Source: a virus
Taxonomy: Duplodnaviria > Caudoviricetes
Virus record (IMG/VR): IMGVR_UViG_3300011438_000025
Coordinates: 1 to 37,344 of that record
Reading direction: 5' to 3' (one strand)
DNA length: 37,344 nucleotides
In this document: positions 1 to 37,344 of the stretch, one piece after another
Numbering within the stretch: the stretch's first letter is position 1
Layout of the letters: each line of letters opens with the position of its first letter
The notes under the pieces: generated by a model
What the model was told of the DNA's origin: nothing
The model's database searches: none
Seen by the model: only the letters and a program-made list of their open reading frames with translations
Made by a program: the position numbers and the translations under genes

Positions 1-499
1 CGCCGACGTTCGAGGCGGTGTTGGTCTCTCCCGAGGTATGGGCGGCGATCGAGTCATCAACGTAGCCCTTCGTGGCGGCGTGGTAAGTGTTGGTGGGCGA
101 GCCGGAGAGCGTGAGGTAACCGCTCATGGTATCGCCGATGCGCAGCACGTAAGCCGGGAAAACGCGGAAGGTGCTGATCAGCTCGGTGAGGGTGTAAATC
201 GTGGAATCGTTCGGGACGCTGATGAGGAACGAGTCGCGCGTCTGGCCGCCGATGGTCACGCGGTAATCGCCGGTGCTCAGGACGATCGAGAATGCGCCGC
301 TGGAATCAGAGGTGGCGGTTTGTTGCGTGGAAGAGACGATGACGGTGGAATCTGTCACCGGGGTCGAGAGCGGGGAGAAGACGACCGTGGTGATGCGGCC
401 GGTGCCGGCGGGGGTGCGGATGGTGCCGGTGATGGTCGAAGCGAAGGCTGAAGGCTGAAGGCTGAAGGCTAAAACAAGACAGAGGAGCAGTAAGCGCAT
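1..499 (-). CDS. Partial virion/structural-type protein with N-terminal signal-peptide-like sequence (runs off left edge)
   Basis: Not in the ORF track; translated by hand from ATG at 499: MRLLLLCLVLAFSLQPSAFASTITGTIRTPAG...YVLRIGDTMSGYLTLSGSPTNTYHAATKGYVD, open to position 1. GDTMSG.L.L and AATKGYVD are tail-fibre-like motifs. TTGACT lies 18 nt upstream. Confidence 0.75.
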   Translation of the reverse strand, partial: MRLLLLCLVLAFSLQPSAFASTITGTIRTPAGTGRITTVVFSPLSTPVTDSTVIVSSTQQTATSDSSGAFSIVLSTGDYRVTIGGQTRDSFLISVPNDSTIYTLTELISTFRVFPAYVLRIGDTMSGYLTLSGSPTNTYHAATKGYVDDSIAAHTSGETNTASNVG

Positions 500-678
500 T
501 TATGCCGGAATGCGCGAAGTCAATCCCCCTTAGCCTTTAGCCTTTAGCCTTTAGCCTTTTTTCTCGAGCTTGGCGCGGAGCGTTTGCATCCATTTGCGCC
601 AGGAGAGTCGGCGCGGAGGGATGAGCGGTTGAAGCGGCCGCCGCGGGATGTCCACGTAAAGCACTGGACCGGACTTCT

Positions 679-2202
679 TCATTCGGCTGCGGGTGCCGGC
701 GCCTCTTCGGGCGGAGGCATGGGCAAATTGCCATTGGGAGTTGGCGCGCTCAAAAGGATAATCGCTTCCTGGATCGAGATGTCGAACTCGGCGGCGAGGT
801 CCTTCGCGCGTTGCAGGTCGCTGCGCACTTCCAGCATGCGCTGCGCGTCTACGTCCTCCCAGTACTGGCCGCGCCGGCTGCACGCTTCTTTGCGTGTCTT
901 GATGCCGTTGCGCATTTCCTGGATATCGATGTCCGACTCGTACTTGCGGTCCGCTGTGATTCGCGCGGGCCCTTGATATTCCCACATCCACCAGTCGGCG
1001 TCGGCAGGGAGCTCGCCGCGTTTGGTGGCTTTGCTGAGGCCGTAGCCGTCAACCCGTCGACAAACTTTACCGACCATGCGCTGACGTTTTTCAAGGACGG
1101 CGCAGATTTTATCCACGATGACGCGCATGGGCGCGCCGCCTACATGGCTCGGGTCGAGGCAAAAATCGAAAGACCATTCCAACCCCGCGAAGGCAGAGCG
1201 CACAATTCTGTCCTCGAAAGCTTGTTGGTTGCCTGTCGGGCGGTCCGCGCGGAAGGCCTCGATCTTCGAGCCCGAGCCGGCGCGGTATCGGCGGATTTCC
1301 CCGGTGAGCTTTTCCTTGGCGTTGGCGGTCTTGGCGCCGGTGTCGGCGTCGAACGTCGCGGCCGTCTTGAAGATCGCTTTGCTCTCATCGATGTCGCCGG
1401 TTTCATTGTTCTCGATCAGGTAAAGCGCGGCCGCGACTTTTTGGGCGACCAGCTCGAACTGTCGGCTTTCGGCCACATCCTGCCAATCAAACATTGCGCT
1501 GACGAGCGAGGGGAGGCCGCGCTTCTGGCCACGCACGATCGGCCAGAAGGAGAGGATCATGTTGCGGAAACTGACGTCGGTGTGAACGGTCGAGGAAGCC
1601 GAGTCATCGTTGTAAATGCGGGCGGCCAGGGGGCGGGTGTATTCGTCGACGATGATGCCGTCGATGATCGTGGCGCCGTCGTAGGGGCCGCCGCTGACAA
1701 TTTTCTCGCTGTTGCGGGTGACGATCAAGTGCGCCGGGATGACCTGGATCATCGGGTAGCCGTCGGGCGTCTCGGTCAGAATCACGCCGATATCCCCATC
1801 GACCAAATCGGCAATGATGAGGTGCTGCACGAACGTGTCGTAATCGTAGGGCGGTCCCTCGATGTCAAAAATCTTGTGCCACTCGAAAAGCCAGTTCTCC
1901 GCGGGGTCGCCGAAGCCGAGCTTGTTGCGGCCGTAATACTGCGGAATGAAACTTGAAACGGCGAGGTTGGCTTGCTCGAGGACGGCGCCTTGAATCGCGG
2001 GGAAGTTCCAGAACAGGTAACGGCTGATGCTCATCAAGGTGCGCCGGCCGTAACTGGAAATGTTGCGGTGGAAGTCGTGATCCAGAGCGGGGATGGCGGC
2101 GCGGTCGGTGTTCTGCGTGGCCGCGCGGACCAGGTTGTTGTTCGAGGAGGCGTAGCCGGAGGAAGAGCGGCGGTCGGTGAATTTGTAGGGCGCTTGGCTC
2201 AT
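679..2202 (-). CDS. Phage portal protein (lambda family)
   Basis: 507 aa, directly after terminase and gpW-like gene. Motifs DGDIGVI, IQVIPAHLI, DGIIVDEYTRPLA and GQKRGLP match lambda-type portals. Confidence 0.88.
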   Translation of the reverse strand: MSQAPYKFTDRRSSSGYASSNNNLVRAATQNTDRAAIPALDHDFHRNISSYGRRTLMSISRYLFWNFPAIQGAVLEQANLAVSSFIPQYYGRNKLGFGDPAENWLFEWHKIFDIEGPPYDYDTFVQHLIIADLVDGDIGVILTETPDGYPMIQVIPAHLIVTRNSEKIVSGGPYDGATIIDGIIVDEYTRPLAARIYNDDSASSTVHTDVSFRNMILSFWPIVRGQKRGLPSLVSAMFDWQDVAESRQFELVAQKVAAALYLIENNETGDIDESKAIFKTAATFDADTGAKTANAKEKLTGEIRRYRAGSGSKIEAFRADRPTGNQQAFEDRIVRSAFAGLEWSFDFCLDPSHVGGAPMRVIVDKICAVLEKRQRMVGKVCRRVDGYGLSKATKRGELPADADWWMWEYQGPARITADRKYESDIDIQEMRNGIKTRKEACSRRGQYWEDVDAQRMLEVRSDLQRAKDLAAEFDISIQEAIILLSAPTPNGNLPMPPPEEAPAPAAE

Positions 2203-2251
2203 GGGAAAAGGCTGGGGAAAAGGCTGAAGGCTAAAGGCTGAAGGCTAAAAT

Positions 2252-2506
2252 TCATGAGAAGGCGACGCCGGTGCGTTCGTTCCTCGTTACCTGGTCGATG
2301 GGATATTTCTCGGGGTCGAGCTTGTTGAGGGCGCGCAGGATTTGTTCGATCCGTTTTTCCAGGCTGCCCATCGTCTGCCGCTGCGAACTCACGTCGCCCA
2401 TGCCGGCGCCCACGATCGCGGTCATCTCCATGTAATCCTCTTGCGCGCTCAAAAGCGCGGCCTCGAGGGATTCTTGGGATTGACCCAGAAGATAGTTGAT
2501 CGACAT
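2252..2506 (-). CDS. gpW-like head-tail joining protein
   Basis: 84 aa helical protein between large terminase and portal (lambda A-W-B order). Start moved to ATG 2506 because the track's TTG start at 2527 is part of the TTGACT motif. Confidence 0.55.
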   Translation of the reverse strand: MSINYLLGQSQESLEAALLSAQEDYMEMTAIVGAGMGDVSSQRQTMGSLEKRIEQILRALNKLDPEKYPIDQVTRNERTGVAFS

Positions 2507-2649
2507 TGGCGATGAAGCCAAAGTCAATTCCCCCCCCGTGTCAGGACAGCGGAGGCCTCAATCAAAACGCCTCATATCGAAACGTCGTGCGTTATTTTTG
2601 GCCAAACTCGCAGGATAGGACTGCGCTCCCCCCCTTTAGCCTTCAGCCT

Positions 2650-4461
2650 TCAGCCTTCAGCCTTCTCTTCGAGCATATCCGGCAAAATATCCGTCAGCGT
2701 CGCGCAGAGCACCTGCATCGCTCCGCAGTCGCGGGCGTGGTTGTTCCCCGAGGGACACACCCACACATGCTTGATCACGTGCGTGAATTTGTTCTCTTTG
2801 CGTTTCTTGTACTCGCTGGCCATCTGGCGGCGGTATTCCTTCTCGAGCTCCGTTTCGTCCAGGCCCGCGGGGCCGATCCATTTGCCGTTATCGATGATGG
2901 CTTGGAGGCGGTCGCCCATCGTCGGGCGGGAGAAGCGGATCAAGGGCGCCTGGCGGCGGCCGCTGCCGGCGGCGCCGCTCTCGGGATCGCCATAGACAAG
3001 CTCGGCGTAACTGTGTTGCACTTTCTTGCCGCTCTTGGTGCGGTGAAAGAAGAAGACTTCCTCGCCGCTCTCGCCGGCGACGCCCTTGGCCGCGATCCAG
3101 CCGTAGCGAATGCAGGCGGCGTAAACGCCGTTGTCGCCCTTGGGCTTGAACCCTGAATCGATGCAATGATGATTGCGCTGGACCTTGTGCTTCTCGCGGA
3201 TCTCCTCGAGCTCTGCGAACGAATAGGCTTTGCCAAACGCCAGGCGCCGGACCTCGGGCGCGCGGGACCACGCACAGACGACATACCAAAACACGTCTTC
3301 TTCCTGGCGGTCCGACGTCATGAAACAGCCGGCTTCGTCGGGCCACGTGCAGTCGACCTCATATACGGCGCTGGCGAAGGCGCGGGAGTTTTCCATGAGG
3401 CCGCGTTCGCTCTTGGGCTCGGCCGGATATTTCTGAAAGAATTGGATGAGCGGGGTCGCCACGCCCTTTTTGTAGGCGTTCATCGAGCTGAGGAAATCTT
3501 CGACCAGCAATGCCCAGGAGCGGGTGATGAGCGCCGAATAGTGGAAACTCTTGTGGGCGCGCAGGGCGTCGTGATTCTGCGTGAGATACTTGCCGGTGCG
3601 GTTCCATTCGGAGCGGTTGCGCGTGGTGTCGATGTGGGGGTGGCCGCATTTCTCGCACTCGAAACGGATGGTGGGAATCGCTTTGGGGATGTCCCAGAGG
3701 CCGGAGGGAAGTTTGTGCACGTCCCACACCAGGCCCCAGCGCGTTCCATCGGCGCGGTGATGGGACCAGAGGGTATCCATGTAGTGATCGCATTTCTCGC
3801 ACTTCACGAACCATTCGTCCTGGGAGCCGGCGCGTTGGAGTGTATCCTGGTCGTCGTCCTCTGTGCCGCCTTGGGAGATGTTTAGAACTTTCGAGTTGCG
3901 TAATTCCTCAAAGTCTCCGAGGCGGCCCATCGCTTCCTTGTGGCGGCCGGCTTCCCAGCCCCAGAGCTCATCGTTGACCATGTAGCGGACGCCCTTGCCC
4001 TGGAGATTTGAAACGGCGCTCCCTTGCACGTAGAGCGGCATGCCGTTGCTGAAGATAACTTCGCCGGTTTTCTTGTGGTGGCGATTGGCGGGGAAGAGCG
4101 CGTCGACGGGCGGACAGTTTTCCAGGACGAAGAGCAGGCGCGATTCCCAGTGTTGATCGGCCATCTCGTCTTTCCACCAGTTGAACATCATCGGGCCGGG
4201 GTCGTTGGCGATGATCCAGGGCAGCCAGATGTCGGCCAGCAGTGTCTTCCCCCCGCGGACGGGCGCGCGGACGGTGACGGTCCGCACGTGATCGTCTCCC
4301 AACGCATCGAACGGGCCGATCAGATGGCGCGAGTCTTCGACGCGGAAAAGCCCGGTGCGTGTCAGGACGGGCGGGAGGGTGACGTGTTCAGCGGCCCATT
4401 CGTAAATCGGCCGGCGGTCGGGTGTGGAATAGGCGGAGGCGAAGGAGGCGCGCAGGGACAC
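2650..4461 (-). CDS. Terminase large subunit (lambda GpA family)
   Basis: 603 aa. Walker A APVRGGKT, Walker B YMVNDE, CxxC pairs (CEKC twice), nuclease motifs IDSGF and NHARDC. Confidence 0.92.
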   Translation of the reverse strand: MSLRASFASAYSTPDRRPIYEWAAEHVTLPPVLTRTGLFRVEDSRHLIGPFDALGDDHVRTVTVRAPVRGGKTLLADIWLPWIIANDPGPMMFNWWKDEMADQHWESRLLFVLENCPPVDALFPANRHHKKTGEVIFSNGMPLYVQGSAVSNLQGKGVRYMVNDELWGWEAGRHKEAMGRLGDFEELRNSKVLNISQGGTEDDDQDTLQRAGSQDEWFVKCEKCDHYMDTLWSHHRADGTRWGLVWDVHKLPSGLWDIPKAIPTIRFECEKCGHPHIDTTRNRSEWNRTGKYLTQNHDALRAHKSFHYSALITRSWALLVEDFLSSMNAYKKGVATPLIQFFQKYPAEPKSERGLMENSRAFASAVYEVDCTWPDEAGCFMTSDRQEEDVFWYVVCAWSRAPEVRRLAFGKAYSFAELEEIREKHKVQRNHHCIDSGFKPKGDNGVYAACIRYGWIAAKGVAGESGEEVFFFHRTKSGKKVQHSYAELVYGDPESGAAGSGRRQAPLIRFSRPTMGDRLQAIIDNGKWIGPAGLDETELEKEYRRQMASEYKKRKENKFTHVIKHVWVCPSGNNHARDCGAMQVLCATLTDILPDMLEEKAEG

Positions 4462-4572
4462 GCAGGAGGGGCGGAGTCAAAGGCTAAAGGCTAAATTCTA
4501 AAGGCTGAAGTTCCCGATCAAAGACGTTTTAGCCTTTAGCTTTTAGCCTTCAGCCTTTAACTTCCCTCCCCT

Positions 4573-4707
4573 ATGCCAAAACAAACAAAGCAAAACACGG
4601 GCGGTAAAGGCGGCGGCGGCAATTCAACCAAGTCTGCGATGACCAAGGGCAAGGGCAACGGGGGCGGTAAGGCATCGCGCCCGACCGGATCGAAGACGGA
4701 GCGGTAA
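4573..4707 (+). CDS. Small Gly/Lys-rich basic protein (44 aa), opposite strand between terminase genes
   Basis: Hand translation: MPKQTKQNTGGKGGGGNSTKSAMTKGKGNGGGKASRPTGSKTER*. It fills the gap between two repeat arrays. Confidence 0.5.
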   Translation: MPKQTKQNTGGKGGGGNSTKSAMTKGKGNGGGKASRPTGSKTER

Positions 4708-4744
4708 CCGTGAACCGCGGAACCGCGGAACCCCGGAACCTCAG

Positions 4745-5200
4745 CTAGTCTTTCCATTTTTCCACGAGCTGCCTCATCTGAGAGCAGATCTCGTCCACCA
4801 ATCTCTTCCCGTAAACCCGGGCTTGCGCTGGGTCCATGCCCGCCACTGCGGTGGGGTATTCGTTTTCGAGACGCTGTCGAAGGATTTTAAGTTGCCCGGC
4901 GGCAATCTCGTGCAGCCGTTGCTCGACCGTCGCGGTGAGGATTAGCGTTCCTGCGTTGCGGTCGTTTAGAAGCTTCAGCTTTCGGTGTGATTCGAACTTA
5001 ACCTTGTCCCCCATCTGGGTCTCGCTGCGCTCCTGGTAATATTTGAAGCAACCTTGGATCGTCGCGACGAATTGATATTTCCCACGCACGGGCGGGGGGA
5101 AATAGCCGTCATGCGCGAGCTGGCGGTGCCGTCGGTCGGTGAGATGCGTGAGATTGCAGAGCTGCGTGGAGGCGATGGTGCCGGGGGACGTGTCGGCCAT
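4745..5200 (-). CDS. Terminase small subunit (Nu1-like)
   Basis: 151 aa upstream of TerL. N-terminal winged HTH (QLCNLTHLTDRRHRQLAHDGYFP..RGKY) followed by coiled coil. Confidence 0.8.
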   Translation of the reverse strand: MADTSPGTIASTQLCNLTHLTDRRHRQLAHDGYFPPPVRGKYQFVATIQGCFKYYQERSETQMGDKVKFESHRKLKLLNDRNAGTLILTATVEQRLHEIAAGQLKILRQRLENEYPTAVAGMDPAQARVYGKRLVDEICSQMRQLVEKWKD

Positions 5201-5223
5201 GAGGCCAACAGGCGCTCAGTCAA

Positions 5224-5385
5224 TCAGAGCAGCTTGGGAGTTTTGCCCGTGGCGTCGGCAAAGCGTTGCAGCGTGACGGCGACGTATGCCGGTGAGATTT
5301 CCATCCCATAACAACGGCGCTTGAGATTCTCGCAGGCGATCAAGGTGGTGCCGGAACCCAGGAAGGTTTTGGGAGTTTTCTTCAT
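5224..5385 (-). pseudogene. Truncated N4/N6 DNA methyltransferase remnant (53 aa)
   Basis: Hand translation: MKKTPKTFLGSGTTLIACENLKRRCYGMEISPAYVAVTLQRFADATGKTPKLL*. It has SAM-binding motif I (FxGSGTT) and the usual C-terminus but no catalytic DPPY/SPPY motif. Confidence 0.75.
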
Positions 5386-5544
5386 TTTGAAACTGAAATG
5401 CCCTTTTTGCCCTCTTCATAAAAATCTACCGAAATGGCGCGGTAACCCGTTCCTGCGGCCGGCGAATAGATTCCTTGACGGGCGGGGCGGCACCAATAGC
5501 GCATACCAGGGGCGGCTGGGGAGCGTGCGGTGGCGTGCCAAGGG

Positions 5545-6198
5545 TCACAATTGTGAGTGGATATCTATGATTGGTTGGAGCTCGAGGCGCATGGCACTGC
5601 GACGGGGCTTAGGCCAGGTGGGGATGGGTGAGGCTAAGACCTGTTGGCGTAGGTAGCGTACCATGGACAAGGCTGATGATCTGAGGTTGAAGGTGAATAA
5701 GCTCTTGCTCTTGGTCTTACCCTTGCCCTTGTACGCACGGCGCATGTTGTCCTTGGCTTCCTGTGAGCGCATACACCTGGTCTTGCGTAGGTCCAGCATC
5801 TCGTGGATGCGACGATCACGTTGCTGGAAGGCTTGCTTGCTGATGCCTAGCTCTTTTGCGATTTGAGGCATGGAGATGCCAGAGCTTACATACCCGCCCG
5901 TGGCCCAATCGACTTGCATGGCCATTGCTCTGGGGTTGTCACTATCGAGGATTAAAATGATCGTGGCGGAAACGGCGTCGGCGCGGCCTAAGGCCACGGC
6001 GCGCTCAATTATTTTGTGCAACCGCGGGCGCATGTCGACGTCGAGATGAACGCACTCGGTGAGCAATTCCTCATCTGAATCGAGGGCGGAATAATCGAAG
6101 TCAGCGGTGGCGACGGGGACGGAACATTCTCCTCCCTTTGGGCTCGAACTGGATTCAAAGCCTATGTGCGGAGATCCTCCGGAGTGTTCTGTGGGCAT
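5545..6198 (-). CDS. HTH DNA-binding protein, candidate late-gene regulator (sigma region 4-like HTH)
   Basis: 217 aa with ISMPQIAKELGISKQAFQQR helix-turn-helix, located just upstream of the packaging genes. Confidence 0.6.
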   Translation of the reverse strand: MPTEHSGGSPHIGFESSSSPKGGECSVPVATADFDYSALDSDEELLTECVHLDVDMRPRLHKIIERAVALGRADAVSATIILILDSDNPRAMAMQVDWATGGYVSSGISMPQIAKELGISKQAFQQRDRRIHEMLDLRKTRCMRSQEAKDNMRRAYKGKGKTKSKSLFTFNLRSSALSMVRYLRQQVLASPIPTWPKPRRSAMRLELQPIIDIHSQL

Positions 6199-6278
6199 GC
6201 AGGCAGGAGCTTAGTCAATAAGCCACCGCCTGAATCCTACCTCCTTTGTTCGACCAACAAGAGGTTATTCGGCAACGA

Positions 6279-6914
6279 TCACTTCACGATTTGGCGCTTC
6301 TTTACGACGGCTTCCAGTGTCTTCTTCTTCTCTTCGTCGGCTTTATCCATATCGCTGATGATCTGTTTAAGCACTTCACGCGGAATTTGGGCGTTCTTGC
6401 GAACAAACAATATGCCACCGAGCACGAACCACGGCGGACGGACAAATATTTCAGGTCCCTTCTGAGCCTTTTCTCTGAGAAGTTGCTCCTGTTCCTCGAT
6501 AGGGACCTGACCTCTTTTGGGGTCGATCGCCAGCTTCGATTCCTTTTGCTTCATGGTCGCCAAAGACTTGACGACTGTTCGCGTCTTGTTCCCGACGATC
6601 TCGACTACCCTGACGCCTTCTTTCTCCATACGGCGCTGCTCCTCGATGGGCGCTTTCATCGCACGGGTTATCGCAGGGGAATCCATTGCAAGGAATTCAG
6701 GGATGACTAGGCCGCGTCCGACGTTTTCCATGAGATCGAGCACGAAATCTTTAACGCCTTGCTCGCGCATGTGTCCGCGCAGCTCTCCGGGTTCAAACTC
6801 GTTGATGGCTTTTACGTAGCGCTTGCACAGCTCTGTGTGCAACTGGCCGATTGCTTTTAATTCCTCAACGAATTTGCTAGCCGTCTGTTTGCTGGTTTTG
6901 ATCAGTTCTTTCAT
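6279..6914 (-). CDS. Hypothetical phage protein
   Basis: 211 aa charged helical ORF with ATGA overlap with the upstream gene. Confidence 0.7.
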   Translation of the reverse strand: MKELIKTSKQTASKFVEELKAIGQLHTELCKRYVKAINEFEPGELRGHMREQGVKDFVLDLMENVGRGLVIPEFLAMDSPAITRAMKAPIEEQRRMEKEGVRVVEIVGNKTRTVVKSLATMKQKESKLAIDPKRGQVPIEEQEQLLREKAQKGPEIFVRPPWFVLGGILFVRKNAQIPREVLKQIISDMDKADEEKKKTLEAVVKKRQIVK

Positions 6915-7681
6915 GTGTTGTTTTGGATTGAGTTAAGGGCATTGATAGCGAAATTCAGGTCAGCGAGGCGTCGTCGAGCAGCACGCTTTCGACGAGCAAT
7001 AAGCGCGCGCTGACTCCTCAATTCTCGAACTCTTTCAGGATGGCGAGCTCTATAAAGAAATCTATGAAGCTCTCGTTTCTCTGGATATTTCTGACTCCAA
7101 GCGCGCATCCGGCAAGCTGCGCACTTTTTCTTTCCAGGGACAGCACGCTTACCGCAGTCGCAGAGTCTTTCTCTCTCCTGCGCTTTTAGAAAAGCGCGTG
7201 TTGCCATCTTCGCCTCGCGGACTACTTGTTCCGCTGCGAGCTTCATCTCTTCGCACTTCGGACAGAAATGCTTTCCACTCCCTCGATCAGCCCACAATTC
7301 TGGGTGAACCATCATCGCAGTGATCGCGTATTTTCCGCGTCGTTGTCCGGGCGGCATCACTGCACCGCAGCCTTTGCAAGCACGTGGGCGCTTGAGCCGC
7401 TGTCGCCTATTTACCACGCTTCTTTTGATTGGGTCATGGATCTGTCGTCTGGCTTTCTGCCTGGCCCTTTCTGGATTCCTCCAATACCAGAGCTTGTTCG
7501 CCTCTCTTGCCTTCTCTCTAGCCCTTTCTGGATTCCTCCAATATGCGCGTTGGGCTCGCTCTCGTTGTTGCTGCCTAAACTTTTCTGGATCTCGCAATCT
7601 CTTACGCCTTCTTCGGCACCTCAAACAACACCCTGATCTCTGAGGCACGCACTCACACAAACTTGGCTGTGAGGCGCTCAT
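6911..7681 (-). CDS. Arg-rich protein with several CxxC motifs, putative nucleic-acid binding
   Basis: 256 aa. Motifs CLRC, CKGC, CPKC, CAAC; duplicated YWRNPERAR(E/Q)KAR. No HNH catalytic motif seen. Confidence 0.6.
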   Translation of the reverse strand: MSASQPSLCECVPQRSGCCLRCRRRRKRLRDPEKFRQQQRERAQRAYWRNPERAREKAREANKLWYWRNPERARQKARRQIHDPIKRSVVNRRQRLKRPRACKGCGAVMPPGQRRGKYAITAMMVHPELWADRGSGKHFCPKCEEMKLAAEQVVREAKMATRAFLKAQERERLCDCGKRAVPGKKKCAACRMRAWSQKYPEKRELHRFLYRARHPERVRELRSQRALIARRKRAARRRLADLNFAINALNSIQNNT

Positions 7682-7686
7682 AGGTG

Positions 7687-7927
7687 TGGGACGATTTGGG
7701 ACGATTTTGAGGGGCTAAATCGGGTTTTGGAGGGGGTTTTCGAGCTCTCCGAAATTGCGCTAAAAACGCTGTAACGCGCGTAAACCCTAGGGAATAAGGC
7801 AGATTCGGGCAGCGCGATCAGCAGGAGCGTATAGGGTGGGGAACCCTTCGAAGAATTCACGAAAGCCCTATGTTTATTAGCGAAATTCAAGGGGGAGGAT
7901 ATTTTGTGTGACAGTTTTGGGACGAAT
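7687..7927. other. Putative attP region with integrase arm-type repeats
   Basis: TGGGACGATT tandem at 7687 and 7697; related TGTGACAGTT at 7907 and TGGGACGAAT at 7918. These flank a ~170-bp non-coding stretch at the integrase 3' end. Confidence 0.55.
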
Positions 7928-9061
7928 TTCGAACCATTTCCGCGCTTCCTCGGGGGTCGTCAATTCAAGATAGCTTTTGTGGATCACGCTCGGACTGTTG
8001 CCGGCCTCCAGCGCCACTTGGGCGATATCCTTGATCAACGCTAGGCGGTAGGAAATGAAGCTGTGGCGAAGACCGTTGATCTCCCAGGGGAAGCCGAGCT
8101 GGCGCGCAAGGGCGGTTTTAAGCGCGCTTGGGTTGCTGTGGCCGCAGACCTCGCGGGTGAGTTCAGACCAGGGCAGGAGCCATTCGGCCAGGTTCGGCAA
8201 AATGGGCACGGTGCGGGTGCGGCTGGTCTTGGTGATCTCGCTCGAAAGGTAGATGTAACCCTTCTCCCATTTGAAAGCGCTCCACTTGATGCGCTGGATT
8301 TCTTCGCTGCGCAATCCGGCGAAGGCGCCGATCGCCAGCACGGGCAGAAAGCTGTTTTTGCATTCTGTGAGCAAGAGGCGCATTTGCTCCGGCGTGAAGA
8401 GGCGGACCGCGCGGCTTTTCAATTGCACCGGATGAATGCCCTTGAGCTCCTCCCACTCCGCTGGCAAATATTTGCGCTCATTGGCGAACTGAAACAGGGA
8501 GGCCAGCGCGCCGCGGTAATTGTTCCAGGTGCGGGCGCCCACATTGAGCCCGTTGAGCCAGGCCACCAGCTCGGGCCGGCGCACACGGTTGATGGGCAAT
8601 TGGAAATCCGAGGCGAAGCGGCCCAGGCGGGTGTCGAGGTCGCGCAGATGATAGCTGCTCAACTGCTGGCGCTTTTTCTCGGCAAGGAAATCTTCAAGGA
8701 CAGTGCTGACCAGCGGGCTATCGGCCAGGCGCTGGGCGGTGTCGACAAGCCACCTGGCCCTACACTCTTTCGCCGCATCGATGATATCCTTGTCCGTGCC
8801 TTCAAGAATTCGGTTGGCTTCCTCGGCCTTCCAGGCTTGCACATCGTTCAGGCGGAATTTGGCGCTGCTGCCGTTGGCCATCATGACGGCGCGCTGCTGA
8901 GCATAGAGCAGCGCGGCGGGTTTGCTCGTGAATTTGCGGCGGTGGGTGTGGCGACGGCCGCCGAAATGATCGCGCACTTCGTAGCGGATTTTCCCGCGCC
9001 ACATCGAGGGATAGATCTTCACGCGGACGCTGCCCGCGCGGATGGCGATGGGGGCGCTCAT
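7877..9061 (-). CDS. int: Tyrosine recombinase / phage integrase
   Basis: 394 aa. Catalytic motifs AGLRSEE, TKT, LRHSF, AGNS, HKSY. No IntI-specific insertion visible. Confidence 0.93.
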   Translation of the reverse strand: MSAPIAIRAGSVRVKIYPSMWRGKIRYEVRDHFGGRRHTHRRKFTSKPAALLYAQQRAVMMANGSSAKFRLNDVQAWKAEEANRILEGTDKDIIDAAKECRARWLVDTAQRLADSPLVSTVLEDFLAEKKRQQLSSYHLRDLDTRLGRFASDFQLPINRVRRPELVAWLNGLNVGARTWNNYRGALASLFQFANERKYLPAEWEELKGIHPVQLKSRAVRLFTPEQMRLLLTECKNSFLPVLAIGAFAGLRSEEIQRIKWSAFKWEKGYIYLSSEITKTSRTRTVPILPNLAEWLLPWSELTREVCGHSNPSALKTALARQLGFPWEINGLRHSFISYRLALIKDIAQVALEAGNSPSVIHKSYLELTTPEEARKWFEIRPKTVTQNILPLEFR

Positions 9062-9079
9062 TTCCGAAGTTGATTGACT

Positions 9080-9529
9080 TCAGTGCTCCTCATCATCGAA
9101 ATCATGCTCCACGTAACTGAAGCCAATCGCCCAACTTGCTCCGTAATCTCGCCATCGCTCGATTAGCAATTGCCGCAGCACGACCGCAGCCTGGTCCGGC
9201 TTGGGATCGGCCAGGACGCCATCAAATGCAGACTCAAGAAGGAAGCTCACGACATGAAAGCGCAGCGACAAAAAGTAACTGGCGGGCGGTGCGAATACGG
9301 GCAGCGAATACCCTTTTAAGAATTGCTCGACTGCTTGAGCGAGCTGCTCGGCGTGTGGCGCCTCCGCGTCTCGATACGCCGCTACGCGTTTTGGCTCGGA
9401 GTCAGGGAATCTCATTGCAGGCCGCGCAGCATCAGATAAGACGATCAAACGAGGCAGCCACGGCGCTTCTGGCCAGGCCTGCCAGGCTACCGCTCCCCTG
9501 AGCCGATCTGCGATGCGGAGCCAGGTCAT
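9080..9529 (-). CDS. Hypothetical protein
   Basis: C-terminal 149 aa of the track ORF (MTWLRIADRL...). The upstream part overlaps the next gene. Confidence 0.5.
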   Translation of the reverse strand: MTWLRIADRLRGAVAWQAWPEAPWLPRLIVLSDAARPAMRFPDSEPKRVAAYRDAEAPHAEQLAQAVEQFLKGYSLPVFAPPASYFLSLRFHVVSFLLESAFDGVLADPKPDQAAVVLRQLLIERWRDYGASWAIGFSYVEHDFDDEEH

Positions 9530-9584
9530 GGTCCTCAGTGGGCTGGTTTCCCAGCCCACGATTTTAGCCTTTGCCCTTTGGAAC

Positions 9585-9785
9585 TTACTTCGTGCCCTTC
9601 TTGCCGGTGTACGGATTAGTATTACCTTTAGTGCCGTAATTGTTCGCTTTGGACTTGTCGGGCGCGGTCTGCTTGTGAGGCGCAACGTAGGTCCCGTTTT
9701 TCTTGGTGTAGCCCTTGACGTTGCCAGCAAAAGCTGACGACGTGACGGCAACTGCCAGTGCGAATATGATGAGGGTCTTGTTCAT
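9585..9785 (-). CDS. Small secreted basic protein (66 aa)
   Basis: MNKTLIIFALAVAVTSSAFA signal peptide, then VKGYTKKNGTYVAPH...GNTNPYTGKKG, a motif commonly seen in prophage accessory proteins. Confidence 0.8.
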   Translation of the reverse strand: MNKTLIIFALAVAVTSSAFAGNVKGYTKKNGTYVAPHKQTAPDKSKANNYGTKGNTNPYTGKKGTK

Positions 9786-9816
9786 TTTGCTTTTCTCCTG
9801 TTGTGTTTTTTTGTGG

Positions 9817-10350
9817 TTAAGTTCCCCATCCGTTGGAGTTCGGTTTGTCTTCCTTCCTTGAAAAGCTGTGGGCGATTCTCGGCAGGCCCTGTTCCACCAG
9901 CTTGCGCGTATGTTCTTCGATGAGGTCGCTGTTGATGCGAGTCGCAAGCACCGTTTTGTGAATTCTGTGGCCGACGATCCGCACGACGTGGAACAACCCA
10001 CCAAAGCCGAAGAGCAGAATCGCTTGGATCTGGTGGATTGAAGTTGTGCTGAAAACGAGCACGAAAAAACCCACGATCAAGAACAGGAGCGCACCAATAG
10101 ATATCTCGCCTAATGGGCGTTCCGGTCGGCCAACCCATCGTTTTACAGGCAGCGGCGGGGCTGGCTTAGACTGCCACCAGCGTTTCTTGGTTGCTTTGCT
10201 TTGTTTGTCTTGCGGAATGTACAGATGGGTGGTGATTCCGCAATGCGGACACCCAGTGTCAGAGCCCAAACTGTCTTGGTCGAACTCGATGTGTTCTCCA
10301 CAATGGTTGCACGGGCACTTTATGAAGGTTGGTTCTGTGGTGGTGTTCAT
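9817..10350 (-). CDS. Zinc-ribbon membrane protein
   Basis: 177 aa. CNHC...CPHC ribbon and two hydrophobic helices; ATGA overlap with the repressor-like gene. Confidence 0.7.
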   Translation of the reverse strand: MNTTTEPTFIKCPCNHCGEHIEFDQDSLGSDTGCPHCGITTHLYIPQDKQSKATKKRWWQSKPAPPLPVKRWVGRPERPLGEISIGALLFLIVGFFVLVFSTTSIHQIQAILLFGFGGLFHVVRIVGHRIHKTVLATRINSDLIEEHTRKLVEQGLPRIAHSFSRKEDKPNSNGWGT

Positions 10351-10586
10351 TCGTATTTGTCTTTCTTAACGCGGTTGTGTGAGCCGAACGGGTCGTGTCC
10401 TTCCTTTGCGGTTTTCTTGCCGATGACGAACTCGCCGCCCTTGGCCAGATCATTGCGGGCCAAGTTGCAGAGGTAAGCGGATCGGGTAATGCCTAGGTTT
10501 TTGCTTCGTTCATCGATTTTATCGAGCAACTCCTTTTCCAGACTGACCGAAATAGCAGTCTTTCCCGGGCTCCTTTTTGGTTTCAT
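10347..10586 (-). CDS. Ribbon-helix-helix (CopG/Arc-like) regulator in the repressor position
   Basis: MKPKRSPGKTAISVSLEKELLDKIDERSKNLGITRSAYLCNLAR fits the RHH pattern. Start re-assigned to ATG 10586. Confidence 0.8.
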   Translation of the reverse strand: MKPKRSPGKTAISVSLEKELLDKIDERSKNLGITRSAYLCNLARNDLAKGGEFVIGKKTAKEGHDPFGSHNRVKKDKYE

Positions 10587-10604
10587 CACTTCAATTAAAG
10601 CTAA

Positions 10605-10660
10605 ATTGCGGTAATACGCAATAATATTCTTGACCTGTATAGACAGAATAGTACTGTGTC
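10605..10660 (+). promoter_or_regulatory. Divergent control region: sigma70-like promoter and operator-like palindromes
   Basis: AT-rich. TTGACC(10630)-N16-TACTGT(10652) ends 8 nt before ATG 10666. Inverted repeats ATTGCG-N6-CGCAAT (10605-10622) and CTGT-ATAG-ACAG (10635-10646). Confidence 0.55.
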
Positions 10661-10665
10661 CAACA

Positions 10666-10833
10666 ATGAAGACAGGGCACAAAATCAAACAAAGGCGGCT
10701 CACGGTTGTCGCCTCGATCACCATCCCGAATAACTTGCTCACGCAAATCCGGGAGCACGTTAAAAAGCAGGACTTGTCCGTCAGCCAATATTTGCGGCGG
10801 CTTGCGAAAGCGGACTTGGATAACGCGGCCTAA
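10666..10833 (+). CDS. Ribbon-helix-helix regulator in the Cro position
   Basis: MKTGHKIKQRRLTVVASITIPNNLLTQIREHVKKQDLSVSQYLRRLAKADL fits the RHH pattern; divergent from the other RHH gene. Confidence 0.75.
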   Translation: MKTGHKIKQRRLTVVASITIPNNLLTQIREHVKKQDLSVSQYLRRLAKADLDNAA

Positions 10834-10841
10834 AACCCCCA

Positions 10842-11057
10842 ATGGCCACCGAGACGCCATTCTTGAATCTTGAGCAAGCGGCCGCTCGGTTGCAGAAGCC
10901 GCGGCAATACGTCAAGAACCTGGTGGAGGCGGGCGCCATTCCTTTTTTGCGGCTGGGTCCGGATGACCAGGACATCCGCATTCATAACCAGTGCCTGGAT
11001 GACTGGTGTTGGTCCATCACGGAGAAACCCTGGTCCATGCCAGAAATGCAGCCATGA
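10842..11057 (+). CDS. Excisionase-like HTH protein
   Basis: 71 aa. FLNLEQAAARLQKPRQYVKNLVEAGAIPFLRLG...IRI...LDDW is a Xis/HTH_17-like pattern. Confidence 0.75.
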   Translation: MATETPFLNLEQAAARLQKPRQYVKNLVEAGAIPFLRLGPDDQDIRIHNQCLDDWCWSITEKPWSMPEMQP

Positions 11058-11118
11058 GCGAACCACTCCAGGAGCGAAGCAAGCGCTTGGATAGCGCGCC
11101 CAGCTTGGGTGTGACGTT

Positions 11119-11358
11119 ATGAGCCGCGCGGAGGCCCTTATGGTGGTGGTGGTGCACGAGCCGGCGGCGATCTGGTTCGGTAAAGCGCCCTTTGCCCACT
11201 GGAAGCAGCAATGCAAACACTGCGGGATAACCCTGGCGAACAGCTATTCCACCAAGCTGCCCTTGCAACCAGGGCCGGTCTATGAAATCAACGGCAATCT
11301 GACTTTGACGCAACCGAGCGGATTCGTCAGGCCCTGTCAGCAATGGTCGCGAAATTGA
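11119..11358 (+). CDS. Small hypothetical protein
   Basis: 79 aa, co-oriented with the early operon, contains CKHC. Confidence 0.4.
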   Translation: MSRAEALMVVVVHEPAAIWFGKAPFAHWKQQCKHCGITLANSYSTKLPLQPGPVYEINGNLTLTQPSGFVRPCQQWSRN

Positions 11359-11404
11359 AAGCCGTGACCAGGGGCACTTTTTCAACCTTAAAGAGGCCTC
11401 CGGC

Positions 11405-12193
11405 GTGAGCAACAAACTCATGACGGACTACTGGAAAAACGGTCCTTCTTCCCCCACCGATAACATCGTGCTGATCGCCCTGGCAAATTATGCGGACGAG
11501 AAGGGGGTTTGCTGGCCATCGCTCTCCAAGCTGGCCAGCCGAACACGATTTTCGGAGAGAACAGTCCGCTACGCTTTGCGGTCCCTGGAGGAGCAGCGCT
11601 TTATAAGCAGCACTGAGCGCTACGGAAAACACGGTGTTCGGATCTCCAGTCGTTACCAACTGCACCACTCGGAGGAGCTGGATTTATGGGACGAAGGCCA
11701 ACCGGAGAGGCAAAAATTGCCTATGGGGCACGACGCGCCGGGTGAGGGGGCACGGCAGGGGAGGGTGATGGGGCACGACGCGCCGGGAGATGGGGCACGG
11801 CAGGGGAGGGCATTGTACACCCCAGAGTACACTCCATTAGAATCCCCAGTACTTTCTTCAGGTACCCCGTCCGTACGTACGGAGCCCCCGGAAGCCGAAA
11901 CAAAGAAAAGGGGGAATGGGATTCCAGCCACCAGAACCGAAGCAATCGAATGGGCAGCGATGGAGAACGTCCCGGCAGAATTTGCCGGGGAGATATTCGA
12001 CGATCTGGAGGGGGTTAATTGGATCGACTGGCACGACCGGGCAGTCACGAACTGGAGAAGCCATATTCGGTATCGCTGGAGCCGATCCCAGAAAACCAAG
12101 AGCGCTTATGGAAACGGCAAAAAGCATGACGGAAGTCCTGACCGGGATCAATTTACCTACGCTGGCCGGGCACGGCGCAACGGAGGCAATTGA
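11405..12193 (+). CDS. Phage replication initiator (N-terminal winged HTH)
   Basis: VLIALANYADEKGVCWPSLSKLASRTRFSERTVRYALRSLE is an HTH_36-like motif. Has internal repeats and precedes a DnaC-like gene. Confidence 0.85.
   Translation: MSNKLMTDYWKNGPSSPTDNIVLIALANYADEKGVCWPSLSKLASRTRFSERTVRYALRSLEEQRFISSTERYGKHGVRISSRYQLHHSEELDLWDEGQPERQKLPMGHDAPGEGARQGRVMGHDAPGDGARQGRALYTPEYTPLESPVLSSGTPSVRTEPPEAETKKRGNGIPATRTEAIEWAAMENVPAEFAGEIFDDLEGVNWIDWHDRAVTNWRSHIRYRWSRSQKTKSAYGNGKKHDGSPDRDQFTYAGRARRNGGN
11723..11810. repeat. Iteron-like direct repeats (probable replication origin)
   Basis: 45-bp unit ATGGGGCACGACGCGCCGGG..GGGGCACGGCAGGGGAGGG present twice. GGGGCACG at 11725, 11747, 11770, 11792. Confidence 0.75.
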
Positions 12194-12797
12194 GCAAGCG
12201 CAGCCAACCGCGGAGAGGCCACGGCCAGGCTGGAAGGCATTCACCTTCGGCCTGGTCGTGAAGCATCCCGAGGTCAAACACATGGTGGAACAGGCCAAAA
12301 TATTCGTTTGCCGTGCGCTTCGGAATCGGCGCACTGATCCCACGTTGCTCGTGATCACCGGAAATAACGGCAATGGCAAAACGACCGTGGGCAGTGGCTG
12401 TTTTACCTGCTTTGCACAATGGTCCATTGATGCCTATTGCAATGGTTGGTGGCGCACTGATGCCCCAAAGGCGGTCTGCCTAGAGTGGTCGGAATTGGCA
12501 GGGACCAAGCCCGAGGAACGAGATGGGGCGTGGCGAGATTGCATCGAAGCGGACTTCCTGGTGCTGAATGATGTGGGCTCCGAGCCCAATGAGATGAAGA
12601 GCGGAGTTGCCGGAGAGAATCTGAGGTTGATGCTTGAAGCGAGGCTAGGTCGATTCACGATTATCACCATGAATTTTCACCCAGAAGACTGGGTCGGTAA
12701 ATGGGATGCGCGGGTAGAAGATCGCTTGTATAGACGGGCGCAATTGATCGAGCTGCCGACAGCCCCGAGCTGGTGGCGCGCGAAGGGCAAATCATGA
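12108..12797 (+). CDS. DnaC/IstB-like ATPase (helicase loader)
   Basis: Walker A GNNGNGKT, Walker B FLVLNDVG, TIITMN, RVEDRL. Start re-assigned to ATG 12108 (12126 also possible). Confidence 0.85.
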   Translation: METAKSMTEVLTGINLPTLAGHGATEAIEQAQPTAERPRPGWKAFTFGLVVKHPEVKHMVEQAKIFVCRALRNRRTDPTLLVITGNNGNGKTTVGSGCFTCFAQWSIDAYCNGWWRTDAPKAVCLEWSELAGTKPEERDGAWRDCIEADFLVLNDVGSEPNEMKSGVAGENLRLMLEARLGRFTIITMNFHPEDWVGKWDARVEDRLYRRAQLIELPTAPSWWRAKGKS

Positions 12798-13399
12798 GCA
12801 CTGGTATGGCGACCCGGCCCCGGCGACTTGTTAGGCCCATCGCTGTGCTGTGCTGCAAATCGACGAGTCACTATAAGCGCATGGACGGTGTTGAGTGCTA
12901 CGATGCTTCGCGCGACGTGAGCACGTTCGACGGTGGGATGCCAATCGTGGCCCATCCCCCTTGCCGCTCCTGGTCGGCCTTCTGCGCCCATCAGGCAAAG
13001 CCGGTGCCAGGCGAAAAGGAACTCGGGCCGCTGTGCGTGGAATGGTTGCGAAAATGTGGCGGCGTTCTCGAACATCCAGCCCACTCGAGGCTATGGGATG
13101 CCTGCAAGCTCCCGCTTCCTGGCCGGAGCGATGGGGATCTGTGGACGATTGCCGTCTGGCAGTCCTGGTGGGGCTATCCGCTGACAATCAAAAGGACCTG
13201 GCTCTGCTTTCATGGAATCTCCAAGCGCGACATTCACACGCCGCTCACCCTACGCGGGCAAGGTGGCGACAAACGATTGTGGAGCGTCGGTTCGACATCC
13301 TGGCGAGATCGTTCGACTGACGAATTTTGCGCGTGGCTCGTGGAAGCTGCGCGACGGTGTTGGCCGAACGACCGGACTGGCAAATCTAATGAGCACTGA
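12794..13399 (+). CDS. Putative C5 DNA cytosine methyltransferase-like protein
   Basis: IVAHPPCRSWS (PC motif), GGVLEHP, KRTWL. ATGA overlap with the dnaC-like gene. Confidence 0.6.
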   Translation: MSTGMATRPRRLVRPIAVLCCKSTSHYKRMDGVECYDASRDVSTFDGGMPIVAHPPCRSWSAFCAHQAKPVPGEKELGPLCVEWLRKCGGVLEHPAHSRLWDACKLPLPGRSDGDLWTIAVWQSWWGYPLTIKRTWLCFHGISKRDIHTPLTLRGQGGDKRLWSVGSTSWRDRSTDEFCAWLVEAARRCWPNDRTGKSNEH

Positions 13400-13934
13400 G
13401 AATCAACCGGACCGAAAGACAATCGTGGCGGCATTAGTAGAAGTGGCCCGCGCTGCGCACGCTCTCGCGGATAACACGGCAGATGACCATACAATTCCAG
13501 CAATCCCAGAAGGCGCGCTCCTATGCGACTCAGGCGACATGGACAAACTCTCACAAATGTTGGACGTGCTCGGCCAGTGGCCGGATCCACCCGGCGAATG
13601 GGCGACCGGACCAAGAAAGGCCGAACACTGGTATAGCGAGAACGCTGAACAATCTGAGACGCAATCGCCGGGCTCACTGGAGCGCGTCGTTAGCGAAGAA
13701 CGAATATTGCAACTGTCCAACGATCTCAACGAAGGGATCGAAAGCGGCAGCATCAAGGAATGGCGCGCGGTCGCGCTCTACTTTCGCACCGAACTGGATA
13801 AGCTTACTCCTCCCAGGTCGTCTCTCGCCGCGCTGACAATCGCAGAGAAAATGCGGTCTCAAGCAATGCTCGAAATCGCAGCCTGGGTAAAAGCTCAGAG
13901 CGACTCCGAACTCAAAGGCTTCTATGAATCCTGA
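13389..13934 (+). CDS. Hypothetical protein, probably two cassette ORFs fused through a decayed attC
   Basis: Starts MSTENQPDRK. The internal peptide SENAEQSETQSPGSLERVVS is encoded by attC-like arms at 13638-13695. Confidence 0.6.
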   Translation: MSTENQPDRKTIVAALVEVARAAHALADNTADDHTIPAIPEGALLCDSGDMDKLSQMLDVLGQWPDPPGEWATGPRKAEHWYSENAEQSETQSPGSLERVVSEERILQLSNDLNEGIESGSIKEWRAVALYFRTELDKLTPPRSSLAALTIAEKMRSQAMLEIAAWVKAQSDSELKGFYES

Positions 13935-14217
13935 AAACAAAATTGGCCGTCCTCCGCTTCCAAGCGGCGAGTCGGCAGCGGGGCAGGCTGTTGGCTCAAG
14001 CGACTTGTTAGCCTGCCCCTTTTGCGGCGCCATACCCAAAATCTGCGAGATGAGATACATCAACACCGGGCGGCTCTATGGATACAGGCTCAAATGCGGC
14101 ACGTGCGGACTTGGGGTGAAGGAGCAACCCGTGTGCTGGCCGGCTGGGAAAGAAAACGAGGAAATGCTCGAAGCCAAAGTTGCGTTGGTGAAGCGGTGGA
14201 ACACGCGAGCAGGCTAA
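13924..14217 (+). CDS. Lar-like zinc-ribbon protein (restriction-alleviation family)
   Basis: LLACPFCG...CGTCG...KRWNTRA pattern. N-terminus AVGSSDLLA is encoded by an attC arm; stop TAA lies inside GGCTAAC. Confidence 0.75.
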   Translation: MNPENKIGRPPLPSGESAAGQAVGSSDLLACPFCGAIPKICEMRYINTGRLYGYRLKCGTCGLGVKEQPVCWPAGKENEEMLEAKVALVKRWNTRAG

Positions 14218-14350
14218 CGCTCCGGATCAGCGACCGGGCGAGCAAAACCGGAAACTTTTATGAATACAGAAATCATTGAACAAGCAGTCACCGTCACCGT
14301 TGCGACCACCGAGGCTAAGCCCGGTTCGCTGCATCCTTTTCTTGTTCGGG
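14212..14350 (-). other. attC-like site
   Basis: Minus strand reads CCCGAAC-AAGAAAA-GGAT(G)CAGCGA(A)CCGGGC...GCCCGG-TCGCTG-ATCC-GGAGC-GTTAGCC: two extrahelical bases and an unpaired spacer. Confidence 0.8.
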
Positions 14351-14532
14351 CGAATACGAATACTTCAAAATGTATCTCGTGTGCTCGCGACTTTGAATTT
14401 GTGCCGTTGCGGATCGGCGACCTACTGTATGTGGACTCCTCGGGCCGAGAGGTGCGATGCAAAAAGGAAATAGCTCCAACCATCTGTCCCAAGTGTCTGC
14501 GGACCTGTAAATGCAAAGATGGCAGACCATGA
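14260..14532 (+). CDS. Cys-rich hypothetical cassette protein
   Basis: 90 aa, motifs CISC and CPKC. ATG lies in the loop of the 14212-14350 site. Confidence 0.65.
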   Translation: MNTEIIEQAVTVTVATTEAKPGSLHPFLVRANTNTSKCISCARDFEFVPLRIGDLLYVDSSGREVRCKKEIAPTICPKCLRTCKCKDGRP

Positions 14533-14540
14533 AAACCTGA

Positions 14541-14659
14541 GCCCGAACAAGAAAAGGAATGCAGACAACCTGGAGCGAAGCGGAGTGCCCGCGTTTGAAT
14601 CCAATCCACACCTCCCGCCGCTTCACTCCAGGTTATCTACATTCCTTTTCTTGTTAGAC
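14541..14659. repeat. Long attC-like hairpin with 38-bp arms and no bulges
   Basis: AACAAGAAAAGGAATGCAGACAACCTGGAGCGAAGCGG pairs with CCGCTTCACTCCAGGTTATCTACATTCCTTTTCTTGTT, with three mismatches. Confidence 0.8.
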
Positions 14660-14812
14660 GGCAAATGAGCATCGATCACTCAACGCTGCCGAGCATTAGC
14701 AACGGTATCCAGGCCATGAACCTCTACGACCCTCAAGAGCGGCACTCATTGGCTGCACCGCTTGGTTGGAGCGCCCGGCTCTGGCAGAGGTCAAAATAAA
14801 TGAAAACAGTTC

Positions 14813-14840
14813 TTGCAATAGCCAGCGTTGGGTATAGAGT
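14813..14840 (+). promoter_or_regulatory. Sigma70-like promoter inside a cassette (probably leaderless transcript)
   Basis: TTGCAA-N16-TAGAGT with an A-rich upstream tract, ending 6 nt before ATG 14847. Confidence 0.5.
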
Positions 14841-14846
14841 GAAGGC

Positions 14847-15110
14847 ATGAAAACAAACCTGACAAATGCACAGATAAACAAGGCGATGGAATCCGGTGCG
14901 CGTGGCGCGTCTGAATACTTCGATGCCTGCGGCAAGTGGATCAAAGCCAACTGGGAAAACCTCGTGGAACTCCACAAGGCTTTCGAGTCCGAGACGAACA
15001 GCGAAATGGATCGCAGCGTGTTCTGCTCTAAAATGTTCAATGAGACGAAAGAAGGCCGCGCCGCTGCTGAAAAGTATCTGCGCCCGATTCTCAACCTCTC
15101 ACGCAACTAA
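14847..15110 (+). CDS. Hypothetical protein
   Basis: 87 aa ORF directly after the internal promoter. Confidence 0.7.
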   Translation: MKTNLTNAQINKAMESGARGASEYFDACGKWIKANWENLVELHKAFESETNSEMDRSVFCSKMFNETKEGRAAAEKYLRPILNLSRN

Positions 15111-15111
15111 A

Positions 15112-15360
15112 ATGAACTGCCCACACTGCGGAAAACCAATCAACGCGGGCGCGCTGCTCGGAAGCGTCTCGACGCCCGCCAAGACTCGCGCCGCTCGCGC
15201 AAATGCAAAACTCGGTGGCTGGCCGAAAGGAAAGCCACGCAAACCCAAGCGCGCACTCCGGCGCTCCAACGACCCAAGCTCAGCGACCCGGCCCGCTGAT
15301 GAAGAAAATAATCAGCCTGTATCAACGGAACTACGACGGCGATCGCCTAGTAAGAAATGA
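15112..15360 (+). CDS. Small basic protein, putative DNA-binding/antitoxin-like
   Basis: MNCPHCGKPINAGALLGSVSTPAKTRAARANAKLGGWPKGKPRK. Starts 1 nt after the previous stop and reads through the next attC arm (SNDPSSAT). Confidence 0.65.
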   Translation: MNCPHCGKPINAGALLGSVSTPAKTRAARANAKLGGWPKGKPRKPKRALRRSNDPSSATRPADEENNQPVSTELRRRSPSKK

Positions 15361-15877
15361 AATCGTGCCGGGCGCCGAGTGGGTGGCTGCCGGTGAAGGC
15401 GTGGCAACTCGTAAGTACGACGGCACGTGCTGCATGGTGCGCGACGGCAGTCTGTACAAACGTTACGACGCCAAGCAAGGCAAGGCACCTCCGCCAGGAT
15501 TCGAGCCAGCGCAAGACGCCGACTCGACAACTGGACACTGGCCCGGCTGGATGCCGGTCGGTGACGACAGCGGCGACCAGTGGCATCGTGAAGCGTTGAA
15601 CGTGGCCGGCGGACACCTGCACGACGGGACATACGAACTCATCGGGCCGAAAGTGCAAGGCAACCCCGAAGGCCGTCCGACTCACACACTCATCGCGCAT
15701 GGATGCGATGTGCTGGACGCCCCACGGACTTTCGATGGACTGAAAGCGTGGCTGGCGGCTCACAATATCGAAGGCATCGTATGGCATCACCCCGATGGCC
15801 GCATGGTGAAGATCAAGGCGCGCGACTTTGGCATAAAGCGAGTGGGCTCCCCCGCGTTGGCTTCAGCGCATGGTTGA
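15299..15877 (+). CDS. ATP-dependent RNA ligase-like nucleotidyltransferase (DUF5565-like)
   Basis: MKKIISLYQRNY start; motif I TRKYDGT, YELIGPKVQGNP, EGIVWH, MVKIK. Confidence 0.75.
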   Translation: MKKIISLYQRNYDGDRLVRNEIVPGAEWVAAGEGVATRKYDGTCCMVRDGSLYKRYDAKQGKAPPPGFEPAQDADSTTGHWPGWMPVGDDSGDQWHREALNVAGGHLHDGTYELIGPKVQGNPEGRPTHTLIAHGCDVLDAPRTFDGLKAWLAAHNIEGIVWHHPDGRMVKIKARDFGIKRVGSPALASAHG

Positions 15878-15929
15878 ACGACGCGGCGCGCCATGCTTGG
15901 CCTAACGACAGAGATCAGCGACCCGGCCC

Positions 15930-16094
15930 ATGAAAACTGACGAAACGCTCACTCGTGATGAAATCAACTTCCTGCTTTGGTGTGTTGGATTTGCGGAAGG
16001 TCGAGCGCGGACTGAGGAACCGCGTGACAAGTACGTCCGGTCTCATTGTGATGCTGCCCGGAACAAACTGATGTCCATGACTGCCGACGACTAA
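15930..16094 (+). CDS. Small hypothetical protein (54 aa)
   Basis: Below the ORF-track cutoff: MKTDETLTRDEINFLLWCVGFAEGR...MTADD*. ATG follows an attC-like arm directly. Confidence 0.6.
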   Translation: MKTDETLTRDEINFLLWCVGFAEGRARTEEPRDKYVRSHCDAARNKLMSMTADD

Positions 16095-16098
16095 AGCA

Positions 16099-16205
16099 GC
16101 CGAACGACAGAGCTGAGCCACGCGGAACCACACCATGAAAGAAACTGATATCGAAGCGGCAAAGCAAGAGCGCTCGTCCGCGTTGGCTCAAGCGCCTTGT
16201 TCGGC
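16099..16205 (-). other. attC-like site
   Basis: Plus strand reads GCCGAAC-GACAGA-GCT-GAGCCA-CGCGGA...TCCGCG(T)TGGCTC(A)AGC-GCCTT-GTTCGGC. Confidence 0.8.
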
Positions 16206-16428
16206 TGCCTCTACGCTCTCCGGACTTCCTGATGATGCGCTCGAAATTGTGTTGGCTGAATACCGATATTGGAGCCAAGCAACTTCGGTGGAGGTATCAA
16301 TAGGGGCCACGGCAGCGGCGGCTAACATCTATTGCGCCCTTGCGGGCATCCATCGAGCGCCGTGGCATCCCAAATTGGCGGGGGCTGAGCAGTCGAACGA
16401 CCCAAGCTCAGCGACAGCCAGCCAATGA
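16135..16428 (+). CDS. Hypothetical cassette protein
   Basis: 97 aa. ATG in the attC loop; both ALAQAPCSA and the C-terminal SNDPSSAT are encoded by attC arms. Confidence 0.65.
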   Translation: MKETDIEAAKQERSSALAQAPCSAASTLSGLPDDALEIVLAEYRYWSQATSVEVSIGATAAAANIYCALAGIHRAPWHPKLAGAEQSNDPSSATASQ

Positions 16429-16485
16429 AGCCACGACCTGAAACCAAAGCGGACACTGGCTGTTCGCTGGAGCGCATGGTTAGGC
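16392..16485 (-). other. attC-like site
   Basis: Plus strand reads GTCGAAC-GACCCAA-GCT-CAGCGA-CAGCCAG...CTGGCTG(T)TCGCTG(G)AGC-GCATG-GTTAGGC. Confidence 0.85.
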
Positions 16486-16697
16486 CACGGATAATCACGC
16501 TCTCCGAGAACGTCCTGCAAGACGAGCCTCTGTCATTCATGGTGTTCGCTTACCAATCAATGGAGGTAGACTACATGGTCTTCCCGGAAGAACTTGACGC
16601 CCGCGACTACGCGATGGAGCAAGAGGAAAAAGCAAACGCTCCAGAAGACTCATGGCCGATTTACGCGCTGTGGGCATCGGAGTGGCCTAACAGGTAA
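16425..16697 (+). CDS. Acidic hypothetical cassette protein
   Basis: 90 aa. ATG in the attC loop; GCSLERMVRP comes from the arm; ATGA overlap with the previous gene. Confidence 0.65.
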   Translation: MKPRPETKADTGCSLERMVRPRIITLSENVLQDEPLSFMVFAYQSMEVDYMVFPEELDARDYAMEQEEKANAPEDSWPIYALWASEWPNR

Positions 16698-16939
16698 TAT
16701 ACGGCCTATTGGATGCCTTTAATTACGGCAGATTTTCGCAAGCTGTTCGCGCTCAAATTGCCGGTGGAATATTGGAAAAGGAAAGGCTGAGAACACCGCG
16801 TGCAAAGTCCGCTGGAGAATCTGCCGATGACAGAGGGTGCTACAGCCCCACGACCCAGCCGAGATCCTCGACGATGATTGCCATCGGCAACATAAAAAAA
16901 GTTCACCCCACGTCGCGGCTACACGGCAAAGCGAAGGAA

Positions 16940-17013
16940 AAGGCTGAAGGCTGAAGGCTTAAGGCTAAAGTCTGATCAGACTTCAGCCTTTAGAATTTAG
17001 CCTTCAGCCTTTT
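16940..17013. repeat. Inverted heptamer arrays around palindrome AAGTCTGATCAGACTT; probable bidirectional terminator
   Basis: (GGCTGAA/GGCTAAA)n - GTCTGATCAGAC - (TTCAGCC/TTTAGCC)n at the point where early and late transcription converge. Confidence 0.8.
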
Positions 17014-17015
17014 CT

Positions 17016-17303
17016 TCAGACGCACTCGACCTGGAGGTAAACGCTGGACTTCGCGCAGGCGGCGGCCGCCTCGGGGAAATTGGTCTTGAGCAAGGTCGAA
17101 TCGATCCCCGTCCGCATTTTCTCTTTCACGAGGGCTAGAAGGGTCGCGTTGTGTTTGATCGAGCCTTCCTGGTTGTCCACGTATTCGAGGATGTTGACCT
17201 TAAGTTCGGCTTCGCGTTCTTCGGTCTCTTTTTTGAGGGCCCGCACTCTGACCAGTTCGGCGATTTTTTCGCGGATGTCGGGGGTGGCCTGTTTTTGGAG
17301 CAT
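17016..17303 (-). CDS. Hypothetical coiled-coil protein (resembles C-terminal part of YqaJ-like phage proteins)
   Basis: 95 aa from ATG 17303: LKKETEEREAELKVNILEY...RTGIDSTLLKTNFPE. Confidence 0.6.
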   Translation of the reverse strand: MLQKQATPDIREKIAELVRVRALKKETEEREAELKVNILEYVDNQEGSIKHNATLLALVKEKMRTGIDSTLLKTNFPEAAAACAKSSVYLQVECV

Positions 17304-17307
17304 GGTG

Positions 17308-17399
17308 AGGTTCAGAGGTTCACGGTTCAGCGGTTCACGGTTCGAGAGGCCCCTCCGAGTCAACCGTTGAACCTCTGAACCATTGAACCGCTGGAACCC
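17308..17399. repeat. Inverted 7-8 bp GGTTC/GAACC tandem repeats
   Basis: GAGGTTCAGAGGTTCACGGTTCAGCGGTTCACGGTTC ... GAACCTCTGAACCATTGAACCGCTGGAACC. Same family at 4705-4742 and 24780-24817. Confidence 0.75.
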
Positions 17400-17400
17400 C

Positions 17401-18594
17401 TTAGAAATGCGTTACTACCGCGCGGAACGTTCCAGAGGCAGGGTTGATGCTCCCTGACGAATAATTGTTGAAGCGGACGGTGACGGTGTTGGCGCTGCTC
17501 ACGTAGGCGGTGAAGCAACTGTTCGCATTCACGCTGCCGCTCGGAACGCCGATTTGCACCGGATCACCATCGGCGGCGCCGGTCACCGTAATTGTCAGGT
17601 CCGTCGAGAGGAGCGTGGTCGTGCTGCCGAAGTCCAGGGTCGCGGTCGCACTCATGACTTTCGCGATCGCGGTTCCGCCTCCGATTTTCAAGGTGCCCAG
17701 CTCCGCGTTGGCGTCGGCGCTGTTGTCGGCCAGGCGGAACTTGAGCGACGTGCCGCTGCGGATGAGGGCCGGGAACGTCGCGGCCGTCCCACCGAACATC
17801 AAGCGCGAGAAATCTGTTTGCGCATCGTTGGACAGGACGATGACGCCGTCGCTGTCAAATTTGATGCTGCCACGGCCGGTCACGTAGTAGAGACCGCCGG
17901 CGGCAACCGTGAAATCGGTGGCGATGACGGCTCCGGCGTTAAAGGTGGAGGTTCCGGTGATCGGCGAGTTGACGATGGGTGTGGAGATGATCTTTGCGAA
18001 TTGGTTGGTTCCGGTCCAGACCTTGCCGCCCGCGATGGCGGTTTGCTCGGTGGCGTTGTTCACGAAATTGGAATTCACAACGGCGGCGGGCGCGATGCTG
18101 TTGGTCGAGTAAAGCGAAAGCGCGGTGGTGAGGAGCGAGGCCTGGTTGGTCCGATCGCTGGCGGGCAGGGGCATGCTGGACATCGGCACGCGGATCGCTT
18201 GCAGGACGGGCACGGTCCCCGTCGAGAGCGAGATGGTGCACCAGGTGGTCCCGGTCAGGCTCGCGGCCATGCTGCCGCCCAGGAGCGTGGTGAGCGTGAT
18301 GCCGTTGGTTCCGGAGCGCTCGAGCAACAAGTTGTTTGCGAATGGATAGGCGGCGAGATGGTTGAAGAGGTTCGTCGCGACGGCGCCGATTGAGTTAGTC
18401 ACACCAATCTGTGTGGAGACGGTCGAGACGGGCTGGGTTTTCCAGGTGCGGGTGACGCCGTTGACGACCAGGGTGTCGTTGTTGGCGGTGGCGGCGACGA
18501 TGGTGATCGTCGCGGTGATGCGGTCGAGAGCGGACGCCGGAAAGGCTAAAGGCTGAAGGCTAAAGGCTAAAAGAATCAGACGGAGCGAGCGCAT
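17401..18594 (-). CDS. Tail fibre-like protein with N-terminal signal-peptide-like sequence
   Basis: 397 aa, Thr/Ser/Gly rich. C-terminal SATATLDFGS...AYVSSANTVTVRFNN..INPASGTFR is typical of fibre/spike C-termini. N-terminus MRSLRLILLAFSLQPLAFPASA. Confidence 0.7.
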   Translation of the reverse strand: MRSLRLILLAFSLQPLAFPASALDRITATITIVAATANNDTLVVNGVTRTWKTQPVSTVSTQIGVTNSIGAVATNLFNHLAAYPFANNLLLERSGTNGITLTTLLGGSMAASLTGTTWCTISLSTGTVPVLQAIRVPMSSMPLPASDRTNQASLLTTALSLYSTNSIAPAAVVNSNFVNNATEQTAIAGGKVWTGTNQFAKIISTPIVNSPITGTSTFNAGAVIATDFTVAAGGLYYVTGRGSIKFDSDGVIVLSNDAQTDFSRLMFGGTAATFPALIRSGTSLKFRLADNSADANAELGTLKIGGGTAIAKVMSATATLDFGSTTTLLSTDLTITVTGAADGDPVQIGVPSGSVNANSCFTAYVSSANTVTVRFNNYSSGSINPASGTFRAVVTHF

Positions 18595-18640
18595 GGTGTT
18601 TTTTTGGTTTTAGCCTTTAGCCTTTAGAATTCAGCCTTTC

Positions 18641-19222
18641 CTACGTAATGGGCGTGACGAGCAATTCGCCGCTGACGATCGCGACGTAATGGAGGGAGCC
18701 GTCCGTTTGATCGATGAAGATCATTTGGGTCGTTCCGGCTTTGGCGGCGTAGAGAGCGGCGGCTTCGTTCTTGCCCAGCGCTTCATCGGCCGGCGTGGCG
18801 GGAACGGTTGTGGGTGTCGCCAGGCGATTGCCGAGCGTGACGGTGAAAAGGCATTTCCAATAGGCGCTGCCGCTCAGGATCTCGAACTCGAGGTCTTTGG
18901 TGACGGGCGGAGTCAGCGCCAGGATCGCGGCGACGTTCAACGCCAGGTCGCCTTCGTGCACGTCACCGTTGGCGACCAGGCTGACGGAGTTGAGCTCGGA
19001 GCTGCCGGCGACGCCGATGGTGGCTTTTACCGAGGTTCCGGAGCCGGGGATGGTCGACAGGGCGACGGAGCCGCCGGCCGGGTTTGGCTTGGTGAGGGTG
19101 ATGGCGAAAGAGATGGTCTCGCCGATGATGAACCCTGGAAGAGTAAAAGGAGAATCGACAATCGAGCTTTTCGAGAGCCGTTTGGTGGCAGTGTTGATGG
19201 CGAATTCAAGAGGGACACCCAT
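18641..19222 (-). CDS. Putative baseplate/tail structural protein
   Basis: 193 aa, beta-rich, within the tail module. Confidence 0.55.
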   Translation of the reverse strand: MGVPLEFAINTATKRLSKSSIVDSPFTLPGFIIGETISFAITLTKPNPAGGSVALSTIPGSGTSVKATIGVAGSSELNSVSLVANGDVHEGDLALNVAAILALTPPVTKDLEFEILSGSAYWKCLFTVTLGNRLATPTTVPATPADEALGKNEAAALYAAKAGTTQMIFIDQTDGSLHYVAIVSGELLVTPIT

Positions 19223-19303
19223 TGAGGGAGGGGGGCGAAGTCAATGCTGAAGGCTGAAGGCTGAAGGCTAAAGGCTGATCAGACTTTAGCCTTTAGCCTT
19301 TTC

Positions 19304-20308
19304 TTAAAGAACTACGTTCATGGCGTAGCAGGCGTAGACGACCAGCGAGCCGGCGCCACCGTGGACGGTGCAGCCAATCTGCGGGTTCGTCTCGACGATG
19401 GTGTCTTTCAAACGCACGTAAATTCCCCAGAGCGTTTTGTTCGGGCCGGGGATCGGGACGTGCGGATAGCCGGGGTCCGTGGGCGAACTTGCTTCGAGGC
19501 CGGCGACGGTAGGGTCGCCGTTGTGGTAGAGGGTGAAGTTCGGGAAGCTGGGGCCGTTGAAGAATCCGGGGAACGCTGGCGCGGTCAGGCCCGGTGGATA
19601 CGGTATCGAGGGCTGTTGATAATAGGCGTTGCCGGGCTGCACATCGCGGTTGGTGATCCATTCGGCGCGATCGTCTGAGAAAGGATTCATGTAGGCAGGG
19701 CCTAGATCGTAAATCGTAAAGCTCTCAACCAGCGAACGGCCGTTGCCGGTCATGAACACCATGTCCTCTGTGAGCGGGTTGCCGTACTCGGTGACCGCTT
19801 GAAAAAAGACGCTGAAATAATCGAAGGTCGTGAAGTCTGCCAAGAGCACCGGCAAAGCGGGGGCGACGCGCATGGGCGCCTGGTTGGCCATAAAAATATC
19901 GTCCTGGTAGGCGGCACCCGCATGGCCGATGAATTGGAGATTATAGACGTTGGTCCAGAAGCGGCCGGCGGCGTCGGGATAATCGGCGCCCTCGATGAGG
20001 CCATCGAAGCTGCCGCCGCCGGACACAAAGTCATCGATCCAGCGTTGGCGGTTATCGATGCGCAGGTAGGGCAGGGCCTGGGTCATGACGGAGAAGTCGC
20101 CCGGGATGTCGGGCAGGAAGACGGCGGGGCCGGTGATGAGGGTTACTTCCCAGGAGATGTAAACGGAGCCGTAGAAATCGAGGTCGGTATAATAGCGGCG
20201 GAGGGGGTAGCCATCGGTGCCGATGAGGAGAGTTTTTTTGCAGCGGCGGACGTGGGCGCGGCTCTCCTTAAGAGCGTGCGCTCGGCTAGAGACTGGAACA
20301 GTGTTCAT
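19304..20308 (-). CDS. Hypothetical tail-module protein
   Basis: 334 aa, aromatic/Pro rich, bounded by heptamer hairpins at 19246-19301 and 20315-20392. Confidence 0.6.
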   Translation of the reverse strand: MNTVPVSSRAHALKESRAHVRRCKKTLLIGTDGYPLRRYYTDLDFYGSVYISWEVTLITGPAVFLPDIPGDFSVMTQALPYLRIDNRQRWIDDFVSGGGSFDGLIEGADYPDAAGRFWTNVYNLQFIGHAGAAYQDDIFMANQAPMRVAPALPVLLADFTTFDYFSVFFQAVTEYGNPLTEDMVFMTGNGRSLVESFTIYDLGPAYMNPFSDDRAEWITNRDVQPGNAYYQQPSIPYPPGLTAPAFPGFFNGPSFPNFTLYHNGDPTVAGLEASSPTDPGYPHVPIPGPNKTLWGIYVRLKDTIVETNPQIGCTVHGGAGSLVVYACYAMNVVL

Positions 20309-20393
20309 GGGGCAAAGGCTAAAGGCTGAAGGCTAAATGCTAAAACGTCTTGATCGGGAACTTCAGCCTTTAGCCTTTAGCCTTTAGCCTTTC

Positions 20394-21044
20394 TCAAAAG
20401 TCAGCGTCCTCGGTCATGCGCTCGAAGGTTTGTGCCCAGGCGTGGCTGTTCACGTTCATATCCTGCCAGGCGATCGATCCGGGGGGTTCGTCGGGTTCAT
20501 CCGGATCGACGATGTGAGCGCCGTTCTTGATGCCTTTCACGGCGAAGACCAGCTCGTCGGTGCGGTAGGGCTCGACGATGGTTTGGATCTCGTGATAGCT
20601 GCCCACGGTGACATGCCGGCGGGAGAAAAGCTCATCGTCGTCCGTGAAATATTCGTAGAGCTGGCCGTTGAGCGTGAGGCCATCGAATGGAGCGCGGCGC
20701 AGGGTCCAGGGCTTGGCGACGCGGACCAGCTCGCTGACGGTGTAGTGCGTGGCATCGGCGACGCTGGCTTGAGTGCGGGGCGTGACTTCAGTATCCAGCC
20801 ACGGGATGCAAAAGAGGTAATCGGCTTTTTCGAGTTTGAGGGCGAAGGCTTTGACTTCGATGTCGGATTCGCCGCCTTCGATCACAGCGCGGGGCGTGAC
20901 GGTCCAGCCGAGGGCGGTGTGATTGGTGAGGCCGTGAATGGAGGGCGTCGGCGTGTGCGAGAGGACGATCTCAGCGAGTTCGTTGATCCGGCGGTAGAGG
21001 GCGGCGAAGCGGCCAGTCTCCGTCAATGGTTGCCAAGTGTTCAA
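20394..21044 (-). CDS. Putative tail tip protein
   Basis: Start re-assigned to TTG 21044, which gives a TTGA overlap with the upstream stop. Second gene after the tape measure. Confidence 0.55.
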   Translation of the reverse strand: MNTWQPLTETGRFAALYRRINELAEIVLSHTPTPSIHGLTNHTALGWTVTPRAVIEGGESDIEVKAFALKLEKADYLFCIPWLDTEVTPRTQASVADATHYTVSELVRVAKPWTLRRAPFDGLTLNGQLYEYFTDDDELFSRRHVTVGSYHEIQTIVEPYRTDELVFAVKGIKNGAHIVDPDEPDEPPGSIAWQDMNVNSHAWAQTFERMTEDADF

Positions 21045-21865
21045 GGGACGGTGATGTACTGGTAGAGGAGTGTCGACCAGGCGGCGAAAATCCAGTCGGT
21101 GACTTCTTCGTCTTTGTTGATCCTCGGGACTAAGGTTGATTCCTGCTTGCGCAGGCGCCAGCCCCATTGGGTCGAGCTCGGCTTGGTGGTGGGGTTTGCC
21201 GGCAGCTTGGACGCGACGCGCGCAGGGACAGCGAAGAGGGCGATCAGCGCGGCGGTGCTGTAGAATTTCTCGACCTCATCGATGATGAGCGGCGCGGCGT
21301 AGGTAATCGAAATGGTGCGCCGTCGGCTTAGGATCGGGCGCTTTTGCTCGTAGGCTTCGGTGCCTCGCAAGATCAGCTTGTAGATTTCCAAGTCGACCAG
21401 TTCCAGCTCAGACTCCGAGGGAGCAACGGGGCCGCCATGACTGTTTTTCTTGAGCAAATCTTTGATGACATCCTTGAGGTCCGCGACGTCGTCTTCAGCT
21501 AATTCCATCAGGGCTTGCGCTGCGCTTGGACTGCCGGCAGTGAAGGCGCCGCAGAGCTTGGAAATGAGCAGCGGGTTTGACCAGATATCGATCTGGGCGA
21601 ATTCGGTCGAGAGATTCCACACGTCCAGCGGGATCTCAGCGGCGCCGCCCGGGTCGGTGGGGTAAACGACCACGAGGGTCCAGACGGCTTCATTTTGCGT
21701 CACGGTTGTCCGCAAACCGATCACATTGAACCCATACGCGGCGCCCTCGATGGGTCCCCCAGCGCCTTTGTAGGTGAGCTGCCAGGCGTAACCGTATTTC
21801 GGATCAAAGGTAAACTCGCGGCTGACGAGAACGGCGAGAGGCTGGCCGACGAGAGCAACACTCAT
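21041..21865 (-). CDS. Putative distal tail/hub protein
   Basis: 274 aa directly after the tape measure gene, with ATGA overlap. Confidence 0.6.
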   Translation of the reverse strand: MSVALVGQPLAVLVSREFTFDPKYGYAWQLTYKGAGGPIEGAAYGFNVIGLRTTVTQNEAVWTLVVVYPTDPGGAAEIPLDVWNLSTEFAQIDIWSNPLLISKLCGAFTAGSPSAAQALMELAEDDVADLKDVIKDLLKKNSHGGPVAPSESELELVDLEIYKLILRGTEAYEQKRPILSRRRTISITYAAPLIIDEVEKFYSTAALIALFAVPARVASKLPANPTTKPSSTQWGWRLRKQESTLVPRINKDEEVTDWIFAAWSTLLYQYITVP

Positions 21866-22920
21866 ATCAATCCTCCAGTCAGATCGAAGTCACCGCCGCC
21901 GATTTTGTCGTTGATCTGTTCGAGCTGGACGAGTTGCTTTTTTGCGACGGCGACGATGCCCGAATCACCTTGCGCTCCGAAGCCGCCGATTTTCGCGAGG
22001 GCATCGAAATTCTTGGGATCGTAGGCGCTGTAGGCTTTCTCTTTCTTCTTCGGGCCAATTCCCCAGAACTCATCTTCTGCTTTCGCCCAGGCGTCGTTTT
22101 CTGCCCGCGTGTATTTGCGGGTGAATAACGGATCTTTATCCGGCTTGGGGAGTGCGCCTCCGGTGGCGTTGATTTCTTCATTCACGGCGTCGTCTTTGAA
22201 CAGGCCATCGAGGGCGCCCAGGATGCCATCCTTTTCAAAACCCTTCTTCATTCGTCTGGCGATCGCCATTGCCGCGGAGACTCCGCCTCCGAAGAAATGT
22301 TCGGTGGCGGCTTTGGCTTTTTTAACGTCCTTGTCGACCTCGGCCATGTCGTCGACTTCCTCATTCGAGTAGGGCGCCTTCTGAGCGTTCATCAATCTCA
22401 AAGCGGCGGCCAGGCGTTGTCCTTTGCGGCCGAGTAGTTCATCGAGCTCGGTGCGCAGCGCGGGATTGAGCTTCATCGTTTCGAGGGTGGTCGCGATCTG
22501 GCGCATGATATCCAGGTTACTCTTGGCCGGGTCGTTGATGTCCGCGAGCGACACGCCGAAATCGGCGAGGCGCTTGCGGGCTTCCTCGTCGCCCTCGCCT
22601 GCGCTCTTTCGTTCGGCGCCCAGTTTGCGGAAGGCGGTTGCGAAATCATCGAACTCGAGGCCGGCTTTGCTGGCGGCCTTTTCGATCTTCTGCACGTCTT
22701 CGGCGGTGATCTCGAATTGCATCGAGAGCTTCTTGAGCTCGGCGCCATGCGAAACGACGTGGCCAATGAACTCCGCCATCGCATGGGCTCCGAAGGCTGC
22801 GCCGATGGTGCTGGTGACGTGGTGGCCGAAGTCCGTGGCGATGTCCTTGGCCTTCTTCATGCCCTGCTCATAATTGGTCGCGTTGAGACCAAGATTGAAA
22901 ATCATGCTTAGCAGGCCCAT
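21862..22920 (-). CDS. Tail tape measure protein (short, 352 aa)
   Basis: Starts MGLLSMIFNLGLNATNYEQGMKKAK; Ala/Lys-rich helical; C-terminal DALAKIGG...KQLVQLEQI; follows tail tube and chaperone. Confidence 0.75.
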   Translation of the reverse strand: MGLLSMIFNLGLNATNYEQGMKKAKDIATDFGHHVTSTIGAAFGAHAMAEFIGHVVSHGAELKKLSMQFEITAEDVQKIEKAASKAGLEFDDFATAFRKLGAERKSAGEGDEEARKRLADFGVSLADINDPAKSNLDIMRQIATTLETMKLNPALRTELDELLGRKGQRLAAALRLMNAQKAPYSNEEVDDMAEVDKDVKKAKAATEHFFGGGVSAAMAIARRMKKGFEKDGILGALDGLFKDDAVNEEINATGGALPKPDKDPLFTRKYTRAENDAWAKAEDEFWGIGPKKKEKAYSAYDPKNFDALAKIGGFGAQGDSGIVAVAKKQLVQLEQINDKIGGGDFDLTGGLI

Positions 22921-23489
22921 GCGGATTCTCCTTGTGCATCGAGTAAGTCCACTCGCTTGGATAGTTCTGCGTCCGAGCCGCCATATAAATCGATCTTCCC
23001 GGCCAAATCGTCGGCGGCGGCGTAAAGCGCGTTGGCGAAGGACATAGGCATGTCCAGGGCGGCATCGGGCGTGAGATTGAACTCCGAGCACATCTTGGCG
23101 ATGAGGCGGAACAGGCCCGGGGACTTCAGCTCGCGTCCTTTGCCGACGTGTTCATTCGCATCGGGAAACCAGAGGCCTCCGTCGAGGTATTCGAGGAAAG
23201 CGTTTTTCTCTTTGCGGATATCGATCTTGCGACAAGCGATGTGCTTCCAGATCCAAACGTAGAGGGGGAGCCACCATTTGCGGAGGGTGCGTTGTGATTC
23301 GCGCCAGGGTTGGGAGCAGATGAGGACGGCGACGGATAAATCTTCGATGCTGCCGCGCTCGCCGTTGAGGAACGGGGAATTGACCTGACCTAGCATCAGG
23401 TGATGCCCGAGCGAGTAAGGGGCGAGCCGGAGGCGGAGACAGCCGTGGGGCATGTCTTGGAGGGCGGCCCTTGTCCAGGCGGCGTCCAT
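22908..23489 (-). CDS. Putative tail assembly chaperone
   Basis: 193 aa between tail tube and tape measure genes; called by position. Confidence 0.55.
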   Translation of the reverse strand: MDAAWTRAALQDMPHGCLRLRLAPYSLGHHLMLGQVNSPFLNGERGSIEDLSVAVLICSQPWRESQRTLRKWWLPLYVWIWKHIACRKIDIRKEKNAFLEYLDGGLWFPDANEHVGKGRELKSPGLFRLIAKMCSEFNLTPDAALDMPMSFANALYAAADDLAGKIDLYGGSDAELSKRVDLLDAQGESAWAC

Positions 23490-23491
23490 GT

Positions 23492-23950
23492 TTATGTGGC
23501 GATGACGGCGGAGGTGAGGCTGGCGCGGTTGGCGATGTGGGCGAGCAACTTCATCGAGATTTGCACGCGGCCGGTCGGCGTAAGCTTGGGGGACCAGCCG
23601 CCCACATAGTTATAGTCGCCGTCGAGCGGGGGCGCGGAACAGTTGGCGATAACGACCTTTGAAAGCATGGCGGGCTTGGTATTGAGCAGGGAGGTGCGGG
23701 CGTTGGTGCGTGCGGCTCCGTTGGGTTCCCAGTTGATGGAAACGGCGATTCGTTCTTTCCAGGCCATAATCGTTTCGACGTTGCCGTCCTGGCCGGTAAG
23801 TTCTTCCATGTCAAACTCGTGGGATCCATCGATGGAAGTGATCGTGATGGTGGCGGCGCCGGTGAGGACGACCATCGTCGCGATCGAGGAGGAGCTGGCG
23901 TTGATGCCGAAGACTTTTGCGATGCCCGTGATTGTTTCTTGAGTGGCCAT
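23492..23950 (-). CDS. Putative major tail tube protein
   Basis: 152 aa, beta-rich, after the tail-terminator-like genes, with its own TTGACT motif. Confidence 0.6.
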   Translation of the reverse strand: MATQETITGIAKVFGINASSSSIATMVVLTGAATITITSIDGSHEFDMEELTGQDGNVETIMAWKERIAVSINWEPNGAARTNARTSLLNTKPAMLSKVVIANCSAPPLDGDYNYVGGWSPKLTPTGRVQISMKLLAHIANRASLTSAVIAT

Positions 23951-23974
23951 TGGGGACGCGGGGGAGTCAACGGG

Positions 23975-24042
23975 GTAGCTGCCGACGTCAGTCGGTGGGC
24001 ACTTTAGATCGAGTCAGACCACCGACTGACGTCGGCAGCTAC
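23975..24042. repeat. GTAG-type REP hairpin
   Basis: GTAGCTGCCGACGTCAGTCGGTGG and CCACCGACTGACGTCGGCAGCTAC form a perfect 24-bp inverted repeat with GTAG/CTAC ends. Confidence 0.85.
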
Positions 24043-24048
24043 GCGCGT

Positions 24049-24774
24049 TTAGTGGCCGCCCACTCCGGCGCGATCATGGGCGCCGGCGATCGCTTTAATC
24101 AGATCGTCGCGGAGTTTGCCGGTTTTCCATTCGATCGCCTTTTGCATGGCCTGGGTTTGCACGGCGGACATTTTGCCGAGCTGCGTGTCTGCGATGCGGA
24201 TGTCCATGATGACTTTGGCGGCTGGGTTCCAACCTTTCTTGGCGGGTAACGTGCCGGCTTTGCTGCCGGAGTTGCTCCAGTGGGCGACGCCGCGGGTGCC
24301 ATAAAACTTGTATTTCACGAGCGGGTTGAGGGTCCGGATGATCGGAAGGAAAACGGATTTCATGTAACCGACGCTCGACACGGCGCCTTTGAGGAAGCGG
24401 GACGAGGCTTTGCGCATCGCTTCCCCGTAAAGACCTTTGAGGCCATGTTTATGGCGCCAGGCCTGGGTGATCAGATCGACGCGGCGGAGTTGATCGCGGG
24501 CACGGCCGGCTTTGCGTGATTTGCCGCTCTTGCTGCGGGTGAACTTCTGCGCGAGGACCTGGGTGAGATGCGCTTTGATTTCTTTGCGCTTGGCGGCGGG
24601 CATGCCGGTGCCGCCTTTGCCGCCGGTGTAGGGAGGCGTTTCGTCGTAGGCTTTGACGCAGACGTCGAGGATCGCCTGGTTGATCATCTCGGGGAAAAGT
24701 TTGTCCGGCAGCTCGGCGTAGAGGGCGCGGATCTGGGCTTGCAGGCGGGTGGTGTCTAGGGTGGCTTCGATCAT
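24049..24774 (-). CDS. Putative tail completion/neck protein (basic)
   Basis: 241 aa, Lys/Arg rich, in the head-tail cluster. Confidence 0.55.
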   Translation of the reverse strand: MIEATLDTTRLQAQIRALYAELPDKLFPEMINQAILDVCVKAYDETPPYTGGKGGTGMPAAKRKEIKAHLTQVLAQKFTRSKSGKSRKAGRARDQLRRVDLITQAWRHKHGLKGLYGEAMRKASSRFLKGAVSSVGYMKSVFLPIIRTLNPLVKYKFYGTRGVAHWSNSGSKAGTLPAKKGWNPAAKVIMDIRIADTQLGKMSAVQTQAMQKAIEWKTGKLRDDLIKAIAGAHDRAGVGGH

Positions 24775-24818
24775 AACCGGGTTGAGAGGTTCAGAGGTTC
24801 AACGGTTCAGCGGTTCGT

Positions 24819-25265
24819 TCACTCGCAGTCGCGGCCGATGCACTCGAGCTCCAGCGGGAGAACGGTGATCCAAGAGCGGTCATGGTTGATGCGCATTTGC
24901 GGGGCGTTCACCACGACTTGGAAAACTTCAAAGTCAGCACACGCGCTGGAAAGGAGGTGCATGATCTCGCCGTTAAAGAATGGGCCGATTACGCGATCGC
25001 AACGCGCTTCGTGAAGGGCGCCGGTCTTGTCGTCGTCGGCATTGGAGCGGATGCGGACTTCGGCGGAGACAAGCCAATTGCCTTCATTCGGGATGTGCGC
25101 CTCGGCTTTCTCGGCGGAGAAAACGACGTTGGGGAGCGGGCTATCGTCAGCACGAGCGGAGGCGCCTTTGGTGACGTTCTCTTTCGGGATGTCGCCTAAG
25201 TCCTGCTCTTGGATGAAGCGGACGCCGGCGGTTTCGGCTTTGGGGAGGATGTTGTTTGCGGACAT
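24819..25265 (-). CDS. Putative tail terminator protein
   Basis: 148 aa, acidic; LPNVVF...GNWLVSAEVRIRS; called by position. Confidence 0.55.
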   Translation of the reverse strand: MSANNILPKAETAGVRFIQEQDLGDIPKENVTKGASARADDSPLPNVVFSAEKAEAHIPNEGNWLVSAEVRIRSNADDDKTGALHEARCDRVIGPFFNGEIMHLLSSACADFEVFQVVVNAPQMRINHDRSWITVLPLELECIGRDCE

Positions 25266-25312
25266 TGGGGGAAAAAGCTGAAAAGCTAAAAAGCTAAAAA
25301 GCTAAAAGGGGT

Positions 25313-25765
25313 TCATCGGTTCGGGGACGCCAGAATCAGCTCGTAGACGGCGCCGCCTACGTCGTTGCGCTTGAAAACGCGATACTCGCGGCCAACCAGG
25401 GGCGGGGCGGGGAACACAACTTTTTTTCCGGCGGTCGGCGGGACCACGTAATCGTAATCTCCGGTGTAATCGCCGCTGTCGTCGGCGGAGACGGTGTCCA
25501 TGTCGGCGGTGAGCGCGGCGGGGAAATCGGATTGATTCACAAAGAGAGTGAAATCGACGGCGCCTTCAAAGCCGCCCGAAACCAGCGAGGTGCCGCGGCT
25601 GAAGGTGTTGGGGACGCAGAAGTACTCGGCGCCTTCGTAGACGAACTTTTGATTGCCGGTGTCCTTTTGCAACGAGCGCTGGCTGCGGCTTAGGAGGTTC
25701 GAGATCCGGTTCATAAAGCTGAAAAGCTGAAAAGCTAAAAAAGCAAAAAGGGGGGACCACTTCAT
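25313..25765 (-). CDS. Putative head-tail adaptor/closure protein
   Basis: 150 aa with ATGA overlap upstream; alternative start at 25714. The N-terminus FAFLAFQLFSF is encoded by an AAAAGCT(G/A) repeat. Confidence 0.55.
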   Translation of the reverse strand: MKWSPLFAFLAFQLFSFMNRISNLLSRSQRSLQKDTGNQKFVYEGAEYFCVPNTFSRGTSLVSGGFEGAVDFTLFVNQSDFPAALTADMDTVSADDSGDYTGDYDYVVPPTAGKKVVFPAPPLVGREYRVFKRNDVGGAVYELILASPNR

Positions 25766-25968
25766 CGGTTATTGGCTATTTCGATTTGCGTGATGACTTG
25801 CTGGGCGACGTCGAGGTCGGCGCCGCCGATGGTGTCGGGGAAGCCGCGCGCGGCGAGTTCGTTCTTGCCGGAATCAACGAGCAGGCGCAGCGGCGCGATC
25901 CAGGCTTTGATTTTGTCTCTGACGAGGCGGCTTTGCGGATCGATGTCGGGCGTGGTGGTGATGCTCAT
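25762..25968 (-). CDS. Small hypothetical protein
   Basis: 68 aa with TTGACT 13 nt upstream. Confidence 0.65.
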   Translation of the reverse strand: MSITTTPDIDPQSRLVRDKIKAWIAPLRLLVDSGKNELAARGFPDTIGGADLDVAQQVITQIEIANNR

Positions 25969-26062
25969 GGAGACGAGGGGAAGTCAATGCTGAAGGCTTG
26001 AAGAAAAGGCTAAAGGCTGAAGGCTGAAGGCTAAAGTCTGATCAGACTTTAGCCTTTAGACT

Positions 26063-26560
26063 TTAGAATTTAGCCTTTTTCAATCCCACCCAACAGGCCA
26101 TCGCCACGGGCTGGATCATCTCGGGCGCGATGGGCGTTGGATCGTGGATGATCGTGGTGACATCGTCCCCGAATTTGTCCTTGAGGATGACGTCTGGAAT
26201 CTGGGTGAACACATCGTCGGCGGTGATGAGCACCAGGCCGTCGGGGCCCTCGAAGCGCTGAAGCTTCGTCGCATTAAGGGCGTTGACCAGGTCCTGGCGC
26301 TCGATGAGAGGCTCGTCCAACAGGAAATCGAGCACGTCGGCGGCGCTCTGGAAATCTTCCGAGCAAGGCGGGCATTCGGCGACGCGCTTTGTGGAGGTGG
26401 CGAACATGGCGCGCTCGCAGAGAAGCGAGATCGCCTCAAACTCGGGGGGCAGCGGCTCGGGCGGCCTGGTCGGAGGGACGGGCACGGTGCGGCAGCCTAT
26501 CACATAGGCGACCAGGAGCAGCACCAGGAAGAGAGACCAGGGGGAAAAGGCTGAAGGCAT
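26063..26560 (-). CDS. Putative lipoprotein (possible spanin-like lysis accessory)
   Basis: Hydrophobic stretch ending VIG-C (lipobox-like), then a Pro-rich linker; next to the holin-like gene. Confidence 0.55.
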   Translation of the reverse strand: MPSAFSPWSLFLVLLLVAYVIGCRTVPVPPTRPPEPLPPEFEAISLLCERAMFATSTKRVAECPPCSEDFQSAADVLDFLLDEPLIERQDLVNALNATKLQRFEGPDGLVLITADDVFTQIPDVILKDKFGDDVTTIIHDPTPIAPEMIQPVAMACWVGLKKAKF

Positions 26561-26654
26561 GGGGAAAAGGCTGAAGGCTGAAGGCTGAAGGCTAAAGGCT
26601 GAAAGTCATGAGTGTTTTTTTTAGCATTTAGCCTTTAGCCTTTAGCCTTTGTTT

Positions 26655-26969
26655 TCATTCCTCATGCACCTGATTGCCTCGCGCGGTGATGCCGCCGGTT
26701 TTGGTGTGGTTGGTGCGGCCGAAGTAAAACCCGATCACGAGAAAGAAGGCGTTGGCCATCATCGATTCTTTGGCGGTGCCGTTGGTCAGCGTCACAAATA
26801 ACACGGCGATGTTGGCGCCGACTACACTGAGAGCGATCGACGCTTGCGTGGTTTCCCACATAAGATTTATCCGGCGCTGGCTCTGGTTGTGAAGGCCAAT
26901 TCGTTTGTCGCGCTGGGTCGCCGTAGGTGCGGGCGGCGCAGGCGGTCCAATTGGTTCCACGTCGCTCAT
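26655..26969 (-). CDS. Putative holin-like two-TM protein
   Basis: 104 aa with two hydrophobic helices, the second ending FLVIGFYFG. Confidence 0.55.
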   Translation of the reverse strand: MSDVEPIGPPAPPAPTATQRDKRIGLHNQSQRRINLMWETTQASIALSVVGANIAVLFVTLTNGTAKESMMANAFFLVIGFYFGRTNHTKTGGITARGNQVHEE

Positions 26970-27042
26970 TGGAAGGAGGCAGAGTCAATGCTGAAGGCTA
27001 AAGTCTGATCAGACTTTAGCCTTTAGAATTTAGCCTTTAGCC

Positions 27043-30000
27043 TTAGAACGGAGGCCCCGTCAGCCAGCGATTCGGCGTTTTCGATTTGATGTAGTTGGCG
27101 ACATTTTCAAGTTGGTCGTAATTGCCCGGCAAACCATCGGTGCCGTTTGACCAGGTGGTGTACATAATCCCAATCCAACCTTGCATGCCTTGTGCCTCGG
27201 CCAGCGCTGCGAGGGTGAACCAGTTGTCGATGTTCGCGGCGTAGTTCGAGCCGGCGTCGTAATAGACAGCAAAGATTTGGCGGTTGCGCTGTTTGGGAAA
27301 GCTCGGGTCCAGGCCGTCCCAGAATTTCATGTTGGCGGTCGAGTTGTTATTGAACCAATTAAACACGATCGCGTTTCCGGAGAGGCCCAGCCAACTGCCG
27401 GTCAGATCCCCCTTGTCCATGAAATACAGGGTCGTTGCGTTGTGGTAGGGATCGAACATGTCGTTCCAGAAATAGCGTTCGATGTTGGGATTGACTGCGT
27501 TGATGACGCCCTCGACTCCGTGCACGAAGTTGCTTAAATACTGGCCCATCGTGAGATTGCCGCAGGAGGGGTCCCAGTTTCCTACTCTAAGTTCATTGGC
27601 CCTGACTGCCCAGGCCGTGGGCGCCATGCGTGAGTTAACGAGGCTCGCGTTGGTCGCCAGGACATCGAAGAACTCGGGATTGCAGATCGTGCCTGGAACG
27701 GTGAAGAGCTCTGCTGTGTTGCCCAGTTCATACCAGGAAACTTTGAGGCTGGCTCCCGCTGAAATGGTCGATCCCCCGGGAATGGTCAGAGATTCTGTCC
27801 CTACGACATAATCCGAGCCCTCGGTGTAAGTGGGGCTGCCGGCGTAAGCTTTGACGACGATGGGCGTGCTCGACCTGCGAATGGTCTGGTAAAGCCCGGT
27901 TTCGGTGAAGGTCACATCATCCATCCAAATCAGTCCGGTCGCGTTGGCGGCGGACATGACATAGAGCTTGATCGAGGATTGCTCCAGGCTGTTGATGTCG
28001 ATCACGTATTGAGTCCAGTCCTGCGTGGAGCCAATGATCGTGGAGGTCCCGAGGCCGCCGTCGCGATTGCTCCAGAGAATTCTGCCGTTGCCGCTGTTGC
28101 CCAGGACATAAAACTTGATCGAGCCAGGAGACGTGTAAGCTGAAGTTTTGACCCACACTCCAACCTTGTAGCAACGGAAGGGTGTGACAGCGATGTCTTG
28201 ATAGACCCGTCCCTTATTGGGGTTGATCCCGGTGTTCTGCAATCGGACTGAAGCGGCTCCACCGTGTTTGATGGAGGTATCGATAATCGTGACTGTGCCC
28301 GGATCATCGACCGTCCAGCCCGTCGGCTGATTGCCGGAGAAGGTTTCAAACCCGCCGTTGACCAAAACCGGAACAGGGTCGCCCACGGGCGAAGCGGTTC
28401 CACCGCTGCGGACGAACTTCGTGTCGATGACCGGGAAGGCCTCGCGCAACTCGACGGGCGCGGTCGAAACGGCCTCGCTCATGCTCAACGAATACGGCGC
28501 TATAATCATCCCCAGCGAGTTGGCTAGATTCTTGATGGCGGTGAGGTTTGCCAGACCAGTCGCATTGGGACTCAGCGAAATCATGTTGGGATCTTTGAGA
28601 ACAATTCCGTTAAAGCCGACGGCAGCGCCTCGACGCACGACATTGGTCAATCGGCTGTAGAGCGCGGTCGTGTTCAGACAATTGTTGTCCGTCTGGTAAA
28701 AGATGAAGCGGCGGCTCAAGTCGTTTGTCGTCAGCGCGGGCGATGACGGCGGATAGAGGCTCGTCCAGTTTTTGGCGGGCCAGATGGTCTTGCACCAATC
28801 GAGGATTTGATTCTGCAACGTGTTGTCGATCTTGAGGCCGGTGTTGGCTCCGAGATTGTTCCAGTAATAGGAGCCTCCGCTGTGCGGCGTGAACGAGGAG
28901 ACGATGCTGTCGCCGAATTTCACGCCGTCGCGGTTGTCGACCGGGACATAAGCAGCGGTGGTGAGTGCGGCGGTGGTGGCGTTGGTGAAGGTGTAATATT
29001 TTGAGGCAGTCCAGCGTTTGTTTTCATAGAGCCAATTGCGCAGGAATGCTTCGATGACCAATTTGCGTGTGGCGGTCGGTGTGCCGGCCCAGAAGGCCTC
29101 GAAGTCGGAGAAGACGAGCGAGTCCGGGTTGGCGGTGGTCCAGGGGTTCCAGCCGCCGGAGGTCCAGCGGTCCGGGCCGTAGGTGGGGGCGTTGGCCTGA
29201 ATCTCTTTGACCTTCCAAAACGTGAACAACCCTCCAAGTGGGAAGTTGGGGGTGAGATTCTGCAGGTCCTTCAGAATACCTTCCACGTAGGGCCAGTCGA
29301 TAGGAGTTTGGTGCGTTTGGTAGAAGATATCCGGCGAATGGTTGCCGTAATCGATCAAGAGCTGCACCTGATACCAGGCCTGGGAGAAATATTTAAACGT
29401 GGCGGTAGAGTTGTTGTTGATGCCGTGGTTCGTGAGGGACAGGCCGAGGATGTTGGGCGAGGCGTCGAAGTAGAGGCGCTTGGTGTATTGGGTGCGCGGT
29501 TCGGCGGCTGCCTGAAACAAACCGGCGGTGACGGCGAGGTTCTGCAAATCAAACTCGTTGTGCAGTTCCCACATCTTGGTGAGCTGCCAGAGGGCAGTGG
29601 CGTAGGCTTTGCGCGCGGCGGCGATCGTGCCATGTGAGGATTTGGGCGAGATGGAAACTTGATAGGGCATGCCGGAGTCGGTCCCCTCGAGGACCCAGCC
29701 GGCCAGGATGAACTTGGAGTTTGCGAGCGACGCGGCACTGCCTTTCACGAGCGTGTTGCGGAGGTACTGCGTTCCGACGGCCGCGCCGTTGCCCCCGCCG
29801 TCGTACTGCGTCATGAGCTTGCTGCCCGACGCAATGAAAGCGTTGCTGCCGAACGCATCGAGCGGATGAATGCTCGGCAGCCAATGATTCCAATCGGGGA
29901 GCTGCATCGCGATCCGGACTTGCCGGACATTGGCGTTGTTGGTCAGAGTGATGACCGTATTCGTAACGACACTTCCAAAGAGATCGCTGATGGTCAGTTG

Positions 30001-33000
30001 ATCGTCATCGAGGACCGCAGATATACCTGCCCCGGCCGCCCAACTGCTCAGGAGATTAGTGTCCAACCCTGGCCCTGGCTGATAGGGGGGATTCCACGGA
30101 CGCCCTGGATTCGGGATGTTCAGCGAGCGAATGTACGAGGCGACATATTCACCTTGCAGTTGAGTCAGCCCGTGAAACTTGGACCGCTCGACGATGCTCT
30201 TATTCGAATAGCTGTAATACTTCAAGTCCCGCCCATCTTGCGCGTGACAATCCGTGCAGTGAGCCGTTATCGCGCCGCGCGTCCCGTCGGACTGAAAGCC
30301 GGTGAGGTTCGTGCCGTACCAGATGCCGCGGCCCGTCGCGATCAGGGTCGCGTTTGTGTACACCGGAGCCCAATTATCCGGATTTTCGTCAGCGAAATAT
30401 TTGGCGACGATCATGTTTGTGCCCGCGTGTTGGAAATTGAACGCCAGAATCCGAATGGCGGCGGGGGAACTGTTGGTGTCGCTGAAGATAAAGCGGATGG
30501 TGTTCAGGCCTCCGGAGCTGACGAAGGTGCTGCCGATGATGCCGGAGTTCGTGCAGCGGATGACGCTGCAGGCGCCATAGTGGCCGCCGAATGCCGCCTC
30601 GCGGGCAGCGGGCGGGAAGGTGACGTCGTTGACATTGATTGGGGCTGCGTTGTTGAACTGGATCTTGAAACCATTCGTGCTGTGCAGGGTGTGGTGATAC
30701 TGCATCGAGAACTGGTAGGTGTCCGAGGGAACGATGTCCTGAAGCCCCACACTCACGGTCTCGGTGATGCCCTGCGCTCCGGCGACTTCTACGGGTAACG
30801 AGTTCGTCGGGAACACCACGACGGCGGGCAAAACCGTGATGACGGTGGTATCTGAATTTGTGGCGGCGGCGGTAATGGCCAGAAGCTGCAGGACGTACGA
30901 ACCGGCCACGCTGAAAGTTGCAGTTGTGTTTGTGAAAGCAGAGTTCGCAAAACTGACCGTGCCGGCGCCGCTCACTTTGCTCCAGGTCACTGAGGAAATG
31001 TTGTTGCCGCTAGCCGAGGCACTCGACAAATCGGCGGTGGCGGGGAGCGTTACGGTGAAGTCCGGCCCGGCGTTGACCAGGAGAGGGACGGCCGCATCGA
31101 CAACAGATATCAGGACAGTCGCAGATGCACGAGTGGCGCCTGAGTTATCTGTGGACACGGCCGTTAAGCTGTAGTTTCCACGTGGAACATTGCTCCAAGT
31201 GATTCCGTAAGTGGAGGTAAGATCGGTCCCCAGCAAAGTTGAGCCTTGGAAGAATTCCACCTTGGTGATCGTGCCGTCGCTGTCTGTGGCGGTGGCGGTC
31301 AAGCTGATATTATCCCCCGTATTGAAAACTGTGCCGGCTGCCGGCGCGGTGAGCGTGGCCGTGGGGGCGACGTTCGGGACGGGCAGGACGGTGTAACTGA
31401 CGCTGACGGTGGTGTTTGAGCCGGCGTTATCGGTGGCTTTGGCGGTGGCCAGGTGCGTGCCGACGCTGGGGGTGATGCTCACCAGGTAGGGCTCGACGGT
31501 GTCTGTGCTCAATGTGCTTCCGTTATCGATGAAGACGACCGAAACGATGGTCCCATCGGGGTCTGAGGCGCTGGCAACCAGGTCAAACGTCACCGGGGCG
31601 GTAAAGACGGCGCCGTTTGTGGGCGTCGTAAAGGCAACGCTGGGGAACTGATTGGCGGCGGTGACGACTGCATTGATGGTCGGAGAAATGCCAATGCCGC
31701 CCAGATCGTCCGTGGCTTCGGCGCGGATGGTGTAAATGCCGGCGGGCACGCTCCCGACGCTGCCGGTGAACGGGGAGCTCGAGTCGGTCCCCAGGAGAGT
31801 TGTTCCGTGGTAAAAGCGGACGCTCACAATGGTGCCATCGGAATCGGTGGCGGTGGCGGTCATGGCGATCGTGGCGGGGGCGATAAAGGGGGTGTTGTTC
31901 GTCGGCAACGTGACGGTGACGACAGGCACGGCATTGGCATTGACGATAGCGTTGATGGTCGCCGAGCTCACGATGGCGCCGTCGTTGTCCGTGGCTTCCG
32001 CGCGGATCGCGTAGGTCCCGGCGGGCACGGATGAGACGCTGCCGGCATAGGGGGAGCTGGTGTCGGTGCCCAGGAGAGTCGATCCGTTATAGAATTTGAC
32101 GTTGGCGATGGTGCCATCGGCGTCGGTGGCGGTGGCGGTGATCGAGATGGTGGCGGGGGCGATGTAGGTGGCGCCGTCGGCCGGGGCGGTGATGGCGACG
32201 ACGGGCAGGATGTTTACGGCCGGGGCGGAAACGTTGATCGAGACGGCGCCGCTGATGTTGGTGGCGCCTTGGTCATCGGTGGCGACGGCCAGGAAGGAAT
32301 AGTTGCCGACGTCCGCTAAGGGAATCGAGTGCGTGTACGGGGCGGTCGTGTCCGTGGCCAGCAGGGTTAAGCTGTAAAATTTCACGGAGACAATCGTGCC
32401 ATCGGAATCGAACGCGGTTGCGGCCAGCGGGATCGTCACCGGGGTCAAGAAGCTGGCGCCGTTGGTCGGAGAATTCAGCGTGACGATGGGCAGGGCGTTG
32501 GGCACGACGATCGCGTTGATCGAGATGGAGCTGATGGTGTCGCCGAAATTATCCATCGCATCGGCGTGGATTGCGTAGGTGCCGACGGGGACGGACGTCA
32601 TGGACGCGGTATAGGGCGAGGTGGTGTCTGTACTAAGGAGGGTCAAGCCGTTGAAAAATCGAACACTGGCAATGCTCCCATCCGGATCGAACGCGGAGGC
32701 GGTGATCGGGATGGTGGCGGGGGCGATGTAGGTCGCGCCGTCCGCCGGGGCGGTGATGGCGACGACGGGGACGACGTTGGGCAGGGTGCCGTGCAAAACG
32801 ACGATCGTAACGGAGGGTGAGACACCGACTTGTCCAACGTTATCCGTGGAGCGGGCGCTGAGCTGATAAGTGCCGGCGGTCAGCGCGGGGATGTCACGGC
32901 TCCATACACCTTCATCGAATACGCCGGCGCCTTGTGAGGTTGCGCCGTTGAAGAACGCGACGCTCGCAACAGAGCCATCCGAATCGGTGGCGGTCGCTTG

Positions 33001-33816
33001 CAGAGTGATGATGGTGGAGTCATTGAAGATTTGGGAGTTCGTCGGGCTGGTGATCGCGACCGTCGGTGGAACGTTGGGCGTGGGCAGCACGGAGATGGCG
33101 ACGGAGGCGACGGTGGAGGCGGAGGCGTTATCGGTTGCGATGGCGTCCAGGACGTGCGAACCAGGAGTCGCTGAAAGCAGCACGGCGAGGTAAGGAGAAT
33201 TGGACGCGGTGGCAAAGACGGTTCCGTTATCGCGGAACACGACTTGCGTGACTTGGCCACCGTTGTCCTCCGCGGTCGCTTCCATCGTCAAACTGATAGG
33301 CGCGGTGAAGGTGGCGCCGTTGGTCGGCGCGCTGATGACGACCACGGGGGGGATGTTGGCGGGCGGCGGAGGAGGCGGATCGGGCGGCGGCGGCTGAATC
33401 GTGGGCTCGATGACGAACACTCTGAAAGTGTTGGTGTTGTAGAAAGTGCCCTTGCGGCCGGTGACCTGGATGGTGTAGCTGCCGATGGCGCTGAACGCAG
33501 CGCTCACGTTCGTCCCGGTGCTGGGTGTGAACGTCACAACACCAGGCGAATCGATGGCGCTCCACTCGGTCGAGGTGCCGGCCGCAGAGCCGTCGACCGT
33601 GGTGACGGCCGACAAGAGGGCGTTGGTGGGGAAGCCGACGATATAGTTATCGATGACGGCGATGTGCACCGAGCTGGAAGGGATTAAGCCGAAGCCGGTG
33701 GTGGAGGGGCGGAGGGTGCGGAAGTTGGCCGAGAAGGCTAAAGGCTGAAGGCTGAAGGCTAAGAAAAGGCTAAAGGCTAAAGGCTGAAGGCTGAAATAAG
33801 AAAGAGGAGATCGCAT
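27043..33816 (-). CDS. Giant multidomain protein: signal peptide, 2 PKD-like and 8 bacterial Ig-like repeats, CxxCH domain, CBM-like/glycoside hydrolase-like C-terminus
   Basis: 2257 aa. Repeats of the type PVVAITAPADGATYIAPATI...DxDGxIxxVxF; CTDCH at 30244-30258; LVNGGFE...IWMDDVTF (CBM4/9-like); YFWNDMFDPYHNA and GIMYTTW. Confidence 0.8.
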   Translation of the reverse strand: MRSPLSYFSLQPLAFSLFLAFSLQPLAFSANFRTLRPSTTGFGLIPSSSVHIAVIDNYIVGFPTNALLSAVTTVDGSAAGTSTEWSAIDSPGVVTFTPSTGTNVSAAFSAIGSYTIQVTGRKGTFYNTNTFRVFVIEPTIQPPPPDPPPPPPANIPPVVVISAPTNGATFTAPISLTMEATAEDNGGQVTQVVFRDNGTVFATASNSPYLAVLLSATPGSHVLDAIATDNASASTVASVAISVLPTPNVPPTVAITSPTNSQIFNDSTIITLQATATDSDGSVASVAFFNGATSQGAGVFDEGVWSRDIPALTAGTYQLSARSTDNVGQVGVSPSVTIVVLHGTLPNVVPVVAITAPADGATYIAPATIPITASAFDPDGSIASVRFFNGLTLLSTDTTSPYTASMTSVPVGTYAIHADAMDNFGDTISSISINAIVVPNALPIVTLNSPTNGASFLTPVTIPLAATAFDSDGTIVSVKFYSLTLLATDTTAPYTHSIPLADVGNYSFLAVATDDQGATNISGAVSINVSAPAVNILPVVAITAPADGATYIAPATISITATATDADGTIANVKFYNGSTLLGTDTSSPYAGSVSSVPAGTYAIRAEATDNDGAIVSSATINAIVNANAVPVVTVTLPTNNTPFIAPATIAMTATATDSDGTIVSVRFYHGTTLLGTDSSSPFTGSVGSVPAGIYTIRAEATDDLGGIGISPTINAVVTAANQFPSVAFTTPTNGAVFTAPVTFDLVASASDPDGTIVSVVFIDNGSTLSTDTVEPYLVSITPSVGTHLATAKATDNAGSNTTVSVSYTVLPVPNVAPTATLTAPAAGTVFNTGDNISLTATATDSDGTITKVEFFQGSTLLGTDLTSTYGITWSNVPRGNYSLTAVSTDNSGATRASATVLISVVDAAVPLLVNAGPDFTVTLPATADLSSASASGNNISSVTWSKVSGAGTVSFANSAFTNTTATFSVAGSYVLQLLAITAAATNSDTTVITVLPAVVVFPTNSLPVEVAGAQGITETVSVGLQDIVPSDTYQFSMQYHHTLHSTNGFKIQFNNAAPINVNDVTFPPAAREAAFGGHYGACSVIRCTNSGIIGSTFVSSGGLNTIRFIFSDTNSSPAAIRILAFNFQHAGTNMIVAKYFADENPDNWAPVYTNATLIATGRGIWYGTNLTGFQSDGTRGAITAHCTDCHAQDGRDLKYYSYSNKSIVERSKFHGLTQLQGEYVASYIRSLNIPNPGRPWNPPYQPGPGLDTNLLSSWAAGAGISAVLDDDQLTISDLFGSVVTNTVITLTNNANVRQVRIAMQLPDWNHWLPSIHPLDAFGSNAFIASGSKLMTQYDGGGNGAAVGTQYLRNTLVKGSAASLANSKFILAGWVLEGTDSGMPYQVSISPKSSHGTIAAARKAYATALWQLTKMWELHNEFDLQNLAVTAGLFQAAAEPRTQYTKRLYFDASPNILGLSLTNHGINNNSTATFKYFSQAWYQVQLLIDYGNHSPDIFYQTHQTPIDWPYVEGILKDLQNLTPNFPLGGLFTFWKVKEIQANAPTYGPDRWTSGGWNPWTTANPDSLVFSDFEAFWAGTPTATRKLVIEAFLRNWLYENKRWTASKYYTFTNATTAALTTAAYVPVDNRDGVKFGDSIVSSFTPHSGGSYYWNNLGANTGLKIDNTLQNQILDWCKTIWPAKNWTSLYPPSSPALTTNDLSRRFIFYQTDNNCLNTTALYSRLTNVVRRGAAVGFNGIVLKDPNMISLSPNATGLANLTAIKNLANSLGMIIAPYSLSMSEAVSTAPVELREAFPVIDTKFVRSGGTASPVGDPVPVLVNGGFETFSGNQPTGWTVDDPGTVTIIDTSIKHGGAASVRLQNTGINPNKGRVYQDIAVTPFRCYKVGVWVKTSAYTSPGSIKFYVLGNSGNGRILWSNRDGGLGTSTIIGSTQDWTQYVIDINSLEQSSIKLYVMSAANATGLIWMDDVTFTETGLYQTIRRSSTPIVVKAYAGSPTYTEGSDYVVGTESLTIPGGSTISAGASLKVSWYELGNTAELFTVPGTICNPEFFDVLATNASLVNSRMAPTAWAVRANELRVGNWDPSCGNLTMGQYLSNFVHGVEGVINAVNPNIERYFWNDMFDPYHNATTLYFMDKGDLTGSWLGLSGNAIVFNWFNNNSTANMKFWDGLDPSFPKQRNRQIFAVYYDAGSNYAANIDNWFTLAALAEAQGMQGWIGIMYTTWSNGTDGLPGNYDQLENVANYIKSKTPNRWLTGPPF

Positions 33817-33860
33817 GGTTTATTTTGTTTTAGCCTTTAGCCTTTAGCCTTCAGCCTTTT

Positions 33861-36800
33861 CTACGGAGCGACTCCTACCAGCAACCAATCAAAGGCCACC
33901 GAGTCCCCAGCATCGCTCGACGCCACGGTAAAGGAGGTCCCTGCCACTCGTGCGGTCACCCGCAGCCGTCCGTTGTAGGTGCCCGTTTCTTTCGGGAAAC
34001 AGAAAATGCGGGTGTTGGTTTCAATGGAGGTGTTGGCAATCGTCACGGTGCCGCTGGAAAGCGTGGAGGTGCCCATGCGCGCGTTGCTGCCTTCGATGAT
34101 GTGCAGGCCTTGGCCGGCGGTTTGGAAATAGAGTTGGCCGTTGAGGATGAATTGTTGCGAGCCGTTCATCCCGAATCCGTAAATGAAAGCGTTGGTGGCG
34201 GTGGCGGCCGCGTGGACGTAAAAGGCGTGGCCGGCGTGGTAAATGGCCTCATCGGGCCAAACGTAATATTGGGTGTCCCGATCGCTGGCGCCAAAAGCGT
34301 TGTTCTGGCTGATGCCCAGTGTGCCGGGGCTGCCGTTGCGGTGCAGCGTGATGCCGTAGCCGGTCTGGTCGGCCATGTCGATATGAAGGGCCCGCTCTTC
34401 GACGGTGTCGGCGAGCGTGCCGGTGCCGAGCGCGGTCGGGTAATCGTAGCCGGCGCCGGCATTGAGAATCACGTTGTTGTGGACGAGCAGCCGGCCGAGC
34501 GTGCTGCGGACCATGTCGCTGGAGGAATTGCCGGAGACGGTGTTGTTGGCAAAAACTCCGTTCGTCACGCCGATGTCCGCACAGATGGCGGCCACGGTGG
34601 AATTATTGGTGATGACGTTGTCGGTGATGATCGCGCGGCCGGTGGTGGTGATGACGAGCGGACTTTCCGAGTCCGCATAGCCGGGGATGTAGTTGCGGGT
34701 CAGGAGCAGGTCGGGGGTCTGGGTGATATCGATGCGGCCGACATCGTTATCGTGGACACGCACTTTGCGGCCGGAGAGGGTGACGCCACGGCGTTCGACG
34801 CCGGCGGGGGCGACGATGGTGTTGCGCGAGAACTCGATGTCCGCGCTGGCGCCGGTCATGAGCACGGCGGTGCGCTTGTTCATCGCGTTGGTGATGTTGA
34901 ACGTGCAATCGGTGATCTTGATGAAGCCGGTGCTGGCGGTGAATTGGAGGATGCAAGGCGGTGTGCCGGAGCCGGCGGCGCCCGAAAAATCAAAGGTGAC
35001 GTTCTCGATGGCCAGATTCTCGTAATGGATGGGCTCGACGTTGCGCATCGCGTATTCCTCGCCTGGCGGCGTGACGATCCGACAGTTGCGGATCACCATA
35101 TTCTTCATGATGGGCGGGCGCAGGAAGCTCTCGGAAGAGGGGAGCGTGTTGCCGAGGCCGGCGAGGGTGCTTTCGTAATGGCCTCCGTCCACGACCAGGC
35201 CGGTGGAGTTGCCCTCCCACCAGAGCGGGCTCGAGGTGACGCGCACATCGTTGTTGCGCACGACGGTCCCGGGCGCGGCGTTCAGCTCGATGCCCACGCC
35301 GGTGCCACGGATCTGATTGTTCTCGATGACGATCGAGGAATACATGTTGGTGACGACGAACCCGGTCTGCACGTAATCGCTGGTGGGGGTGTTGATGCGG
35401 ACGTAAATCGCGCCGTTGATGCCGAAGCTGCCGCTGATGGTGTTGCCGCGAATGAGGCCGGGGTAATTGTAGATGTTCGTGCCGTTGGCGTCGGTGAAGC
35501 CGGCGTCACCGGAGTAGGCCACGATCACGCCGGTGGGCGTGTCCATATCGATCATCGTGTTATCGAGGAACTTGAAATCAGGCGAGGCGCTGAACAGGAC
35601 GCAGATCTTATTCGGGTTCGATCCTATGAAGGTGTTGCCCTGGACGAGCGGGGCGAGAGGCGAGCGATAAACGCCGTCTCGGGACGGAAAGGTGGCCTCG
35701 TTAAAGAGCCAGTCCAGGCGGTTGCCGACTCCGAAGGTGATCCCACTTTTGACAAAGCGGTTGTTCAAGATCTGCATGTAGGATCCGCCGCCGTTGGAGA
35801 TGGCTTTGCCTGTGCCCTGGTTGAAAAGGTTGTTGCGAATGACGACGTTGGTCGCTAGATGAACGTTGATCGCGGGGCAATAGCCGGTGTTATTCTCGGT
35901 CTCGGCCGTGGGAAAGAGGCCGGCTTGATTCAAGACGAATCCTTCGACGACTGTGTTATGAGCGGTAATGGTGAAAATGGAGGAGAGATGAGCCAAGGTT
36001 CCCTCTGTCGGGTTGCGGTAGCGCTGTTCTATGACGGCCTGATCCCCGGAGAGGATGACCGACCCGTTAGTCACCCACGTGCTGCACAATTGGAAGGGGT
36101 TTGGTGTGCGGGGGAAAAAAACCTTCCCGTTGAAAAGCTGCTTGTGGTGTATCGCATCCTGAACGGCGCGCGTGTCATCTGTAAAACCATCGGCTACGGC
36201 GCCGTATCCCAGAACCGTGTCGAGCCAGTTTGCGTCGAAGACCTGGAGATTCTCGAAAGCTTTTCCGTCCAGTGGCGAGAAATAGGCCGTGTACCAATCG
36301 CGGGCTTGAATGCCACCAATGGTAAAGTTGGTCACTGCGCCCAGGTCGATTAGATAGCCGGTGTTGTTCGTGGAGCCGGGTGTCTCCAGGCGGCCGCGTA
36401 ACTTGAGGTTCGCAATGGAGGCGTTCGTCACGCCGGCCGGAACGGTGAGCAAAGCCCAGCTTGCGGTTTGCAGTCCTTCGAAGTGCAGTCCTCCGCCTGG
36501 CGCGCCGATGAGCGAGCAATTGCTGCGCATCGTGATCTTGTTGGTGACGGGGTCGATGGGGTAATCGGCGGTGATCCAGATGCTTCCTTGCCCCCGCGCG
36601 CTCGTGTAGTTAATGGCCGATTGAATCGTCGCGTTGTTGACCAGCCCCCCAAACCACTGCGGATAGACATCGGTGTTCTCGAGGCGCCGTTTTATCCTCC
36701 CGACATTATTGTTCGGCGTGATGACCGTGCCCAGATCGTCGTTCTCTATGCCGAGCGGATCGACGTAGAAGGTGCCGCCGCCGCCGTCGTTGGCGCTCAG

Positions 36801-37067
36801 GTAACCTATAAGCTGGTAGCCGGTAGTCGTGTTGGTCGCGGGCATGGCGCGAAGGGCGGCCATGTTCGGTACCGTCAGCAGGTTCGTGACGAATCCAAAT
36901 TGTGAATCGAGCGTTGAGAAATTTGTGTTGGCGATCTGCAAGGCGGTGCGGATGCGATCGCCGGTCATGTCGTTGGCGGAGGCGCCGACGTTGATGCGCG
37001 TCACCGCGGGGAAGGCTGAAGGCTGAAGGCTGAAGGCTAAAACAAGAGAAAGGAGGATCGCGCGCAT
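33861..37067 (-). CDS. Tailspike-like beta-helix protein (putative depolymerase) with signal-peptide-like N-terminus
   Basis: 1068 aa. Virion-attachment-like motif INVGASANDMTGDRIRTALQIANTNF; GYLSANDGGGGTF; YGAVADGFTDDTRAVQDAI (pectate-lyase-3-like); many IxNNxI repeats. Confidence 0.85.
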   Translation of the reverse strand: MRAILLSLVLAFSLQPSAFPAVTRINVGASANDMTGDRIRTALQIANTNFSTLDSQFGFVTNLLTVPNMAALRAMPATNTTTGYQLIGYLSANDGGGGTFYVDPLGIENDDLGTVITPNNNVGRIKRRLENTDVYPQWFGGLVNNATIQSAINYTSARGQGSIWITADYPIDPVTNKITMRSNCSLIGAPGGGLHFEGLQTASWALLTVPAGVTNASIANLKLRGRLETPGSTNNTGYLIDLGAVTNFTIGGIQARDWYTAYFSPLDGKAFENLQVFDANWLDTVLGYGAVADGFTDDTRAVQDAIHHKQLFNGKVFFPRTPNPFQLCSTWVTNGSVILSGDQAVIEQRYRNPTEGTLAHLSSIFTITAHNTVVEGFVLNQAGLFPTAETENNTGYCPAINVHLATNVVIRNNLFNQGTGKAISNGGGSYMQILNNRFVKSGITFGVGNRLDWLFNEATFPSRDGVYRSPLAPLVQGNTFIGSNPNKICVLFSASPDFKFLDNTMIDMDTPTGVIVAYSGDAGFTDANGTNIYNYPGLIRGNTISGSFGINGAIYVRINTPTSDYVQTGFVVTNMYSSIVIENNQIRGTGVGIELNAAPGTVVRNNDVRVTSSPLWWEGNSTGLVVDGGHYESTLAGLGNTLPSSESFLRPPIMKNMVIRNCRIVTPPGEEYAMRNVEPIHYENLAIENVTFDFSGAAGSGTPPCILQFTASTGFIKITDCTFNITNAMNKRTAVLMTGASADIEFSRNTIVAPAGVERRGVTLSGRKVRVHDNDVGRIDITQTPDLLLTRNYIPGYADSESPLVITTTGRAIITDNVITNNSTVAAICADIGVTNGVFANNTVSGNSSSDMVRSTLGRLLVHNNVILNAGAGYDYPTALGTGTLADTVEERALHIDMADQTGYGITLHRNGSPGTLGISQNNAFGASDRDTQYYVWPDEAIYHAGHAFYVHAAATATNAFIYGFGMNGSQQFILNGQLYFQTAGQGLHIIEGSNARMGTSTLSSGTVTIANTSIETNTRIFCFPKETGTYNGRLRVTARVAGTSFTVASSDAGDSVAFDWLLVGVAP

Positions 37068-37113
37068 CGTTGCTCACGCGCGGGGAGTCAATTCTGACTT
37101 TAGCCTTTAGCCT

Positions 37114-37344
37114 TTAGCCTTTAGCCTTTTCTTCGTTGATGGCGTCGAGGATAGCAGCTCGCTCGAAGGTGCTCATTTTCTGAATGAAACTCACCCAGCG
37201 TAGTTTTTTGCGTTTGATGCGCTCGCGCTCGCGGAAGTTGCGGCCCAGGTAGCGGTAGTCGTGAAGCTCCAGCGGCGGCGGGAAGTTCATCCAAACCCAT
37301 TCCTCGGCGATGTTGCCGCCCCGCGTGATCGTCGTAAATCTCGC
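37114..37344 (-). CDS. C-terminus of a Dam-like DNA adenine methyltransferase (partial)
   Basis: Hand translation: ...TRGGNIAEEWVWMNFPPPLELHDYRYLGRNFRERERIKRKKLRW...EEKAKG*, resembling phage D12-class methylase C-termini. Catalytic motifs lie outside the window. Confidence 0.55.
   Translation of the reverse strand, partial: ARFTTITRGGNIAEEWVWMNFPPPLELHDYRYLGRNFRERERIKRKKLRWVSFIQKMSTFERAAILDAINEEKAKG

Follow-up and report, generated by a model that had tools for sequence, protein, structure and literature searches.

The array described here lies in the window (the whole stretch of DNA that was analysed; 37,344 nt of a linear phage record that is 81% complete), immediately downstream of genes for an O-like replication initiator and a DnaC-like loader. 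Its features are listed in Table 1. The array is likely to be the tail of an O/DnaC early operon and to be transcribed as such; a promoter scan of the window gave nothing above chance level. No close relatives of the phage were found, and the search gave no viral relative of the DnaC gene that might have provided a sister array for comparison.

Table 1. Features of the array and its flanks in the window (attC scores from the covariance model)
Feature	Position	Strand	Remarks
O-like replication initiator	11405–12193	+	Four iteron-like repeats, starts 11725, 11747, 11770, 11792
DnaC-like loader	11916–12797	+	Stop overlaps ATG of first cassette gene
Cassette gene, phrog_12600	12794–13399	+	attC arm reduced to stub GTT 12830–12832
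ORF, probably two fused cassette genes	13389–13934	+	Internal lone right arm GTT 13689–13691, peptide GSLERVVS
Lar-family restriction-alleviation gene	13924–14217	+	Lone right arm ~13983–14016 (GTT 14007)
Complete attC	14212–14350	Top strand on −	36.7 bits; ATG 14260 in loop
Cassette ORF, 90 aa, no family	14260–14532	+	
Symmetric attC-derived palindrome	14542–14659	No strand	Both arms of R''/L'' type, no bulged bases
Two-gene cassette	14741–15270	+	Lone right arm GTT 14765; ORFs 14847–15110 and 15112–15360
Lone L'/R' attC arm	15261–15294	−	AAC 15268; ATG 15299 directly after
RNA-ligase-like gene, phrog_14301, Pfam RLIG1	15299–15877	+	Both cassette borders lost; ends in lone right arm GTT 15873
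Lone left arm AAC 15904 and ORF 15930–16094 (54 aa)	15899–16094	+	
Complete attC	16099–16205	Top strand on −	60.7 bits; ATG 16135 in loop
Cassette ORF, 97 aa	16135–16428	+	Next AAC read as Asn; stop on ATGA of following gene
Complete attC	16392–16485	Top strand on −	78.9 bits; ATG 16425 in loop
Last cassette gene, 90 aa	16425–16697	+	Cores pair 10/10; family similarity stops at Pro-Asn, the AA/C
attI-like site closing the array	16682–16705	−	Crossover between 16690 and 16691
Possible last codons of deleted intI (HRVQSPLEN)	16794–16820	+	Suggestive only

The opening and closing cores of five cassettes pair across the gene bodies at 5, 7, 5, 6 and 7 of 7 flanking bases. Pairing is complete (10/10) for the Lar gene, whose TAA stop lies inside the closing core, and for the two-gene cassette (closing core 15261–15270; 14765/15268); the ORF at 14260 is flanked by the complementary cores GTTCGGGC (14344) and GCCCGAAC (14541–14548). 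Gene 12794 has its closing core, GGCCGAAC, at 13362–13369 and is a full cassette in two other loci (L189 and L351), as the RNA-ligase-like gene is an intact cassette in a third (L271). The symmetric palindrome is crossed by an ORF at 14519–14668 and has a similar counterpart in L026; relatives of the Lar gene were not recovered as loci in the search. AAC cores are read through in frame by the window ORFs in 6/6 cases. A single phase common to all genes for crossing the GTT was considered and rejected, phases 0, 1 and 2 all being present. Lone right arms end at four GTT positions, a stub is left at a fifth and lone left arms start at two AAC positions (Table 1): most sites are decayed, the decay grows away from attI and the array is only partly shufflable. 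We infer that gene 16425 is the newest cassette.

All three complete sites have AAC...GTT cores, an unpaired spacer of 5–7 nt on both sides and, on the plus strand, a right arm that is longer by two bases. They carry R boxes with the AAC/GTT core, L boxes, a central spacer, two extrahelical bases and a variable terminal structure, as attC sites do; the half-sites and the symmetric site do not conform to the attC box and bulge pattern. A blind hairpin scan of the whole window gave 13.5 points to each of the three, its other three matches being 14546–14655 and 23969–24049, both without bulges, and a weak one (10.7) at 33416. The hairpin coordinates, cores, spacers and right-arm bulges reported in the earlier note were thus recovered, and the ATGs at 14260, 16135 and 16425 do lie within the loops.

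For the strand of the sites, a covariance model of 60 bacterial chromosomal attC top strands only was run on both strands; the 60 sites had been chosen with a motif taken from the window, so that the model is not independent of it in sequence. All three sites were found on the minus strand with the scores in Table 1, in agreement with the canonical reading proposed for that strand, and only 16099–16205 appeared on the plus strand (9.5 bits); the best score outside the array was 12.0 bits. Rfam gave no related family, only sub-threshold matches of the miRNA-hairpin type. Single-strand folding, suggested earlier as a check, favoured the site at 16099–16205, which is better than shuffles (z of −3.6 and −4.2), but not those at 14212–14350 and 16392–16485, which are no better (z of −0.3 to −1.0) and have minimum-energy forms other than the full hairpin. 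It is family match and geometry that make the case for attC, and not stability. The stem of the attC family covaries, both sides having changed in 14 of 22 pairs, a figure that none of 500 shuffles reached and that is inflated by related sequences, and the family adjoins a true IntI in six bacterial loci. With three attC within 2.3 kb and no intI nearby in the 81%-complete record, the cluster corresponds to a CALIN, i.e. an attC cluster without a neighbouring integrase; according to the accessible part of Cury et al. (2016, PMC4889954), intI pseudogenes lie near 15 of 279 CALINs.

The start codon in the loop is no invention of phages. An ATG stands on the gene-equivalent strand in 85 of 176 bacterial attC loops, and canonical arrays in metagenome contigs have attC that are 96–99% identical to the site at 16392–16485, the ATG being shared as well; the same site had no match among GenBank phages. 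A phage-specific loop ATG was rejected on these grounds. The N-terminal peptides named in the earlier note are all encoded, but AVGSSDLLA (ORF 13924) sits in a right arm that has no partner.

Integrons are taught as bacterial systems in which a non-coding attC follows the gene and expression peaks at attI. In a canonical cassette the ORF is on the attC top strand and precedes an attC that does not code, which is not so in the window. Its genes are on the plus strand and its attC on the minus strand, as the earlier note had it, with PHROG families matched by plus-strand ORFs only (3/12, versus 0/11 on the minus strand). Bacterial cassettes of the same attC family (n = 76) are mostly canonical, with 47 minus-only, 5 plus-only and 24 unclear, and the viral cassettes (n = 37, possibly including captured bacterial arrays) lean towards the inverted arrangement, with 14 plus-only, 4 minus-only and 19 unclear; PHROG matches in the viral cassettes fell on 10/50 plus-strand versus 0/40 minus-strand candidate ORFs. 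A bacterial array captured backwards, the plus-strand ORFs being antisense shadows, can scarcely be entertained as an explanation. The DNA is GC-rich and has open frames on both strands in 14 of the 37 viral cassettes, and canonical attC also hold loop ATGs, but the plus-strand ORFs belong to Lar, RNA-ligase-like and other phage families, the minus-strand ORFs are without matches and the plus-strand ORFs are coupled through overlapping stop and start codons. The antisense reading is largely refuted by homology.

Cassette borders were compared in other phages at the presumed crossover point within AAC, written here as AA/C. In L189 and L351, gene 12794 ends at the AAC that closes it in the window, and the L019 homologue of the two-gene cassette likewise stops at the AAC found here. 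The conserved body of gene 16425 ends at Pro-Asn in 11 of 16 homologues, which are divergent beyond this point, and its DNA resembles that of L355 as far as 16691 and that of L354 as far as 16693. A unit of ~460 bp is 100% identical in phages L032 and L013, the neighbours of which differ, and has borders −2 and +1 from AA/C. These homologue ends and the identical unit bear out the gene turnover at AA/C that the earlier note had anticipated in other phages. Among neighbouring pairs in viral loci, the cores pair better across than within in 37/51 and worse in 7. Neither recombination nor a circle or excised form was seen: the listing of sequencing runs had no RNA holder, and no excision joint at AA/C was present in contigs, which drop rare forms, from two runs (one possibly the source of the phage); the joints listed in the run contigs appear to be other attC copies in the sample. 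As for the shuffling of accessory genes, IntI-type cassettes and AA/C borders speak for it, but with mostly decayed sites the array could be shuffled only in part.

The attC arms might instead be relics that now serve as short homology boundaries for phage recombinases or illegitimate recombination, with IntI in a minor role. Half-sites are many, the record holds no IntI, a weak RecE-like match lies at 17016–17363 (E = 1.5e-4) and some breaks fall inside loops (the RNA-ligase gene compared with L271; L008 compared with L012 and L033, where the breaks are 5 nt before GTT). We nevertheless regard the relic explanation as improbable: the borders are exact at AA/C although the flanks share just three or four bases, the cassette ends are self-complementary and the bulge geometry is retained. 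Half-sites were also rejected as a phage trait, left-arm-only sites being about equally common in viral (10/41) and bacterial (31/145) sets by a loose test.

The site that closes the array is attI-like in both position and sequence and matches a bacterial array end at 21/24 bases. It ranked second among 1050 AAC positions, a rank that is partly circular because the 15 training attI were hand-picked with a window-like pattern; the bacterial look-alike L118 is from a genome without IntI above the cut-off, and an exact search with the 16 nt that follow the last AAC returned 14 viral matches, apparently by chance. The description of the array as IntI-less holds: a TIGR02249 search of the record gave 0 IntI matches, the integrase gene at 7877–9061 being of another kind, and tblastn of eight IntI proteins against the window gave no intI, all of the matches listed being weak. 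The window showed no conspicuous remnant of the N-terminal part of intI. Compared with a complete integron, the array has at most a nine-codon tail of intI and lacks a Pc that drives the cassettes from the attI end; a Pc at attI would be unable to read the cassettes because the genes point towards attI. The possible intI tail ranks first of 74,642 positions at 16797 (p ~1e-5 per position), and an unrelated block was equally good when all blocks were slid.

Other phages with this layout encode an IntI of their own. In L020/L188 it lies directly past attI on the gene strand and scores 347 bits (cut-off, 265), L193 has an intI copy with an internal deletion, and upstream hairpins are of the same polarity at 29 of the 83 viral IntI-like loci and of the opposite polarity at two. 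A quick tree of IntI gave virus-only clades with just six bacterial rows, so that phage-only clades are not provable. The attC family, the polarity, the gene strand, the self-complementary cassette ends and the AA/C borders in other phages are the observed basis of our preferred explanation: the locus is probably a partly decayed phage-borne integron array with attC top strands on the minus strand and genes on the plus strand, likely inserted at 16682–16705 by an integron integrase that is absent from the record.

Whether that integrase was ever the phage's own bears on the earlier proposal of a borrowed host IntI, which is one of two options. The phage may never have had an IntI, having only attI and attC and relying on the integrase of a Verrucomicrobiota or Planctomycetota host, a possibility to be taken seriously that we are nonetheless inclined to doubt. 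Such hosts share the attC family and have similar attI ends, and the near-identity of the 16392 site to canonical-array attC points the same way. The 120 nt past attI resemble the attI–intI stretch of bacterial L112 (5/3000 shuffles as good, in one of ten comparisons), and L027 combines a DnaC gene and a cassette with an attI-like end, no intI being detected within the fetched stretch. Against this, a phage-encoded IntI occupies exactly the same slot elsewhere, the tree has its virus-only clades, deletion of a phage intI is known in L193 and the possible tail at 16797 holds its first rank. A Verrucomicrobiota-type host would fit the distribution of the attC family.

For the decayed integron array preferred here, IntI would recombine the folded bottom strand (plus in this case) at AA/C, one cassette consisting of the L' arm, ATG loop, L'' arm, R'' core, gene body and R' core. 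Given this structure, with the ATG in the loop, the start codon and N-terminal peptide would accompany the gene whatever the phase; as the earlier note supposed, an AA/C crossover would keep each loop ATG beside its gene. The stop codon would be either a TAA supplied by the closing core or one taken from the arm of the next cassette after AAC has been read as Asn. Incoming cassettes would be added promoter-distally, and deletions that strip the attC arms would fix the older ones, which is consistent with decay that grows with distance from attI. In the past the integrase was likely encoded immediately beyond attI, as it is in L188–L191 and L193, and at present only the IntI of a host or co-infecting phage could act, on two or three intact cassettes only. 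More speculatively, with an origin in the O gene the inversion would make the recombining strand part of the lagging-strand template, a position that favours attC folding (PMC5371416), and the genes would stay co-directional with the fork.

Phage genomes are known to carry CALINs and integrons, including attC clusters without intI, and some phage attC recombine with attI1 via IntI1 with a preference for the bottom strand (Qi et al., 2023, PMC9892861). The arrays in that study were typical ones, one phage with divergent attC and captured pieces of host integrons; its accessible text gives no account of systematic gene-antisense attC, of starts in loops or of intI co-directional with the genes. 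The sedentary chromosomal integrons of Verrucomicrobiota and Planctomycetota (L059, L088, L101, L102, L104 and L112) have the attC family of the window, a similar attI end and the same intI-to-attC polarity as the IntI-bearing phages, but their genes are on the attC top strand and run away from attI, whereas those of the window are on the bottom strand, run towards attI and overlap attC. In the `inverted' group, as given in the accessible part of Cury et al. (2016, PMC4889954), intI is flipped relative to attC; in the window it is the genes that are flipped. Synthetic coding attC still recombine while encoding a peptide, with the crossover between A and C of RYYYAAC, according to the accessible text of Nivina et al. 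(2020, PMC7439510); those sites were engineered, and the window would have natural coding attC from which genes take their start codon. Inverted phage cassettes were not described in any paper recovered by the literature searches, the annotation files of Qi et al. (2023), which might show inverted ORFs, and most subscription papers lying outside their coverage.

Phages appear to use integron chemistry with the gene flipped, the site carrying the start codon and any order of cassettes being translatable, and cargo such as the Lar anti-restriction gene appears to be read within the phage early operon. The window itself is a decaying example of this layout. Tentatively, and with some reserve, phages of Verrucomicrobiota-like hosts may have an integron class of their own, in which mirror-image cassettes are made de novo by joining an attC of host type to the front of ordinary phage genes, the site becoming the gene start. 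If so, such genes in their bare and cassette forms, the latter with attC near-identical to bacterial ones, would be before-and-after pairs through which the unsolved question of cassette birth becomes testable. The same gene families occur with and without an attC-encoded N-terminus, and canonical and inverted cassettes share one attC in nearly identical form.

The array lies in a linear virus record (81% complete) with tailed-phage gene content (portal, terminase, tape measure, tyrosine integrase, O-like initiator and DnaC-like loader), immediately 3' of the DnaC-like loader gene. Accessory genes of lambdoid phages sit directly after the DnaC slot. The tyrosine integrase is not an integron integrase, and a TIGR02249 search of the whole 81%-complete record gave no match. 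Two likely host-recognition spikes are also encoded (Table).

Table. Positions of features in the window (plus strand as given).
Feature	Position	Remarks
Tyrosine integrase	7877-9061	
ORF 13389	13389-13934	
attC site	14212-14350	loop ATG 14260
Symmetric attC-like palindrome	14542-14659	two R''/L''-type arms, no bulges; counterpart in viral locus L026 at ~3500-3620, window orientation
RNA-ligase gene	15299-15877	
attC site	16099-16205	loop ATG 16135
attC site	16392-16485	loop ATG 16425
attI-like site	16682-16705	closes array
REP-like palindromes, AAGGCTGA-type units	16937-17014, 18534-18646, 19237-19300	intergenic; also in viral loci L026 and L044
AAC...GTT hairpin	23965-24053	perfect stem without bulges; located between late genes; scored weakly by the model on plus and on minus
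Likely host-recognition spike	27043-33816	2257 aa; Ig/PKD/carbohydrate-binding repeats
Likely host-recognition spike	33861-37067	1068-aa beta-helix protein; K1-lyase-type C-terminal domain

The three attC sites were recovered by a blind hairpin scan of the entire 37 kb, each with two extra right-arm bases, which bears out the right-arm bulges described in an earlier note. Their left-arm motif was present in 44 viral and at least 131 bacterial stretches; the bacterial ones came mostly from Verrucomicrobiota and Planctomycetota, and 129 of their loci were analysed. Six bacterial loci of this motif family encode a true IntI, which scores 384-440 bits where the cut-off is 265; on this basis the family was assigned to attC and its top strand identified. 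A covariance model built from 60 of 113 eligible bacterial attC sites matched the three window sites on the minus strand only (78.9, 60.7 and 36.7 bits), in agreement with the minus-strand reading of the note. The training sites had been found with the window-derived motif, so the match does not count as independent sequence evidence; the strand assignment, derived from where intI and the genes lie in bacteria, is independent. Single-strand folding, proposed as a check, gave a partial answer: by energy alone 16099-16205 was better than shuffles and the other two sites were not. The viral contig L014 carries attC sites of both polarities inside 4 kb.

That the genes are on plus, opposite to the attC top strand, was upheld. 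PHROG families were assigned to three of the 12 plus ORFs (phrog_12600, Lar and RNA-ligase-like), four further plus ORFs had homologues and adjoining plus ORFs showed stop/start overlaps; none of the 11 minus ORFs matched PHROG. Bacterial cassettes were canonical (47 minus-only, 5 plus-only, 24 without clear strand; n = 76, after exclusion of 17 of 93 neighbouring pairs for unmatched cores), and viral cassettes tended to be inverted (14 plus-only, 4 minus-only, 19 without clear strand; n = 37, with 14 of 51 pairs excluded likewise). In viral cassettes, PHROG matches were obtained for 10 of 50 candidate ORFs on the inverted strand and for none of 40 on the canonical one. The inverted phage cassette array is real. 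By the CALIN definition (excerpts of PMC4889954) the window qualifies as a CALIN, one whose cassettes are non-canonical and whose end is attI-like; unlike a complete integron, it is without intI by TIGR02249. Phage CALINs and IntI1 activity of phage sites have been published (PMC9892861), and coding attC sites are described as engineered tools in excerpts of PMC7439510; no description of genes antisense to attC was found in the literature searched, and the accessible part of PMC11023631 held nothing relevant.

Crossover takes place between A and C of RYYYAAC (PMC7439510, in part). A window cassette would accordingly run from the C of one AAC through the AA of the next and include hairpin arms, loop ATG and gene body. 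Opening and closing cores were complementary across the gene body in six window units, and in viral loci 37 of 51 pairs showed better core pairing across the body than inside the hairpin. The earlier expectation that gene turnover in relatives breaks at AA|C held in several comparisons. In 11 of 16 homologues of gene 16425, the last of the array, the conserved body ends at Pro-Asn and is followed by differing tails; DNA likeness of this gene to locus L355 ends at 16691. L189 and L351 each have the first gene, 12794, as a full cassette with its end at the same AAC. The breakpoint test covered 52 viral cassettes; 25 matches shared their context as well, and five were informative. Between L032 and L013 a unit of ~460 bp bordered at AA|C showed 100% identity (in L022 it stops at the contig end), and for L204/L205 the left border fitted. 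For L008 versus L012 and L033 the right border fitted and the expectation failed at the left, where the break lies just before GTT. AAC cores read through by window ORFs were crossed as Asn in 6/6 cases and GTT in all three phases, as expected if AAC alone is the joint. No recombination event was seen in the contigs of two sequencing runs.

The last AAC (16689) is followed not by an arm but by an AT-rich stretch resembling attI ends that adjoin intI in bacterial and viral loci. It ranked second of 1050 AAC positions with a partly circular profile of 15 hand-picked sites. Of 24 bases at this end, 21 are shared with the end of a Verrucomicrobia array, from a genome that gave no IntI above the cut-off. 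In other phages a true IntI directly follows the attI-like site on the gene strand, and L020/L188 combines 13 model-matching attC sites with a 330-aa IntI. Upstream hairpins had the same polarity in 29 and the opposite polarity in two of 83 viral IntI-like loci. In L193 (5989-6249) a phage intI has been shortened in frame to 86 aa by an internal deletion that spares both ends; next to it lie an intact attI-like site and array. At 16797 the window encodes RVQSPLE, which of 74,642 positions resembled IntI C-termini most closely; as a second, unrelated block scored equally, the chances that it is a real intI remnant are put at about even. At least 562 of 599 viral stretches encoded relatives of the phage IntI, the weak matches among which could be tyrosine recombinases of another kind; phages may therefore carry IntI much more often than the handful of published cases suggests.

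The array decays with distance from the attI-like end, the order outward being two intact sites, half-sites, the symmetric site, one intact site and a stub at 12830. Both cassette borders of the RNA-ligase gene are gone in the window and present in L271. ORF 13389 looks like a fusion, judging from a free 94-aa protein that matches its second half only. The symmetric palindrome has three mismatches, all C/T changes, and could derive from template-switch correction of one arm; since cassette 14344-14548 is flanked by inverted arms, it may be invertible.

The anatomy, polarity and gene strand of the array are established, as are cassette borders at AA|C in other phages. The cassettes would have been inserted at the attI-like site by an IntI-type reaction, transcribed by read-through from the early operon and fixed by loss of attC arms. 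Iteron-like repeats occur within the O gene; speculatively, they might mark an origin upstream of the array, in which case plus (bottom strand of attC) would serve as lagging-strand template. According to excerpts of PMC5371416, this placement favours folding and excision and is avoided by most sedentary integrons.

The origin of cassettes is treated as an open question in the parts of PMC5371416 and PMC8352920 available. An ATG was present in 59 of 80 viral loops and in 85 of 176 bacterial ones, and its frame extended 30 codons beyond GTT in 44 of these 59 and 29 of these 85; loop ATGs are enriched in viral sites, not unique to them. Over 89-97 nt that include the ATG, attC sites of metagenome contigs share 96-99% identity with the 16392 site; among these contigs, L360, L361 and L363 have canonical genes and L356 an inverted array. 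Because near-identical sites with the ATG occur in canonical arrays, phages likely exploit start codons that host-type attC already carried in latent form. P0015 and L359 are bare homologues of gene 16425 and begin at its body, and most of the best 40 of 80 RNA-ligase relatives were, by eye, without an attC arm. A 517-aa ORF adjoins an attC of the window family in L358 (120-1673); we take it to resemble a group II intron reverse transcriptase.

Follow-up and report, generated by a model that had tools for sequence, protein, structure and literature searches.

Sites and genes of the array

The window analysed here is a 37,344-nt stretch of DNA (positions 1 to 37,344 of IMG/VR record IMGVR_UViG_3300011438_000025, Caudoviricetes). 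In the early region of this temperate phage, from 12.8 to 16.7 kb, genes on the plus strand are accompanied by attC-related sites and an attI-like end on the minus strand, which we designated in order A to M. An O-like replication initiator and a DnaC-like loader (11420..12797, plus strand) are encoded directly upstream, and a phage integrase of the ordinary kind, distinct from integron integrases, at 7877..9061 on the minus strand. A promoter and terminator scan gave counts at chance level. Site A (12809..12837) is a collapsed attC remnant, in which a short piece of the L' arm is fused to the R'' core at 12830, and it carries a 12-nt repeat common to sites H and J. The gene of this unit (12794..13399, phrog_12600), whose homologue occurs in two proviruses as a moved cassette, is closed by core B (13362..13369), behind which the arm has decayed. 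Site C (13637..13695) is degenerate with a partnerless core, and an ORF (13389-13934) runs through it in frame. Half-site D (13987..14016) retains the R''-L'' arm only. The Lar-like restriction alleviation gene (13924..14217) has its stop codon within the core of site E (14212..14350), a full attC hairpin with two extra bases. The next gene (14260..14532), with two CxxC motifs and no match in family searches, begins inside site E, its start codon at 14260 lying in the loop. The spacer of site E is an unusual 7 nt (14337-14343), identical to an IS91-type end; an R''-side spacer of this length was present in 8 of 430 detected sites.

Downstream of hairpin F (14546..14655), a double-ended remnant of an IS91-family end hairpin and not an attC, half-site G (14744..14775) consists of the R''-L'' arm only. 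Its core pairs with that of half-site H (15260..15294; L'-R' arm only) across two ORFs, 14847-15110 and 15112-15360, and the relatives of the former were limited to two weak partial matches. Half-site H stands immediately before the start codon of an RNA-ligase-like gene (15299..15877; phrog_14301, PF17720), the boundaries of which were lost here, while an 83% identical gene in L007 is an intact cassette with cores matching at 12/12. Half-site I (15856..15880) is an R''-L'' arm with a partnerless core, and half-site J (15900..15929) is an L'-R' arm immediately before the ORF 15930-16094. The two intact attC sites, K (16099..16205) and L (16392..16485), hold in their loops the start codons, at 16135 and 16425, of cassette genes K (16135..16428), for which a pattern scan found no relatives, and L (16425..16697). 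The array ends at M (16682..16720), an attI-like, putative docking site, for which the minus-strand crossover would be G|TT at 16691/16690.

Complementary cores and unit boundaries

The initial annotation held that the core near the start of a unit is complementary to that at its end, and all six pairs (12 motifs) were reproduced at their positions and with their match counts: 14007/14209 (10/10), 14344/14541 (8/8), 14765/15260 (11/11), 16199/16389 (9/10), 16479/16682 (10/10) and, the weakest, 12830/13362 (7/8). The lengths of these pairs end near the first mismatch, and the retest was done in a fixed 7-nt window past the common GTT/AAC. The six pairs then showed 5, 7, 5, 7, 6 and 7 matches (37/42), and no other of the 720 permutations scored as high as the true pairing (the runner-up reached 35, and the mean was 23.3). 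When all nine GTT cores having an adjacent attC arm were taken, misses included, the score of 46/63 was attained by 180 of 362,880 permutations (p=0.0005). Shuffled pairs did not match equally well; an equal match was one of the outcomes that the initial annotation had named as speaking against it. Six of the nine cores matched the next end at 5/7 or better, as expected for attC in the circular form, and partners were absent for three (13689, 3/7; 14653, 4/7; 15873, 2/7). For comparison, of 584 plus-strand GTT outside the array 0.7% had a partner of at least 6/7 at 150-600 nt downstream, and none had one of 7/7. That the matches arose by chance and were selected after the fact can hardly be credited from these permutation and background tests, and this explanation was rejected. 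The pairs and their lengths were indeed picked by the initial annotation, and three more cores are partnerless, but the permutation result holds despite the misses, and the L007 cassette and a block common to two proviruses (L324 and L325) give boundary evidence independent of the cores.

The core match itself is ordinary, known biology, a textbook cassette signature. In the excerpted text on ACID, the attC of a cassette is defined as the sequence in circular form (Joss et al. 2009, PMC2674596), and for this reason the cores pair across the gene. Among bacterial cassettes carrying the same attC family, a core match was present in 76 of 107. The cores at 14212 and 16392 match better across the gene than within their own hairpin, as had been noticed; core 16199, omitted from that comparison, matches the core of its own hairpin (16096) at 10/10 and the one across the gene at 9/10.

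The 649-nt block common to L324 and L325 (99.85% identity) holds the homologue of the weakest unit, A-B. It starts at the AAC (AA|C) of the site that precedes the gene and ends 2 nt past the AAC that follows it, and its neighbours differ on both sides; the position of site A is an intact attC in these proviruses. This block, the core pairing and the bacterial cassettes uphold the claim of integron-type unit boundaries. The other contrary outcome named beforehand, that homologous genes elsewhere lack the boundaries, was partly found, and most homologues are without them. An attC at the 3' end of the gene was not detected in 77 of 80 ligase homologues, nor was any attC detected with the homologues of genes K and L, and within the array itself a normal attC is left in only two of the six units (starts 16105 and 16398), while one of the remaining four sites bears a transposon scar and three are lost or collapsed. 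No identical copy of any window cassette was found elsewhere. Among INPHARED phages, the ligase gene alone was matched, in 20 records. No match was obtained between 76 viral and 175 bacterial cassette bodies. Homologues of the cassette genes do occur in other phages, there outside cassettes, but the sampled bacterial cassettes contained none.

Orientation, docking end and integrase

Sites K, L and E form the R''/L''/L'/R' hairpin of attC with extra-helical bases on the R''-L'' arm. A structure-only detector found three sites in 37 kb, all inside the array and all canonical on the minus strand, and 0, 0, 1, 0 and 0 sites in five shuffles. These three full sites lie within 2.3 kb without intI, so that the array is a CALIN in the sense of at least two nearby attC sites lacking the integrase gene. 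The four boxes, the extra bases on R''-L'', the spacers of 5-7 nt and the distance of 86-131 nt from AAC to GTT are common to integron cassettes as given in excerpts of the literature (PMC5027507, PMC2674596). In contrast to integron cassettes, the phage genes are opposite the attC top strand, on the plus strand against sites canonical on the minus and hence not on the Pc-read strand, and each has its start codon in its own attC loop. When both strands were scored symmetrically, the clear orientation calls were 73 sense and 6 antisense for bacterial cassettes, and 3 sense and 19 antisense for viral cassettes, 26 of the 48 viral ones giving no clear call. In the excerpted account of Nivina et al. 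2016 (PMC5027507), opposite orientation arises only from top-strand recombination; such an event would flip both site and gene, whereas in this array only the gene is reversed and the sites keep their usual polarity. No description of this inverted layout was found in the literature searched.

The initial annotation had taken the core complementarity as support for the inverted orientation. The genes are inverted on the other evidence given here, but circularised units cut at G|TT paired as well as those cut at AA|C, and since both crossovers yield paired circles, the complementarity says nothing on orientation. The assignment of AA|C on the plus strand as the crossover, with inverted genes, is supported. 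Likewise, the proposed footprint of circular intermediates stands for a past cassette origin but not for present circles, because no circle junction or cassette-less form was found in the Logan contigs of runs X1 (possibly the run from which this DNA came) and X2, contigs in which rare forms are dropped. Joints from 15292/15294 to 16462 in Logan contigs contained extra letters between the two sides and were rejected as coming from other attC of the family. No RNA run was among those listed for the window sequence. Joining unit K at AA|C gave a less stable fold (-26.0 kcal/mol) than that of the linear site (-29.5 kcal/mol).

End M is at the position expected for attI, the head of the array, and ranked 2 of 1,049 GTT sites with a profile of seven host attI sites, a weak profile (leave-one-out -1.4 to 6.0). 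It resembles the end of viral L249, the first cassette of which differs. No intI was found by TIGR02249 in the window record, which is linear and about 81% complete, and as it stands there the array is not a complete integron; the phage integrase reached 23 bits at best in the intI test, and no IntI remnant was found behind site M. An IntI above the TIGR02249 cut-off was present in three of ten other viral records with such sites, and in L236, L240 and L325 the start of intI is no more than about 100 nt away from the array end, the gene running in the same direction as the cassette genes. The same attC family also adjoins true IntI genes in bacterial genomes. No phage IntI clade is claimed, because a 10-row IntI tree did not resolve phage from host IntI; in it, L240 grouped with bacterial L110.

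The chromosomal integrons of Verrucomicrobiota and Planctomycetota (L106, L145, L131 and L170) have the same attC arm sequence and a similar attI, but their genes are, in 73 of 79 clear calls, normally oriented, and the viral arrays share no cassette body with them. Phage CALINs are likewise attC clusters without intI inside a phage, and IntI1 recombines five of six phage attC sites, according to excerpts of Qi et al. 2023 (PMC9892861). There, the arrays of TJE1 and PH101 are called typical in orientation, and reversed genes or loop start codons do not occur in the excerpted text; the window array differs also in having an attI-like end.

Origin of the array and its present state

The region is very probably a partly decayed integron-type cassette array with genes opposite the attC strand, and its paired cores are likely scars of circular cassettes inserted by an integron integrase. 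The basis is three full minus-strand attC sites, the loop start codons, the complementary cores across six units, the attI-like end, and the homologous unit moved with an AA|C boundary in L324/L325. The array was likely filled by an integron enzyme absent from this phage record. An IntI, host-encoded or from a phage gene since lost, would have acted on the folded plus strand, recombining it at AA|C, and new cassettes would have docked at the 16691 end. The L324/L325 block lends indirect support to such bottom-strand recombination by IntI. With such docking, the youngest cassettes, K and L, would be the intact ones, and the older ones would have lost arms by deletion. The orientation of the genes towards attI would follow from their transcription, which would start at the phage's own early promoter, upstream of the replication genes, and not at an integron Pc. 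The end hairpin may be the trace of an attC-targeting IS91-family transposon that had been at sites E and F.

The arms of hairpin F are fully paired with no extra-helical bases, and it was missed by the structure-only attC detector; an attC in direct orientation was excluded by this lack and by the homology to IS ends. The ends of IS91-family elements are named oriIS and terIS. Hairpin F corresponds to the end downstream of the Y2 transposase, inserted beside GTT, and where at least 700 nt lay behind a match to its end motif, a transposase (Pfam PF04986 and PF14319, Y2 HUH) was found in 30 of 50. In contrast to that family, the window has no transposase, and both ends of F have the same 7-nt terminus, also present in L274 and L322. 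In viral contigs, a 19-nt pattern of hairpin F gave four unrelated chance matches. One might suppose that an IS91-family transposase, acting from a GTTC end up to the origin hairpin, moved the unit 14344-14652 in place of IntI, in which case the second pair would be no footprint of an integron circle. The identity of F to a mini-insert inside an attC of L323 (92% over 102 nt) and to the ends of full elements (77-86%) points this way, as do the 13-nt direct repeat on both sides of the unit (14334 and 14643) and the extension of the pair 14344/14541 by 10 nt outside the crossover to 18 nt in total, unlike 155 pairs in other arrays (longest extension 1 nt); one-ended transposition of IS91 is also on record in excerpts of PMC7923331. 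On the other hand, the gene starts inside site E like an ordinary inverted cassette, the 8-nt cores pair like those of other units, and tblastn with the L261 transposase found none in the window (control L275, E=0). We consider this route rather unlikely.

If the units were exchanged chiefly through a phage recombinase acting on the repeated arms by homology or micro-homology, the pairing of the cores would reflect only the shared ancestry of the repeats. The half-sites and fused start codons at H and J do resemble deletions between short repeats, and the same 13-nt repeat brackets one unit, but the core matches are specific across each gene and not random between repeats, and the L324/L325 block is bounded by AAC, not inside the arms. 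As the main process this is quite improbable; arm recombination may be the cause of the array decay. It is possible, though somewhat doubtful, that a genuine array has become inactive, a relic acquired once, without cassette exchange now and with fossil core pairs. The record has no intI, at least seven half or collapsed sites stand against three full ones, ORFs run through old sites, and no variant forms were found in the contigs of the possible source run. However, K and L are intact, as is the attI-like end, the K and L cores still pair, and the bacterial genomes with the same attC family encode an IntI that could act in trans. The dead relic and the integron-filled array that we prefer differ on present activity only.

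The unusual part is thus the array and not the core pairing, namely the reversed layout, the loop start codons and the putative phage-side docking site. The presence of non-cassette phage homologues, and of none in the sampled bacterial cassettes, bears on the question of cassette origin, and the array is open to direct test through its small intact units, namely K, L and the L324/L325 block, the last together with the integrase of L325. Tentatively, and as a serious possibility, Verrucomicrobiota phages may run an integron of their own, in which ordinary phage genes become cassettes with the start codon in their own attC, dock backwards at a phage attI for reading in the early transcript, and are shuffled by a phage-encoded IntI. 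The intI gene would come last in this transcript; it is present in some relatives and would have been lost from this phage, and the phages would draw on a set of genes distinct from that of host integrons. If so, phages would be a place where new cassettes are created. Such an array would give phages site-specific swapping of small early genes, for example the Lar-like anti-restriction gene.

The attC array and its setting in the phage

The record, covered entirely by the window, is a linear viral contig with a completeness of about 81%, and its genes for portal, terminase, phage integrase, repressor, O-like initiator and DnaC-like loader identify a temperate phage. The cassette region lies directly 3' of the replication genes, surrounded by small plus-strand ORFs. 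A detector requiring AAC followed by a spacer, an L'' of 8 nt carrying a single extra base, a base-paired stem, L' and GTT, following the attC anatomy in the available text of PMC5027507, found three sites over 37 kb, E (14212-14350), K (16099-16205) and L (16392-16485), all on the minus strand. Five shuffled controls gave 0, 0, 1, 0 and 0 sites. The cassette genes of E, K and L lie on the plus strand, with their start codons within the attC loops, at 14260, 16135 and 16425, respectively. Among the remnants, A is collapsed, C is degenerate and read through, D, G and I retain the R''-L'' arm only, and H and J retain only the L'-R' arm, immediately followed by a start codon. Intact sites are mostly at the right end of the array.

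Other features of the record were also observed. A 7-nt unit, in tandem and in inverted pairs, lies between many late genes, forming two families of 12 copies each (424-565, 2200-2671, 4460-4564, 16920-17018, 18522-18645, 19223-19316, 20295-20398, 25986-26656, 26970-27046, 33714-33879 and 36992-37135). This repeat looks like a REP-type element and is also present in another viral record, L091. A 2,257-aa protein (27043-33816) has internal repeats of about 280 nt and no PHROGs match, and a 1,068-aa protein (33861-37067) matches depolymerase and polysaccharide deacetylase.

Core pairing across the cassette genes

The initial annotation described six GTT/AAC core pairs across genes (12830/13362, 14007/14209, 14344/14541, 14765/15260, 16199/16389 and 16479/16682), and all of them were found. 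Scored over a constant 7 nt past GTT/AAC, they match at 37/42, the top of 720 permutations. A selection-free set, in which all nine GTT cores after an attC arm were each paired with the next arm-defined AAC, matched at 46/63, a score that 180 of the 362,880 permutations attained; three of the nine cores (13689, 14653 and 15873) were left unpaired. For 584 GTT beyond the array, the rate of partners at 6/7 or better was 0.7%.

By definition, the attC of a cassette is the sequence in its circular form (as given in the available text of PMC2674596), and the cores before and after a gene are therefore parts of one site. Among cassettes from loci with the same arm motif, cores matched across the gene at 6/7 or better in 76/107 bacterial and 37/48 viral cassettes, and within the linear hairpin in only 18/107 and 4/48, respectively. 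Core pairing across the gene is thus a generic, already known cassette feature. It had also been taken to support the inverted orientation, but the stem closes whether the join is at G|TT or at AA|C, so that the match gives no orientation. With a join at AA|C, the predicted folding improved for E, from -22.1 to -28.4 kcal/mol, and for L, from -15.6 to -22.7, whereas that of K worsened (-29.5 to -26.0). No circle junctions were seen in the contigs of two runs, which cannot prove absence.

Two properties were absent from the initial annotation: core 16199 matches its own hairpin core at 16096 at 10/10, and the pair 14344/14541 extends 10 nt beyond the crossover, as compared with 1 nt or less in 155 pairs of other arrays. 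Site K (16096-16208) thus self-pairs, and arms J (15900-15929) and K have the same spacer; a tandem copy of cassette K may possibly once have existed.

The hairpin F (14546-14655), whose arms are fully paired without extra bases, is a transposon end, and this end also forms the 7-nt spacer of site E. The arm of F occurs in 65 other metagenome loci (own record left out), and a transposase directed toward the hairpin was present in 30 of the 50 arm matches with at least 700 nt behind the motif. These transposases are of the IS91 family (PF04986, PF14319). The bases preceding the motif are mainly attC-like cores (GCCT 17, GCCG 11, GGCT 7, GTCT 5). F shares 92% identity across 102 nt with a mini-insert located within an attC of L323, and its double-ended form is also found in L274 and L322. 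The IS91-type end at E and F explains the 18-nt match of the pair 14344/14541, which makes it a less clean witness of cassette circles. The widespread element (L258-L323, except L285) inserts at GTT opposite attC R'' cores, and a GTTGAAC box after its end hairpin makes the end resemble a new attC.

Gene orientation and the array end

A symmetric ORF test gave clear orientation calls for 79/107 bacterial cassettes (73 sense, 6 antisense) and 22/48 viral cassettes (3 sense, 19 antisense), and 13 of the 19 viral antisense genes start in their own loop. An antisense-strand ATG lies in the loop of 96/201 bacterial attC sites (L092-L224), and its frame runs at least 120 nt into the cassette at 27 bacterial sites versus 43/91 viral sites. 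The loop start codon may predate its use by phages. Exceptions to the split in orientation between bacterial and viral loci are the viral L090 and L251, which resemble normal bacterial arrays, and the bacterial L126, which appears reversed and is possibly a prophage.

The array ends at 16691 in non-attC sequence. On an attI profile from seven bacterial attI sites adjoining intI genes, which is weak (leave-one-out -1.4 to 6.0), this end ranks 2 of 1,049 GTT sites in the window, and of ten array ends from other inverted viral arrays, eight rank within the top 5% and two do not. The viral L249 has a closely similar end with a different first cassette. Neither an intI in this roughly 81% complete record nor an intI remnant behind the array-end site was found. 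IntI exceeded the TIGR02249 cut-off in 3/10 other viral records tested; that of L240, at 254 bits, stayed below this cut-off of 265. In L325 (2481-3521), L240 (312-1379) and L236 (2-313), intI lies directly 3' of the array end, starting within about 100 nt of it in the direction of the cassette genes. The classical intI-attI-attC geometry is therefore retained there, with the genes reversed. Transcription of the cassettes would start from an early promoter of the phage at the opposite end of the array. The matching bacterial loci appear by record name to be mostly Verrucomicrobiota or Planctomycetota, and the host is therefore likely among them.

Cassette movement and the nature of the array

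The best evidence on orientation and movement comes from the weakest of the six pairs, 12830/13362. A homologue (67% identity) of its gene (12794-13399) occurs in both L324 and L325, provirus records that share a 649-nt block at 99.85% identity with unlike neighbours on both sides. Identity runs from TAAC in the site preceding the gene to 2 nt past the AAC behind it; the cores of the block pair at 7/7, in alignment with 12830 and 13362. These limits indicate that the upstream site moves with the gene, cut at AA|C.

The window array appears to function like an integron array and falls within the CALIN definition, but is no complete integron. CALINs in phages and the activity of phage attC sites are known (PMC9892861). 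The array is a variant of known cassette arrays. Phage cassettes that are reversed and carry loop start codons were not found in the mainly open-access literature searched (including available text of PMC9892861, PMC8876359, PMC3053210, PMC7923331 and PMC13492144); reversed arrays may be present in the supplements of PMC9892861. In the literature searched, no IS91 elements targeting attC were found (including PMC8876359, PMC3053210, PMC7923331 and PMC13492144).

The ligase-like gene in L007 is an intact cassette with cores matching at 12/12, while the window copy (15299-15877) has lost both boundaries. Arm I (15856-15880), 3' of the window ligase gene, nearly equals the arm preceding that gene in L007 (2946-2975), and its pattern occurs in only one of the loci examined. 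Counter-evidence to such cassette movement is that an attC was detected at the 3' end of the ligase gene in only 3/80 ligase loci, and that homologues of the genes of cassettes K (in L089) and L (in L005 and L006) have no such boundaries there. We infer that ordinary phage genes became cassettes in some lineages.
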